Positions 1 through 64,000 of a stretch of 64,000 nt of DNA are shown here, one piece after another. Below the pieces are notes generated by a model. The model saw only the letters and a program-made list of their open reading frames with translations, did not search any database and had not been told where the DNA came from. The translations under genes and the position numbers were made by a program. Source of the DNA: Aduncisulcus paluster. Taxonomy: Eukaryota. Numbering within the stretch: the stretch's first letter is position 1; the number at the start of each line of letters is the position of its first letter. The stretch covers positions 1-64,000 of the forward strand of contig BQXS01012745.1 in assembly GCA_024181965.1 (NCBI GenBank). The letters run 5' to 3'.

Positions 1-6
1 AATAGC

Positions 7-3000
7 TTAAGAGGAGTCTTCTTGCAAAGCGACAACTCCCTGAACTTCTTTCTCCTCCCCAACACTCTCTTCCTCCTCACTTCCTTTCGAACTGCCAACA
101 GGCGACACTTTCTCGCTATCAGGCAAAGAAGCGCAAGGAGAAGGCAAAGTACTATGGGCAGATGTGATAATCGAGCAATCATCTTCACCCTTCTCCTCTT
201 CTTCCTTCTCTCGCTCCTCACATTGATCATCAAGAACAAAGCCACACACACGCTCCCTCTCACGCAAGCCACCCTCACGAACCCTTTCCTCAGCCTCTTC
301 AAGATTGGCAGCAAGGCCTTGTCTTCTGTGCAGCCTGAAGGCAGTGCTCATCATAAGTTTAAGACGACTTATCTGATTGATCTCAGATAGAGCAGGATCA
401 TAATCAATGGCGGTAACATTCGCAAGCGGATGCATGTCTTTCACAGCTTCCATACAGGCCCGCCCGACAACATGGTTCGGAAGACAGGCCCAGGGAGAAA
501 CAACAATAACCGAATTACAGCCTCTTTCTTCAAGCAACTCTCGAATTTCTCCACTCAAAAGCCATCCCTCCCCTGCAATACATCCATACATAGATGGGTC
601 GATTCCTTCAGCAAGCTTAGAGATCTCTACAATGTTGGAGAGGCGTTCATGGGTTGGGATATGGCCCGACGGAGATGGGAAAAGAGGTTTAGGCTCAGGA
701 AGTGAGGCAGGATAGAGCTTGAACAAGGGACTGCGAGCAAGACGTTGCCTGTAATGCTTTCTAAAAGCTTCAGAATAACTAACAACCAATTTACCTCCAA
801 GCAATACAGCACCACCTTCTCCAAATATCTCTTTCCCATTGACAATGTGTTGCCCACAGTAAAGGAAGAAGTCAAGAAGATCAGGCACGACGACTTCAGC
901 CCCTTCTTTCTCCAGGAAGGCCACCACCTGATTATTTGCAGTGTGTTCATACTTGACAAGGATTTCACCAACAATTCCAACCCTAGGTTTACGGAAGTGA
1001 GTGTGGATAGAAATTGCTTCAAATTTGTCGAATGATTCATCAACCAACTTATTAAATGCATTCTTAGTCAATGTCTTTAGCAACAAAGCCTCCTTGAATT
1101 TCTCACTCATCTCAGCAAACAAACGTTCACTCTCTCCCAGTGATTCTTCCGTCTCGTAAGGTCTTGTTCTCCTCCGCAACCGATCAAGGACATCTCCAGC
1201 GAGCATTGAGATCAATAATCTTCTTATAATAGGCAAGGTAATGCTGAATCCAGGCTGAGTTTTGATTCCAAGGAAAGAAAGGGTTATAACAGGGATCTTG
1301 TCAAGAAGCCCAAGGTCATGAAGAGCACGTTTGATGAATGCAAGGTAATTACTAGCACGACAGGCACCATTTGTCTGTGAAATACCAAGAGCAACTTCTT
1401 CAGGCTTGTATCTTCCACTTCTTATAGCATGAATGAGCTGTCCAACGACAAGAATAGCTGGATAACAAGCATCACTGTGGACACTGTTGAGACCTTCATT
1501 GACGATATCGGAGAGCTTGTAGTCAGCGTGGTCAAGAACCTCCAGGTTATAACCAAAAGGTTTGAACACAGCAGGAAGGAACTGAAAGTGAGGGAATGAC
1601 ATCTGAGGAGCTAAAATAGTCCGTTTACGATCCTCCACTCCGAAAATAGCTTGTTTAGGAGGAACAAAAGGAGTTATTTCAAGTGATTGAGGGATAGGAT
1701 CTAGTCCCGCTTTAATTCTTTCCATAGCTTTTTGACGTTTTTCACGTTCACCAGCCTCGACAGCAGCGAGAAGAGACCGAACACGGATTCGAACAGCACC
1801 TAGATTGCTCATCTCATCGATCTTTGTCAGTGTGAATATTCTCTTCCCACGCTTAACAAGCTCATTAATCTGATCGCTTGTTACAGCATCAACTCCACAT
1901 CCAAACGACACGAGCTGCAACACCTCAACATCATCTCTGCCAATGGCCCATGCAGCAGCACGGTACATTCTGTGGTGGTATGTCCATTGTGAACGTACAC
2001 GGAGATGGAGTTTCTTCTGGTCTACAGTGTCTGAGTGGGGTAGACATGGAGGCAACGGAAGAGTATCATGTGAATAACCACCTCCGATGATGGCTTCAGC
2101 TCTAGTGTCAACAGCGGGCACCTCTTCTTCTTCAATATCTTCAGGAGCACCAGAGATATCCTTCTTTTCCTTCTTCTTCTGCATTTTTAACTCTTTCTTC
2201 TTTTCCTTTTCCATTTTCTTCTCTTCCCTCTTCTTCTCTTTTTCTAACTTAATCATTGATTTCTGCAGGACTTTCTCTCTTTTCTTCATGACTTTGCTCC
2301 TCTTCTTCTCCTCTTTCCCAATATTTTTCGTCCATTCCTCAACCACCTCCTCAACCACCTCCTCTGGACCCAAATGAGCCACACAGTCGTCAGTAAGCAC
2401 CACAAGTCCGTGACCCTGGAGAAGTTCTGGTATCCCATGGTTGATTTCACCATCGATATGGTAAGGCCTACTACAGACGACAATGCCACGGCCAGATTGA
2501 CTTCTCCTTCGCCACTGTGACATCCACTCCACAACACGCTCCCCTTCTTCCTTGAGATCCCTCTTCCAGCGTTCATGTTCCAACAGAGCCACCTGAACAG
2601 CGTCCTTGATTTCTTTCTTGGAGATGCCTCCTTCACACATGGATGGAAGTTCCTGGGAGAGACGAAGAATAAGATGATTGGGCATGTCAAGGGGCAGGAC
2701 AGGATGGTGGAACTTAACATCGCCATTCTGCAAATCCTTCACTCCAAACTGGATAGACAGTGGGTAAGTGGCAACAATTGGACAGGCGAACACACTTTGA
2801 TTGGCAGCATGATCAGCAGAAGAAGGCGTTGACCCACAACTTCTACATTCACGATTATAGGGGATTAAAGGATAAAATATATTCTTGATTCCCATATCGA
2901 CAAGCTTCAGAACATGACCATGGACTAACTTGGCCGGATAACACACAAGATCACTTGATATGGTGTGCATTCCACGCTCATATGTCTCCCGTCGAGATGG

Positions 3001-5880
3001 AGGAGATAAGATCACCCTAAATCCGAGGCAAGTGAAGAGAGTGAACCAAAACGGGTAGTCTTCAAATACATTAAGAGCACGAGGAAGTCCAATCTCTCCA
3101 CGAGAGGCATCAGATTTGGATAACGGTTTGTACGAGAAGAGCCGTTTGTTCTTCCATGAGAACATATTGGGAAGATCAGTGTTTGCAGGGGGTTTAAAGC
3201 TTGATGGAACACACGTTTCAGCAGTTGGAAGATAATTCTCCTTGATAAGACGACGGTGAGTCATGTGATGACTAAGAGACATTGAGGAGGCAGAGGGATC
3301 TTCAAGAAGACGGTCAACAATACTCAGCTTGGCTCCTTGCTTCTCCTGTTTCCGATGAACCTTGGCTTGGTTCTTCTCATATTTCTTCTTCTCTTTATCG
3401 GCCATATCATCCTTGGCAGCCTGTTGGAGCTTCAAACGCTCAGTCTCAACCTTTTTCTTCTCCTTGAGAGCCAATATCCTCTTCCTCCCTTCTTCTTTAA
3501 CCTTCTCTCTCACCTTGTCAACTCCTTCGGCACCTCGTTCACAACGATTCCCACTGACATAGACTTTACCATTACTGAAACGGCTCTCAGTTAATAAACA
3601 CTTGTTCCCACACCCACAACACCTGGAGGTTGAAGTTGTCCAGGTTAACGCTGAGATCTTGGATAGACCAAACATGGATGAAGGAGTGTTCTTCTCTTTG
3701 GCGATACGAGCACGCAATTCTTCACAGAGGACAGCGCTCTCATCTTCACCGTCAGCAATGGCAGAACGAATAGTATCCTCATACATCAGTTTCTTCTCAT
3801 TCAGCTCTTCAATTCGTCTTTGGCGCCCAATCAAAGCACATCCGAAGGCACCCATGAGACCAGCAATATCAGGGCGCACAACATTGACACCCACAAGCTG
3901 CTCAAACGCACGGAGAACACACTCATTAAGAAATGTCCCACCCTGACACACAATTTTATCACCCAAGGAACGAACATCACGGACCCTAATAACCTTATAA
4001 AGAGCATTCTTAATAACACTTATGGCAATTCCAGCACTGATCTCACTGACTGTAGCGCCTTCTTTCTGGCTCTGTTTCACACGACTATTCATAAAAATCG
4101 TACATCTACTCCCAAGATCGACAGGCCCAGGAGCAAGCAACCCTAACTTTGCAAATTCTTTCACATCAAGTCCAAGAGTTGAGGAAAATTGGGAGATAAA
4201 TGATCCACAGCCGCTAGAACAACTCTCGTTAAGGATTACATTAGTAATAGGCCGAGAAAGAGAGGAATTAATACTTGTTGGCTTCTTTTCAGATTCAAGA
4301 TCACTTCCCGTCTGTCGTTTCTCTTCCTTCCCTTCATCTTCCTCTTCTCCTTCTCCTCGAGATTCAGAAATTAGTCCTCTTCTCTTGCGGCGTGGAAGAA
4401 TGGAAGGAGTATCAGATCCAGCAATGTCCTCAATGTCAACGGAATCAAAGGAACCGGTAGAAGCTATAACAGACGGTTTAAGAGGTTTCTCTTGTTTTTG
4501 GACATCAGTCTTGGTCACTTTTAGCTCATCTTTCTCAACGGAAATACACTTGATGTCGATTCCTCCAATGTCCAGAACAAATTCGACACCGGGCATAAAG
4601 AAATCGGCCGCAGTTGTATGAGCAACCGTCTCTACAACCCCATAATCACACTCTAGAGCACTCTTAACCAGACGTTCTCCATATCCTGTCACACAACATG
4701 AACTGACAATAACAGAACGAGTGTGAAGAGACTGGTGAACATGAAGTTCAGTATAGAATCTCGCAAGAGCATCCATTGTTGATTTTAACGGACTTCCACC
4801 GTTGGAACCGTAATGATTCCACACTATACGACATTCCTCGTCAATGACAGCAACTTTGGTTGTTGTAGATCCAGCGTCAATTCCAATGAACAAACGAATA
4901 ACAGGAGCATCATCAACATCCTCAAGTCCATCCCAAAGGGAATCCAAAGAGACCCTAGACACACTATTCTCAGCATGACGGGCACGGAACTGCTTCAGAT
5001 CCTCTTCAGAGCGGAACAAGGGAGGCAACCGTGGATTCTTCTCAACCTCAGCGGTCGAAAGATCAGGCATCTCAGAGAGTTCAATAGGCTTTGCACCATT
5101 CTCTTCACATATCATTGCTGCACCCATAGAAACAAAGTACTGGGCATTGGGAGGGACCAAGGCCTGTTCTGGTGTGAGTTTTAAGGTTTCGATGAATCTA
5201 TGTCTAAGTTGTGGGAGGAAATGCAATGGGCCTCCAAGGAAGGCAATGTTACCACACACAGGTTTCCCAGCCGCGAGTCCTCCGAGGGTCTGTGATACGA
5301 CAGCCTGCATGATGGAGGCAGCAACATCACTCTTCTGCGCACCTTCGTTCAACAAAGGCTGAATGTCAGTCTTAGCGAAGACTCCACACCTAGAAGCGAT
5401 TGGATAAATTCTAGAGGCCTTTTCAGCATATTTATCAAGCCCTAAAGTATCAGTACTAAGTAGATTGGCCATGGAATCTAAAAAAGATCCAGTACCACCA
5501 GCACAAACAGCATTCATCCGAGAAGCAGTTTGTATTCCATCTTTGAACCAGCTTACTTTTGCATCTTCTCCTCCCAATTCAATAGCAACGTCCGTAGTCG
5601 GAAGAAAAGTTTCGATAGCGGCACCACAGGCAACTACCTCTTGAACATACGGGAGATTCAAGAGAGCAGCGATTCGTTGCCCACCAGATCCGGTGACGGC
5701 ACCAACTAATTTTCTATCCTTTAAAATTGGCGAAGCTTCACAAAAAATTCGTTCGATGGTCGAATTGACGTCGCTCAAATGCCTTTCATACTTTTTAAAT
5801 ACCAATCGGTTTTCATCAAAGCAGACAAGCTTAACAGTCGTAGATCCAACATCAATACCAATGTGTAAAGGAGCTAACAT
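7..5880 (-). CDS. Fused CoA-substrate-specific enzyme activase / 2-hydroxyacyl-CoA dehydratase-type protein (two BadF/BadG/BcrA/BcrD ASKHA ATPase domains + DUF2229 + HgdA/B-like C-terminal region), bacterial type
   Basis: First ATPase module: GIDVGSTTVK, ELGGEDAK, MNAVCAGGTGSFLD, IASRCGVFAK. Second module: GIDAGSTTTK, DIGGIDIK, NESCSSGCGSF, LGSRCTIFMNS. Then CCGCGNKC, GNRCE, GLPRALN, CYPAKL, SFGCGVD, KIDEMSNLGAVRIRVRSL, ACYPA, GACRASNY, GEGWL and PWACLPNHVVG. The ORF-track start at 5916 is TTG; the first ATG is at 5880. No introns. Confidence 0.88.
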   Translation of the reverse strand: MLAPLHIGIDVGSTTVKLVCFDENRLVFKKYERHLSDVNSTIERIFCEASPILKDRKLVGAVTGSGGQRIAALLNLPYVQEVVACGAAIETFLPTTDVAIELGGEDAKVSWFKDGIQTASRMNAVCAGGTGSFLDSMANLLSTDTLGLDKYAEKASRIYPIASRCGVFAKTDIQPLLNEGAQKSDVAASIMQAVVSQTLGGLAAGKPVCGNIAFLGGPLHFLPQLRHRFIETLKLTPEQALVPPNAQYFVSMGAAMICEENGAKPIELSEMPDLSTAEVEKNPRLPPLFRSEEDLKQFRARHAENSVSRVSLDSLWDGLEDVDDAPVIRLFIGIDAGSTTTKVAVIDEECRIVWNHYGSNGGSPLKSTMDALARFYTELHVHQSLHTRSVIVSSCCVTGYGERLVKSALECDYGVVETVAHTTAADFFMPGVEFVLDIGGIDIKCISVEKDELKVTKTDVQKQEKPLKPSVIASTGSFDSVDIEDIAGSDTPSILPRRKRRGLISESRGEGEEEDEGKEEKRQTGSDLESEKKPTSINSSLSRPITNVILNESCSSGCGSFISQFSSTLGLDVKEFAKLGLLAPGPVDLGSRCTIFMNSRVKQSQKEGATVSEISAGIAISVIKNALYKVIRVRDVRSLGDKIVCQGGTFLNECVLRAFEQLVGVNVVRPDIAGLMGAFGCALIGRQRRIEELNEKKLMYEDTIRSAIADGEDESAVLCEELRARIAKEKNTPSSMFGLSKISALTWTTSTSRCCGCGNKCLLTESRFSNGKVYVSGNRCERGAEGVDKVREKVKEEGRKRILALKEKKKVETERLKLQQAAKDDMADKEKKKYEKNQAKVHRKQEKQGAKLSIVDRLLEDPSASSMSLSHHMTHRRLIKENYLPTAETCVPSSFKPPANTDLPNMFSWKNKRLFSYKPLSKSDASRGEIGLPRALNVFEDYPFWFTLFTCLGFRVILSPPSRRETYERGMHTISSDLVCYPAKLVHGHVLKLVDMGIKNIFYPLIPYNRECRSCGSTPSSADHAANQSVFACPIVATYPLSIQFGVKDLQNGDVKFHHPVLPLDMPNHLILRLSQELPSMCEGGISKKEIKDAVQVALLEHERWKRDLKEEGERVVEWMSQWRRRSQSGRGIVVCSRPYHIDGEINHGIPELLQGHGLVVLTDDCVAHLGPEEVVEEVVEEWTKNIGKEEKKRSKVMKKREKVLQKSMIKLEKEKKREEKKMEKEKKKELKMQKKKEKKDISGAPEDIEEEEVPAVDTRAEAIIGGGYSHDTLPLPPCLPHSDTVDQKKLHLRVRSQWTYHHRMYRAAAWAIGRDDVEVLQLVSFGCGVDAVTSDQINELVKRGKRIFTLTKIDEMSNLGAVRIRVRSLLAAVEAGEREKRQKAMERIKAGLDPIPQSLEITPFVPPKQAIFGVEDRKRTILAPQMSFPHFQFLPAVFKPFGYNLEVLDHADYKLSDIVNEGLNSVHSDACYPAILVVGQLIHAIRSGRYKPEEVALGISQTNGACRASNYLAFIKRALHDLGLLDKIPVITLSFLGIKTQPGFSITLPIIRRLLISMLAGDVLDRLRRRTRPYETEESLGESERLFAEMSEKFKEALLLKTLTKNAFNKLVDESFDKFEAISIHTHFRKPRVGIVGEILVKYEHTANNQVVAFLEKEGAEVVVPDLLDFFLYCGQHIVNGKEIFGEGGAVLLGGKLVVSYSEAFRKHYRQRLARSPLFKLYPASLPEPKPLFPSPSGHIPTHERLSNIVEISKLAEGIDPSMYGCIAGEGWLLSGEIRELLEERGCNSVIVVSPWACLPNHVVGRACMEAVKDMHPLANVTAIDYDPALSEINQISRLKLMMSTAFRLHRRQGLAANLEEAEERVREGGLRERERVCGFVLDDQCEEREKEEEEKGEDDCSIITSAHSTLPSPCASLPDSEKVSPVGSSKGSEEEESVGEEKEVQGVVALQEDSS

Positions 5881-6370
5881 ACTGAATAGCAGAAAAGCAA
5901 GCGGAAACAACGGCAAAAAGGGTGTTGGAGAAGAAGAAACTCACTAATGGAATGACAATGTCATCAAAAAATAGTGAAATTGCATAAAATCATTTTTCAA
6001 TATCATTTATTGTTTTTTGGTCCAAGATATTTGCACAATATAAGACATATAACCCAACAAAAAGGAAAAAACATGTATAGAGGTTGTTTTTGAATAAAAA
6101 AAATGATAAGTAATGAAAATGTCCACTATAGGATATAGTAATCCAATAATTTCCTTCTATCACACTCATACAATCCTCGAGTGAGTTGGAAATAATCCAT
6201 ATTCGAAAGAGTCAGCCTCAATCAGAAAAAGGTATACAACATATTTTTCTGAATTAATATCTTGCAACGCTGGTTTTTTAAATTCATTTCGACGGCTCTC
6301 TTCAAAGACCAATTTTCTAGAATTTTCGGGAATGAATTCCTTTTATATTAAAATAGCGAATTGGAAAAGC

Positions 6371-6845
6371 TATAAACAACAAAAATCCCAGATTTAAATC
6401 TTCACAGATGAATAAAAGAGAATATCATCTCAAATACTTTCCCAAATGGACATTTTTCATGTAATCCCGCCCTTTGTTTCCTTCAAATCCGTTAATACCC
6501 AAAGAAAAAACAAGGATGATCCAAATAAATGATAAATCAGAAAAGCTCATTGTTTATCTCTGTTGCAATCGAATTAAATTGATGTTCAGCAACTATCTNN
6601 NNNNNNNNNNNNNNNNNNTATAAACAACAAAAATCCCAGATTTAAATCTTCACAGATGAATAAAAGAGAATATCATCTCAAATACTTTCCCAAATGGACA
6701 TTTTTCATGTAATCCCGCCCTTTGTTTCCTTCAAATCCGTTAATACCCAAAGAAAAAACAAGGATGATCCAAATAATGATAAATCAGAAAAGCTCATTGT
6801 TTATCTCTGTTGCAATCGAATTAAATTGATGTTCAGCAACTATCT
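6371..6845. repeat. Assembly gap (N 6599-6618) with duplicated flanks
   Basis: 6371-6598 is repeated at 6619-6845 with a single 1-nt indel. Confidence 0.9.
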
Positions 6846-6920
6846 CACATTTCTAATTTCATTATTCTTTTTCTCGCCCAAAGACCAAAAGATCTTTTTT
6901 TTTACCTATAATATTATATA

Positions 6921-8001
6921 ATGGGTAAACTTAGTGAGAATATTGATACTATAATTTCGAAGTTGTTGAGTTTAAAACCTCTCGAAACCAAGAAGTTACC
7001 AAACATATCGGAAGAAAATGTCAGAGCCTTAGTATTGAAAGCCCGTGAAGTCTTCATACAGCAACCTATCTTACTTGAATTAGATGCTCCTATTAAGATT
7101 TGTGGAGATATTCATGGTCAATTCTGGGATTTACTCCGTTTATTCGAGTATGGAGGTTTCCCCCCCTCTCCCAACTATCTTTTTATGGGTGATTATGTTG
7201 ATAGAGGAAAGCAGAGTCTCGAATGCATCATTCTTTTGCTCTGTTTCAAAGTTAAGTTTCCAGTCAATTTCTTTTTATTAAGAGGGAACCACGAATGCGG
7301 CCAAATCAACAAATTGTACGGATTTTATGATGAATGCAAAAAGAGATATTCAACACGCCTGTGGAAAGTCTTTCTTGATTGTTTCAGCTGTCTTCCTCTT
7401 GCTGCTGTTATCGACGAGAAGATTTTCTGTACTCACGGAGGATTAAGTCCAGAATTGAACTCTTTAGATCAAATTAGGCGGATTTCTCGTCCTACTGAAG
7501 TCCCTGACGCCGGTCTTTTGTGTGATTTGTTGTGGTCTGATCCTGATCCTTCTATTCGTGGATGGGGAGAGAATGATCGTGGAGTTAGTTTCACATTTGG
7601 TGCAGATGTGGTTGAAGAGTTTCTTGAAGCAAACCGTTATGATCTTATTTGTCGTGCTCATCAAGTTGTGGAGGATGGATATGAATTCTTCGCTCAGCGT
7701 CGTTTAGTTACTGTTTTTTCAGCTCCTAAGTATTGTGGGTATGTAAATTCTTTTTTTCAATTTATTTTTTTCATTATTTTACAACACTTATCCAACATTT
7801 TAATTTGTTTATCCTCAAATATTCTATTTCAGTGAATTTGATAATGCCGGAGCCATGATGTCCGTGGACGAATCTTTGATGTGTTCGTTCCACATTTTAA
7901 AACCTGAGGACACGATATCATCTGGAGGATATGGTGGTGGTGCTGGTGTTAGACCCCCAACTCCTCCCAGGACCAAGAAGAGGGGAAGAAGAGAAAAATA
8001 A
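6921..8001 (+). CDS. PP1: Serine/threonine protein phosphatase PP1 catalytic subunit; exons 6921-7738 and 7833-8001
   Basis: GDIHGQ, GDYVDRG, LRGNHE, HGGLSP, DLLWSDP and [13 protein letters not shown] motifs. Removing a GTATGT...TTCAG intron (7739-7832) restores [22 protein letters not shown] and a C-terminal TPPR. Confidence 0.95.
7739..7832 (+). other. Spliceosomal intron (94 nt) in PP1
   Basis: GTATGT...TTTCAG, AT-rich; removal restores the conserved PP1 sequence. Confidence 0.92.
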
Positions 8002-8240
8002 TTATAATTATGTTTTTATATGATTTTATTTGAATAAATTTGTTTCAATTTCATAAGAATCGACTTTCTTCCTGTTGATGTATCTCAGATCACATCGCTT
8101 TTTTCAATCGTACAATAATGTTAAAATTAATATTAATTCATCAAATATCCCTTTTTTCAAATGATTTTAAATTAGATAAAAAAAAGGTATATACCTCAGA
8201 GAACAAAGACAAAACAAGAAATATAAAGATATCATATTAT

Positions 8241-8858
8241 TTATTCCTTGGGCTCTCTAATAGTAATGAAATCGGGTTGAGGAACAGAAGGTCTAACGGG
8301 TTGACAGATCTTAACCTTAACACCGATCATACCAGAACGCATGGAGATGGAACGAACAGCGACATCAACGTTGTCAATCTTGGGCTGACCAGTACGGAGA
8401 AGGAATCCATCACGGTACTTCTGGCTCTTAGCACGCTGGGCACGAAGCTTACCAGAGACAATGACCTCAACACCACGAGCACCAGCCTCCATAACACTAC
8501 GGATAACAGCGTAAGCAGCACGACGGATGGGGAGACCAGCCTCAAGACGGTAACGAAGAGATTCAACCTGAGCCTCGGCAGAAAGACCCTTTTCTTGGAT
8601 CTTATCACAGCAAATAATAACTTGTCCGGGCTTCATTCCAAAACGCTTCTCAACAACAGATTGAAGCTCTTGAATACGACGGTTCTTTTCACCATACACT
8701 TCTTTAACACGAGTAGCCTTAACAGTGATGTTAGTCTTCCTGGGAGTAGTAAAAACTTCTAATCCAGCGTATCCCTGACGGGCGAGCTCCTTGGCAAAGA
8801 GGGCATCCAATTCGGCACGGAACAAACCTTCTGAAATAGTCTTCCTCTTCGTGTTCAT
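8241..8858 (-). CDS. RPS3: 40S ribosomal protein S3 (uS3)
   Basis: KRKTISEGLFRAEL, GEKNRRIQEL, GLSAEAQVESLRYRL, GVEVIVSGKLRAQRAKS, GMIGVKVKI. The ATG at 8858 (MNTKRK) is preferred over the TTG at 8942. Confidence 0.96.
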   Translation of the reverse strand: MNTKRKTISEGLFRAELDALFAKELARQGYAGLEVFTTPRKTNITVKATRVKEVYGEKNRRIQELQSVVEKRFGMKPGQVIICCDKIQEKGLSAEAQVESLRYRLEAGLPIRRAAYAVIRSVMEAGARGVEVIVSGKLRAQRAKSQKYRDGFLLRTGQPKIDNVDVAVRSISMRSGMIGVKVKICQPVRPSVPQPDFITIREPKE

Positions 8859-9296
8859 CACTAGATATCTCTCCGCAGAAAGAAGATCAATGGATATGAC
8901 TGAGTGAGATCGATATCTATTTTTAGATTCAATCTCTCTCAATCAATTACACCTTCTGCCAGAAGAATACAATAATTTTAACAATTTAAATCCCTTTAAT
9001 TCAATTGAATCTGCAAGGTTTAGTTTAGTAATGATCCATTATTAATGTGGTTCCTTATGCAAATGAAAATCGAGATTTTCCAAAATAATTTGTTAATAAA
9101 ATCGGGAAATTCCTTTAAAAATCGACCAATATATTTCCATAGATGAACAATTCTGAAATATACATTTTAATAAATTCAATAATAGACCCCTACAGTCGTG
9201 GGGAAAATTTATTGGCTGGTTAGCATGTATATATTAAAAATTGAACATTATTATACTTAAAATGCCAAAAAACAAATGATATTTATTATATGTCAT

Positions 9297-11645
9297 CTAA
9301 TGACCAGTAATATTGTGTGACAACAGGAGATCAATTTCTTCAGGCTCTTCTTTCTTCCATTTTGGAAGTGTTGACCCCATTGACATAGAATTTTCACATC
9401 CAACAAGGAGAAGATTCGGGATAAATTCAATTCTTTCCAATACTGTTTTTGTTTGAGCAGTGAGACATGGAGGAACTTCAACAGGGAAAGGATCGAACAC
9501 TCCCAATACTTTACCTTCTTTTCCAGCCCTAACCCCAACAAATTCACCTCCAATCATTTTAATAATTTTTGAGAAAGCGTGGATATCTGGGTGCAAAATA
9601 TCTACAATATGTTCACCAAATTCCCGTTGTTTAAGAATATCCATGAACATTCGCACAACTCTTTCACCTAAGTTCCTAAGAAGGATGGCACGAGTATCAC
9701 CACCACTTTCACAGGCGGTTTGAGCTGCACAATGAATCATTTTACACATTTTGAACATATGAGATGTAACTCCATTCACTATATCGGATGTTCCAGTTGT
9801 ATATACATGAGGAGACTGTGCGTTCATTATCTGTGTGCAACTTGCGACAACAATATCAACCCAAGTCGTCACACAGGAGTCCATGCAAACTCTGATGTTT
9901 GAAACAGCCGTCTTTGTAAAATATTCTTGAAGAAATTCAGGTCTTACAGAATCGTTATTCGTAAGGATAGAAAGGAAAGGCCCAAGAGATGTGGCCAATT
10001 GATTGATGGTTTTAATAGAGGTCAAAAGAGTGGACGATATATTCACAAGATAGGGTTTGGTATCAGCTACATCAGCTATCCTTCCATCCACACTGGATTG
10101 TCCAGCCCCATGGCCGTCCATTGATTCTCCAGCAATCATTGGAGAAGGGAGTTTCAGAGATTCTTCAATAGACATCCATACATCCTTCACAATACGACCT
10201 ACGACCTGTTGAACATGCTGCGTCGTTTTAACGAGCATGTGGAGTCCCAATTCGTAAACTAGCTTGAAATATGGGAGGGGATGGATACAAAGGAACGAAG
10301 AGGACTTCTCATAAAAAAAAGAGCTCTTGAGACGTTCGAGAATACTCAAGCATTCCTCACAGAGACTTCGAACACACATCTCAATGCATTCGAAGCCCCC
10401 ATCAGTCGAAGAGGGCGTTGGAAGGGACGAGTGGGGCATTGCATCCTCAACTCGGCCAATAAACAAATCAAACAACAATTCACAAAGGCGTTCCTCTGAA
10501 AAGGAAGATACCAATGGAAGAAAGGTGGTTTTTCTTCTTAAACTAGGGTATAAATGACTTCTAGAAGCCTGAGAAAGTGAAATGGTGGACATTGTTGGAA
10601 TATTGATTTCATCACATCGTAAACTTTGTGAAATTAGAACAGGACGCAGAATATCATATGTTTTCGCCATTTCATTCACCTTTCCACCCAAACTCGGAGA
10701 TTGAACATGAGGTGGTCGTTTGGCACCTGCAGGAAGAATCGAAGAACTCATTCTTCTTCCTTGAAATGATAACTGAGGAGCAAGATACATTGCTATTGGC
10801 CCATCATTTCCCAAAGCATACTCAATAATCCGAGGAATATGTTGCTCAGGATGCAAAAAGGAGGCGGCAACATTTTCAAGGGTTTGTTCAAAAGCACGAA
10901 CAATAAGTTCGAGATTGAATTCACCAAACTGAATACTGATCTTTGAAATTGGAGCGGCAGATAAAAATAGATTAACAATGGTTTCTCTTTCATCCATCTG
11001 TTCGAGTAAGTTCGTTATTGGGATAAGAGTTTTGTAGAAAGAAGAATGGTTCTGATTTTTCCAAAGTTCCTCCAATTTTAACAGTAAGACTCGCTTCACT
11101 TGAGAGTATATATGCTCAATACATTTCAGCTGTAAAAATTCAATATAAACATCCCTTTCAAATAGACTATTAGGAGTGTGATGCTTTGCTTCACGTAAAA
11201 CTTCAACAGTATTCTCCAATATTGGATTTGGATGTATGTTTTTGGAAATAGAATTGAAGAACAATATGTCAGCCGGATAATTTTGAGGATAATCAAGAAT
11301 ATCAATGAAATTTTTCTCAATTTCTTCAAAGAATGCATCTGTTGAATCCCTAAGCTTCTTATTCTCGCAGAAAGCAACAATAATAGAATGTAGGTTATTG
11401 AGAACAGATTTCTCAACAGTCGCAAATTCTTTTCTTCTCATTTTGGAACTCATCGTCGAGACCTTTTCAGCCACTAAATGAACAGTTTTATGGACGCTTT
11501 CGGCGCGCTCTTGGAGTCGTGAGACCTTTTCTTTTGCGTATACTATGTTGCTTTTATATACATCCAAAGATGATAATAATCTTCTATATAATTCTTTTTT
11601 TTCTTTTTCAACAATTTCTATTCTTTCTTTTAATTTTGAACTCAT
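9297..11645 (-). CDS. Helical-rod protein, probable exocyst subunit Sec10/EXOC5-like
   Basis: 782 aa with an N-terminal coiled coil. The C-terminal LGERVVRMFMDILKQ...DIHAFSKII...NLLLV resembles the Sec10 C-terminus as I recall it. Confidence 0.5.
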   Translation of the reverse strand: MSSKLKERIEIVEKEKKELYRRLLSSLDVYKSNIVYAKEKVSRLQERAESVHKTVHLVAEKVSTMSSKMRRKEFATVEKSVLNNLHSIIVAFCENKKLRDSTDAFFEEIEKNFIDILDYPQNYPADILFFNSISKNIHPNPILENTVEVLREAKHHTPNSLFERDVYIEFLQLKCIEHIYSQVKRVLLLKLEELWKNQNHSSFYKTLIPITNLLEQMDERETIVNLFLSAAPISKISIQFGEFNLELIVRAFEQTLENVAASFLHPEQHIPRIIEYALGNDGPIAMYLAPQLSFQGRRMSSSILPAGAKRPPHVQSPSLGGKVNEMAKTYDILRPVLISQSLRCDEINIPTMSTISLSQASRSHLYPSLRRKTTFLPLVSSFSEERLCELLFDLFIGRVEDAMPHSSLPTPSSTDGGFECIEMCVRSLCEECLSILERLKSSFFYEKSSSFLCIHPLPYFKLVYELGLHMLVKTTQHVQQVVGRIVKDVWMSIEESLKLPSPMIAGESMDGHGAGQSSVDGRIADVADTKPYLVNISSTLLTSIKTINQLATSLGPFLSILTNNDSVRPEFLQEYFTKTAVSNIRVCMDSCVTTWVDIVVASCTQIMNAQSPHVYTTGTSDIVNGVTSHMFKMCKMIHCAAQTACESGGDTRAILLRNLGERVVRMFMDILKQREFGEHIVDILHPDIHAFSKIIKMIGGEFVGVRAGKEGKVLGVFDPFPVEVPPCLTAQTKTVLERIEFIPNLLLVGCENSMSMGSTLPKWKKEEPEEIDLLLSHNITGH

Positions 11646-11913
11646 AGGGGAAGATTTGATGGAAATAATAACAATACGGGGAATTCAGACAAAATAAACG
11701 ATGATCTATTAAATCTATGATGATATTTAAAAAAATAAAAATATGATATGATATTGAGGGTTGTCAAAACACACAGAATCTCAAAAATAGTTCCCTAAGA
11801 CAAATCAGTTTCTTCATTTTCGAACTTCAAATCTACTTTTATCGTGTGTGAGATAGGCAATTTGTCCACTTGGTTTTGATCACACCCATTTCAAACATAA
11901 TATTCAGTTATTG

Positions 11914-12483
11914 ATGAAATTAACTGTAATATCTGCTCTGTCTATCATTCTATCTTTTGTATTAACTGTATCTTCTATTGTTTTTAATATATTTGTTTCA
12001 AATTATGGAAAAAATAATTTAGAATGCTCAACCAGTGATGAGTGTTGCAAACAATCTCCTCATATTTCAGTATTTAGTATAGTTGGGATAATTTTTGGAG
12101 TTGTGGGATTTTGTGGATTAATATGGCATATAATATATCGCCTAAAAGCCAAAAAATTATCTCTTATCATCACTTTGATTAATATGATTTGTATTATCGG
12201 TCCTAATGTGTTTTCCTTCATTTGTTTTGTTAGTGGATTTGGAATTATTGTGACAATAGCTAGTTGTCACGGTGATGAATTTGCTGATGTTGTGTTTTAT
12301 TTCATCATTGGAACTCCAATTTCATTGGCCCTCTTCATATTGACAGTATTTTTCAATCTTATGTCCTTTAATTTTGAAGTTGCTAGAAGTGAGCTTCAAT
12401 GTCATAATGTTCTGAAAGATGCTTTAAAGGATGCCATTGATGCCATCGATGCGGATGAATCATCAAGAATACAGGATAAATAG
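11914..12483 (+). CDS. Hypothetical membrane protein (about 4 TM helices)
   Basis: Four hydrophobic stretches, a Cys-containing first loop and a charged C-terminal tail. Confidence 0.7.
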   Translation: MKLTVISALSIILSFVLTVSSIVFNIFVSNYGKNNLECSTSDECCKQSPHISVFSIVGIIFGVVGFCGLIWHIIYRLKAKKLSLIITLINMICIIGPNVFSFICFVSGFGIIVTIASCHGDEFADVVFYFIIGTPISLALFILTVFFNLMSFNFEVARSELQCHNVLKDALKDAIDAIDADESSRIQDK

Positions 12484-12800
12484 TCGAAATCTATTTTGCC
12501 ATCCATATAAAACATTTTAATATTATTTTAGAAAATACTCAATAATTAATAGTTATTTTATCAATATACACTATATCCTTAATATTTCGGTCACGTGTTG
12601 ACCTAGTATATGGAAACTTGCTTATTCCCAAAAGGAGAATAATCAAAATCAATAAAAGATACCCATGTATTAATAATGTTTTTAAATTACTATTGTATAC
12701 ACTATTTATTTATCTTCTTACAAAATGAGAAGGATGTGTCTATTTTTGGATTTTTCCCAAGATTTTTTTCCAATCAATTTTGAACGTCTATTGTTGTGTC

Positions 12801-13193
12801 ATGGCCCGTGTTCGTACCAAAACAATTAAAAGAGCTGCCCGTTCCCTCATTGAGAAATATTACACCAAGCTTTCTTTGGATTTCCAGATGAACAAGCGTG
12901 TATGTGATGAGTTCGCTGTTATCCAGTCTAAACGTATGCGCAACAAGATTGCTGGTTACGTTACCCACCTTATGAAGCGTATCCAAGCTGGTCCCGTTCC
13001 CGGTATCTCTCTTAAACTCCAGGAAGAGGAGAGAGAGAAGCGTGATAACTACGTCCCTGAGAAGTCCGCTATCGACCGTGAAAAGATAGAAGTTGATGCT
13101 GAGACTCTTGAAATGGTCAAATCTTTCGGTTTTGAACACGAGAAGTTCTCTACTCAGACTGCCCGTACTCGTAGAACTGAGAGGAAGGAGTAA
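12801..13193 (+). CDS. RPS17: 40S ribosomal protein S17 (eS17)
   Basis: [64 protein letters not shown] at 12801. Confidence 0.97.
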
Positions 13194-13370
13194 GTTTTCC
13201 TTTTGGATACTTACGAACAGTAAACTTTCCGAACCGCCTTGAAATATAGGTCTGGAGGAATATAACAAAATTATAGCTGACGAATTGGTTAAGTAATTTA
13301 AGTTTGACTGGCCTAGTGAGAAAACAGAGGTGACCTTTCAAAGGTCTTTATACAAATTTGTACACTCTCA
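13190..13370 (+). ncRNA. Candidate structured RNA immediately 3' of RPS17 (3'UTR/intron element or separate ncRNA)
   Basis: Several nested helices whose G-U pairs work only on the + strand; see findings. Confidence 0.4.
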
Positions 13371-13426
13371 AAATATATAGATAAATAAATAATTGAACGA
13401 TATTTATTCGCATTATTACATTATGA

Positions 13427-14641
13427 TTAAAGGTCGGGGTTATTCCAAATTGATGAAGGTTCAAACTGATAATTTCCAGCTCCATAGATGAGTCCGCCCT
13501 TCCACATTCCAGTGAAGGAAGCACCACTGGGCCACACAATCTTCCCATTTCCCTCTTTCTTGTTATCTACGAATTCTCCTTCGTAGGTGATTCCGGCCTC
13601 ATCACAATAAATCCCGTGTCCATGTCTCTTGTCGCACATCCATTCTCCCTTATAAGAGGCTCCAGTAGAGTAAATCAACTCTCCATATCCAGTGGCCTGA
13701 TCATCTCTCCACTCTCCAGTGTAACGATCACCGTTGCCATAGGTGAGAGTACCCTGCCCATGTTTCTTCCCAGAGTCCCAGGATCCCTCGTACTTATCGC
13801 CATTTGTGTAAGTAAGAACACCTTGTCCATGAGCTTTGTCGTCCTTCCACTCACCATCGTATCTTTCACCCTCTTTGTATTCCAAGGTTCCACGGCCATT
13901 CTTCTTATCTTCAGCCCATTCTCCTTTATAGACATTTCCATTGGCAAATACATACTTGCCAACACCATGCATCTGTCCATTTCTCCATTCTCCTTCGTAA
14001 TGACCTCCATCAGCGAAGAAATAGGCTCCATTACCATGCATAACACCTTCAAACCATTCTCCATCATATTTTTCAACATGCTCCCCATTTTCACCAGCGT
14101 AAAGGACAACACCACGACCATGACGTTTATCTTCTTTCCATTCTCCTTCATACTCATCACCATCGTTATATGTGTATTTCCCAAAGCCATGCATTCTCCC
14201 ATCTTTCCAATCACCGTCGTAAACATCTCCATCACTGTATACAAGTCTACCTTTTCCACTGATACGGCCATCAACCCATTCACCTTCATAGCGATTTCCA
14301 GAAGCATATTCACTAATTCCATATCCGTGAACTCTATCATTTTGCCATTCGCCCCTATATTTAGAGCCATCAAGGTAGATATATTCACCTTTCCCATGAC
14401 GTTTACCATGGACCCAATCTCCTTCATAAATTTCTTTGTTGGGATATACAAGCTTACCTAAAAAAACATAATAGATGTAATAATGATATAGAATAAAAGA
14501 TTTTCCCAAAAAATATCGTTTTTAATTGTTAAAATAAGTGAAAAATAATTTCTAGTGTTGGCATGTCAAGAAAGAATAAAGAAAGAAAAACATACCATGA
14601 CCATGCATTTGGCCATCACTGATCTGCCCACTGTACATCAT
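13427..14641 (-). CDS. MORN1: MORN-repeat cytoskeletal protein, MORN1-type (358 aa); exons 14641-14596 and 14457-13427
   Basis: About 15 tandem YxGxWxxGxxHGxG repeats. A GTATGT...TAG intron at 14595-14458 gives the N-terminus MMYSGQISDGQMHGHGKLVYPNKE; the protein ends WNNPDL. Colinear with trypanosome MORN1 as I recall it. Confidence 0.88.
14458..14595 (-). other. Spliceosomal intron (138 nt) in MORN1
   Basis: GTATGT...TTTTAG on the minus strand; removal gives an in-frame first MORN repeat. Confidence 0.9.
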
Positions 14642-15334
14642 TTTGTTGGATGTGTATGTAGTTCGACAAAAAAATATGTTTCCAACAAAATTCTTGGAAC
14701 TGTCCTAAATGAGCGTTGGTTGTAAAAATTTCATTTTAATACGGTATCATTTTTAAAATTATAAATATTATTGCGAGAGATTTATTATATTGGTCGGTCA
14801 ACTCCTTCGAAAATGAAAATTCCATGTTTTGAGAGCGTCTTTCTAATTTTGACAGGAAAACATATTTATAGTATTGTAATTATTACTATTATTACTGATC
14901 ACAACAAAAATATCTTATTTAGACGATATTCTCAATAGATATGCTCAGACCCGCTATTATCTGAAGTTTTTATGATGCTTGGACAAATATAAGTATTTTT
15001 GACATATAACTTGTCAAAAAAGTTACAATATCATCTCACTCCTTCATTATTGATATCATTCTGATCTTCTATGGGATCGAGTTCAACTCATAGATCAAGT
15101 TGATCTGTCAAGGCGGTTTCGTATTTCCATTAATTTGAGTTTCAATGATGTGTTTATACATACTATTGCATATATAACATATGATATTTATGCTCCTTTC
15201 ATTGTTTTTGAATGTATTAAGACGTATATCAAAGACAATGGAGGTTTTTGGATAATATTTGATTTTATAATGCAAATTCCAAGCCCTTTTCGATCTGTAT
15301 TAATGTGTTGCATAGAAAAAATAACCATTTTTTC

Positions 15335-15409
15335 GTTGTCATAGTCAAATGGGAAAGACGTCGTGTGCTGAGCCATGCGGAAACCCAGGTTCGAGTCCTG
15401 GTGGTAACA
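15335..15409 (+). tRNA. tRNA-like gene of undetermined identity (aberrant 20-nt anticodon arm)
   Basis: 7-bp acceptor stem GTTGTCA/TGGTAAC plus discriminator A. D-arm GTC-AAATGGGAAA-GAC. T-arm CCAGG-TTCGAGT-CCTGG. A-box TAGTCAAATGG, B-box GGTTCGAGTCC, and T6 terminator at 15412-15417. Confidence 0.8.
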
Positions 15410-15768
15410 TATTTTTTAATATAAATAGATATCACTTCCCTTTATGTAGTTTGAGATGATTTATATTTATTTATTTATATTTAAACTCGATTTACAACGA
15501 TTTGTTCCATTTACTATACTGAATGCTTTTGTTAAAGGAGTTTCTGTTTGTTTCAATTTGTAATGAATAGAGAGTTTAAATGAACCAATAAATACAAATA
15601 TAATTATTTTTTACATAATAGAGAAATTAATACCTTATATTAATTCTTAATATTGCATCAATTGAAGCTTTAATAAAAAAAAGCAGAAAAAGGACAAAAC
15701 GTATGCCAGTGGCTTCAAAGATAAAAATCAAGACGACACATTTTTTTGATCTATATAACCTCTCAATA

Positions 15769-16446
15769 TCATGAAGAAGATATCTTCTGATCTTCTTCTC
15801 CAATAACAAGTTCAATTTGTTGAACATTCCACCGAACACTTCCCAAGGTGATCATATCAGTAATAATCAAAATATATTCGGCCCAAGCAAGTATATTTTG
15901 CTCACTTACTTTTGTTCTATCAGTGAATTCGTTAATGCAGAACGTAATTATCATACCAATACAGATAATAGGAAGACACGCGATTCTCCCATAATGAACC
16001 AATTTGGGTTTTTCAAGCTTCATATCAGTGAAAATTATAATAGCAAGAATGATGAGACTTGAAGCAAAGTGAGTATAAGCACCAATAATGTGTATGTTTG
16101 GATAATCTGCATAATAAAAGATTGTGAGCGTAGAACACCCAAGAATATAAATTGAACTGGCACAAAACACAATAATTTTTAGCGCTTTAGATGTAAGAGG
16201 GTATTCATCACGATGGGTAGCATGAAAATACCAAAAATACAGACAAAACAAGCTTAATACAAGTGTCACAAACATATTTGTGCTAAACAGTGATATGGAA
16301 AGACAAAAGTCCGGTGAAGCAGTCCCAGATAAGGTTGGAAACACTGATGTTTCAAAATGAACCATAAACATGATAATGGAAATGACATCAAGAGTAAGAT
16401 TCCAAATAGGAAGAGCTAATGGAATCCATGAAATTGGAATAAGCAT
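15769..16446 (-). CDS. Frag1/DRAM/Sfk1-family membrane protein
   Basis: 225 aa, about 6 TM helices, with HIIGAYTHF and AWAEYILI matching the family's HxxGA and AxxEW/Y motifs. Confidence 0.65.
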   Translation of the reverse strand: MLIPISWIPLALPIWNLTLDVISIIMFMVHFETSVFPTLSGTASPDFCLSISLFSTNMFVTLVLSLFCLYFWYFHATHRDEYPLTSKALKIIVFCASSIYILGCSTLTIFYYADYPNIHIIGAYTHFASSLIILAIIIFTDMKLEKPKLVHYGRIACLPIICIGMIITFCINEFTDRTKVSEQNILAWAEYILIITDMITLGSVRWNVQQIELVIGEEDQKISSS

Positions 16447-16642
16447 TGATTAGATTTTTTGGTATCCAAATGCAATGTGAAGCAGAAAATGCCACCCAAG
16501 AGTCTCTGAAGAAAGTTCGACAACGATATGGAATATAAATTGTCCATTTACACAATGAATACATAAAAAATCAATTCTTTTTTACAAAAAAGATATAATT
16601 ACCCCTATCCGCATTCAATCCAGGTTTTCCTTGGCGAATTAG

Positions 16643-19600
16643 ATGTTACGATCAAGTTATCGAAACATTTCATCAATAGAACCACTTTATTCAGGAGGTC
16701 CGGCTGTCTTTTCTCCTGATAAAGATTTATTATATTGTATTCAAGATGAATCCGTTAATATCATTGAAACAGCATCATCAACAATTGTAAAACATATTGA
16801 TTTGAAGGCTAATTTGCTTACAGCATTATCAATCCATCCCAAAGGTCATATATTCGCTGCTGCTGCCAATTCATTAATGTTGTTTGTTGTTAATGCACTT
16901 TCTGGTGAAGTAATCAAGCAATTTCGTGCCCATGATGCTCCTATCGTTGATATAACCTTTCATCCCACCTTGGATTTGTTTGCTACAGCAAGTGCCGACA
17001 GAACTGTACGGGTATTCGATTTCAATGGTCAATGTAAGTCGTATCTTCGTGGACACAAATCGATGGTTACTGGAGTTGCATTTAATCCTGTCCCTGAGGT
17101 TCCCCATCTTCTCTCCTATTCATCTGATAGTTCCCTTATTGTCTGGGATATCACAACCAATCGAATGATTCGTTCTTTTGATGAACACTTGGGAGGAATT
17201 AACTCAATATCAGTCATTCAATGTGATGGTGGTTGTATTATTGCGAGTGGATCCATGGATAAGTCAGTTTGCATATATATATACGATGAAGCTTCTGGAG
17301 AATATCATACTCATATCAGCAGGCCTATTTATAGAACAGCTGATTGTATTGTCATCAGGAAACGGATTGAATTGATAGAAAATAGTATATANNNNNNNNN
17401 NNNNNNNNNNNCCTGAGGTTCCCCATCTTCTCTCCTATTCATCTGATAGTTCCCTTATTGTCTGGGATATCACAACCAATCGAATGATTCGTTCTTTTGA
17501 TGAACACTTGGGAGGAATTAACTCAATATCAGTCATTCAATGTGATGGTGGTTGTATTATTGCGAGTGGATCCATGGATAAGTCAGTTTGCATATATATA
17601 TACGATGAAGCTTCTGGAGAATATCATACTCATATCAGCAGGCCTATTTATAGAACAGCTGATTGTATTGTCATCAGGAAACGGATTGAATTGATAGAAA
17701 ATAGTATATATTCCCAAGAACCACTCACTGTGAAAATATCCAATCCTGATGATACAATGACCAAAAAGAAGAAAAGGGGAAAGAAGAAAGTTATTTCAAA
17801 ACATGATAAACTCATGTCCATCAAGGAAAACATATTGCCGTTGTATGAAGTTGTTATAAGTTCCTCCGAAACCTGTGAGGTCTTCTGTGTGTCCGCCCTC
17901 ACTCTTAAGCCTTTTCCCGACTCAAAAGACGATATTATTAGATTTCCTGGAGCTCCTCTTCGTTCAGATTCCTTTATTTTCCCTGAACATTCTCTTCCTA
18001 CTGGGTCTTCTCAGGACAATCTTGAGGTGATAACCGATCTTCAGGTAGAAGAGGAAAGTGCTGAGAGTAGTGAAGACCAACAACAGAGCGAAGCAGACAA
18101 AAACAGTGTCGCTGTTCGTTATATGCGAAGTTTCAACGATGGTCTCATTTCCTTCTGTCTTTCTGACCTAACCATCCAGCTTATTACCTTGCATCCATTC
18201 CAGGTTGTGTGGAGTGTTTGTGGAGACATTGGTGAAATTAACGGGTGTGTTGTACTTTCTGATATGTCACATGAGAAAAGGAGTGAAGAGGAGGAGGAGG
18301 AGGAGGAAGGACTGAGTGACCTCCACGGTAGTCAAGGCACACTTGAATCAGATATTGCAAATCCTGACCAAGGCGATGTTCAAAGTGATTACTATTCTGT
18401 TAGTTCTGATTGTTGCCCTCGCTTTGTTGCTGTTTCCACTTTTTCCCCCTTTCTAAGAATAATTCATATCCCGTCACGCCAATGTCTCTCCATAGCTCGC
18501 TCAATACGAAGTGTTCTTTGTGTCTCTACTGATGGTGAGTATATCGCATGTGGAAGTGAGGATGGAAAGGTCTTCGTGTTCTCTGCTCTTGCCTTTAACT
18601 TGTCAGAGGATGAATTAGTTCTCAAAGGAATGGAGAAAAGAGGAGAATCACTCAGATCCATTCGTTCTTCCAGTAGGAAACAGATAAAAGAAGAAGAAGA
18701 GGAGGAAGAAGAGGAAGAAGAAGAGGAGGAAGAGGAAGATGAAGAGGAAGAGGAGGAAGAAGATATGGACAGCATTGATGATATACTTATGGAGGAAAGT
18801 CTTAATCCTATTTTCTCGAATGCCCCTCTTCATGCCCTCACACCCCAATGTCTGGCTGTGTGTGAAGGTATAGATTCCCCTGTGACGTGTGTTTCTCTTC
18901 ACAAGGGAATATTGTTGGCTGGGGATGATGATGGAAACATTTCAGAGTTTGACTTGAAAGATATTGCCAAAGAGCGGAATAGAAAGCTGAAAGAAACACA
19001 TTCATGTCCATCTGAAGTTGTTATTGGGCCCAAATACAAACACTCTGCACATAAAAAGCCAGTTATGACCATTGAAATGTCAAAATCCCTTGCCATGTAC
19101 GTTTCTGGGGGAATGGATAGGGTAGTCCGGGTTTGGGGAAGATTGGGAAGAAAAGAGAAGGAAGATAGAGAGAAAAAGGAACGTGACGGCGGATCTAAGG
19201 CCTTGTCGGATGCCTTTTCCGCCTTTGTTGCCCTGAAACAGTCTGAGGAAAAAGAAGGAGATATCTCTAGTGATGGTAAGAAAAAGAGCAAGAAAATCGC
19301 CTTATCGTCAACGAATATTCAGTTATTATCACTTTCCTTAGCCAAACCGGTCAGCTCACTGGCCCTTTCGCCTTGTTCCCCCGCTCTTTCTGTCTGTGTC
19401 AAAAATATGGTGTCTATTTTGAGTCTTTCAAGTTCAAAGGTGAAGTCCAAGAAGAAAATACAATCAAAAGGACACAGAAAAGATGGGAAAGGTTCTGAAC
19501 CAGCCACTGTTTCTGCAGGGAAGGTCTTGAATCGCCTTCAAGGTTGTGTGAGTGCCACAGGCTGTGTTTCGTATATTAACAATGGAAATGGTGTTGTTTG

Positions 19601-20243
19601 TGCATCCTCCGGTGGTTCTCTGCACCTATGGGACACCTTGAGTGGAGAGATGACTGTCTCGATCGATGCCCACGATGATCGCATCCAAGCACTCTCTGTC
19701 TGTGGGGACGGTGATGTGTTGATGACATCATGTGTCGATGGATCTATCAAGATCTGGAAAGACGATTCCGAGGACAAGCGAAGGGAAGAGGAAGAGAAGA
19801 AAGAACAAGATCTCAAACATCGCCAAGAACTCATGAACGCATGCAAAACAGGACAATGGCTGAGAGCTATCAGGCTTTGCGTGCATCTAAATCATACAAA
19901 ACAACTTCGTGATGTTTGTGAAAGAATTATACAACTTGGGAGAGAAAAGAGTGATGTGGTATTCAGTTCTGTCTTTGAAAGGTTGAATATAAAGGATGTA
20001 AGGAAGGTAATAAGTATATCTGTATCATGGTGTGGTCTCTCGAGGTTCATGTTTATCACAATGAGAGTATTTAGGGCCATTTTACAGGAGTGGACTGTGG
20101 ATGAGATCGTCGATGGAAGTGACGCAGAACTTAGGGGAAAAGTGGAAACTTTATTCATGTACAGTCAGAGATATTATAATAGAATGTCAGAACTATGTGA
20201 AAGAATGCATATAGTTGACTATTTGGAGGCTGGTTTGAAATGA
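16643..20243 (+). CDS. UTP13: WD40-repeat U3 snoRNP protein Utp13/TBL3-like; one gene of about 1093 aa, split in the ORF track by an N-gap with a duplicated flank
   Basis: N-terminal IEPLYSGG, many WD40 repeats (AHDAPIVDITFHP, SADRTVRVFD, DGSIKIWKD) and a helical C-terminal Utp13-like domain. Collapsing the 319-nt gap/overlap restores a single frame. Confidence 0.78.
17093..17710. repeat. Assembly gap (N 17392-17411) with duplicated flanks
   Basis: 17093-17391 equals 17412-17710. Confidence 0.92.
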
Positions 20244-20456
20244 TCTCTATTATGATGTCCTCTTAAGTATATATTTCTTTCAAAGGTCAAATTGATTATT
20301 ATAGAAGTAAATATTCCATTTTACATTTTATCTTTGACTATTTCGTTCTTGAAGATGGCTCCTCATATCAGTGATCAGACACCTCACAAATTATTCCCAG
20401 TTTGACCACACTTGATTTCTATATATATCTTTTTTTTAATCTATTGAAATATTATT

Positions 20457-23400
20457 ATGGATTCTATTCCGAAAAATGACACTTTTATTGTCATTTTAGC
20501 GTCTTGTGAAGAATTCAGCGCCGACCGACATGGATGGTTCGATAGTATTGGCTTTGAAAGCAAATCAATTGTTAAACAATGCATTAATGATATCATATTC
20601 TTCAAATATGGGGGTAAAAGATCCGGAGAGCAAAGTATTGACGAATGGTCTCTCCTCGTCTCCAACAAGTTTGAAACTTATTGTCCAGAACATTCTTTGT
20701 TTAAAATATGGTGTTATGATGGTCATAGTTTAGAATTGGGGAGTTTTCTCTCCTTGCCATCTTTGTCAATTTCCCCGCAGCGCTTAAAAACACTACTGTT
20801 ATTCGAAAATATCAAAACTTTCCCTAAAAAAAATCCAAAAATATGGTATGGGTATAAAAATAGTTCAAAATGCAAAGAAGTTCAACGTTTTTTATCAGAA
20901 CCATTGAAATGTACTGCAAACAGTTTTGACTACAGAATGTGCAGATCTGGGCCAAAAAATGATTTTTCTGAGTTCAAATCTATTATCAAACAATTTAAAT
21001 GTCAAGCAAAGGAGGGGATAGAGAAAGGAGAGCAATATTTGGTTGCTTTTCGAGGAGATTCTCTCGTCCAATGTGCTCGTGCCATCTCAACCATATTTGC
21101 TGGTGTAAACCTGATTTCTATCCCATCTGAAGAAATCCATGAAGAAGAAGAAGAATTTGAAGACGTTTCGTCCGATTCTTCTGACCCTCGAGATTGTATG
21201 ATCAGACACAAGAAGCCAACGCAGGAGATTTCTCATTTTCCCTCAGTTTCTGTATCCCATGATCGTGGAAGAAATCGTCATAAAAAACCCGTCTTCTCAT
21301 TTTCTGAACTTGATGAATCAAAACATTTTGTCACAGAAGAAGAACTCAGCGAGCTGGAGTCAGATATTGACTGTAAAACGAAAACATCCAAATATCATCT
21401 CGAAAATTGGTCAGAATTCGATCTCAAAGATTTTTATGAATTAGGGTCTAATCAAGTTGCTAATTCTCTAAAAAAATTCCTCTATAATATGGATAAGTTC
21501 GACCCGGATCTTGCAGAAATCGAAAAAAACAAAATTGGAAATGGAATGGCCACATTCACTCTTCGAACCTCCAATAAGTGGAATCTTGAGAAAATTATGC
21601 GTGAAAATCTTTATCTTGTTCGGATTTCCTTTGATCAGTGTGTTAAACTTGCACCGATGCTTTCTTTGTTACTCAATCATAAGAAGAAACTTGATCCCGA
21701 TAGAGTCCCAAGAAAGGCTAAACGTCCTTCAAAATCAAAGAAAGATAGGAAAAGAAGAAAAAATCATGGAATTTATGAGGGAGAAAAAGAATGTTTAGAG
21801 AAGGAATATTCTAATGATTATGGAAGAGAGATGTACTATTCTACTCATGATTCGACCAATTTTGATAAGGAATCCTGTATAAATTGGGCAGTGAAGAGTT
21901 TGAAATTGTATATTACTTCGATTATACAATGTTTAGTTGAAAATTATTCGGATATCTTTGGAGTGTCAAAAAGACGCCATATTTCCATTATCCGAAATCC
22001 CAAGAAATATTTTGGATATTTCGTTGATCATCATTCGATTGAGATTCATAATGGGGATCCTTGTATCTTCATATTCGCCTGGGGTCTCTCCTCGAAACAT
22101 AAAACAATTTTCAGGGATGCTTTTTTGAAAAGAACCATTGTATACCGAAGAGAATGCTCTCCAGCTATTATTGATTTCTTGGAACATTGTGATAGTGATT
22201 CTTCAAGCAAGGTTGCAAAACCTGGGACCACTTTTTGTTCTAAACGAAATGCTTTATCCCCTGCTCTTCTCCATATCATGAAGAAATCTAATTATTGTAT
22301 TCATCTTCCTTCACACATTGCTGCTTCAAATTTCAACAAAGCATCCAATTCCCATGAGCTCAAAAAGGAACCTTTGAAAGATACCACTATCATCTTTATT
22401 ACTCATGAACAGAATCCTATATCTGTTGATCATTTGCTAAGTACGTTCAAAATCCATTCCCAAGAATTTCTGTGCAGATATCTTGAACGTCTTCCTGTTG
22501 TCCTCAGGCGGGATAGTATTCTTAAACCCCTTCAACTTAACCATATCGCTGTGGTTTCTGCAGAGACTGGCAGTGGAAAGACAGTTGGTATCCCATTAAT
22601 ATTAGCTCTCAAAATGATGAGTGAAAGTAACATCTCTCCGATTCAAGCATCAAGCCCACTTTTTCAAGGTTCAATTGGTGCTACACCTATATTTGATAAC
22701 AAATATGGATGTATTTTGGTGAGTCAGCCAAGAGCATTTTCGGCCCGTTTAATTGCTGAATTTGTCCAATCTCTCATTTTCGACACTCATATTAAGGTAG
22801 AATGTTGCTGTGATTACAAATCCCTCATTCAGGCTATCAAACAATCAAAATTAGAGGCGATGAGATATGAATATATAAGGAAACAATATATGAAACCTTC
22901 TTCTCATCCTGAAGAGGCTGTATGTGAAGAATCCTCGGCAGACTTATTGATGTTCCATCCAACCATTATCTACACGACAAATGAAGCAATATTAATGGGA
23001 ATGTCCACATCACAAAGATTCGATTATGTTCGAGCCATTATCCTTGATGAAATTCACGAGCGAACAATAAGAGCCGATTTCCTCCTCGGTATCTTGATAA
23101 ATCAGTTACAAACTACAAGAAAAGATAATCTATTTCTTATCACATGTTCAGCCACTATTCAATCGAATGATATCATTGAAATGATGTTCCAATCTCTCAG
23201 AAATGACTCAACAAAACTTGCTAAAGTGCACAATGATGATTCTGATGATACTGAAGAGTCTGATTATGGATTCTTTTGCTCTGAGATATCTATTCCTGGA
23301 ACTTTATTCCCCGTTGAAACCCGTTCTGTTGTAAAATACGATCCATCCATCTCAGATATCGTTAGAACAACCATTCATTATGCTCTTCAGTTTCTTTTGA

Positions 23401-26400
23401 AACTTTATTCTATCCGAAAAAGGGAGGTTTTACGCAATAGAAAACAGATAATAGGAGGATCTCGTACTCTTATTGACCATTGTGGGAGAAATCCAACCCA
23501 GCCAAAGTCTGATAAGGAATTGGATTCATCAGCTTTGAAAACAATTGGAAAAAACAATGACACCAATTTTGGCGGTCATGTCATGGTTTTTCTTCCATCT
23601 CCCACACACTGTTCCACTGCACAGACCCAATTCTTTCGACTCATGCATGTGGTTGAAGAAGAGGCATTGTATGTTTCTAAGAGTGAGTTAAACCATCCTC
23701 GACAACGATTCTTTGTCATGATGAATCGGTATGCCAACTTAAATGAAATAGAAGCTCTTCAATTACTTAATGCATTCAGAATCGTATATTCACCAATTTA
23801 TGCCACTTCTTCTGCTTTCGAATGGGGGAACATTATTCGTTCTACTCCTGTTTTATCCAACCGTGAGAAGAAATCACTCGATAAATCTTTCTCAAAGAAA
23901 TCAATATCTTCTCATATACCTGATAATGAATCATTTGCCCTTGGACTCGTTCCTCTTTCTATCCATGAGTATTCCCCTCTAAGTGAACACCTATATATTT
24001 GTGAAGATACGGGAGAACACATTAAAGTTATATTCACAACAAATTTTGCAGAGACATCCATCACCGTTGATGGTGTATCTTGTGTGATTGATGGGGGAAT
24101 CATGAGCATTCCACTTTATGATATCATTTCACACACAAATTCACTAATATTTGCTCCTGTTTCGGCTTCTTCAAGAATTCAAAGAAAGGGAAGAGCTGGA
24201 AGAACTTGCAAAGGGGAATGTATCACACTTGAATGGAAAAGACTTGAAACAAAGGGAATATTTGAACAGATTGATGATAAAAAAGAACAATCCTACATGA
24301 TATCTTCCCCACAGATACTAAGACTTGATTTATCAACTCCTATGCTTCAGTTAATGGGAATTGGAATTGATATTAATTCTATTCCACTTCTTACTAAGCC
24401 CAGTGGTGATCAATTGGAGAAAACAGCCTTTGAACTTCAGCGTTTAGGAGCAGTATCAGGCCCAATTAATCTCAAACACCAGGCTTTTCGAGATCTTAAG
24501 TTGACTGAAAATGGAAATACTCTTTCAAAGCTTCCATTGAGTTCTTTTNNNNNNNNNNNNNNNNNNNNGAAAAGACTTGAAACAAAGGGAATATTTGAAC
24601 AGATTGATGATAAAAAAGAACAATCCTACATGATATCTTCCCCACAGATACTAAGACTTGATTTATCAACTCCTATGCTTCAGTTAATGGGAATTGGAAT
24701 TGATATTAATTCTATTCCACTTCTTACTAAGCCCAGTGGTGATCAATTGGAGAAAACAGCCTTTGAACTTCAGCGTTTAGGAGCAGTATCAGGCCCAATT
24801 AATCTCAAACACCAGGCTTTTCGAGATCTTAAGTTGACTGAAAATGGAAATACTCTTTCAAAGCTTCCATTGAGTTCTTTTGTTGGAATGGCCTTTATCA
24901 AAACAAGAGAGTATGTTTTCAGTTCATTTTATGATTCTATTCAATCATTGACACACTTTAAAACGGATCCTTATTGTGGCTTTAATCAAGAGAAATTACA
25001 AAATATCGCCGAATTGTATTTATCTTGTATGTGTGTTTATTTAGAGTGGGGAAATGAGTTATATTCCAGTATTGCAAATACTAAAAACGAAGAAATATTT
25101 CGTGCATATTCGAAGTTTTTAGATAAATCGAGTGATATCGTATCTTTTGTACACATATTCATAACGTGGTTATCTGCTTCATGTTCACCTCAATTCGCAA
25201 CTTCAAATGGACTCAATCAGAATATGTGTGTCGCCGCGAAAGAAACTGTTGAAAACATTCTTCAAGTCTTTTCTAAATCTATTGATCTTCCAATTCAAGG
25301 AGGAGAATATTCCTCATTAATTGCTCAAAATATTGGTTTCCATCTTGTTCAAATCCTGTTGGATTGTCTAGGTGATCAAAAACACTCGCACATTGGGTAT
25401 CTATGTGACATTCGTGATGGATCGAATGGAATTGTTGATCTTTATTATAAAGTTAAGAATTCAGATGACTCATCTTCGATTTACAGATACAATCGGCGTG
25501 GAATGTCTAAATCAGATATTTTGGCAATTCCTTCGAAAGTATTTTTCATGGAAAAAATTATGACTTCATCATATGGTTCAATTTCCAAGAGAACGGATAA
25601 TATGATAAGTATTTGCGCAGGTCTTGACTCAGAAAACCCTTCAAATCTTGTCCGTCTATTTAGTTTAATTTCACACGGTTCAACTGTGTCCATTTCCCGA
25701 TTTGTTCCAAGAATCGGTGTTTTTGAATTAATATCCGACTTTATTCAGCAAATTGACCCGGCTTTTGAGAGTTTTATCTTTTGCAACAGTGATAATGATG
25801 GTGCTGAGTTGGAACCACCAGATGAATTGATGCCAATTCCGGATTTGAAAATCGAAGATGAGAATAATCGAATTAAATTCATTGATTTACATAGTTTAAT
25901 TGCTTATATTTCTCCAAAACAAGAACAAGCAATCAAAACTCATGGATCCCAACTTCTTTCACTTATTAATGCTGCTTGCTCACGAATCATTATTCCAAAC
26001 TCACCACATCGGAACCAGGCCCTTGTAGTTGGGGAAGCCTGTAAAATTCTGCATTTACACTTGTGCAAGGGGGATTATCCACTTGATCATAAGAGAAAGA
26101 GAGCATTTGCTGAGGTTCAAGTTGCTGACATAATCTCTCGTGGAATTACCGATTTCTCTGACTGTGCTTTTGTTGTTGGTGGATGCATGAATGGATCAAT
26201 TCTAAGAAGCGTTGATGCAAAAACCATGGATTCATTAAAAATTAGAGGAATTAAAGAAATAGAAGTCGATTTATTATGTGCAAATTCAAAAAGTGAAGGT
26301 ATGGTGCATCAAATTGGATTTTCTTTGAATTTTTCGTTTAATTATGCTGGAACGAGGAGTTTTATTGTTGAAACAACTTCTGAAAAGGCCGATTTGATTA

Positions 26401-28376
26401 AGAATGAATTGGAAACAATTGGTTTATCTCCAATATGTTTGGAAGGAGATGATTCGATTGATGGTTCTGTCATGTTTAGAGTTAATTCTAATCCAAAGAT
26501 TTCAAGTGCTCTTCAACTATGTAGTATTCTAGAACCGTTATCCTTTGAAACCACTATCAAATCTCAATGCTCAAGGAAATATTTCGAGTACATTCCAGAA
26601 ATTGTTCCATTTAATTCCGATTTTGAAAGATCTGTATCTTTTCTCTGCCATAAACATCTTACCAAGGATGTGAGTATTGTCAATCTTCGGGGTTGTGATA
26701 ACGATTCACATCTTGAGGCATATTGTAACTTCTCTCAGAATGTTGTAACATTTTGCATGGATTCAAAGGGAACCTCAATGTGGATTACTGTTATTGATCC
26801 AAATGTTGGACCTTCACAGCTCGATAAATTCGCAACTGAATTGCAACAACTTATTCAATCCTTCATTGGCTCTTCAAAATGTGGAAATATTCAACGCCTC
26901 CCTTTGTTTTCTTCTGATATATCAATTTCACAACAGAAAATGAAATATCTTCGGCCATTAATTGATAATATGTTATTGAGAATCAAAGATTCAACGATGT
27001 GTACAACATATGAGATTGTTAAGGAAGAAACCATTCGCATTTTTGCCCATGACCCAACAATTTTTAATGAAGTGAAAAAGATGATTGACAAGCGTCTCAC
27101 TCCAGCATTTTCATATCCATTAGATGTTGAATCATGTGCACCACTGATTTGCGTTGCAAGAAACCCATCAACACCTTCAAAAAAATGTAAAGAACTCAAA
27201 CGAATTTTTATTCATGAAGTAGAAAATGATATTATTGAATATCTCAAAAAATTGGAAGAAAAAAGAATAATTGAGACAAAAAGAAAAATTTTAAAACTGC
27301 GACGCGAGTCTAAGACCTCTGATCAACCATCGTCGGATCTTTCCCAAATGAAACAACGACCAATCATCGCTCCTCATATTGTGTTGGAAGGAGATTCGTT
27401 ACATATATATTGTGTTCACAAAGTGGATCAATTCGTGTTTACAAAAGCAGTTAAAAGTGCCTTATCAGCAATTATAGGCGATAAAAAATGGCAATTAAGT
27501 GAAATTAGTAGAAGAGATGCCATTGAGACAGAAAAAATGTGTCGTCAATATTTTTCCTTCAAACGGGAAAGGAGTCATGATAAGTCCGTAAAACTTCCGT
27601 TTCCATCAGAATTCAAGGATGGAGTATCCCAAGTAGCAAAAGGAGTATGGATGATTGTTCCTGGAATGTTTGCTCTGACCATTGCTTGTCCGGCATCTGA
27701 TTCTGCCAAATGTGATGAATTCATCTCAAATCTAACCTATGAAAATGATAAGATCAAGCTTGTTGGGTGCGTTAGCGGATGTGAAGATAGTAATAGATTT
27801 GCTTTATCATGTGGGTGTAAGATTTGTTCAGATTGTACGTATCAAATGCTGAAACACCAAGCTGGTGTTGGTCAAGGTGTTGGATTCAATTTAGCTGATT
27901 CCCTAACTTGTAAGGCTCATGGAAGAATTGCCAGTATTATCGAGCTTGTGAGAGTGTGCCAACTGAATAGTGATATGTCCGGACTATTAGAACTTGCAAG
28001 ATCAAACACTGAAAAAACTCTTCACGAAGGGATTCGAGTGTGTCTTGGAAATGATTGTGGAAGATTCGTATCAAAAGTATTAAAAACTGACCCACAGCGT
28101 TTTATTTCTTGCGTTTCATGTTCTCATACATTCTGTTGTGCTTGCGGCAAAAATCATTCCCCAGATCTCGGTTGTGACGATCTAGGATCAACCAAATTTA
28201 TACAAGCAAACTTTAAACTTTGCAAACATTGCGGAGTATACGTGGAAAAAATATCTGGTTGTAATCGTATTTCATGCCGTTGCGGATGGAGTTTCTGTTT
28301 TGTATGTGGATTTTCTGCGGCCACTTCTCAGGAAGTATATGCTCATCTCAAAGCAAAACATGGAGGTTATTACTAA
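20457..28376 (+). CDS. DEAH-box RNA helicase fused to a C-terminal RBR (RING-IBR-RING2) module
   Basis: AETGSGKT, SQPR, DEIHER, SAT, TNFAETSITVDG and QRKGRAGR motifs. C-terminal CGCKICSDC, CVSCSHTFCCACGKNH and CKHCGVYVEKISGCNRISCRCGWSFCFVC. About 111 codons at 24236-24881 are a gap-duplication artefact. Confidence 0.88.
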   Translation: MDSIPKNDTFIVILASCEEFSADRHGWFDSIGFESKSIVKQCINDIIFFKYGGKRSGEQSIDEWSLLVSNKFETYCPEHSLFKIWCYDGHSLELGSFLSLPSLSISPQRLKTLLLFENIKTFPKKNPKIWYGYKNSSKCKEVQRFLSEPLKCTANSFDYRMCRSGPKNDFSEFKSIIKQFKCQAKEGIEKGEQYLVAFRGDSLVQCARAISTIFAGVNLISIPSEEIHEEEEEFEDVSSDSSDPRDCMIRHKKPTQEISHFPSVSVSHDRGRNRHKKPVFSFSELDESKHFVTEEELSELESDIDCKTKTSKYHLENWSEFDLKDFYELGSNQVANSLKKFLYNMDKFDPDLAEIEKNKIGNGMATFTLRTSNKWNLEKIMRENLYLVRISFDQCVKLAPMLSLLLNHKKKLDPDRVPRKAKRPSKSKKDRKRRKNHGIYEGEKECLEKEYSNDYGREMYYSTHDSTNFDKESCINWAVKSLKLYITSIIQCLVENYSDIFGVSKRRHISIIRNPKKYFGYFVDHHSIEIHNGDPCIFIFAWGLSSKHKTIFRDAFLKRTIVYRRECSPAIIDFLEHCDSDSSSKVAKPGTTFCSKRNALSPALLHIMKKSNYCIHLPSHIAASNFNKASNSHELKKEPLKDTTIIFITHEQNPISVDHLLSTFKIHSQEFLCRYLERLPVVLRRDSILKPLQLNHIAVVSAETGSGKTVGIPLILALKMMSESNISPIQASSPLFQGSIGATPIFDNKYGCILVSQPRAFSARLIAEFVQSLIFDTHIKVECCCDYKSLIQAIKQSKLEAMRYEYIRKQYMKPSSHPEEAVCEESSADLLMFHPTIIYTTNEAILMGMSTSQRFDYVRAIILDEIHERTIRADFLLGILINQLQTTRKDNLFLITCSATIQSNDIIEMMFQSLRNDSTKLAKVHNDDSDDTEESDYGFFCSEISIPGTLFPVETRSVVKYDPSISDIVRTTIHYALQFLLKLYSIRKREVLRNRKQIIGGSRTLIDHCGRNPTQPKSDKELDSSALKTIGKNNDTNFGGHVMVFLPSPTHCSTAQTQFFRLMHVVEEEALYVSKSELNHPRQRFFVMMNRYANLNEIEALQLLNAFRIVYSPIYATSSAFEWGNIIRSTPVLSNREKKSLDKSFSKKSISSHIPDNESFALGLVPLSIHEYSPLSEHLYICEDTGEHIKVIFTTNFAETSITVDGVSCVIDGGIMSIPLYDIISHTNSLIFAPVSASSRIQRKGRAGRTCKGECITLEWKRLETKGIFEQIDDKKEQSYMISSPQILRLDLSTPMLQLMGIGIDINSIPLLTKPSGDQLEKTAFELQRLGAVSGPINLKHQAFRDLKLTENGNTLSKLPLSSFXXXXXXXKRLETKGIFEQIDDKKEQSYMISSPQILRLDLSTPMLQLMGIGIDINSIPLLTKPSGDQLEKTAFELQRLGAVSGPINLKHQAFRDLKLTENGNTLSKLPLSSFVGMAFIKTREYVFSSFYDSIQSLTHFKTDPYCGFNQEKLQNIAELYLSCMCVYLEWGNELYSSIANTKNEEIFRAYSKFLDKSSDIVSFVHIFITWLSASCSPQFATSNGLNQNMCVAAKETVENILQVFSKSIDLPIQGGEYSSLIAQNIGFHLVQILLDCLGDQKHSHIGYLCDIRDGSNGIVDLYYKVKNSDDSSSIYRYNRRGMSKSDILAIPSKVFFMEKIMTSSYGSISKRTDNMISICAGLDSENPSNLVRLFSLISHGSTVSISRFVPRIGVFELISDFIQQIDPAFESFIFCNSDNDGAELEPPDELMPIPDLKIEDENNRIKFIDLHSLIAYISPKQEQAIKTHGSQLLSLINAACSRIIIPNSPHRNQALVVGEACKILHLHLCKGDYPLDHKRKRAFAEVQVADIISRGITDFSDCAFVVGGCMNGSILRSVDAKTMDSLKIRGIKEIEVDLLCANSKSEGMVHQIGFSLNFSFNYAGTRSFIVETTSEKADLIKNELETIGLSPICLEGDDSIDGSVMFRVNSNPKISSALQLCSILEPLSFETTIKSQCSRKYFEYIPEIVPFNSDFERSVSFLCHKHLTKDVSIVNLRGCDNDSHLEAYCNFSQNVVTFCMDSKGTSMWITVIDPNVGPSQLDKFATELQQLIQSFIGSSKCGNIQRLPLFSSDISISQQKMKYLRPLIDNMLLRIKDSTMCTTYEIVKEETIRIFAHDPTIFNEVKKMIDKRLTPAFSYPLDVESCAPLICVARNPSTPSKKCKELKRIFIHEVENDIIEYLKKLEEKRIIETKRKILKLRRESKTSDQPSSDLSQMKQRPIIAPHIVLEGDSLHIYCVHKVDQFVFTKAVKSALSAIIGDKKWQLSEISRRDAIETEKMCRQYFSFKRERSHDKSVKLPFPSEFKDGVSQVAKGVWMIVPGMFALTIACPASDSAKCDEFISNLTYENDKIKLVGCVSGCEDSNRFALSCGCKICSDCTYQMLKHQAGVGQGVGFNLADSLTCKAHGRIASIIELVRVCQLNSDMSGLLELARSNTEKTLHEGIRVCLGNDCGRFVSKVLKTDPQRFISCVSCSHTFCCACGKNHSPDLGCDDLGSTKFIQANFKLCKHCGVYVEKISGCNRISCRCGWSFCFVCGFSAATSQEVYAHLKAKHGGYY
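24236..24881. repeat. Assembly gap (N 24549-24568) with duplicated flanks
   Basis: 24236-24548 equals 24569-24881. Confidence 0.92.
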
Positions 28377-28551
28377 GTTACTAATTCCCTCAAAAAGAGG
28401 AATATGGCGTACATATTTATTCAATTCTCTGACATTACGATTTAAAGCCTCATTGGATGAGTTATCGAGGCGAGCACGATATTTTACATTCTAAAGATTG
28501 GAGAAATAAACGATATTTTAGATCTAAGATTCAAAGAAAAACGAATAATAA

Positions 28552-31500
28552 TTATTTCTTTGAAGGCTTTGGTTTGGGCTTGGAACCTTTAGTAGGAGGC
28601 TTTTTAGCTTCAGAAGTTGGTTTTTCTTGAACCACAGCAGTTTCCGAGGTTTCGATTCTCTTACGAATCCTCTTCTTTCTCTTATGTTTATGTTTATGCT
28701 CCTCTTTCTCCTCTTCTTCCTCTTCCTCTTCTTCTTTACCACCAATTGTTTCCTCTTTTCCTTCCTCTTCACCTTCCTGATTCTCCCCATTATGTTCCTC
28801 TTCCTCTTCCTCAGCCTGTTCTTCCTCTTTCTTCTTCCTTTCTTCCTCTTCTTTCTTCTTCTTTTCCTCTTCCTCTTTCTTCTTCTTGTCCTCAGCCTCA
28901 AGCGCCTCTTTGGCCATGGAAACAAGGAGTTCAGACTTTTGCTTCCTTTCCTCATTGAGTTGAGAGATTTCCTCAAGTTCTTTAGAGAGTCTTTCAGAAA
29001 TTTCTTCACGAGCCTTGACTTTTTCTTGCCAATCCCTAAAAATAGAATATATATTTTTAGAAGCATTTATCATGATTTATAATACATACAAAACAATAAA
29101 ACAACAAAATAGAGTATAAATAAATAAATAAATAAATATCAAAATATGAATGATTATTGATCGAGTCTCAAATCTGATTGAAATAAATCGACATACGTAT
29201 GAATAGAGAGGAATATCCGGCGATTTGTAACACCACATAATGGTCACAAACATCACATGGCACCGATTTCACCGGCAAAAGAGAAGTCATTCTCTTCGCA
29301 TTATTAGCACGAATACACGCTGTTTGTTGTTATTATTCATATATACATCCATTATCAACCATATTCAGCCCATTTCAATCACAGACCAACCATTCAAACC
29401 ATTCAAATAAACAATATTAAAAATTAAAACATACTCGTCCCATTTCCCACTCTTCGCATAGTTAATAAATTCACCCAACTCAGTCAATTCTACTTGAACT
29501 TCCTCGAGTTTCTCTTCTTCTTGTTCCTTCTTTTGCTCAGCTTGCTTAAGCTGAGTGTTCAGTTTAACCTGAAGCTCCCGAAGAGCTTTCTTACGTTCTG
29601 TTACCATTTTCTTTGAAGAAGTCCTTGCCTGTGTGTGTTCAGCAAGCATTTGAGTCAATCTTTGAGTAGATCCTTTGATGCGTTCTACTTGTTTGTCATA
29701 TATATTTTCCATTCTTGAGAGCATCGTTTCACATGAACGTACAAGGACATCATGCGTACACACCTTATTCTTCATCTCCCCAAGGGTTCTTCCAATTCGT
29801 TTTAATCGCAATAACTCCATCATTAGCCGTTTAGGCTCCTCAAGACTGAAAATATGTTTGTTCTTCTCAGTCATCTTGTGCACATGCGTCATCGTGGCAT
29901 GTGATAGAGAATTACCGACCAATTCAACCGTTGTAATTGAGGAGGACACACAGAAACACCGGCATCCCAGATCACCAATGGATCCTGTTAAGAAATTGTT
30001 ACACATCTTGACAGAACGAAGATTGGGCAGCATTCCAAGTGCCAAGAGAAACAGAAACCCACTCATTCCGCCGATATGACATACATTGGCTCTGATATGT
30101 GTTAGAGAAGAAGCGTGGTGATCGTACATGGCAGTGCGTTCTGCGAATACAGAGAGAATGAAGGAGATAGAAGAAGAAGCGAAGACATTCAGCGATATCT
30201 TCATAAGTTCGGGAGAGAACATGAGCTCATCGTGACGATCTTTCAACGTAATCTCATCCTCAATAATTGTCCCGGCATCAGGATCATCATCTTCCAAGAT
30301 ATCATCCTCGGGGAAGTATGAATCTTCTTCCTCTTCCTCATATTCCTCCTCTTCTTCATCCCTCTCCTTGTCTGGATCATGAACAGTAAGAGTCGTATCT
30401 CCAGGAGAGGTTGAGATTAATGTCGGTGAGTTCACAGGTTCACCCTCGGAACCACTCGTTGACGAAGGAGAAGAACGAATCTCATCCATTTTGGACTCAT
30501 AATCCTTGAGTTTTCTCGCAGTTACAGCTCTAATCACATCCTTAATATCCTCCACAACTTTGGAGGCGGACTTTCCATCCTCTTTCAGAACAGAGGCAGC
30601 ACACCTCGATATATGACACATCAGAGAACGTAAACAAGGTCTCAGAAGAGCTTTTCCAATACTCCAAGCACCCTTTCCAATGGGATTTCCACTGATATTA
30701 ATGGATGATAGAGACGTTCTCCGTAATAATCTGGCAATATATTCAGCCCCTTTGGCAGTAATTCTATTGTTAGAAATATCTAAATGCTTAATACCATGAT
30801 ATGGGCGCCCATCTCCATCATAATGACCAGTGCTATCCATACTGGCGACGATCAGAGCTTCACAGAGCACACGACATCCTTTGTCACAAATATAACACTC
30901 GGAGAGATTCAATGATGTCAATGAACGGTTGGACATAATTGCTTTGGCAAGGGCATTGGCTCCATTGGCTCCAAGTTTGTTCTTAGAGAGACTAAAAACT
31001 TTGAGACCTCCTTCTCCAGGAGAAAGAGCACATGAAGCGAGAGAATATATTCCACGAGCAGTGATTCCATTTTCAGAAAGATCAAGAACCCGCAAAGTAC
31101 GATTCTGAGCGAGTCCACCAGCAAGAATTTCAGTTCCAACATTACCAATGCTATTAGCAGCAAGTTTCAATACTTTTAATGTCGTATTTACGTGTAATAA
31201 AGCAGCAAATGATTCACAAGCAACTGTGCCTCCTTCCCCAATGACATTTCGAGAAAGACCCAAGAATTGGAGGGTTCTATTATTCTTTACGGCGGCAGCA
31301 ATAGCTGCACCAGATGGAGCATCAATTGAATTGTCTCTTTGTTGGGGTTTATCAGTTCCAAGATCGATATGTTCAAGCTTACTTGATCCAGCAGCTATTT
31401 CTTCAGCAAGAGCAATGGCTCCTTCTGGACCAATATCATTACAAGCTGCATCAATTCTTACAAGCTTTGGGGTTGTTTTTGCAAGCTGCAATAAACCCAT

Positions 31501-31776
31501 AAACCCAATGTCACCAATAAGATTGTTTGTAATATCAATTCGAGTTATGGGAAAGCCTTCTAACCTTTTTGCCAATGTAACAGCTGCCGAAACTCCAATT
31601 CTACACTTTTGAAGAGACAGAAACTGAGAATTCGCATCATATTTCACTAATTGCATAAATTGTTCGAGTCCAGCAGCCGTAGGCCGTTCTCCACTTTCTT
31701 TGCATACCTTTAAATAAATATCTTGTATTAATTCTTTGTTTAACATTGCAAAGAGTGTCAAATTACTTGGAAACAT
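28552..31776 (-). CDS. Ribonuclease-inhibitor-type LRR protein with C-terminal coiled coil and acidic tail (941 aa); exons 31776-29435 and 29035-28552
   Basis: Repeats of LxxLxLSxNxIGxxG. The donor GTATGT at 29434 and the acceptor TTTAG ending at 29036 join in frame (KWDE-DWQEKVK), merging two ORF-track entries. Confidence 0.8.
29036..29434 (-). other. Long spliceosomal intron (399 nt) containing an internal splice-site-flanked structured element
   Basis: GTATGT...TTTAG with in-frame joining; about 3-5 times longer than the other introns in the window. Confidence 0.75.
29197..29319 (-). ncRNA. Candidate structured intronic RNA / poison cassette exon
   Basis: GC-richer island with three hairpins containing G-U pairs on the minus strand, flanked by CAG and GTATGT. 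Confidence 0.45.
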
Positions 31777-31982
31777 CCTCCTGAAAAATAAAACAGTTTG
31801 AATCGTGATTAATTAAATATATGAAATAGTTAGTGCCGAATATTTGAGAATATTTGATTTATTTCGCAGATAACATTGCGAACAAGCTGTTAAACTGTAA
31901 AGAGGCCATACATCAAAAATTCAGAACGAAAGGTTAAAATAAATGACATATTAGTTTGATTAATGCATATAACAATCAAAAT

Positions 31983-32309
31983 TTAAAAAAACTGCTCAAG
32001 AGTTTGAGCGGAATGAGTTGGAGGGACAATAGCTTTCAAAAATTCAAGATCTGGCCGAGAAGCAACGGCTCTACTAACATGTTCATAACTAATTCGAGTT
32101 TGACCAGAACTTGATGCTTCTGATAAAGAGGCAGAGGCGAGATAAGTTGTGAACCAACCAGCAAGTCCATTGACAATATGAACAGCTTCAGAACTCATAA
32201 TGGCTGTGCTTGGATCCGATTTCATGATTTTTTTGGTTTTTGCAAGAGGATATGGTTTCAGCCCGGGTTGAGATTGGATAGAACTTGAGCTACTTGTTAT
32301 TGGATCCAT
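31983..32309 (-). CDS. H2A-like histone-fold protein (CHRAC1/POLE4/NF-YC class), copy 1
   Basis: YPLAKTKKIMKSDP...SSEAV...ISYEHV...LEFLKAIVP. Confidence 0.75.
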   Translation of the reverse strand: MDPITSSSSSIQSQPGLKPYPLAKTKKIMKSDPSTAIMSSEAVHIVNGLAGWFTTYLASASLSEASSSGQTRISYEHVSRAVASRPDLEFLKAIVPPTHSAQTLEQFF

Positions 32310-32353
32310 GTATAATATTCAATGTATTACTATTATAATATTGACTTAAAAAT

Positions 32354-32680
32354 TTAAAAAAACTGCTCAAGAGTTTGAGCGGAATGAGTTGGAGGGACAA
32401 TAGCTTTCAAAAATTCAAGATCTGGCCGAGAAGCAACGGCTCTACTAACATGTTCATAACTAATTCGAGTTTGACCAGAACTTGATGCTTCTGATAAAGA
32501 GGCAGAGGCGAGATAAGTTGTGAACCAACCAGCAAGTCCATTGACAATATGAACAGCTTCAGAACTCATAATGGCTGTGCTTGGATCCGATTTCATGATT
32601 TTTTTGGTTTTTGCAAGAGGATATGGTTTCAGCCCGGGTTGAGATTGGATAGAACTTGAGCTACTTGTTATTGGATCCAT
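32354..32680 (-). CDS. H2A-like histone-fold protein (CHRAC1/POLE4/NF-YC class), copy 2 (identical)
   Basis: Identical to 31983-32309 and carries the unique upstream region. Confidence 0.8.
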   Translation of the reverse strand: MDPITSSSSSIQSQPGLKPYPLAKTKKIMKSDPSTAIMSSEAVHIVNGLAGWFTTYLASASLSEASSSGQTRISYEHVSRAVASRPDLEFLKAIVPPTHSAQTLEQFF

Positions 32681-32963
32681 GTATAATATTCAATGTATTA
32701 CTATTATAATATTGACTTAAAAATTTAAAACAGAAAGGCTAACGTTATTTAAAATCACTAGAGCTTCCGCTACAGGGAAAGAAGAGAGTTTTATTCATAG
32801 AGTGAGAATGAATAATTTTCTATTACATCTTAGATCAAATATGATATTCTAATTGGCAATTAAAGTTAAAAATAATATTTTCATCCAGCCCTCTAAAAGC
32901 TATTTCTCGTCATAAAAGAAACTTGGGTTTTCTGCGATTTTTTACCAGATTCAATTAATATAG

Positions 32964-34295
32964 ATGGAGCGGGGAAGGAATATCGTTGTTCTAGATAATG
33001 GATATGATACAATTAAGGCTGGTTTTCTCGAGGGTGAACTAAACATTATCCCAGCCGTGTATGTTTTAATATTGTAATAATTATTGCTATTATTAAACTT
33101 TTTTTCTTACTAATTGCACATTATATTCGATTTAAAATGTTTTTACCTTATTTAATTTTCTAGGATTGGTATTCCAAGATATCCTCAGATTCTCCCTTCT
33201 CACAAAGGAACAAAAGAGTTTTATGGTGAAGAAGCCATAAAATATGCCGGAATTTGTCAACTTAAGAGAATAAGAAAACGAGATGGTTCCTTAGATATTG
33301 ATATTCTCGAAAGGTTATGGAAATATATATTTACATCAATCCTTGATTGCGATGTTACTGAAGTGAGAGTTATTGTCGTTGAGAGGATTGGAGCAACCAC
33401 TGTTGAACGTAAAATGATAGCTACTTCATTATTAGTGAATTTGGAAGTTGATGCTATATGTTTCCAGTGCGAAGCAGCCTTACCTTTATTTGCCCATGGA
33501 AAATACACTGGTATTGTCATATCTATAGGTGAAACCCAGTCCTCTGTTGTCCCCGTCATTGATGGGTATGTTAAACCTGATGCAGTTGTTCGAAGTGACA
33601 TCGGAGGACAAGATCTCACAAATTTATTTGCCAGACTTCTTAGAATATCCGGAAAGTATTCTTTCTCATCTCATTCTGATTTAGAAACTTGTAAACAAAT
33701 CAAAGAATTATCTTGTTCTTGTTTATCAAAACCCATTGCCGATGAGATAAAATCACACATTCATGATGATGATTCTTCTCATATTGTATCAATCCAGGAT
33801 CTATTTTTAGGTTCAATGTCTTTTATTGAGTCAAAAACACCACAAATATCATCAAATCTGAAATCAATCCTTGGTAAGACTACCAAGACAGTATCCATTG
33901 GTTCCCGCCATTATGAATGTGGTCCTGAACGATTACTTGTATCTGAAGCATTATTTGATCCATCTCTTTGTGGAAAACCCTGTCTTGGAATTGCTGATGC
34001 CGTGTTTGAGTGTGTTGACATGTGTGATGCCAGTCAAGCTGAGGCTCTCCTTGGATGTATTGTTTGTTCGGGTGGAGGTACATGCTTCGATGGGTTTGGG
34101 CATCGGTTGCTTCAAGAACTTAATACTCATAAGAGAAAAGGACTTCCTATTTCTGTGCACATTGGGAAGAACATGAAAACCGTCGCTTGGAAGGGTGGAA
34201 GTGTCATTGGAGGAGTACTAGAGGAGGAAGAAAGTATGTGGATACTGAAGGGAAGCTCAATCAAGACAGAAATACTGAAGTTCCCGATAATTTAA
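32964..34295 (+). CDS. Divergent actin-related protein (408 aa); exons 32964-33058 and 33164-34295
   Basis: VVLDNGYDTIKAGF in exon 1, then TGIVISIG, VVPVIDGY, DIGGQDLT, ERLLVSEALFDP, SGGGTCFDG and AWKGGSV. Intron 33059-33163 (GTATGT...TACTAAT...TAG). Confidence 0.88.
33059..33163 (+). other. Spliceosomal intron (105 nt) in the actin-related gene
   Basis: GTATGT donor, TACTAAT branch-like motif and TTCTAG acceptor; joins in frame. Confidence 0.9.
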
Positions 34296-34488
34296 AGATG
34301 AAATGACATTCCTATTTGCTATGCCCGAATCCTTCAGGTCATCGAACATTTTAAGTAAATAATTTTTGATATTTATTCTCTCCTCTTATGTAATGTAATT
34401 TTGAATTCTCTAAGCTCGAAATAAATTTATATTATTGAACAAGAGAGATTGTTCAACACACACACACAGAAACAGATTTGACAACTTA

Positions 34489-35712
34489 ATGGATATAACA
34501 TTAATCAAAAAAATATCTGGCTGCACTCATGATGTGTGGTCAATTGATAAACACCCATTCTTGCCAATAATTGCTGTTGGTTGTCGTGACAGTATTCTTA
34601 GAATTTTTCATCTTGAAACAGGGGAATGCCTTCTTGAATACAACCATTCCCCTCCCCCTGAGATCCCACGTGAAGAATTAAAGCCTTATGAACCGTTTAC
34701 AATTAGGAAAGTAGCTTTTTCTCCTCCTGGATTTGGAAAGGATCTTGATTACTTAGTTTGTGGATGTTGGGATGGATCAGCTTATATTTATGATTTGAAG
34801 GGAGCATTTGATGATAATGGACGAGTAGTAGAAGTTCCAAGGGGACCTTTACGAGTCCTTAAATCTCACGGGGATTTTTGTGGAGCTATTGCATTTGGCC
34901 ATTGTCCAATGACCAAAAACCCCATAATAGCGACGGGCGGTGCTGATTCTATCCTTATGATCCATGATTTAAAGACAGATGAAATTTTAGGCAGAATTGA
35001 TGTCTCTCCTGCTGAGTGGATTTCTGACTTAACATTTTGCATTGAATCGTATGCTCTTGTTGCCGCATGTAATGATGGGACCCTTAGAACTTATAATATT
35101 CATGCCTGGAACAAGCGTTATAAAGATATTGAAAAGATCCCTGGACCTTCATCTTATATAATGACACTTACTATTGGATGGTTATCATCAATGTATAAAA
35201 TAGATGAAGATATTGTGTGTGTATGTGGACAAAATGGTATATTTTCTATAATAGATTTTAGTCCCGATTGTATCCCCTCAATTTCATGTCACGTCTGCAT
35301 CGATGATGAACCTTGGTTACGAAGTGTTACGGGTGTTTTAGGAAATGAATACATGTGTAGTGTTGATTGTTGGCTTAAAAAAGCTCATATTATTAATGTT
35401 AAAGAAATTATTTCTGCCTATTCGATTCTGAAAGATGAAGAAGAGAAAGGACATGAATCTGGTTCGTCTGGAAAACCAGACAATTGTTTATTGTATACAA
35501 TGACTCGTATTTTGGATAAAAGTTCGACAAATGTTTATAAAATTTTCCCACTAGCTCATTCCGAATCTGTTTGGTGTGTGGCCGCTTTGGATGAAAGGAC
35601 TATTGCTTCAGCTGGCTGGGACAAAGAAATCGTGTTATCAAAAATAGAAATTGAAGTAGAAATGGAAGAAGAGGAAGAAGAATCAACAGGAGTCTTTGAA
35701 GGAGAAATCTAA
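34489..35712 (+). CDS. WD40-repeat protein
   Basis: GCRDSILRIFH, GCWDGSAYIYD, TGGADSILMIHD, ACNDGTLRTYN, SAGWDKEI. ATG at 34489. Confidence 0.85.
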   Translation: MDITLIKKISGCTHDVWSIDKHPFLPIIAVGCRDSILRIFHLETGECLLEYNHSPPPEIPREELKPYEPFTIRKVAFSPPGFGKDLDYLVCGCWDGSAYIYDLKGAFDDNGRVVEVPRGPLRVLKSHGDFCGAIAFGHCPMTKNPIIATGGADSILMIHDLKTDEILGRIDVSPAEWISDLTFCIESYALVAACNDGTLRTYNIHAWNKRYKDIEKIPGPSSYIMTLTIGWLSSMYKIDEDIVCVCGQNGIFSIIDFSPDCIPSISCHVCIDDEPWLRSVTGVLGNEYMCSVDCWLKKAHIINVKEIISAYSILKDEEEKGHESGSSGKPDNCLLYTMTRILDKSSTNVYKIFPLAHSESVWCVAALDERTIASAGWDKEIVLSKIEIEVEMEEEEEESTGVFEGEI

Positions 35713-36014
35713 CATGGAGAAACTAGTATCAACAATCATTGATAAAAGGGAGAATGAAAATAGGAGGAAGTGAAATAGAAGCCGGTGAACACTCACATCG
35801 TGGTTCCAGAAATAATCTCTCTGCCAGAGAGAGTGCCACTCTCAGTGAGAGAGAGTCTCCCTCTTCTTCAAATAAAACAATAATCCATTAATTTTGAAGT
35901 AAACAAATTTTAAGGCAGAAAAACAGCAATTTCTATATTATTATTCTTCAGAACACCCATACACGGTCAAACGATTGAAATCCGTGTTTCCGTCCACACT
36001 TTTCTCCTTTGAAA

Positions 36015-36929
36015 ATGGATTCAGAAAGAAGATTCGATTATTATATCATTAGTGTGATTGTTTCATTGATCTCTCTAATATTAGAGGTCATTTTCTTTAT
36101 ATTCGCTATTCGCTCTTGGAAAACTAGTCTTGGGCGGAAGTCTCCCCGTCGTGGTGTAAAATTTGGAAGACACATGATCCTCTTTTACATGAGCCTCTTT
36201 GGAAGTGCTGTAACATCGACTATTATTCGGTGGTGTGAGGCTATTTCAGCCAAGAAATTTTCATCTGAATCTGAGTCTTCATTCACATATTCTGCAATCT
36301 ATACATCATTTATGATTGTTTCTAGAGTGTGCGATTGCTTTGTATTCCTTTTCTTGTTCACTCTGTCAGTTTTTTCTTTCTCCAATTTCTTATCTGATAA
36401 ACGCTCGAAGAAACGCTCCGCTCAGAAGCTTATTTCCGTTGTTTTTTTCGTTATAATTGGTATATGCCTTTCGTCAGTTGTGATTTATATCATTTATGAC
36501 ATAGTTCAAAGCCATAAGTATAAGATCGATCCTTCTAGTATCTCCTTCTCAAGTATGGAGGACTCTCCAGGCTTTCATCTCATCTGCAGAATTATCATTG
36601 GGATTGGAATTCAGTCTCTATTGGCCATAGCCACCTGTATATATCTTCTTTATGTTGATATTAGTACCTGTGCACAAAAAGCACGTGCCCAAGATAGTGG
36701 CCTGAAACATTCGACGAAACAACAGCGTTGTGTGTCTTATAAATTGTTTTTGATGGCATTTTTGAATTCCCTCATCTCAATTCCTTATTCTATCCTCATT
36801 CTTAGATCTTCTGATGATGCTCAAGTAACTCTTGGCTGTGATATTGCCCTTGATATCCTGTTTGTGTTGAATTCAACAGTTTTCATTTCCAAATATGATG
36901 AAAACGAAGCCCTTTTGTCATTAGTTTAA
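36015..36929 (+). CDS. Seven-transmembrane (GPCR-like topology) hypothetical protein
   Basis: Seven hydrophobic segments separated by basic loops (RKSPRRGVK, KRSKKRSAQK), and a C-terminal acidic-dileucine-like ENEALL. Confidence 0.65.
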   Translation: MDSERRFDYYIISVIVSLISLILEVIFFIFAIRSWKTSLGRKSPRRGVKFGRHMILFYMSLFGSAVTSTIIRWCEAISAKKFSSESESSFTYSAIYTSFMIVSRVCDCFVFLFLFTLSVFSFSNFLSDKRSKKRSAQKLISVVFFVIIGICLSSVVIYIIYDIVQSHKYKIDPSSISFSSMEDSPGFHLICRIIIGIGIQSLLAIATCIYLLYVDISTCAQKARAQDSGLKHSTKQQRCVSYKLFLMAFLNSLISIPYSILILRSSDDAQVTLGCDIALDILFVLNSTVFISKYDENEALLSLV

Positions 36930-37379
36930 CCTCTTGTTTATTTCTCCGTCTTATAGTATTCCATGGTTTAAATAACCATATATATTATATTCAAATTGAT
37001 TTCTCTTTCATCTAGATGTAATATTTTTATTTTTTTTTTATTTTTCAACCTCAGTTGTGATTCACAACTTGTGAAGCCTTTTCATCAATCAGCAAAATAA
37101 AACATAAATTAGATATTTTTCTTAAATTTCGTCCATTTTAGTGATTACTATATTTTTGATCGATCTATATCATTCAATGATATTAGATCTAATACGCAAA
37201 TTGAATTTGCACGACTCACGCATTAATCGAGTTAAAATGTCCAAATAATCACCTTCATTTTATCTGAATTAATGTTTGAAATTGTTTTTTATCTCTGTTT
37301 CGAATAAGATCTTATATTGTTCCAATGTATTCAACTACGGATAAGATTTTGCTCCCCAACAAATAGATCAGCTCCAAAA

Positions 37380-38228
37380 ATGTCATCTATTGTTCCAGAA
37401 TATCCTGATGGATTAACTCTCCCTTTACTCACCGAAATAATTTCAGGCATTTCCTTTCCTGTTGGAGAAGAAGCTTTTGATATCCCTTCATTTTTCACTT
37501 CATTCAAAGCTCTTGAAAAAATCAAGTATGTTCCTTCCGTTCAACCTCTGAGTGCCACTGAGGACATTGATACCCTTTGTTCGAAGTATGGAGGCCAGAG
37601 ACCATATATCAGCGTGCAGCATCCTTACCCATATTGCGATGAGATGCCTCGTATTTTCTTCTTTCAACTCTGTGTGAACGATATTCCAGAGGATATCAGA
37701 CCTTCTTCTCTCGCCGCAAATTCTATTATTCAATTATTCAAATGTGGCCTTGATGATGGTTTTTGTACAGCATATGACGATAAAGCTGGGACAACAGACC
37801 CAGGATACTTATGCCGTATTGTTCATCCTCTTTTGGAAACAGCCTCATCAGAATATCCTGAAGAGGTTGAAGATGCCTATCCTTGCAAAAAAGTCACCGA
37901 ATTCATTCCTCATTTGGCTTTTCCTGGGTATGATGAATTTTGTGAGCATTTTCCAGATAAGTCATTTGAAATGGAGTGGATATTTGCTTTTTTAGAACAA
38001 CTTGATGAAAAATTTGATTTCTTAGTCGATGGAATTGGTGGGTATGCAAATTGGATTCAAAATGTGGATTTTGCTCCTTGCGATGTTTGCCATTCAGATT
38101 CTATCTTGGTGTATCAAATTGATTATCAGGGCCCCCTTGGATATGAATTTGGAGATGGTGGAAATTGCCAGATTTTGGTGTGTCCTGAGCATGGTGAATG
38201 TGTCAAAATGGTATGGGCTTGTGGATAA
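37380..38228 (+). CDS. YwqG/DUF1963-like protein
   Basis: SKYGGQRPY, FFFQL, GIGGYANWIQ, CDVC, LVYQID, FGDGG and CPEH motifs. ATG at 37380. Confidence 0.65.
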   Translation: MSSIVPEYPDGLTLPLLTEIISGISFPVGEEAFDIPSFFTSFKALEKIKYVPSVQPLSATEDIDTLCSKYGGQRPYISVQHPYPYCDEMPRIFFFQLCVNDIPEDIRPSSLAANSIIQLFKCGLDDGFCTAYDDKAGTTDPGYLCRIVHPLLETASSEYPEEVEDAYPCKKVTEFIPHLAFPGYDEFCEHFPDKSFEMEWIFAFLEQLDEKFDFLVDGIGGYANWIQNVDFAPCDVCHSDSILVYQIDYQGPLGYEFGDGGNCQILVCPEHGECVKMVWACG

Positions 38229-38522
38229 ATCCCACATTTGTACTTTTGTGACAGTTTTGTTAGTTCCTTTTTGACTCTGAGTTATTGATTATGGATTATT
38301 TTTGGTTTGTGGTGAATTCTGGAAATATTAAATAAATTTCAGATGGTAAGATGTTGATCTCGATAGTATTTACAAATACTATTTATTAATTATTAACTCC
38401 AGTCATAAAAACAGATAGAAAATCATGCAAAAGAAAGCGCCCAAACCTGCCATCAACAAAACATACTTCGCAAATAAGTGCAATGCATCAAAAAGTTCCC
38501 TTCCATTCAATATAACCTCACA

Positions 38523-41500
38523 TCACTTTGATGTCTGCAAAAGAAGGAATTTTGGCCAAGCTCTATCTTCTTTCCCATACCAATCGATTATTTCAATACT
38601 CCATCTTGTAGTTATCACTTCAATGCATCTCCTTTGAATCGCACCAGTATTATGAGATGTGATCCCTTGTCCACTTAGATCAATCTTAAAGACACCAGTG
38701 TTGAGAGGAAGTGTTAAACAATAAGAAAAGAAAGAAGGAAGGGATGCATGGGAAAATAAGTTTGAACTTGACAACGATAACGATTCTTGCTTCTTGATCC
38801 ATCGTTTCTTCTCTTTTTCAGTGAGATTACACATTTTCTCATCGAATACTTGCTCCACAACATTATCACAACTGTCAGTGACCATACAGTGAGCACGAAG
38901 AAGAAGTTGACGAGGATGGGACAGATGCGGAGTCATGAACACAATAGAATCAATGTCCACAGGTGTCGAGAAAGCAATATCAATAACCGTCTTGACCCGA
39001 TAATCAGGATGGGACCGGAATTTCATGGAAAGAGGTTTTAGAATTGTGAATGGCAGGGGAGTGGCAAACCGTGGAGCTAATAAACAGGGTGGAGGGAGAG
39101 GGAAAAGTGTTTTAGCACCTATTTCTTTCCTCCGTTTGTAATTCAAAGCTCGAATAAAGAAATCAGGAAGGATTGTAAAACCATTCTGGATGGATTCAGA
39201 GTAGAAAGAAAGTGAAGAAAGCAATGAAGTTGGAACTACCAACACGAATGGAGAACGAGAGAAATGAGAGGCAAAAGAAGAGCAAGAAGGAATCGAAAAT
39301 AATACTTGGTAACAAGTTTTATCATCGTCGGGTAAAATTACCTTTTCTTGCCTTTCAGAGTGATTGAAAGGATAAATATTTGAAGACATTGGTGACAATT
39401 TTATCAATTCCTTCTCAGAATTCCAAATATAAACACCTTTCTCCAATTCCATTTCATCATTTTCGACCGAAAACCACAAGGAACGTAAAACACAATTACA
39501 TTTAACTTGTACGACAACGTGGGAACTTGATTTGGGACATGAAGGAATATGGGACAAAAAGGTTTCCAGGCCAGTGTTATCAACAAAACAATCGCATTCA
39601 TTCCCACGAATATCAGCACAATGAACCTTAATTCTTTGAGTTCTCGGAATAGAATCGCCAAGGGAGCCAATATTAATGGTATAAATATGAGTAATGTCAA
39701 CAATATCATCAATTTTACACAATTTCGGTATTGAATCCTCACTCTTTCTTGTTCTTGGTGGAGCATGATATTCCCGTTCATTGTGAAGCATGGGGCTGGA
39801 AAAGAAAGACTCAAACAGAGCCAACAAAGCAGAAAAGGGAGAAGACAAGGAAATACCAGCAAGTTGAGGGACATATTGTCTACAAGATACACATAACACC
39901 ATCAAAAGCTCAATTATTGAGAACATTTGATTATTTCTTTGGATAGATATCAATTGGGCAGCCTGATTCCGATGTTTTAACTGACATTTAGCACATGATT
40001 GAGAGTATGATGGCACAAGAACCGATGATAATGTCATCCCAACCTTGGAAAAATCAATTAAATCAGAACGAGAAGAAGAACTCGAAGGAGAATCACACGA
40101 GACATCCTTGCTTGCATCTGAGGAAGTTCTGTGAGGCGGAGATGAAAGTCTATCCAGCTTTCTTTCTTCACATTCTTTCCTCTCAGCTTCTTCACAAGTG
40201 GAGCATTGAACTCGTCCACATCGACCGCATACAACCCATTCATTGGCCTTCCTCTTCACTCCACAATGAATGCAATCTGCCCTCTGATTATGCACCGGCT
40301 GAAACTTGATAATGTCGGCTGGGACCAGATCATGCTGTGTGATATAAGGGATAAGGAGTTCAATGTCGTCCTTGGAGAGCATTGAAGAAGTAGATGAGGT
40401 ATCCATATTTAGATCCTTCCTTTGGTTCTCAGATATAATTTGAGATTTATCAGTATGTGTTACCAATCGTCGATCTTTCAGCGATTTCTTTCGTCCAATC
40501 CTCAACCTTTTGTTCAATTCATCGAATATATTGGAATCTACTCCGAGGGACTGACAAACGGCACGAATCTCATTATTCTTCAGAGCATGCGTCTGTGCCA
40601 GGTGAATTATCATTAATATTACAGAATAGAATGATTGAAACAGTATCGGTGGACGAGAAGAAGGTGCAAGAGAAGGTTTGTTCTTCTTTTTGCGCATTTC
40701 TTTCTTCTTCTGCTCCTTTTTTTCCCACACATCCAGACAAACACCACTGGCATGGAGCATAAACTTAGCGATTTGTTTCCAAAATACAGGGAGAGCGGCA
40801 CAAATGTGTGTCAACGAAAGAATACCGAATGTGTGCATCGATATCGTCTCAGAGGAATGATGTTCAGGCGGAACTCTTAGAAGCGCACATATTGTTGCAG
40901 TTAACGAAAGTGAGGAGGAGGCGGGAAGAGGAGAGGGGAGTAATTCAGGGAGAGAGTAAGATTTTGCTGGTATAAGATCACTCTTAGATGTTATCCTATC
41001 TTTTACATCCTTTTCAGAGCCAGATAAAATAACCTCATCCTCAATTTGTTCTCTTTCTTCCTCATCAATTGCACCCAATTTCTTCTTTTCAGAATCACTT
41101 GGTTCCTCGCTCTCTCTCTCTTCTTCGCCATGTTCGTGTTGAAAATCATCAACGATATCTTCAATGGAAGACGATTCTCTCTTTTGAGCTGCCCTGAGCC
41201 TCCGTAAATATGTGATGCATGTTTCATGTCGTGAGAAGGAAGACAATAGACTCGCAGGAGAGAAAGATTGAAGGAGATTTGGCAAAGAAGAGTAAGAAAA
41301 TAGTCGAGGTATCATAGTTTTATCAACTTCATCACCTATTTTATCCATTTTGTGGGTTGGAATGGATAAGACCGAAGCCTTTCCGGTCATCTTACGATAC
41401 CAATCTGTGCCAGCCCCCCCAATGATTCGATGACCAAGAACAAATGGTTTTCCAATGAACAAACTTGCATTATCAGGGATATCCTCAGAAGCAAAATTAT

Positions 41501-44500
41501 ATCGAATCGTGAGACACTTGGAAGCATGTGGAATGTAAATACCATTTGTACAAGAACATCTATCATTGTTAGGGGTACCACGGATGATAGGGATACACAA
41601 TAACACAGCGTACATATCAACGATATCTTCAATGGAAGACGATTCTCTCTTTTGAGCTGCCCTGAGCCTCCGTAAATATGTGATGCATGTTTCATGTCGT
41701 GAGAAGGAAGACAATAGACTCGCAGGAGAGAAAGATTGAAGGAGATTTGGCAAAGAAGAGTAAGAAAATAGTCGAGGTATCATAGTTTTATCAACTTCAT
41801 CACCTATTTTATCCATTTTGTGGGTTGGAATGGATAAGACCGAAGCCTTTCCGGTCATCTTACGATACCAATCTGTGCCAGCCCCCCCAATGATTCGATG
41901 ACCAAGAACAAATGGTTTTCCAATGAACAAACTTGCATTATCAGGGATATCCTCAGAAGCAAAATTATATCGAATCGTGAGACACTTGGAAGCATGTGGA
42001 ATGTAAATACCATTTGTACAAGAACATCTATCATTGTTAGGGGTACCACGGATGATAGGGATACACAATAACACAGCGTACATATCAACAATCTTCATCA
42101 GTTTCCCCTCTTCTCTAATTCCAAACTTCACCCTACCAACACATCTATCAGATGGGCGCATATCACCGAGAGATTGAGGGAATGTGAACAAGCTTCTTTG
42201 TCGAACCATTTCTTCTTTCGCCTTTGCAAGTGAATGTTTTTCAAAGAATGAAGAAAGATACTGTGGGGTGTGAGAGGAGTGTTCTTCAGACAAGGAAGCG
42301 ACAGAAGCAGGGAGATTTCCCTTAGATATCTCTTCTTCTTCCCATTTCTTCCGTTTGCTTTGTTTTCTGGCTATTTTCTTTACATCCCGAATATGCCTGT
42401 GTTCCTTAACCATAAGGCCTTCTTGAACCCTCTCTCTGACTCCAGAGCATATCTGAACAGAAGATGGGGCAAGAGGAATCATGATGGACTTCAAAGTTTG
42501 GGAAGAAACACATGAAGTAAAACCAAGACAATGTTTGTGGTCCATATCATGAATTTTCTCATAGTATTTATCAGATACATCAGTTTTAGTGGGGAAATGT
42601 GTGTGAGAATTAGACAAATCTTTGTGAGTCTGTGCAGATAAGAGCTGTGGATTTGTGACTGAATTCGATACAAGGGGGAATATTGATGAAGAAACCTCAA
42701 TTATCTCTTCATCTGAAGTCCTTTCTTGTGGTATAAGTGGATGTGTAGGAACTAGATGAGGAATGTAAAGATATTTACACTCACTCAAAGAGTCCAAACT
42801 AATGGACAGATCGTAATATGAACAGAACTTGATACTTGGATGAATAGAATGCGATAGATCTATCGAGCGAAGGACATGTGGATTGAAAAATGAGAATAAA
42901 GAGAAGATCCTCATAGCTGCCAAAAGGAATCCATCCTTTGAGAAAGATGAAAGGATATCAACTTTATGAGAATCAGGAAGGTCTACAGTATCGTGTTTTC
43001 GTTTCGTATTCTTTGGACCTGAAGTTGTCGGTTTATGGTCTGTTTTACGACGTTTCCAAGTTGGTGATCGCATTTCTCTAACATTATTCCCTTTCCCTTC
43101 GTAAGATTCCCATATTTCGCATTCGGATAAGTGCACAGCTATCGCTTCAAGACAGTGAGCACATTTCTCACATTCACAAACAGAAGGCTGGAAATGACCA
43201 CAACAGGAAATCAAGGGAGCTAAGCACACATCGAGAGGAGAGGAAGAGGGAGAGGAACTTTTGAGAAGTTGAGGAAGCTTTGATGCTGGGAAATGGCCTA
43301 AAAGAGGAAGCAGAAGGGAAGAAGATGGCGATAATAAAAACAAAAGGGGTGGTTTTTGATGAATACTATCCTCTTGCCACGAATCGTGTTTGTTTTTATG
43401 TATCCTTGATGGAAAAGGAACTATTTTGACCGCATTAATCCCCCAAGGATAAGGCAATGTCATTCTTGATGTTCCAATATATTTCAGATCCCTTTCTTGA
43501 AGCCTTGATTGAGCCAAATACATTGGATTATCATCAGAAAGAATAGGGGGAAAGGACGGCAATGATGCAGAATGAGAAAATGTATTAATTAAAGAACGGA
43601 ACATTGAGCACAATTCAATACATTCCTTTGTCAACATTTGAATAGAACTTCTCGAAATGTCTTCAGAATGCTCAGTATCACCGATAGATTCAAGTCCACT
43701 TTTCTCCCTTTCTTCTTCTACTTTTTCTTTCAATTTCCCGACTCCTTCAGAAGAATCCAATTTTACAGTTGGAGAATCAGATCCAAGCTCGCTCACCCAG
43801 GAAAGCACATGATTTGACAAGATTAGAAGCTCTCCCCATGTTTCCTTTGCCTTTTCAACGTGTGAGTGAATCGAATGAATGAATGCTCCCAACATTCGAG
43901 TGTTTGGAGAGTGGACAGAGGAAGAGAACGAAAGGAATAGATATACAGTTGAGAGTGTTTCAATAATATGATTCACAATGGAGTGAGTGAGAGTGAAAAA
44001 GGAGAGAGGAAGGGAAAGTAAAGGGGAATCAGTGTCAAGAATTGAAGATATATATTCAATGCAAAACGATAATGGATTCGAAGATAACGAAAGAGAAGGA
44101 TACGAATCATTGATAGATTCCAGAAGACTCAAATAATGTTTGTTGATTGATGTCAGGGCAACTCGGATATTTTGATGCCGAAGAGAGGAGACGAATTCAT
44201 CAATAAAAGATTTAGCTCGACCTTTTGGAGTGTATAGCTTTGAAATTAGATCACACATGGACTCCCTTTGGGCGAATTCACAAACTCCATAACACATGCA
44301 TCTAAAAATAGCAATTATTGGGGCCATTAGATGAAAATGGTTCAAAGAAGAGGATGAGATTGTTTTCTTGGGCAGAGAATCATCAATTTTTGGAATAATA
44401 AAATGTGTTCTTGGATGAGGAACGAAAGAAAAAGAAGACAGGGAAGAAAATACGTGAGAATATGAACCATTCTCATATTCTCCTAAAATAGATCTTAAAT

Positions 44501-47003
44501 ACATTGAAAAATTGAATTCTAAATTTCTATCTCTTGTTCTTTGATTCCAATATGTTCCATCGGTACTTCTTTCCTCGATCGAGACACTCTCCGTCTTTTC
44601 ATGTTCAAAGGATGATCTAATTTTAGAATCTGATTGAGAAACAATGACCTTTTCAGGCTCATCTGCAGACAATTTAATTGAAGGGAATGTCTGGGTTGGA
44701 ATGGATCCTCCTCGAATTCCAGAACATAATCCCTCGACGCTATCAACAATCATCGTATTTTGATAATCTGTGGAAGTCACTCCGGAAGAGGATATAGCAA
44801 GGGAAAGCGATACCTGTGAATCCTCATCGCCTCCATGCGAATCGCTGTTATTTCCAATCTCAGTGAAAGAGGTCACAGAAGATGGGTCAAAGAAAGATGT
44901 TTGTGCGTTTGATGATATAAAAGATATCACTGAGACCAGAGGATTAAACGGGGCACTATCACCAGGCATTCTTTCTTCATGTACAGCTCCATTTGGTGAG
45001 GTTGAAGCGAATATCTCTCTGATCCAAGCTCTAAGATTATCATCAGAATACATGACGGAATCACTGAGACTTTGTTGGCCTGTGTCCGAAGAAATATCGG
45101 TGATACTACTTGATCGAGAAGCTGAACTCACAGTGAACATCTTTCCTTCACCTTCTCCATCTGCTTCGGATGTGTATGAAGAGGAAAGTAATTTTGTGTC
45201 ATCACTTTTTAATGTAAATGGAGAATTAAGACACTTATAATCTTCTAAATAGTGCGATTTGACATCAAAAACAGAACTTCTGACTTTACACCAATCAAGA
45301 GAACCATCTCCAGGGCGGTCAAAAATAATAATACACGTCTCAAAATCTGAATATATACGATTTTCAATGCAGTTTCCCCTNNNNNNNNNNNNNNNNNNNN
45401 AAGCTGAACTCACAGTGAACATCTTTCCTTCACCTTCTCCATCTGCTTCGGATGTGTATGAAGAGGAAAGTAATTTTGTGTCATCACTTTTTAATGTAAA
45501 TGGAGAATTAAGACACTTATAATCTTCTAAATAGTGCGATTTGACATCAAAAACAGAACTTCTGACTTTACACCAATCAAGAGAACCATCTCCAGGGCGG
45601 TCAAAAATAATAATACACGTCTCAAAATCTGAATATATACGATTTTCAATGATTTTGGGAGATGGATTAGATTGTGCTCCAATTTTAGCTGCGTGAGAAA
45701 GAACAGATGATGTTGATGAAGAAGAATAAGCTGAAGAGTGGATCGAAGAAGACGTTTCAGATCCAAGAGATTTTGTTGAACCTGCTGTACTAGAAATACG
45801 GGTGGTTGAAGAAACTCCCATTTCTGAATTGGCATGAGAACGCTTGGACCTGGGAGCTTTTGGGAGTGAATCTGGAACTTGACCCGTATTAGTGCCCGAT
45901 TTAAAGCCGCCTGACTGGTGATCAACAGAAGCAGACACAGAGGATGATCTCCTTCCCGTTGATCCATGAGTTGAATCTGATATTTGGAGTGATTCATTGT
46001 GCGTTATCTTCTCATCCTCTTCTTCCTCCTCCTTCTGATAACTCTGTTTCCATCTTGCCGATATGCATCCGATTACATATTCCTTCTCAGACCAAACAAA
46101 CCTTTTTGCGACACAAAGAGCATCACAGACAGAGACACATGCACCAGGAATATGTGAGAATGGAAGAGAAAGGGTATGATTGAGATGAAACGGAGAGGGA
46201 GAAAGAAAAGATGAGTTGGGTGGACAGAGGGATGTGGGATAAGCTGGTACATTAACTGTGATAAAAGGAGTGCTCGAACAAGTCGATGGGACCGTTTTTG
46301 TGGATTGAGAAAGTGATTTACCGGAAATAAGCCATGAAACATCCATTGTTTCACAAAACAATGCACAAACACGAGAGCAATTACAAAGACTTGAGGAACA
46401 AGATCTCAGAGCATTTTCAATATATTCATTAGAAAATATATCATCAATATCTGGCAATATAGAGTTAATTGTTGATTTTCGGATGCAATCAATGAAAGGT
46501 ATAGATTTAGCATGGATGAAGGTAGAAAGTGGTAAAGGTAATTTTATCCATCTAATTTGAGTTAATTGACGAATTATATGATTTTGAGGAAGTTGAAAAA
46601 CCGTTTTGGAAGTTTTATCTTCAGCAGCACCGATAATAACGTGATATCCGGTTCTAAGATATGCAACAAATGGACCAACTTTATAAATTTTATAATAATT
46701 ATTTATATCAGTGTGTTCACTATTAGGTATTCCCAAACGATTCTTGAGAGCTATATGAGCTTCTGGAATAGTATTGAATTTGTCATGGCCAGGAATCCCT
46801 TTATAAATCAATTCACCAGAGACTGGATCGATAGACATAATGAAAACATAATCCAGCCAGATAAATGATGATAATATGAACTATCAAAGCGAATAAGGAG
46901 TGAATATCATGATAATAGTAAAAATGAGGATAAAGAGGTAAAATAAAAAACATACTGAATTTCCACATGGATCTATTAAAATATAATTTGTTGAATGTGG
47001 CAT
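38523..47003 (-). CDS. Divergent SAC9-like phosphoinositide phosphatase homolog, probably catalytically degenerate; exons 47003-46956 and 46880-38523
   Basis: IDPVSGELIYKGIPGHDKF, RWIKLPL, FCETMDVS and FHLNHTLSLPF resemble the plant SAC9 N-terminus as recalled (IDPTTG.L.Y.GKPG.D.F, QWVKIPL, FCDTRDIT, FVWNRWLSVPF). A phase-0 GTATGT...TAG intron lies at 46955-46881. A Cys-rich finger lies near 40195-40275. Confidence 0.6.
41148..42089. repeat. Exact in-frame tandem duplication, 468-bp unit
   Basis: Identical sequence at offset 468 (156 codons); probably an assembly artefact. Confidence 0.9.
45119..45651. repeat. Assembly gap (N 45381-45400) with duplicated flanks
   Basis: 45119-45369 equals 45401-45651. 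Confidence 0.92.
46881..46955 (-). other. Spliceosomal intron (75 nt) in the SAC9-like gene
   Basis: GTATGT...GATAG joins a 16-codon ATG exon in frame to an open stretch upstream of the ORF-track start. Confidence 0.75.
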
Positions 47004-47257
47004 TATATCGTTCAGAATAGGGGGAAATGAACAAAAAGTACCAAAATCTGCTGTATAAAACAAAAAATGTATTTTATTTTATAAAATTACTTAAAACAAT
47101 CAATTAAAATCAAATTTACCTTTTGAATATATTATAATTATTTACGAAGCGAATTGAAAGAATTCTTGAGTGTTGCTCAAGAATTAAACATAATTTGCAA
47201 AATTCAAATCAACATTTCAATTTAAAATATAATAAGAAAATCACTATATATAAAAAA

Positions 47258-47551
47258 ATGGATATTATCGAAAAATTAGAGGCCATCCCTGAAATTGGAG
47301 GTACAGATGAAGCTGATAAAGAAGCACAAATTATGGGACATATTGCTGCGCCTCCAACTGCCATCACAGCGAAATTAACGTCATTAGAAGAGCTTGAAGG
47401 ACAAGAAAAGGCTACAGAACTCCAGCAAACAATCGATGGGATCGATGTATCATCATTAGCTGCTTGTGTAGTTAAAAAGAAATATATTCACATTGAACCG
47501 GATGAAGAATGGACCATTTCAACATTATTACAAAGCATTTCTTCCAAATAG
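47258..47551 (+). CDS. IFT43: Intraflagellar transport protein IFT43-like (97 aa)
   Basis: IPEI...IAAPP...LTSLEELE...DGIDVSSL...EPDEEW..STLLQSISS follows the IFT43 conserved-domain pattern. Confidence 0.68.
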   Translation: MDIIEKLEAIPEIGGTDEADKEAQIMGHIAAPPTAITAKLTSLEELEGQEKATELQQTIDGIDVSSLAACVVKKKYIHIEPDEEWTISTLLQSISSK

Positions 47552-47763
47552 ATGATATTTCCTATCTTCCTTAGTTATTTATTATTTTATCAGTAAAATA
47601 CATTTCTATTAATTTTTATTCATTTTCCTTTGATATAAATTACTAAATATCATGATTGATAGTTTTGTTTGTCAATACTGATCAGCAGTGTGTTTTGTTT
47701 GACATCAGCCGACCAATCTTTAATTTGATCTTATAATTGATAAATATTTGATTAATTTTTAAT

Positions 47764-48189
47764 ATGATTCACTTTTTTCTCGTTCAAAATCTTCAAGGAA
47801 AAACTAGACTTTCTAAATGGTATTCTACATTCTCCTATGATGAAAGAAGACAGTTAGAAACTGAAGTTCATATGGCAGTATCAGCAAGACCTGCTAAATT
47901 CACAAATTTCATTGAATTTCGCGATTATAAACTCGTATATCGTCAATATGCCACTTTGTTCTTTACAATGGCCATAGATCCCGATGACAACGAATTAGCG
48001 TATCTTGAGTCAATCCATCTATTTGTTGAAACCATGGATAAATATTTTGGCAATGTTAGAGAACTTGATCTCATCTTCCAATTCCATAAGGTATATGCCA
48101 TTCTTGATGAAATGTTTTTGGCGGGAGAAATTATGGAATCTGGAAAACAAGTAATTTTAAAACAAGTTGATACGCTACAATTTGAATAA
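47764..48189 (+). CDS. AP2S1: Clathrin adaptor small (sigma) subunit, AP-2 sigma type
   Basis: [54 protein letters not shown]. Confidence 0.88.
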
Positions 48190-48356
48190 ATGAGCCGTGA
48201 TTTTTTTTTTTATTTTATTTTACTTAAAATCAATGGCTAAACACTCTAAAATAGAAATTTTTATTTGTTGCTATTATATATTCTTTCGATTCGAAAGTTT
48301 CGAATATGAATTGACTCTTTATATTGTCATTATATACGAAAATCTCCCCCCCAAAA

Positions 48357-51300
48357 TCAATATGCATCTGTTTCCTCATCAACTAGTCCATTTTGCCTTT
48401 CTAATTTTGCCTCTTGGACTCGTGACACAATATAAGGATACAACAATACAGCGTCATCAACAGTATTAGCAGAGCATATTCTATTGAGATAGTTAAGCCT
48501 ATCAACCAAAGGAAGTCCTTCTTCATCTTCCTCCTCTTTCTTCTCCTCTTCACCATCATCTCCTTTCTCATCCTCTTCGTTGTGTAGTTTATGCATTAAT
48601 ATCTCTCGGCTAGAGCCAAGTCGTGGAGATCCATCGCCAGAGGGAGAATCACCTGTGGTTTGAGGCTTTTCAGGCTTTGTTAGTAATTCGTGAATGCCAT
48701 CAAGGCCACATTTATCGCCAATTATCGTTTGAGCAATTGATAGAGCTCGTTTTTCCATCCACTTCACATTCTTAAGAGATGAAACATAATCATCCACTTG
48801 GTGGGACACAGATTGCAGCACGTCGACCATCTCTCCTCCCTTTCTAACTATAGAATCATACAAGGTGATACCATCCTCAAGAGAAGGGCAGAGTTCAGCA
48901 TGTGATAATGGCAAGTATTTAGGATCGAATAATGGTCGAGGCAAATGGAGAGCTTTCTTATCGGACATCCGAGATTTTATCCTTGATACAAAATCTTCCT
49001 TGTACCCTTCCCACTTCTCATCGGGTTTCGTAACTCTGTGTTTCATTGCCTCAGTGATTGTTGCAGTGTTGTCTTTCTCAATTTGACTAAGAATATGCTT
49101 TGTGGCACCATGTGCCACTTTCAAGTGATCCTTGTTCCCACTAAGAAGAGTGCTCAAATCACTCACTGGCATCACACCTGGCTGTTCATGGAAAGATTGA
49201 TTGTATTGGGAATAACCAAACTCCATTCCAGCATCAAATACATCTTCTTCACGGTCACAACCGATCATAAAGGGTTCCGAAGGGTCAACTTCATCTTCTG
49301 TATGGACATGTCTATTCTTTTTGGACCCAGTGCCTGGATTCTGAGGATTTGACAGTTGCGAGTAACTGGGGTGGGATAAGATATGGGGATCCATCTGGGA
49401 ATGGGCAAGAGATCCACTCCTGCGATGAGTTTTTTCAACCTTTCCATCCTTATCAGAAACTCCTTTTGAATTGTCGCTATGCTTGAGCGAGCGTAGAGAT
49501 GAGGATGATTTTGCTAACTCTCTTGCAGCACGGTCTTCTCGATCCTCCACACAAAGGAGAGATCGCAAACCAATCTGTAACTTCTTGAGCTTTACGAGTT
49601 CAGAAGTATCTTCATTCGAGTGTACAGGTTTAGAGGCAAAGAAACCCTCGAGAACCCGTTCACGGGTATGCTGGGCAATCTGTTTGGCCGTTACAGCAGT
49701 CAGAAAAGAAGACTTTGATAAGAGAGAAGAAAAAGAGCATCGGACAACTTCAATTGTAGCCTTTAACGTGTGAGCAAGCTCTTCACGTCGATGTTCTCGT
49801 TCCTCAGCCTCCTCCTGAAGAACTTTTCTCGTATTATCTGACATTGATACTCCCTTAGGACTTAGTGCATGGAATGATGAAGATCTTGGTAGACCATCCC
49901 GATGTGGAGACTCTCCTCTTGCAGTTGGATCCATTTCATCTTCCTGACCATGGGAACGAGGACTATGACGAGCCTTATGATATGTGGATGCATGGCCTCT
50001 TCCCTCAGCTTCAATCCCACCAAGAGGGTAGGATATCATTGCGTTTGAGAAAGTATGAGCATACAGAGCAAGAACGTGTGGAAGGGCGTATCCATCTCCA
50101 TCATACAAGCCATCAGCTCTCATTCCAGCTGTGTTTGTGATGTCAGAAGTCAGAATATCACTGAAAGGCATCGATAGGGTCATAACAAGTGGCTTGGGAA
50201 GGGAATACGCTAGTTCTGAAGCACCTTTTATATCATCATGGGTCGGTTGTTTAATTAAGAAAGAAAATAAGTTATTATTCACAATGCGTTCAATTTCTTT
50301 CTCCTCGGCCTGGGTATCTGTCCGTCTCTTGATGGCTTGTTCCGCTGCCAAAGAACGTTCTTCTCTCTCTTTATCTCTCTTCAACTTCTCTGATCGCTTC
50401 AACATCTGCTGCGCCGTGCTATACTCAACGGCTATCCGTTGTGTTTCCTTGAGTACCTCACTGTCATGTTGTGAGATCAACATGAGTTCATTGAGAAGAT
50501 CCTGCGTTAATTGAGAACGAGCACTTTTGAATGCTGAGGATTGTAACTGTGGATTAGGCAGAGGAATCTGTAAGTTTGGATTACCCCTGGGACTCGATTT
50601 CGAACTATCTTCCTCTTCTTCTTCAAACATAGATTCTACTTCGGACATATCGTCTTCGATGGCATGTGAAAAAGACTTAACGAGGGTGCTCGAAGGCATT
50701 GGTCTTGTTAAGGATATTCCATCCTCGTCATACTGCCCGTCTAGATGATCAGAACCCGTCGACTCACCTTCTTCTTGCTCTTCCTTCCGATCTTTCTCCT
50801 CAATCAACACTTGGCCATCCTTAACAATGGCGTGTTCACGACGACGACTTGATAATTGATGCTCCAAATCGATCCTTTGTTTCCTATAATCATCCAATTC
50901 TTGCTCAGCTTTCTTCTGGAACACCTGAATATCCTCCTCACTGAGACCCCAGAAGGTAGAAAGAATGAATCTTCGCCTCTCACGAATATCTTCAATTGCT
51001 CGCATTTCTGCCTTTCGAAGGACATCAAGGAGAACACCCACTTTCTCCACATTGGTCCCATTGACGAGAGTGGAAGTATCATCCATTCCAAGGGAAGAAA
51101 CACTATCTACAATCCCTTCCGAAGATATAATTGGCATGGGATCTGCCTCTTTCACTCCAATTTCTTCTGCCATCATGGATTCTTCACTGACGGCTGAGGA
51201 GAGAGCGTGAGTAAAACGGAATAACTTAGTATTGGATGGAGAATACCACTTTTGGGGAAGAGGATTATCCGTAGATGTTATACGAGCACGCATTAAAACA

Positions 51301-51938
51301 CTCCTATTGACGATATTAGCAAGTTGCATGGCTGTCAATGATGAAGACACCTTGTGATCGATTGTACGAACACAATTCAGAGTTTCCTGAACTATTTTAT
51401 CTGGAGCGATGGCTTTAGCAATACGTCCGACGAGAATGGCCCGAAGACACATTCTATTATGCACCTTATCACTGGGAGAGGCAGAGAAATTAGAAGAGAT
51501 TGACCGCACAGTCCTGGCATGTGCATCGGCAACAGCAAGCGCTGTAATATATGGCAAAACAATTGGAATTGCTTCTTTTGCCCGCAAAGAAAGCTTCATT
51601 TTTTTTCTATCGGCCATTGGAATTGCAGAAAGCAAACGATGAGATTTTCGAATGGTATCCATATCATGACGTACTTTAATCGCATCTCCTGCAGATCGCA
51701 AATTTTTTTCAAGATGTCCAAAATCCATAACAACCTTCTCAGCAATTTGAATCATTGAAACATCTTCAAGTGCATTTTTTAAATCTTTGGATTTTAGAGA
51801 AATTGATTCTAAATCTGAAATATATGAGCGTTTTTTTAGTTCTGCTAACCCGAAATCATCAATTTGTTGTTTTTTCTTTGCGAAATCAGCTCTGACTTGA
51901 GCAGCTACTGAACCAGTTGATATGGGGACTTCAGACAT
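48357..51938 (-). CDS. Hypothetical protein with coiled-coil and disordered regions (1193 aa)
   Basis: Long uninterrupted ORF with an ATG start after an AT-rich spacer; no family recognised. Confidence 0.8.
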   Translation of the reverse strand: MSEVPISTGSVAAQVRADFAKKKQQIDDFGLAELKKRSYISDLESISLKSKDLKNALEDVSMIQIAEKVVMDFGHLEKNLRSAGDAIKVRHDMDTIRKSHRLLSAIPMADRKKMKLSLRAKEAIPIVLPYITALAVADAHARTVRSISSNFSASPSDKVHNRMCLRAILVGRIAKAIAPDKIVQETLNCVRTIDHKVSSSLTAMQLANIVNRSVLMRARITSTDNPLPQKWYSPSNTKLFRFTHALSSAVSEESMMAEEIGVKEADPMPIISSEGIVDSVSSLGMDDTSTLVNGTNVEKVGVLLDVLRKAEMRAIEDIRERRRFILSTFWGLSEEDIQVFQKKAEQELDDYRKQRIDLEHQLSSRRREHAIVKDGQVLIEEKDRKEEQEEGESTGSDHLDGQYDEDGISLTRPMPSSTLVKSFSHAIEDDMSEVESMFEEEEEDSSKSSPRGNPNLQIPLPNPQLQSSAFKSARSQLTQDLLNELMLISQHDSEVLKETQRIAVEYSTAQQMLKRSEKLKRDKEREERSLAAEQAIKRRTDTQAEEKEIERIVNNNLFSFLIKQPTHDDIKGASELAYSLPKPLVMTLSMPFSDILTSDITNTAGMRADGLYDGDGYALPHVLALYAHTFSNAMISYPLGGIEAEGRGHASTYHKARHSPRSHGQEDEMDPTARGESPHRDGLPRSSSFHALSPKGVSMSDNTRKVLQEEAEEREHRREELAHTLKATIEVVRCSFSSLLSKSSFLTAVTAKQIAQHTRERVLEGFFASKPVHSNEDTSELVKLKKLQIGLRSLLCVEDREDRAARELAKSSSSLRSLKHSDNSKGVSDKDGKVEKTHRRSGSLAHSQMDPHILSHPSYSQLSNPQNPGTGSKKNRHVHTEDEVDPSEPFMIGCDREEDVFDAGMEFGYSQYNQSFHEQPGVMPVSDLSTLLSGNKDHLKVAHGATKHILSQIEKDNTATITEAMKHRVTKPDEKWEGYKEDFVSRIKSRMSDKKALHLPRPLFDPKYLPLSHAELCPSLEDGITLYDSIVRKGGEMVDVLQSVSHQVDDYVSSLKNVKWMEKRALSIAQTIIGDKCGLDGIHELLTKPEKPQTTGDSPSGDGSPRLGSSREILMHKLHNEEDEKGDDGEEEKKEEEDEEGLPLVDRLNYLNRICSANTVDDAVLLYPYIVSRVQEAKLERQNGLVDEETDAY

Positions 51939-52207
51939 GAAATACTATAAATACAATAAATAAAACCTGATTTATAAAAAGGAACTTTCAAATATAAACA
52001 CTGAATAAATTTAAGTAGCAAGAAACAGCGATTTTGTATTTCCTGCAGGGAAAAAAGGGCAAACAATTTGAATCGTTTATTAAATTGCCTTTATATTTAT
52101 TAGGATATCAAATTCAAATATCATCTTGGACATTATCAGTCGTTGAACAGCATTTTAGGAAAAGATTGGGTTTTGTATGAGATACTAAAAATAACAAAAT
52201 AATTTTA

Positions 52208-55018
52208 ATGAATCCATGTTCATTTTGTTCTAAAGAATATAAAACCGATAAAGGAATTGACTATATAAATTCAGAAGGAATAGTATGTTTATATTTTCCT
52301 TTCTCTGCTTATCTCACATGTATATACAATTGAATTCTAAATATTCTAATCCTAAACTGACATTTCTTTTTAAATCTTTGCGAATTTATTCAAATTCTTA
52401 TTATTTATCCAAAAATATTCTAGTTATATCAATTTTGTACCGAAAAATGTCAAAAACTATTTTTATTTTACCAAAAACAATCAGATCTAGGTCCTCATGC
52501 CTATCTAACAGGAAGCACAGCGGCCACTAATGATTCAATCTTCGAAAAATCTTCAGAATTTATAACCGATCTTTCTGACTCTAAAAAAGATTCTAATCCC
52601 CTTGATATTTCCCTTATTCAGAAAATTGATGAAATTCCTCTATCTCTTGCCGATATCAAATATCAAAAGCTTATCACTAGTACCAAAGCTCGGGATAGTG
52701 CAACTCCTCTTGGAAATATTCTTAAAGAAGCTAAACAGGTTATACTGGAACAAGAAGCCAAGAAAAGGGGTATGGTAATCACAAAAGAAGGTAAATTAGA
52801 GAAGAAATCTTGGGTGTTTGCAGGGCCAGAAAAACCTCCATCAATTATGCCAACAAAATCAGCCTATATTGACAATTCATATGTTCCCGAAGAGATAGAT
52901 CTCTCATCGACGAAGCAAGATCCATCAAAATGTACTTTTGGAGCAAGAACTCCTCACCAAGGTGGTAGGCATTTTGTTGATGATGTTAATGGGGTCAAAA
53001 TGGCCGGCTTATTCACAGAAAAATCGAAGAAAAGGCATCAATCGAGGTCACTTTTGACGTCTCTTAACCTTCATATCGATATTAAAGAGGGTTCTAGACA
53101 ATCTTCACCCTCTTTAACCGGTAGCAAAGTACAGACTCCGTCAGGTGCCTCTGGTGGTGATATTACCGTTAGAAAGAAAGTAGCTATTCCTAAACCTTCA
53201 TTTTCCACATATTCAGCCCCATACACCCATGGCATTGTGATGGGACAAGCAACAGGATTTGAACCCGGGAAATATGATCTGCCAAATTACTATCCATATG
53301 AAAAGAAACCTCTCTCATTCGATATTGGGGAACGCAAACCATCCCAACCCAAGAAAAAAAGGGTGGAAACAGCTCCTCCTCTCTCGTATATCATCCCTCG
53401 TGATCTGGGTGATGACTATACCATGCTGAGTAAGGGAGGTGGATCTCGGTATAGCGCCAAAGTATGGCGGAAAATAGCCGTTGCAAAGGCTCAGCAACAA
53501 CAAAAAGTGGCGGCGCAATTGGGTGCAAGCTCGAATTCTCCCAAATTTAATTCCCCCGGGTTTTCGAATTCAAATCGTGTTGGAATTGCCCCCATGTCAC
53601 CCAGCTTGAGTGCTCTCTCATCGGTTACTGGTCCTGCCAGGAAAAGGGTTCAATTCAAACAGAGTCCGGGTAGCCGTATCACTAGTGTTGGAACTCATCA
53701 AAGTGGAAGTCAAAGAAGGATTCGGGTGAAAGGATCTCCATTCGATCAGGCTAAACCAAAGCCCAGGATTGCCAGACATGGCGGTATGATGAAAGGTGGT
53801 GTTAGTTCGAATGATTCACCCCTTGTTAAAGCTGGTAAGTTTACCCCGCAAAAGAAAAGGAATATAGTGTCCCGATTCAGCCAACCTATCCCTCGTTCGT
53901 CGTCAGTTATGGCTGCACGAAGGAAGATATCTTTTGGAGATGTCATTGATTCTTCTGAGCCAGGTTCTCCTTTCAATAGATCGAAGACATCTCTTGGGTT
54001 TCGAGAGAAATCAAGCATGATGGATGCTGATATGATGGCAGACGATACATTATCGGTGGGAACTTCCTCTGTTTCTCAAGATGAGTCTATTTCAATCTCC
54101 CCTCGTGCAACCGATGAGAAAGATATTATGAGAACCGCATTCAATCCAATGTCCGCATCATTCTCTGCCTCATCAACGACTGGGATTCAACCTATTAAAT
54201 ATTGTCATTATTCCGAATTTACTGATCCATCTGAATTGGATAAGAAAGCTCATCCAAGAGCTGTATCATCAGTGGGTTTCTCCAAACAAGTTCCTTCCGG
54301 TTGTTCTGGACGTCTTGCTGCTTCGACCCCATTTGCTGAGCGGACAGTCCGTTCCACCCCTGTAAATCTTGTATCTCTCCCAGCAGCCTTTTCGAACACT
54401 CCGAAATACACTGAACAAACACAATCTGCAGCATCTGCTCGTCGAGCTCAACAGACATTCTCTACCCCCACGGCTGGCCGCATGTCAAGAAGTGCTGTAT
54501 CACCTGGGTATTCAGCAAGAACCCCCATGCATGGCACATCTGGTTATCCTGCTTCTCCCTTCTCCTCTTCAATGCTGGGAACTCCCAGAAAACTAAGTGA
54601 AAAGGAGCTACTATTCAAACGGAGCAAGTTAGTAAGTCGATTCATGCGTACTCAGAATCCTTCTGATTCTCTCCATCCCGCTGATGTTCATTTTGCAAAG
54701 CAATCTTTCTCTATCATCGATAAACAACGGGGTCAGATTGAAAAACAATTAACAGACAAGTTTAAAATGGTCAACTCGATTCAGAAACTCGTCAATGGAA
54801 ATGGCACGAATACTCTGTCTTTTAGCGATGTTTATCATTTGAAACAGAAAATGCAGAAAGAACGGGAATTGAAGCAAAAGGCAGCATTAATGAGTCCCAA
54901 GGATTCAATTATGGTTCGAAAACGTGTGGCAGGGTTTGATTTCTCCCGATCTAGAGAAACTGGTCGATTACCAAGAAAGGACAAGAATATCCTCCAAAGA
55001 TCAAAGATTATGAAATAG
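52208..55018 (+). CDS. Protein with an N-terminal TRASH/L24e-like Cys4 finger and a long basic Ser/Pro-rich disordered region (889 aa); exons 52208-52282 and 52424-55018
   Basis: The frame is open well upstream of the ORF-track start at 52772. A phase-0 GTATGT...TTCTAG intron gives MNPCSFCSKEYKTDKGIDYINSEGI-LYQFCTEKCQKLF. Confidence 0.75.
52283..52423 (+). other. Spliceosomal intron (141 nt)
   Basis: GTATGT donor and TTCTAG acceptor; joining completes a CxxC...FCxxxC motif. Confidence 0.78.
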
Positions 55019-55431
55019 ATAATGATAATGTTTATATTATTCATTTGTTTTCTTTTATTATTAATTTTTATTGTTTAGTTGCTTCTCATTTGTATTTATA
55101 TAAGATTTTGAAGAAAGTTTTTTTTCCATCCGCATGATCTTTGTCATTTGCTTGCATGTCGAAATATTATATTGGATATTTTCCATTATATTGCTTTTAA
55201 GTCTTATTTCAAAGATAAATTTGTGAAAAGGTTTGTTTTTGATCGCTTTAGGCTCTTCTTTTTTTCTGATTATTTTTCACGCTAATATCAATAGTAAAAG
55301 CTTGTTATGTATGATTTGTACAATATTAATTGTTTTTTCAAGGATTAAATGATGAAGAACTCCTTAATTATTGATTAATAACAATTTCCTATGATTGGAC
55401 AAGATATTGGCATACTCCTCTCAAGTAATAC

Positions 55432-58400
55432 ATGGAATTTTCCTTGTCGGCAAGTTTATTACTTGCTCAATCAGCTGAATTCCTATATAAATTATTACCT
55501 CGAGTCCAATTATCATATGATGCTCGAAAAAACTGTGTTGAGCAGCTTCAAGAGCTAATAATGCGTGTAAATAAGTTAATGTGTGAAAGACCTAAAGAAT
55601 ATGACGATAGATCTCATAGTAATCTTATATTTGATCGGTTTCGAGAATTGATTGATAAATTCCTTGTTGTGCAGGGATTTTGGTCAATATTTTCAAATCA
55701 ACAGCCAGAAAAGGCTGTATCATATTTATTATTTGCAACTAAACCTGTTGATAGCTGTTTAACATCCTCTGTCTTTGTCAGCAAATTACTCTATGTTATA
55801 TTTTTTTCAAGTACAACAATTGTTCATGACTTGACAATCACAATCATTAATATGTGTATTGATAATTGTATTACTGTGCTTAATAAGCTTGCTGATGAAT
55901 TTGAAATGTGTTTATACGTCAGCGGTAGTTTTGTACCAATAGTTGATACAATATGCAAATATCTTCGTAAAATGAATCAAACAAGAGCCAAAAAAATCCT
56001 TTTAAATCGTCATGGTGGTTTGAATGTAACAAAACCGCCTCATTCATTCTTTTCAACAAATCATTCTATAAGTTCTGATTCTAGTTCTAAAACCGTTTAT
56101 AAAATTCATAAAATATATAAAGAACCCTCAAAATATGCTATAACATATGATTTAAAGCATGGGTCTACTGTTTCCAATGTATTAATTGATGATGAACAAG
56201 GTGTGTTCCTTCCTTTCCTTGAACCTGTTACAATTACTCCCACCCTATTTTCCTCGCCTTCAACGTCTTCTATGCGTGTTTTATATCCTCCAAATATCCA
56301 ATTATACGTCAATCATGTTGATAATCCTTTACTTTTTTTTGATGGAATGAGGATGTCAAGCCAGCCTTCCTTGGCTGATACCAGAGCAATTGGTTCAACT
56401 CAGCATGGTATACAGTACGAAACCAATGGCCAAAGCATGCCAGTGCCACCATCGAATGGATATTATTATTCTGATGGCGTCGAAGGTGATCCCAATGATA
56501 TGGAAAGATTGGCCCTTACCCAATCCAGTGGAAACATAAGTGAGTATCAAACCACACCCAATAGTCAACAACAACCCCGATACTCAATCCATCAGTTTGG
56601 CAAAGATCCTGGTCATGGTCACCCCAGTGCTGAGACTCTGGGTCATCATGCAACGTTGGATGATAGTAATGTCCCAAGACCTCCTCCTTTTCGACCACCC
56701 GATGCTTGTTCAGAACATATTGAATGTGGAGGCATAGCCATTGCTGATACAGCCGAAGGTATTGATAATTCTGCCCTTCTTGCCAAGGGTATTGTCAATT
56801 TGAAATATGAGTCATCAGGTCGGATATTTCATTCCAGATCTGATGATATTTCGTCGAAAAGAACCAAATCTTTGTTACAAATGAATCACCATACAGCACC
56901 GACTGATGACAAAGATGATGTGAAGTCTATTGCAGAAACTAAGCAAGAAGTAGCCCCTCGAACAACTCGGTATGATCCAAAAGAAGATCCAGACTATACT
57001 CCCCTTCCTACTTTAGTTCAACCAGATCCAAACGACTCATTCTCATGTTTTCTCCCTCGTGCCCGTATGATGACACTCCACCGTCCTTCTAGTCACCAAC
57101 GTTCTTCTGAATCATCCACAACGACTCCCCATAAGTCAGAGGGTTCTGGTCATTCTTGTGATTGTAATCCATTCCATTCCCTTCTTGAGAGTCATAATAG
57201 AGATATTTATACCTATCCAATCCATAGACATCAAAACCAATGTGAATGCACAAGTAAGATGTCCCAAGGAGTTGGTTCAGCGTCGGTTTCTCAGGATTCT
57301 AGAAGCTCCTCGGTTTCATCTCGAACAGACAAAAGAGATCTCAGGAAGAGAATGGTTTCAACCGGAACTTCTCAACGAACACGTACTAAATTGCGTTCCC
57401 ACCAACATGAATATATCAATAAGCAATCGAGTAGTCATATTTCCTCAAGGATGAGCGTAAAAGCTGATGTGTATGTCGAGGACAGCAGTGAAGATGATGA
57501 TGATGTTGTTTTACACCTATCAAATGATGATGCTAGTTCTGAAGATATTCGCCATGTCAAGTCGAGCACTTCTCTCAGAGGAATGCATCGTGTCAAGCAT
57601 CGACTGAATGATACGCACTCCTCAATATTGTGTATTGAAGATGAGTTAAGCGATCAAACCACTTCATCTTCTGAATATGACGGCGAGGAACAGTGTCCTT
57701 GGTGTGGAAAGTGGCGTTCTCGGCGCCAGAAGAAGAATATTTACTCCCTTTTCTATCATCCTCATTCGTATTCTACCACAGGGGATCTGTGTTGTCCAAG
57801 TGAAGACAGTTGCTTTATTTATCCTCAATCTTTCTCAAATTTGGATCCTCGGGCGGCAACCGAAGAGGAACGAAAAGAAATGGAAATTAGCCGACTTTAT
57901 TACCGGCACCTTCATTCACATATGAGAGAGAAAAGGACGAGAGTGGAGAGACCTCGTCGAAAAAAAATACGGAGGAAAATACGGAAAAGAAAGGAATCTT
58001 CTGATAATTCTGAGAAAGTTAAAAAGAAGCATGGTCATAGGAAGAAGAAAGAGTCAGAAAAGAAACCTCAAAGAAAACAACAACATACCCAGCCCACGAT
58101 GGATGTTCTCCACACTCCTTCCGTCTCAAAGGATGGAAAACTTGACCGTCTCGATTGTTCCTCAAAGATTCCTTCCTCTTCCCTCTCAAGAAATTCACCC
58201 CACTCTTTCCTTCCTTCTGATGATGGTCCTATCCCTTCTCCGGATTTATCATACTCCTTTAATACTCACCTGCATGTGTGCTCTTTTCTGCAGTCGAGAT
58301 CCCATCTATGCGTCAAACCCAGCACATTTATTTGGAAACCAAATTCGGACAAGAAACATCAGGGCAAGACAAAGTCTTCGTTTTATAGTCAATTCCAACA

Positions 58401-61400
58401 ATGGTCCAGTGGATATTCTTCTGGAGAAAACTCTCGAAGCTCTGCTTCATTCGCGAGTGAGGAAGTGTATGTTTTGTATGTTGCTCAATTGTTGTCACAT
58501 TCCCTTCTTACTCGAAGACAAACTCTTCAATATGGTTGTAATGCGCTTCTTGATCTGTTTTGGAAGACTATCCTTGACCCAAATGAGGGTTTGCGGGAGG
58601 CCCAGAGAGAGCAATTAATGGGGAATCGTAGTGCACCTCCTGGCAGACCGAGTAAGTCTGTCAATTCACATGCCCCAACATCGGCTGATCCTTCTCCTCG
58701 ACCCTCACTGTATGCCCCATTGGGTTTGTCTCATAGAGTTAATGTTAATGAGGTATTTGATCGATTGAACGAATGGATACTTAATCTGTACGAAGATAAA
58801 GATTTTGTAACAAGACGCAGACGAATTGAAACGATGAGATCCATCCCTTCAGAATCTATTCCTTTGGCTCAATTTCCTCAATATAGCAATCGTCTTGATC
58901 CATTCCATCACCATTCTCCGATCTCTGCAAGGAGTATGTTTAAACAAATGACCAATTTTGACTCTCTTTATGATGTTCCAGCTCTTCCTTGGTGGGTTGT
59001 GTGGAGCGATAATCCAATAGATAGCGCTCGGGAACAGCCCAACACCGAAGATAAGAAAAAGACCAGCAATAATCCACAAACAGTTGTTCTAGCAAGTGAG
59101 GGGGCTCGATTCAAGCCAAGCGAAGGCAGTGATGATGTTTTCTTTGATTCATCGAAGGTTAAAGGCTCTATGACTTTTTCTTCAAGTTCTAGTATCTCCG
59201 AAGACGGACTAGAATCCCGAGAACCCGAGCGAATTACGCCTCCTCCGTTGAATTCCTTTGCTATTTCTTCACAGAATCAGACCACTTCGACCATTTCTAG
59301 TGATGTTGAAATTCCTGAGGTTGTATTCTCCTCTAGGTCTCGTCTTCAAGCTAATGAAAGTATTTCTGGCCTCTTTACTTTCCTCTATCTTCCTCCTCCT
59401 CCACCTGATTCCATGTTGCACACCCATCTGTGTACTCAAGAGGATGTATCGTTATTTTTTGCTCCATTAATTATGTGTTTTTCCATGTACCATGATCTCA
59501 TTATGTGTAAAAGAGAGAGTCGATGGGAGTTAGAGTGGGAAAAGATGAGGGATGAAAATAAGAATAGGAAAGAATCCCGTCAGGAATGGAGAGATGAGAT
59601 GAGGAGAGCAGAAATGATGCATTCAAAATTCTGGTGGCAAGAGCAGCAACAAGCCGCACGATCTCACAATGAATACGAAGCCACTGAGGAATCTGACACC
59701 CAATTCGAGATAAGCAAAGGGAGTCTTGATGAATATCACTCGTTTAATCCTCAGGCGAACTCTGTTGTTGGCGTGGATCCGTTGTTGAAAGGTTCAATAT
59801 ATAATGAAACGAGTGACTCGGTGGCAAGGAAGAAGAACAAAGATATCCCACAGGGGAATATTCCCATTCGTATTCCCAAAGATCGTATTCCTGCATATCA
59901 ACATACGACTCTTCCGATTATGTGTCCATTCCAATCCTCATCTGAGGAAAGTTGCATGTGTCTTGATTACCCTCAGTGTGACGATACTTTCGGTTTGAAA
60001 CGACACAAAACGGACGAGTCGATATGGAGTTCTCAAAAAAACAGGAGAATGATGAATGTTGTTATATTGCATACATGGACCGAAATTCAGTGCAGATTCA
60101 GAAATATGTTGAGGAAAAAAGGGTCCAAGACAGGTCATCAGAATTTTCCCTCCTCCCATGCTCGTTTTTCTGAATCTTCAAGCCTTCCTTCAACATTTAC
60201 CCCCTCATTAAGTTCAACTTTGATGGCTTTGAAGTCACCCAAAGCCGATGCACTCATACAGAAAGAGTGGGATTCTCTTGAAGCCTTTCAATTGCCTGAA
60301 AATCAAGCCATTGTGTGTCCAGATGATCGTACAAACCTCACAATTGATCGAGGTTTAGTATTAAAGAGCATGTGGATTGGTCTGAAGGGAACTGAATATG
60401 AAAAAAAGAAGCTATCTTTCAAGAGGTTTAGAGATCTCCATGCTGTTCGGGCATGGAAGAGGAAATCCTGCATTAAAGAACTTGTTCAGATGATGGAAGA
60501 GGAAGATCTCATTGTTCGCCGTGAAACGAAGGCCTTCCGTATGTTACACCAAATCTATAGAAAGAAAGGAACCTTCCCGAATACAAAGAAAGGCATGAAA
60601 AGTATAATATCTCATGAAATCCAAGAACTTAGTTCACATATAAAGCGTCGCAATGCAAAATGGGAGAGCCGAAGAAAAGTTATGAATTCAATCATTTCAA
60701 CTATTTCAACCTCGAGGATTCCAACCTTGGATGATGTGGAAAAGGAGGATGAAATTCGGTTCCTTGAAAGATTATTTGTGATTGGCAAACATTTTCCTCA
60801 TCATTCTAACAATTCATACACTCCATATCTTGCTTTCTCTTCCTCTGATGAGAATATTGCTCTAAAATTAGATCAGGTGGAGTGGTTTGCGCAACTTATT
60901 GGTTATTCTGAACCTGATGGGGATGATGATAATGAATTAAATGTTGTCAACTCGCCTGCAGCATTGATAAGACTTTTATTCCCATACCTTCCTCCAAACT
61001 ATATATCTCCATTCAAAACTTCTGTTACTCCGTTCGTTCCTGGTTCTGATGTTCGGCAACGAGGAATGCTGGAGCTTGAGGAAGACAGTGATTTTGATCT
61101 CGCAGCTCTCAGCATGGATAGTGTTGATTCGACTGCCAGTATGTCAGTGTCATACACGTCTCCAAGTGTCACAAGAGACTCGTCATCACAACATCAGCCA
61201 TGGGCTCAAAACAAGGGACAGGTGAATCAAGATATGAAATCAGCGAAAAACTCATATTCTGGTTCACATTCATCAATTAGTGGCTCTCCAAGTTCTTCTG
61301 TGACCTCTATCATTCCGCTTCCTGCCAATATTTATCCTTCATTCCTCTCATTTGTGAGAAATATGCGAGGTGTTCCTGCAATCAAAACCAGTACAGATCT

Positions 61401-64000
61401 GCTCCATTCTATCCGATCAAACTGCTTGGCGTCAAAAATTGTGGGTTGTTCAAATATTCCTGAGAGTTTATCATCCTTACCTTCCTCTCAAAAGAGAATG
61501 AATCCGAATTCCAAGTTGTCTGTGTGTGAAATTCTTGCCATGGAAAATGAAAGTGGTGTCAGTGTTGGTGACAAGCCTGCTCTGGACCTTATTGCACAGC
61601 CGTTACATTCTCCACTCGTGTTTGCAATGTTATACTTGCCTTTGTTCCTGATATCTGGCCGCTCAGTGATGTCACTTGCGTCTTATTCATCCATTTCGTT
61701 TCATTTTATTCTGGCTCACATTCTTTCAACTGCTTCAACTTCCTCTTCTATCCTTTCCTCTTTGACAGCAAAACCTCTCTTTTCTCAACAATGCACTCAA
61801 GCAATCGTGACAAGAAGACATCCAACCTCTTCTCTTGAAGCAAATGGTGTCCATCAGAGTATTTTGCCACCTCCGTGCGTTCAATGGTATATTCGGCAAG
61901 AACGACTGCACAACCGCCAACGTGATCAGCAGAAAAAGAAAAAAGCTTGGAGTGTAAGCGCTGGAGTCGATTCAATCAACCAATGGCTCTCTGAACGTGA
62001 AAAGTTAAGAGTATTGCGAAAACGATGGGAGAAGAAAAAGAAAATGTCAATTGTTTTATCAAAAGTTGAATCTATATTGAGTGAAGATTCTCCTTCAGCT
62101 CATTCCTCAATTGTTGGAGGTGAGAGAAAGAGCGATCAAATCTATTCTGAGATCAAATTTTATTTATATCCATCTGAGAAAGAAATAATGAACATTCAAA
62201 AACGTGCACATGATCATGCCAATCACTGTGAACGTCATGGAAAAGAGACTTTTGAGAAGCGTCTTATGTTTTCGCCTTATCCTGGCTCCTCCATGTCATC
62301 TCCTTTTCATTCCTCTTCTTCACTCTCCACCTTGACTATTTTATACCCTTCTCTTACATTATCCAGTCTGTTGAGCCATGATACTATAAATACATGTGTA
62401 CAAGGAAGGGCCGCATATCGGGATCGCAATAGGAAGAAACGGGATAGTGTTGAAGAGAAGATGAGGAAGGCTGAAGAAGAGAAGATGATCGTTAGATGGT
62501 CAGCCACAAAAAGAGAAATGATTTTAATGACTGCTGACGCAGAAGATTCTCTTTCATTAGATTCTGTTGATAAAAGGATCTTAGAAAAGAAGAAGATCTC
62601 AAGATCTGATTGTACTATCACGAAGAAGGATAGAAAAGGTTTGTTACCTATTGATTTGTTAAGTCCACCTGGTCCAGATCAACAGTATTCGTCTCTTAAA
62701 ATGAAACAGTCGCTCATTCGCTCACATGGAGAGTTCGAAATGTTGAAATACACTCAATTACGAGAGAAATATCTCGGATATCACTCAAAGAACACAAAGG
62801 AACGGGAATGGAAACCGTATAAGCCATCCTACCAATTGGGTGAGCAAGGTCTTGATACCAACAAGACCTCCACGAAGAAATCCTTCAAAGATTTCCTTGA
62901 AAATGCATCTGTTCGGGATCGTCGTGCAATGATAAACCAGGTTCTCAGTGATTTCTATTCAAACAATAAGATGATTGCTGCAAATATATCTTTAAGCTCG
63001 TTATCCTCTCTTTTTCAATCTAATGAATCCGCCTCTTTGTCTACAACACCTCAAAATCGCATTTCTCAACGGTTCTTCTCACTCTCTCCGATGCTGGCTT
63101 CCTTATCTGAAGGTCCCAGTACCTCAGAGCTCCATGATTCTTCAAACCCCGATGCCAATAGCCCGGTTCCTGTGCAATCTTCCTCCTCTAGTGGTTCGAG
63201 AGCATCCTTGATGAAGTTTCTTGCATCTCTTCCTCCATGTTCNNNNNNNNNNNNNNNNNNNNTGCAAATATATCTTTAAGCTCGTTATCCTCTCTTTTTC
63301 AATCTAATGAATCCGCCTCTTTGTCTACAACACCTCAAAATCGCATTTCTCAACGGTTCTTCTCACTCTCTCCGATGCTGGCTTCCTTATCTGAAGGTCC
63401 CAGTACCTCAGAGCTCCATGATTCTTCAAACCCCGATGCCAATAGCCCGGTTCCTGTGCAATCTTCCTCCTCTAGTGGTTCGAGAGCATCCTTGATGAAG
63501 TTTCTTGCATCTCTTCCTCCATGTTCCCTGTCATTGTATTGTCCTTTGCATACTATAGCTCATACAATGGCCAGAATGCCGCTTCTTGTTGGGGAACGGG
63601 TGCATCCAACCAAGGAAAAGAAGCGTTCTCGGCATTTGGATGGAGTGTCTGTCGATAACCAGGAAAATGTTCCCCTTCATTTGTCATTTTATCATGAATG
63701 TTTTAGATCGTCACCTCAACAAATCCAAATGAAGGATGCACATAATGGTTCCATTGATGTCCAAGATACTTTGCCTTATGTATTTAATTATCTTGATGTG
63801 TTCCTATGGTCAAATCCACTCTTACCACCCGTTATGGTCTTTCCTTCTTCACATCTTACACCCTCAGAGTTTGTCAAGCACTCTTCGTTCCCTTTTTCCT
63901 CTTCAATGTTTTCTGTCTGTGGTTGTATGTGCTTATTCAGTGGAAAAGAGTGGATAAAATGGGTCAAAAATATTGGGTCTCACAACACTCAGGCTCAAAA
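55432..64000 (+). CDS. Very large Ser-rich hypothetical protein, 3'-partial (runs off the window)
   Basis: Over 2600 open codons. The apparent stop at 63279 results from the N-gap with duplicated flank; the frame stays open from 63527 to the window end. Confidence 0.8.
62979..63526. repeat. Assembly gap (N 63243-63262) with duplicated flanks
   Basis: 62979-63242 equals 63263-63526. Confidence 0.92.

What the first reader, a model, noticed from the sequence alone, without database searches (positions are those of the whole stretch)
15335..15417. tRNA-like Pol III gene with an over-long anticodon arm and no readable anticodon
Seen: the acceptor stem, D-arm, T-arm, A and B boxes and T6 terminator are all intact. 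Between G26 and the 4-nt variable loop AAAC lie 20 nt instead of 17: TCGTGTG-CTGAGC-CATGCGG. This folds as a 7-bp stem (3 G-U) with a 6-nt loop, or a 6-bp stem with the 8-nt loop GCTGAGCC. No register gives a 5-bp stem with a 7-nt loop. Three extra nt is too short for a tRNA intron. CT-GAG would imply Leu and TGA would imply Ser, but both normally have long variable arms. Fully paired stems argue against random decay. Inference: a non-decoding tRNA-like RNA (amino-acid donor, decoy or structural RNA), an edited tRNA, or a frameshift/recoding tRNA.
Basis: partly seen in the sequence, partly recalled or inferred. Interest (0 to 1): 0.7.

Follow-up and report, generated by a model that had tools for sequence, protein, structure and literature searches.

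The report
Odd tRNA-like gene, probably disabled
A lone tRNA-shaped gene in a protist's nuclear DNA has an anticodon arm three bases too long to read any codon in the normal way, and it is most likely a recently disabled tRNA gene, though a working RNA with another job is not excluded.

Summary
Window 15335-15409 (+) is a 75-nt tRNA-like gene: ARAGORN finds it and Rfam tRNA scores 43.2 bits, E 2.9e-8. Acceptor, D and T arms are intact, the B box is exact, and a T6 run follows. The anticodon arm has 20 nt instead of 17 and folds as a 7-bp stem (3 G-U) with a 6-nt loop.

ARAGORN's 'Ser(gct)' is a forced parse, 7.3 kcal/mol worse, with about zero ensemble probability. No removal of extra bases restores a normal arm with both U33 and a purine at 37. 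The bases are identical in contigs of two libraries of one sample, so an assembly indel is unlikely.

No relative was found: two metagenome pattern scans and one viral scan gave 0 hits, and two bacterial hits were chance matches in DNA where ARAGORN finds no tRNA. No whole genome is held, so parent copies, the anticodon set and expression could not be checked.

Best reading (about 0.55): a recently disabled tRNA gene that can probably still be transcribed by Pol III. Rivals are a working non-decoding tRNA-like RNA or tDNA element (about 0.25) and a tiny 3-nt intron (about 0.05). Interest is modest.

The parts
15335..15409 (+). tRNA-like gene, 75 nt, 52% G+C inside a spacer of 27% G+C
   Evidence: ARAGORN; Rfam RF00005 43.2 bits, E 2.9e-8; G+C values
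15335..15341 (+). acceptor stem, 5' strand GTTGTCA; pairs with 15402-15408, including two adjacent G-U pairs (4.69 and 5.68)
   Evidence: folds
15344..15359 (+). D arm: 3-bp stem GTC/GAC and the loop AAATGGGAAA, with A14, G18, G19 and A21; covers the A-box region
15361..15380 (+). over-long anticodon arm, 20 nt: TCGTGTG / CTGAGC / CATGCGG; 7-bp stem (3 G-U) with a 6-nt loop
   Evidence: -16.1 kcal/mol; pair probabilities 0.24-0.41; no canonical register
15381..15384 (+). 4-nt variable loop AAAC (class I type)
15385..15401 (+). T arm CCAGG-TTCGAGT-CCTGG; holds an exact B box at 15388-15398
15402..15409 (+). acceptor stem 3' strand TGGTAAC, then discriminator A
15412..15417 (+). T6 run, Pol III terminator-like, 3 nt behind the gene
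   Evidence: sequence read; its role as a terminator is inferred from established knowledge of Pol III
15328..15333 (+). second T6 run, 2 nt upstream of the gene; meaning unknown
   Evidence: sequence read

Best explanation
This is a nuclear tRNA gene whose anticodon arm has been remodelled so that it can no longer present a normal anticodon. It is most likely a young, disabled copy (a tRNA pseudogene of undetermined isotype).

The internal Pol III promoter (A-box region and an exact B box) and the T6 terminator are intact. A tRNA-sized transcript is therefore probably still made and end-processed. With a 7-bp stem and 6-nt loop (or 6 bp and 8 nt), and no register that has U33 plus a purine at 37, it should not decode on the ribosome. 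It would be idle or removed by tRNA surveillance.

Shown here: the anatomy, the lack of any canonical register, and the correctness of the bases. Inferred: transcription, non-function and youth.
For: 1. The body is tRNA-like, but the anticodon arm has 20 nt instead of 17.
2. No register restores a decoder. 0 of 47 single contiguous 2- or 3-nt deletions give 5 pairs with both U33 and R37. All 35 distinct arms with 5 pairs and U33 that arise by removing any three bases have C at position 37.
3. The stems are weak, as in a decaying gene: 5 G-U among 22 stem pairs, MFE only -16.1 kcal/mol, z +0.58, and 135 of 200 shuffles fold as well. Arm pair probabilities are only 0.24-0.41.
4. The Rfam score clears the threshold only when filters are lax.
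5. tRNA pseudogenes, including ones of undetermined isoacceptor class, are a regular part of eukaryotic genomes (passages of PMC2888827).
6. No relative keeping this arm was found in any collection searched.
Against: 1. All checked invariant positions outside the anticodon loop are intact: U8, A14, G18, G19, A21, G53, T54, T55, C56, A58 and C61 (read).
2. None of the 22 stem pairs is broken.
3. The gene keeps 52% G+C in a 27% G+C spacer. Decay, if any, is therefore very recent, or the RNA is still under selection.
4. At least two mutational steps (or one complex one) hit the arm while nothing else was damaged. On my rough estimate this has about a 0.2 chance for one extra neutral event.
5. All five G-U pairs keep pairing, which fits selection on structure if they are derived.
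6. No intact parent copy could be looked for, because no genome is held.
Confidence: 0.55

Rival explanations
1. It is a working, non-decoding element. One version is a Pol III tRNA-like RNA with a rod-like anticodon arm, acting as a decoy, a regulator or an amino-acid donor outside the ribosome. The other version is a tDNA kept as a TFIIIC/Pol III site between two genes.
For: The tRNA body, an exact B box and the T6 run are intact. There are 22 of 22 stem pairs with no mismatch, and the arm is fully paired. The gene forms a G+C island of 52% against 27%. More than one step separates the arm from any canonical arm, yet nothing else is damaged. Discriminator A and a G4.U69 pair are present; from recall only, human AlaRS is said to mischarge tRNAs with G4:U69. 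My search did not retrieve that paper.
Against: There is no evidence of expression, charging or conservation. 0 relatives turned up in two metagenome scans and one viral scan, and the prokaryote-genome scan gave only 2 chance hits. The fold is no more stable than shuffles. A pure TFIIIC-site role would not need paired acceptor and anticodon stems. The prior for a new class of tRNA-like RNA resting on one locus is low.
Confidence: 0.25
2. It is a decoding tRNA after processing. A 3-nt insert GCC (15372-15374) at the canonical 37/38 intron site would be removed. That leaves a 5-bp stem and the 7-nt loop TGCTGAA, with anticodon CUG (Gln).
For: Deleting GCC at gene positions 38-40 gives 5 of 5 stem pairs and a purine at 37, at exactly the canonical intron site. 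3-nt tRNA introns are spliced in the G. theta nucleomorph (passages of PMC4090602). The 4-nt variable loop is of class I type.
Against: The resulting loop has G33 instead of the near-universal U33. ARAGORN with introns of 1-30 nt finds nothing. In the predicted fold the proposed 3' cut lies inside a helix, not in a bulge. The known 3-nt introns are in a nucleomorph, and those named in the passages lie in the T arm, not in a nuclear anticodon loop.
Confidence: 0.05
3. It is a decoder with an abnormal loop used for recoding: an 8-nt-loop frameshift-type tRNA, or a 6-nt-loop tRNA reading CUY as GAG.
For: The 6-bp/8-nt alternative costs only 2.6 kcal/mol more than the MFE fold. Loop letters C-T-GAG place a U before GAG.
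Against: In every U33 register position 37 is C, not a purine. The 8-nt loop GCTGAGCC has no U33 followed by four bases and a purine. There is no long variable arm for Leu. No recoding signal was looked for or seen.
Confidence: 0.04
4. It is an assembly or sequencing indel error in an ordinary tRNA gene.
For: The assembly is a draft: a run of 20 N lies 2 kb away.
Against: Contigs of two libraries agree with the window with 0 other letters and 0 gaps across the gene. These are X1 record 1 (depth 1247) and X2 record 3 (991 nt, depth 96.6). Both come from one sample, and X1 may be the source of the window. Also, no single indel restores a canonical arm.
Confidence: 0.03

Closest known systems
tRNA pseudogenes and tDNAs of undetermined isoacceptor class in eukaryotic nuclear genomes (survey: PMC2888827, passages read)
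   Same: A tRNA-shaped Pol III unit whose anticodon cannot be assigned. It is a single locus with no known product.
   Different: The damage is confined to the anticodon arm. Every other stem and every checked invariant base is intact, and the arm is fully paired rather than broken.
tRNAs with elongated (6-bp) anticodon stems: tRNA-Sec, tRNA-Pyl, mammalian mt-tRNA-Ser(UCN) (PMC7609411, passages read)
   Same: The anticodon stem is longer than 5 bp in an otherwise L-shape-compatible body.
   Different: Those keep a 7-nt loop with a readable anticodon. They also compensate elsewhere, with a 3-nt variable loop and one connector base, or a 9/4 or 8/5 acceptor/T arrangement with a long variable arm. 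Here the loop is 6 or 8 nt, the connectors are normal and the variable loop has 4 nt.
Nucleomorph tRNA genes with 3-nt introns (Guillardia theta; Kawach et al. 2005 as described in PMC4090602, passages read)
   Same: Three surplus bases in a tRNA gene. Removing GCC at the 37/38 site would give a 5/7/5 arm.
   Different: This is a nuclear gene of a metamonad, not a nucleomorph. The trimmed loop would still have G33, and splicing was not tested.
Frameshift-suppressor and other 8-nt-loop tRNAs (recalled; an '8-nt anticodon loop' in yeast mitochondrial tRNA appears only in the search listing)
   Same: An 8-nt loop is possible with a 6-bp stem.
   Different: There is no U33 followed by a 4-base anticodon and a purine. 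The stem is also extended, which those tRNAs lack.
mascRNA / MEN-beta tRNA-like small RNA (Rfam RF01684)
   Same: A tRNA-like RNA that does not decode.
   Different: It scores 13.1 bits against a gathering score of 42.5, so this gene is not a member.

Membership tests
Canonical cytosolic elongator tRNA (Rfam RF00005) | Cloverleaf with a 7-bp acceptor stem, a D arm with G18 G19, and a T arm with the T-psi-C loop | tested here: met
   Rfam scores 43.2 bits against a gathering score of 29 in the short search, but the whole-window gathering run listed nothing.
Canonical cytosolic elongator tRNA (Rfam RF00005) | 5-bp anticodon stem and 7-nt loop with U33 and a purine at 37 | tested here: not met
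   The arm has 20 nt. 0 of 47 single deletions restore a canonical arm, and all 35 U33 arms have C37. ARAGORN's 7-nt-loop parse has a C.C mismatch and no nucleotide 26, scores -8.8 against -16.1 kcal/mol, and has pair probability 0.0.
Class II tRNA (Ser, Leu), as ARAGORN's label Ser(gct) and the loop letters GAG/TGA would imply | Long variable arm of 10 nt or more | tested here: not met
   The variable loop is AAAC, 4 nt. Even ARAGORN's parse gives only 8 unpaired nt.
[quoted passage not shown] | 7-nt loop with a readable anticodon, plus compensating features (3-nt variable loop and a single connector base, or a 9/4 or 8/5 acceptor/T arrangement with a long variable arm) | tested here: not met
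   A 6-bp stem leaves an 8-nt loop. There are two connector bases (T8, A9), a 4-nt variable loop and a 7/5 acceptor/T arrangement. The family features are taken from PMC7609411.
Intron-containing pre-tRNA | Removing the insert at 37/38 leaves a canonical loop, and the insert is recognised by an intron-aware tRNA finder | tested here: not met
   Removing GCC gives R37 but G33. ARAGORN -i1,30 finds nothing. Actual splicing is not testable here.
Frameshift-suppressor tRNA (8-nt loop) | U33, then a four-base anticodon, then a purine | tested here: not met
   The loop GCTGAGCC has no such register.
tRNA pseudogene | An intact parent or isoacceptor copy elsewhere in the genome | not testable with these tools
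   No whole genome is held, and this is the only tRNA-like gene in the window.
tRNA pseudogene | No mature, CCA-tailed product | not testable with these tools
   No run on record as RNA holds the stretch, and contigs cannot show RNA ends.
tRNA pseudogene | Loss of a feature needed for decoding | tested here: met
   No canonical anticodon arm in any register.

The most novel reading that the evidence does not exclude
This is a conserved, Pol III-made tRNA-like RNA of a free-living metamonad. Its anticodon arm has been turned into a closed 7-bp rod, so it is kept off the ribosome. It remains chargeable through its acceptor end (discriminator A and a G4.U69 pair) and serves as an amino-acid donor, a synthetase or TFIIIC decoy, or a regulator. 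No such class is described in protist nuclei.
Probability: 0.12. Interest if true: 0.7.

Novelty: new member of a known kind. Interest (0 to 1): 0.27.

Why it matters
If it is a disabled tRNA gene, it is ordinary genome turnover. Its main use is as a warning that ARAGORN's 'Ser(gct)' label here is wrong.

If the RNA proves to be made, stable and conserved, it would be a rare nuclear example of a tRNA body converted to a non-decoding role. If the three bases are spliced, it would be the first 3-nt tRNA intron I know of outside nucleomorphs. One tRNA-seq experiment and a whole-genome tRNA census would decide between these readings.

Tried and rejected
- Relatives by DNA pattern. Two patterns kept the loop CTGAGC with free stem letters, one joined to the 3' half and one to the D arm. 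Metagenome contigs gave 0 and 0 matches and viral contigs gave 0. Genome contigs gave 2 matches, both in bacterial DNA where ARAGORN finds no tRNA, so I take them as chance. These collections hold few or no protist nuclear genomes, so the blanks say little.
- Whole genome: none is held. No search for a parent copy and no anticodon census was possible.
- Expression: no RNA holder is listed. X2 is only guessed to be RNA. Its 991-nt contig spans the whole spacer, and contigs cannot show ends or strand. I draw nothing on expression from it.
- Earlier notes of this scan: 0 look-alikes by sequence, by relatives or nearby. A word search gave one unrelated Naegleria tRNA note.
- Palindrome-scar idea. 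Earlier notes on this genome suggested the long arm might be a templated inverted-copy insertion. The arm is not a perfect palindrome: only GCTGAGC, with 3-nt arms, is perfect (read by eye). In this window, odd perfect palindromes with arms of 6 or more number 66, against 73 +/- 50 in first-order Markov simulations. That shows no excess, but the control is noisy.
- C/D snoRNA next to the tRNA: snoZ196 scores 20.3 bits against a gathering score of 55, E 1.2. Rejected.
- Bacterial-type promoter and terminator scan of the spacer: at chance level and not relevant to Pol III.
- Isotype by comparison with other eukaryotic tRNAs: no eukaryotic tRNA set is on hand. Resemblances I recalled (Gln, His, Ala) were not tested and are not used.
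- Literature: the draft-genome announcement of the organism named by earlier notes (PMC9933649, whole text) does not discuss tRNA genes. A search for 'Aduncisulcus' with 'genome' and 'tRNA' gave 1 unrelated paper. Searches for 3-nt tRNA introns and for long anticodon stems gave the two reviews cited. The search for G4:U69 mischarging did not retrieve the paper I recall.
- I first read the gap between the two WD40/Utp13 reading frames as an intron. It is a run of 20 N.

Full report
**What is there.** Window 15335-15409 (+) holds a 75-nt tRNA-like gene. ARAGORN reports it as the only tRNA in 64 kb. Rfam's tRNA model scores 43.2 bits against a gathering score of 29, E 2.9e-8, when 251 nt around it are searched. 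The whole-window run at gathering threshold listed nothing, which I put down to the speed filters.

The gene has these parts:
- a 7-bp acceptor stem with two adjacent G-U pairs (4.69 and 5.68) and discriminator A;
- a 3-bp D stem and a D loop with A14, G18, G19 and A21;
- G26;
- a 4-nt variable loop AAAC;
- a perfect T arm.

The B box GGTTCGAGTCC is the only exact match in the window. A T6 run lies 3 nt behind the gene (15412-15417) and another lies 2 nt in front (15328-15333). The gene is 52% G+C in a spacer of 27% G+C.

**The odd arm.** Between G26 and AAAC lie 20 nt (15361-15380) instead of 17. The minimum-free-energy fold is a cloverleaf with a 7-bp anticodon stem (three G-U pairs) and the 6-nt loop CTGAGC, at -16.1 kcal/mol. 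The 6-bp/8-nt form scores -13.5 and the 5-bp/10-nt form -10.9.

ARAGORN's label Ser(gct) rests on a forced parse. The parse has no nucleotide 26, a C.C mismatch, only two Watson-Crick pairs and an 8-nt variable region. It scores -8.8 kcal/mol and its pairs have probability 0.0 in the ensemble.

The structure as a whole is weak. The z-score is +0.58, 135 of 200 shuffles fold at least as well, and arm pair probabilities are 0.24-0.41.

**Can the arm be read after trimming?**
- I removed every contiguous 3-nt block (4-nt variable loop) or 2-nt block (5-nt variable loop) from gene positions 26-50. 0 of 47 products have five stem pairs with both U33 and a purine at 37.
- I then removed any three bases, contiguous or not. 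This gives 35 distinct arms with five pairs and U33, and all 35 have C at position 37.
- The only trimmed forms with a full stem and a purine at 37 have G33 and anticodon CTG. One of them removes GCC exactly at the canonical 37/38 intron site.
- ARAGORN told to look for introns of 1-30 nt finds nothing.

The arm is therefore not a normal arm plus one small insertion. At least two steps, or one complex step, separate it from any canonical arm.

**Are the bases right?** Two public runs of one sample hold the stretch. In X1, which may be the source of the window, an 18,864-nt contig at depth 1247 covers the stretch laid (14600-16400). In X2 a 991-nt contig at depth 96.6 covers 14777-15767. Both agree with the window with 0 other letters and 0 gaps. 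This is not support from an independent sample, but an indel error is unlikely. No single indel would restore a normal arm in any case.

**Context.** The flanking genes are eukaryotic:
- a MORN-repeat protein (13427-14509, -);
- a Frag1/DRAM/Sfk1-family protein (15769-16446, -);
- a WD40/Utp13 protein (16643-20243, +);
- a 2639-aa DEAD/DEAH-box helicase with an IBR domain (20457-28376, +).

Earlier notes of this scan name the genome Aduncisulcus paluster, a free-living fornicate metamonad. I did not verify this. The window's G+C of about 35-46% agrees with the 39.1% given in that organism's genome announcement, whose text says nothing on tRNA genes (PMC9933649, whole text). No whole genome is held for the window.

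**Relatives.** Two patterns kept the loop and one conserved flank with free stem letters. They gave:
- 0 and 0 matches in metagenome contigs;
- 0 matches in viral contigs;
- 2 matches in prokaryote genomes, both in DNA where ARAGORN finds no tRNA, so I take them as chance.

The scan's own notes hold no look-alike. These collections hardly cover protist nuclei, so conservation remains untested rather than disproved.

**Weighing the readings.**

*For a disabled gene.* No codon-reading register exists. The stems are G-U-rich and weak. tRNA pseudogenes of undetermined class are common in eukaryotes (PMC2888827, passages).

*Against simple decay.* All 22 stem pairs are kept, all checked invariant bases outside the anticodon loop are intact, and the gene is a G+C island. 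Any inactivation must be young, or the RNA is still selected.

*My rough estimates (inference, not tool results).* The two extra pairs that lengthen the stem have about a 0.14 chance. One further neutral hit landing in the loop rather than elsewhere has about a 0.2 chance. These are suggestive but not compelling.

*Probabilities I assign.*
- about 0.55 on a young pseudogene that Pol III can probably still transcribe;
- about 0.25 on a working non-decoding tRNA-like RNA or tDNA element;
- about 0.05 on a spliced 3-nt insert giving Gln(CUG) with an abnormal G33;
- about 0.04 on an abnormal-loop recoding tRNA;
- about 0.03 on an assembly error;
- the rest on readings I have not thought of.

**Comparison with known things.**
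- Long anticodon stems occur in tRNA-Sec, tRNA-Pyl and mt-tRNA-Ser(UCN). These keep 7-nt loops and compensate elsewhere (PMC7609411, passages). This gene does neither.
- 3-nt tRNA introns are spliced in the Guillardia theta nucleomorph (PMC4090602, passages).
- mascRNA is not matched: 13.1 bits against a gathering score of 42.5.
- That eukaryotic AlaRS can charge tRNAs with a G4:U69 pair is my recollection only. My search did not retrieve the paper.

**Verdict.** The functional interpretations are untested. The most economical reading is a recently disabled tRNA gene, so interest is modest until a genome-wide tRNA census and tRNA-seq are done.

Noticed in passing
window 17393-17412: A run of 20 N (a scaffold gap) splits a WD40/Utp13-type gene into two reading frames (16643-17416 and 17484-20243). 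It can be mistaken for a short intron.
   Followed up: partly
window 20457-28376 (+): One uninterrupted 2639-aa reading frame combines DEAD/DEAH helicase, Helicase_C and HA2 domains with a C-terminal IBR (half-RING) domain. It is a very large helicase-ubiquitin-ligase-type protein.
   Followed up: no
window 15335-15409: The Rfam run at gathering threshold on the whole window reported no family at all. The same tRNA scores 43.2 bits, above the gathering score of 29, when only 251 nt are searched. The fast filters can miss this kind of gene.
   Followed up: yes
window 9297-11645 (-) and 11911-12483 (+): Reading frames of 782 aa and 190 aa with no Pfam family at E 0.001 or better.
   Followed up: no
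window 15092-15106 and 15775-15788: A perfect 15-nt odd palindrome AGATCAAGTTGATCT lies in the spacer. A perfect 14-nt even palindrome AGAAGATATCTTCT lies at the end of the Frag1-family gene. Earlier notes on this genome describe many such palindromes. In this window their count shows no excess over a noisy Markov control.
   Followed up: partly
window 1-4000 versus the rest: G+C is 45.7% in the first 4 kb against about 35-42% elsewhere.
   Followed up: no

What the first reader, a model, noticed from the sequence alone, without database searches (positions are those of the whole stretch)
29197..29319. Structured 123-nt island inside a long intron, bounded by its own splice sites and carrying an in-frame stop (candidate RNA-switch poison exon or splicing-processed ncRNA)
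Seen on the minus strand: the 399-nt intron contains a second perfect GTATGT donor at 29196. The first AG after the upstream donor is ...TAACAACAAACAG at 29322-29320. Using both sites splits the intron into 115 and 161 nt, close to the 75-141 nt of the other introns. The enclosed 123 nt is frame-preserving but reads GAC GTG TAT TCG TGC TAA TAA, so inclusion would truncate the protein. It folds into GAAGAGAA-TGAC-TTCTCTTT (29297-29278), GCCGGT-GAA-ATCGGT (29276-29262) and GTGA-TG-TTTGTGAC..GTTACAAA-TCGC (29256-29220). Its ends pair (CGTGT/ATACG), bringing acceptor and donor together. A mutually exclusive 7-bp helix CCGGTGA/TCGCCGG (29275-29269 with 29223-29217) is also possible. It does not match the TPP riboswitch consensus. 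Inference: structure-controlled alternative splicing or NMD, a novel riboswitch-like element, or an intron-hosted or circular ncRNA in an intron-poor protist.
Basis: partly seen in the sequence, partly recalled or inferred. Interest (0 to 1): 0.75.

Follow-up and report, generated by a model that had tools for sequence, protein, structure and literature searches.

The report
Folded island inside a long intron
A 399-base intron of a protist gene holds a normal-composition, hairpin-forming stretch with splice-site-like borders, but the only transcripts on record remove the whole intron, so a regulated "poison exon" or riboswitch is unproven and an ordinary folded intron segment is at least as likely.

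Summary
The window is from Aduncisulcus paluster, a free-living relative of Giardia.

Both protein records for the gene, one from the genome annotation and one from an independent transcriptome, read straight across 29435>29035. The intron is therefore removed whole.

The 123-nt "exon" folds only marginally better than chance (z -2.2). An 89-nt two-hairpin core (29299-29211) does better: z -3.2, top 0.14% of windows, sense strand only.

The internal acceptor lacks the ATATTC motif and T-rich tract found at all 5 verified intron 3' ends in the window. There is no Rfam match and no C/D boxes. One hairpin has H/ACA-pocket geometry, but with AUA instead of ACA, no H box and no significant rRNA target.

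Read mapping could not be done, so inclusion, circular RNA or a stable small RNA stay untested.

My odds:
- folded intron RNA (cis-acting or H/ACA-like): 0.4
- chance or neutral: 0.3
- skipped, dead or poison exon: 0.2
- riboswitch: 0.02

Interest is modest.

The parts
29435..31656 (-). Exon 1 of the host gene (LRR plus coiled-coil protein, NCBI name ADUPG1_013846). It ends in phase 2 (..GAC GA|).
   Evidence: tblastn places P0001 residues 1-741 here at 100% identity. Pfam finds LRR_6, LRR_1, LRR_4 and LRR_8.
29036..29434 (-). 399-nt intron, GTATGT...TTTTTAG, removed as one piece in the records available.
   Evidence: P0001 and P0002 both read ..GKWDE|DWQEK.. across 29435>29035.
28552..29035 (-). 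Exon 2: the E/K-rich coiled-coil tail plus the stop codon.
   Evidence: tblastn places P0001 residues 742-901 at 29034-28555, 100% identity.
29320..29434 (-). It is G/T-rich (G 23%, C 4%), has no AG before its last two bases, and contains a 9-nt tandem unit and AATGG-type repeats. It has no ATATTC and no T-tract before its final CAG.
   Evidence: Composition and AG test (0 of 20,000 mononucleotide shuffles lack AG). Tandem repeat at 29388-29407.
29197..29319 (-). The 123-nt island: G+C 0.42, lying between the first AG and the second GTATGT.
   Evidence: Sequence. G+C compared with non-coding windows. Fold. The in-phase frame has stops, and one other frame is open with an intermediate codon score.
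29211..29299 (-). 89-nt structured core made of two hairpins. The MFE structure equals the centroid.
   Evidence: z -3.18, 1 of 200 shuffles. 26 of 18,106 genomic windows are as stable.
29278..29297 (-). Hairpin 1: 8 bp with a 4-nt loop.
   Evidence: the 24-nt piece has z -3.04.
29217..29275 (-). Hairpin 2: a 7-bp lower stem, an internal loop of 7+8 nt (or 6+7 nt if the stem is read as 12 bp), an 11-12-bp G.U-rich upper stem and an 8-nt loop. This is H/ACA-pocket-like geometry.
   Evidence: z -3.32, 1 of 200. Its two stems sum to 19 bp, second only to one 20-bp hit among the 26 descriptor hits in 128 kb.
29211..29216 (-). ATATTC directly after hairpin 2. It can be read as an AUA box plus 3 nt, or as a copy of the intron 3'-end motif.
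29191..29196 (-). Internal GTATGT, a perfect donor hexamer followed by CG where the verified donors have T or A.
29084..29089 (-).
29116..29146 (-). (TTTA)n microsatellite in the AT-rich 3' segment.
29040..29050 (-). ATATTCTATTT, the 3' splice-signal motif of the true acceptor.
   Evidence: This 11-mer occurs only twice in the window, both times at intron 3' ends (7819 and 29050).

Best explanation
The 399 nt are one intron that the cell removes whole. The island is not part of the mRNA.

I read the island's 89-nt core (29299-29211) as a piece of folded intron RNA on the sense strand rather than an exon. On this view the AG and GTATGT at its borders are bystanders, left unused because the only acceptor carrying this organism's 3' signal (ATATTC plus a T-rich tract) is the one at 29036.

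Two mechanisms fit.
- About 0.25: a cis-acting stem-loop module that packs away part of an over-long intron. The other verified introns in the window are 75-141 nt. This has been described for the 'long' introns of Giardia, Spironucleus and Trichomonas.
- About 0.15: a small guide RNA of the one-pocket H/ACA type, trimmed out of the excised intron.

Shown: the skip junction, the fold statistics, the strand specificity and the composition island. Inferred: any function at all, and which of the two mechanisms applies.
For: - Skip junction in 2 of 2 records, one from the genome annotation and one from an independent transcriptome.
- The core fold has z -3.18 and hairpin 2 has z -3.32, each with 1 of 200 shuffles as stable, and the MFE equals the centroid.
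- Only 26 of 18,106 89-nt windows (0.14%; 0.146% of 6151 windows matched for G+C) are as stable.
- The antisense strand has z -0.31, so the fold depends on G.U pairs of the sense transcript.
- G+C is 0.42 against 0.30 +/- 0.06 for 560 non-coding windows. The other places reaching 0.42 are a short exon, two copies of a 111-aa ORF, a tRNA and one unassigned spot.
- The internal acceptor lacks ATATTC and has T 27% / pyrimidine 37% in its last 30 nt. The 5 verified 3' ends have 47-60% / 60-70% and all carry ATATTC within 9-43 nt of the end. The chance of 5 of 5 is about 2e-7, though the motif was chosen after the fact.
- Literature (passages read): long metamonad introns have internal base pairing proposed to hold the splice sites at the spacing of short introns (PMC6679479). 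Giardia and Trichomonas H/ACA candidates have one or two stems but a single pocket (PMC3228867).
- Hairpin 2 has a 14-15-nt spacing from pocket to ANA box. Its stems sum to the second-highest total of 26 descriptor hits (one 20-bp hit beats its 19 bp), and it gives the best conserved rRNA match of the 26.
Against: - For the 123 nt as delimited, the fold is marginal: 6 of 200 shuffles, and the 4.4-9.8% tail of genomic windows. For the whole intron z is -1.78.
- Pairing between the two flanks is no better than shuffles: -35.1 against -35.3 +/- 4.2 kcal/mol.
- With the splice signals held single-stranded, the effective end-to-end distance is 96 nt. Shuffled interiors give 62 +/- 9, and 99.5% of 200 shuffles are as short or shorter. 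The 'packing' role therefore has no statistical support of its own.
- Against H/ACA: the box is AUA, not ACA. There is no H box or hinge. No Rfam match. The best conserved rRNA target is only 3+5 bp, and 6% of shuffled pockets do as well. That test used other eukaryotes' rRNA, not this organism's.
- The AUA is also the start of an ATATTC motif, which explains it equally well.
- This reading does not explain why a perfect GTATGT sits right at the island's 3' edge, or why the length is 3n.
- No related sequence exists to test conservation.
Confidence: 0.4

Rival explanations
1. Nothing special. This is an ordinary long intron that grew by repeats and perhaps a captured DNA fragment. The fold, the extra GTATGT motifs and the 3n length are coincidences picked out by a reader scanning 64 kb. 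The island leaves with the lariat and is degraded.
For: - Both flanks are low-complexity (9-nt tandem unit, AATGG-type repeats, (TTTA)n), as expected for neutral growth.
- About 10-13 equally stable folds occur per 128 kb of strand. In the 89-nt list all but 2 start inside long ORFs.
- There are 26 H/ACA-like descriptor hits in 128 kb.
- GTATGT occurs three times in this intron, so one near any boundary is not rare.
- The first AG falling at the island's start follows from the AG-free repeat unit upstream.
- There are no boxes, no family match and no significant target.
- The window is mostly coding, so a captured fragment would have coding-like G+C and could keep one open frame, as frame 2 does.
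Against: - Several modest oddities coincide in one 130-nt stretch: a G+C island (5% tail), a fold in the 0.15-0.26% tail matched for G+C, strand specificity, and a donor hexamer at the edge.
- No source gene was found for the open frame. The only 2 hits are tandem-repeat proteins with 6 and 3 matching stretches, which I discount.
- Nothing similar exists elsewhere in the window.
Confidence: 0.3
2. A cassette exon that is dead or nearly always skipped, or the reader's active poison exon. On this reading two ordinary-size introns (115 and 161 nt) flank a 123-nt exon whose inclusion stops translation after 5 new codons. The fold could hide or expose its splice sites.
For: - The island lies between the intron's first AG and a perfect GTATGT. 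Its length is 3n, and the flanking pieces are near the 75-141 nt of the other introns.
- All 4 other introns end at their first AG.
- The 106-nt interior upstream of the AG contains no AG despite 32% A and 23% G (0 of 20,000 shuffles).
- The internal acceptor has AATAAC about 10 nt upstream and an A/C-rich run. This loosely resembles the fused branch-point/3' motif of diplomonads quoted in PMC6679479.
- The composition is exon-like.
Against: - Only the skip junction is seen in 2 of 2 records, and no shorter product was found.
- The acceptor lacks ATATTC and the T-tract found at 5 of 5 real 3' ends.
- Sub-intron 1 has a composition (G 23%, C 4%) unlike real introns (G 4-8%).
- The AG-free run is explained by a repeated AG-free unit.
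- The in-phase frame has 4 stops and a codon score of -0.39. A long-dead exon should also have lost its G+C, and the one open frame is out of phase with both borders.
- The donor hexamer is followed by CG where real donors have T or A.
Confidence: 0.2
3. Two-step (recursive) removal. The stretch ATATTC, pyrimidines, ATAC, then GTATGT at 29216-29191 looks like an intron 3' end abutting a new donor. The intron could be taken out as 238 + 161 nt and leave the same mRNA.
For: - ATATTC and a pyrimidine run lie directly upstream of the internal GTATGT.
- Joining exon 1 to 29196 would recreate the original ..GA|GTATGT junction.
- The final product would equal the observed skip junction.
Against: - The would-be 3' site ends in AC, not AG.
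- The first step would still span 238 nt.
- No lariat or intermediate data exist.
Confidence: 0.03
4. A metabolite-sensing riboswitch that gates splicing.
For: There are alternative, mutually exclusive helices around 29276-29217.
Against: - No Rfam family matches at gathering score anywhere in the window. At E<=10, 28900-29600 gives only chance-level rows.
- The host is an LRR/coiled-coil gene with no metabolic link.
- No conservation data are available.
Confidence: 0.02

Closest known systems
Internal base pairing in 'long' spliceosomal introns of metamonads (Giardia Rpl7a, Spironucleus Rpl30/Rps4, Trichomonas), PMC6679479
   Same: - Same broad lineage: Aduncisulcus is a fornicate, like the diplomonads.
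- GTATGT-type donor.
- The intron is several times longer than the usual size and holds a stable internal stem-loop.
- Predicted end-to-end distance is 96 nt, close to the 75-141 nt of the other introns.
   Different: - In those species the stems join regions near the splice sites. Here only a local 89-nt core stands out.
- Flank pairing and effective distance are no better than shuffles.
- This organism's 3' signal is ATATTC plus a T-tract, not a fused CTRAC..CAG.
Intron-encoded box H/ACA snoRNAs, and the one-pocket or one-stem H/ACA candidates of Giardia and Trichomonas (PMC3228867)
   Same: - Lies on the sense strand of a host intron.
- Hairpin with a 7-bp lower stem, a 6-8 nt two-sided pocket and an upper stem.
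- An ANA triplet sits directly after the lower stem, 14-15 nt from the top of the pocket.
- Size is 65-90 nt.
   Different: - AUA instead of ACA.
- No H box or hinge, and the first hairpin has no pocket.
- No Rfam match.
- The best conserved rRNA target is only 3+5 bp (p about 0.06).
- The 3' end and accumulation of the RNA are untested.
Poison (PTC-carrying) cassette exons and riboswitch-gated splicing (fungal and plant TPP riboswitch introns; recalled, not looked up)
   Same: - An internal AG and GT delimit a 3n segment with an early in-frame stop.
- Alternative helices lie near the sites.
   Different: - No inclusion isoform is on record.
- The acceptor lacks the local 3' signals.
- No aptamer family matches.
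- The host gene has no known feedback logic.
Recursive splice sites ('ratchet points') of long introns in animals (recalled)
   Same: A 3'-end-like signal is followed immediately by a donor hexamer that would regenerate the 5' site.
   Different: The junction reads AC|GT, not AG|GT, and the intron is only 399 nt.

Membership tests
Box H/ACA snoRNA | Hairpin-hinge-hairpin-tail architecture with an H box (ANANNA) in the hinge | tested here: not met
   Only 2 nt separate the two hairpins, with no ANANNA there. The only ANANNA (AGAGAA) lies inside the hairpin 1 stem (read).
Box H/ACA snoRNA | ACA box 3 nt from the mature 3' end | tested here: not met
   The triplet after the lower stem is AUA (29216-29214). 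The mature 3' end could not be tested.
Box H/ACA snoRNA | Pseudouridylation pocket with 14-16 nt between the top of the pocket and the box | tested here: met
   Lower stem 7 bp, pocket 6-7 + 7-8 nt, spacing 14-15 nt. The same descriptor gives 26 hits in 128 kb.
Box H/ACA snoRNA | Two-sided complementarity to rRNA or snRNA around a target U | tested here: inconclusive
   Against 10 full environmental eukaryote rDNA loci, the best conserved site is 3+5 bp in SSU, present in 4 of 10 loci. 6% of 300 shuffled pockets do as well. It ranks first of the 26 descriptor hits. The organism's own rRNA was not available.
Box H/ACA snoRNA | Match to a curated family model | tested here: not met
   No Rfam hit at gathering score. 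At E<=10 only DdR17 (elsewhere in the region, E 0.38) and STnc460 (E 1.5) appear.
Box C/D snoRNA | C box (RUGAUGA) and D box (CUGA) brought together by a terminal stem | tested here: not met
   Inspecting by eye finds one C-like GUGAUGU, with no CUGA downstream and no terminal stem. No Rfam hit.
Poison / cassette exon | Inclusion junctions present in transcripts | not testable with these tools
2 of 2 protein records show only the skip junction, and no shorter product was found.
Poison / cassette exon | Functional 3' splice signal upstream of the exon | tested here: not met
   No ATATTC anywhere in the 115 nt upstream. T is 27% and pyrimidines 37% in the last 30 nt. The 5 verified 3' ends all have ATATTC, with 47-60% T and 60-70% pyrimidines.
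Poison / cassette exon | In-frame premature stop on inclusion | tested here: met
   GA+C GTG TAT TCG TGC TAA TAA.
Riboswitch | Aptamer matching a known class, or shown ligand binding | tested here: not met
   No Rfam riboswitch family matches. Ligand binding is not testable here.
Structured long intron of metamonads | Internal pairing that brings donor and branch/acceptor to the spacing of short introns | tested here: inconclusive
   The constrained MFE gives 96 nt of exterior distance, within the 75-141 nt range. Shuffles give 62 +/- 9, and the flank duplex equals the shuffle mean. Only the local core is significant.

The most novel reading that the evidence does not exclude
The island is a working, structure-gated poison exon in a free-living fornicate. 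It would be spliced in through a diplomonad-style A/C-rich branch/acceptor (AATAAC..CAG) that differs from the ATATTC/T-rich signal of the organism's constitutive introns. The two-hairpin core would decide whether its AG and GTATGT are exposed. That would mean two classes of 3' splice signal and RNA-structure-controlled unproductive splicing in a deep-branching, intron-poor protist.
Probability: 0.07. Interest if true: 0.7.

Novelty: new member of a known kind. Interest (0 to 1): 0.3.

Why it matters
If the fold is functional, it would extend to a free-living fornicate either of two known patterns. One is the structured long intron known from Giardia, Spironucleus and Trichomonas. The other is the intron-hosted guide RNA, which PMC3228867 (passage read) calls highly unlikely in Giardia and Trichomonas because their introns are few and short.

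None of the 12 papers listed by my search combining 'snoRNA' with names of free-living metamonads contained the word snoRNA (89 papers held at least 2 of the 5 terms, 12 were shown).

A side result may be more useful than the island itself. All five verified introns in this window share GTATGT donors and an ATATTC motif near the 3' end, and the four short ones end at their first AG. This gives a simple test for checking intron calls in this poorly annotated genome.

If the island is chance, the finding is ordinary.

Tried and rejected
- No whole genome is held for the window, so I could not search for paralogous copies or for the organism's own rRNA.
- Earlier scan notes: nothing by place, words or sequence.
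- Copies of the intron or island in the window: none (blastn, tblastx).
- Origin of the intron by duplication of flanking exon sequence: the direct repeats D2 and D4 looked suggestive. The best intron-exon local alignment (score 22) is within the shuffle null (mean 19.3, 95th percentile 24). Rejected.
- Long-range 'zipper' between the two flanks: a perfect 10-bp pair exists. The duplex energy of -35.1 equals the shuffle mean (49% and 45% of 500 shuffles are as good). Rejected as a significant feature.
- Giardia ncRNA 3'-end motif CCTTYNHTHAA (PMC3510501): 7 matches against 6.0 expected, none in the intron. Rejected.
- Coding relic: the 53-codon open frame (29329-29171) gave 2 hits among 1.84 billion representatives. 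Both are tandem-repeat proteins matching in 6 and 3 stretches, so I treat the scores as repeat-inflated.
- Orthologues of the host protein's C-terminal half: only the protein itself and its transcriptome twin. No comparative test of the intron was possible.
- C/D box reading: rejected by eye and by Rfam.
- Supplementary files (for example the Giardia and Trichomonas H/ACA sequences of PMC3228867) were not opened. They could have allowed a direct comparison of hairpin architecture.
Full report
**What is there**

On the minus strand an 815-codon open frame ends at ..GGG AAA TGG GAC GA|GTATGT (donor at 29434). A second frame resumes after ..TTTTTAG| at 29035. Between them lie 399 nt.

- The first AG of the intron is at 29321-29320.
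- A second perfect GTATGT starts at 29196.
- The pieces are 115, 123 and 161 nt.
- Inclusion of the 123 nt would read GA+C GTG TAT TCG TGC TAA TAA.

**Organism and gene**

A protein search with the C-terminal half of exon 1 found two proteins at 100% identity.
- P0001 is labelled by NCBI as hypothetical protein ADUPG1_013846 of Aduncisulcus paluster.
- P0002 is an ORF from the EukProt transcriptome set Carplike_NY0171.

Pfam sees only leucine-rich repeats in exon 1 and nothing in the E/K-rich exon 2.

I read the main text and Table 1 of the genome announcement (PMC9933649). The organism is a free-living fornicate, related to Giardia.

**Splicing on record**

Both proteins read ..GKWDE|DWQEK... 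tblastn places P0002 residues 1-72 at 29649-29434 and residues 73-155 at 29034-28786, and P0001 likewise, all at 100% identity.

So 2 of 2 records, one of them from an independent transcriptome assembly, use the skip junction 29435>29035. A search restricted to shorter proteins found no truncated or intron-retaining product (197 candidates, none scoring).

This shows the dominant mRNA. It cannot exclude a rare or NMD-degraded isoform, because such isoforms would not appear as long ORFs.

**Is the fold more than chance?**

- MFE -32.1 kcal/mol, z -2.20, 6 of 200 shuffles as stable.
- Against 5056 real 123-nt windows from both strands, 9.8% are as far or further below the energy expected from their composition. 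Among the 1630 of those windows matched for G+C, 4.4% fold at least as stably.
- This is marginal.

The signal sits in a smaller core.
- 29299-29211 (89 nt, two hairpins) has z -3.18.
- The second hairpin alone (29275-29217) has z -3.32.
- Each has 1 of 200 shuffles as stable, and the MFE equals the centroid.

Across the window:
- 26 of 18,106 89-nt windows (0.14%) are as stable, in 13 loci including this one.
- 15 of 18,160 59-nt windows (0.08%) are as stable, in 10 loci. This locus is missed there because of the step register.
- Among windows matched for G+C the figures are 0.146% of 6151 and 0.26% of 3510.
- That is about one such fold per 10 kb of strand, or roughly a 4% chance per 399-nt intron. 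I chose the boundaries after seeing the fold.

The antisense strand does not fold (z -0.31, 65 of 200). The structure therefore belongs to the sense transcript and leans on G.U pairs.

The whole intron has z -1.78 (4 of 100).

**Composition**

In 560 non-coding 120-nt windows the mean G+C is 0.30 (sd 0.06), and 29 windows (5.2%) reach 0.42. They fall at these places:
- a short exon (7833-),
- the tRNA-Ser region,
- two copies of a 111-aa ORF (32023-32473),
- one unassigned spot (35730-),
- this island.

The flanks are low-complexity. A 9-nt tandem unit and AATGG-type repeats lie upstream, and (TTTA)n lies downstream.

The island is therefore the one complex, normal-G+C stretch in the window's non-coding DNA that has no explanation. 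That favours constraint or recent arrival.

**Is it an exon?**

I verified four other introns.
- They start at 7739, 33059, 52283 and 46955, and are 94, 105, 141 and 75 nt long.
- For three of them, splicing yields an ATG-initiated open frame. The 33059 case restores an actin-family N-terminus.

All four, and the true 3' end of the 399-nt intron, share these features:
- They are T-rich: T 47-60% and pyrimidines 60-70% in the last 30 nt.
- They carry ATATTC within 9-43 nt of the 3' end.
- The background rate of ATATTC is 0.0012 per nt. Five of five by chance is about 2e-7, though I picked the motif after seeing it.
- The 11-mer ATATTCTATTT occurs only twice in the window, both times at intron 3' ends.

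The internal acceptor at 29320 differs.
- It has no ATATTC in the 115 nt before it.
- It has T 27% and pyrimidines 37% in its last 30 nt.
- It follows a G-rich, C-poor segment (G 23%, C 4%, against G 4-8% in real introns).

- All four comparison introns end at their first AG.
- The 106-nt interior of 'sub-intron 1' has no AG despite 32% A and 23% G (0 of 20,000 mononucleotide shuffles). However, the stretch is built from a repeated AG-free unit, so these are not independent trials.
- The acceptor's AATAAC..CAG loosely recalls the fused branch/acceptor motifs of diplomonads quoted in PMC6679479.

Coding potential:
- The in-phase frame has 4 stops and a codon score of -0.39.
- One other frame is open from 29329 to 29171, with a score of 0.066. 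That lies between true coding windows (0.21 +/- 0.10) and out-of-frame windows (-0.23 +/- 0.14), but the frame is out of phase with both borders.
- Its peptide has no credible relative. The 2 hits are both tandem-repeat proteins matching in 6 and 3 stretches.

A recently dead exon does not fit the phases, and a long-dead one should have lost its G+C.

**Is it a known RNA?**

Rfam gives nothing at gathering score in the whole window. At E<=10 around the intron it gives only two chance-level rows. I saw no C/D box pair.

Hairpin 2 has the geometry of an H/ACA pocket:
- a 7-bp lower stem,
- a two-sided internal loop,
- an 11-12-bp upper stem,
- an ANA triplet directly after the lower stem, 14-15 nt from the top of the pocket.

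A simple descriptor finds 26 such hairpins in 128 kb (8 ACA, 12 ATA, 6 AGA). This one has stems summing to 19 bp, beaten only by one hit of 20 bp.

But the triplet is AUA, there is no H box, and the AUA is also the start of an ATATTC motif.

To test for a target, I fetched 109 environmental eukaryote rDNA loci with a universal primer. I searched the 10 loci that hold full SSU and LSU.
- The best site conserved in at least 4 of the 10 loci is 3+5 bp in SSU.
- 6% of 300 shuffled pockets do as well, and 20% in the other pocket register.
- It is the best of the 26 descriptor hits, but it is not significant.
- The organism's own rRNA was not available.

Passages of PMC3228867 say Giardia and Trichomonas H/ACA candidates have one or two stems and a single pocket. 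[quoted passage not shown]

**Does it help splicing?**

Passages of PMC6679479 describe internal base pairing in the long introns of Giardia, Spironucleus and Trichomonas. The authors propose that it holds the splice sites at the spacing of short introns.

Here a fold with the splice signals kept single-stranded leaves 96 nt of exterior distance, inside the 75-141 nt range. Shuffled interiors give 62 +/- 9, and 99.5% of 200 are as short or shorter. The flank-to-flank duplex (-35.1 kcal/mol) equals the shuffle mean.

The analogy is attractive, but only the local core is statistically unusual.

**Verdict**

Its statistical weight is moderate, and it sits in an 89-nt core rather than in the 123-nt 'exon'.

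The intron is removed whole in the records available. Nothing supports the poison-exon and riboswitch readings, and the acceptor argues against them.

- I put 0.4 on a folded sense-strand intron RNA: 0.25 cis-acting, 0.15 H/ACA-like.
- I put 0.3 on chance or neutral sequence.
- I put 0.2 on a dead, skipped or poison exon.
- I put 0.03 on recursive splicing and 0.02 on a riboswitch.

Any functional reading would be a new member of a known kind. RNA-seq junction counts and a small-RNA blot would settle it.

Noticed in passing
window 7819-7829 (+), 29050-29040 (-), 33123 region, 52341 and 52415 regions, 46907 region: All five verified introns carry ATATTC within 9-43 nt of the 3' splice site. The background rate is 0.0012 per nt, so 5 of 5 is about 2e-7 (motif chosen after the fact). 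The 11-mer ATATTCTATTT occurs only at two intron 3' ends. All have GTATGT donors followed by A/T, and the four short ones end at their first AG. This is a candidate lineage-specific 3' intron signal.
   Followed up: partly
window 29320-29434 (-): The first 115 nt of the intron are a G/T-rich, C-poor array of AATGG/TTGA-type units. In every G run I checked by eye, the preceding base is T, and there is no AG until the last two bases.
   Followed up: partly
P0002 residues ~160-536 against the window: The transcriptome-derived protein matches the gene up to the acidic repeat. It then continues for about 380 residues that are not encoded anywhere in the window. It may be a chimeric assembly, a collapse in the E-rich repeat, or a paralogue.
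   Followed up: no
window 6599-6618, 17392-17411, 24549-24568, 45381-45400, 63243-63262: There are five 20-N scaffold gaps. At 24549 the same stretch of about 125 residues of the 2642-aa helicase/RBR-like ORF is repeated on both sides of the gap. This looks like an assembly duplication.
   Followed up: no
window 31983-32318 and 32354-32689 (-): Two identical 111-aa ORFs lie 371 nt apart. This is either a real tandem gene pair or an assembly artefact.
   Followed up: no
window 15185-15260 (+), beside tRNA-Ser(GCU) at 15335-15409: An AT-rich hairpin with a 12-bp upper stem, a two-sided internal loop and ATA after the lower stem is another descriptor hit. It has no significant rRNA target (p 0.35).
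   Followed up: partly
window ~8945 (-) and ~10401 (-): These are the most stable local folds in the window: -34.5 and -35.1 kcal/mol per 89 nt. The window at 8945 starts at the edge of the non-coding gap 8943-9299. The one at 10401 lies inside an ORF.
   Followed up: no
window 35730-35870 (+): An unassigned stretch of normal G+C (0.43-0.47) lies directly after the ORF that ends at 35712. It could be a short exon, a UTR or an RNA gene.
   Followed up: no
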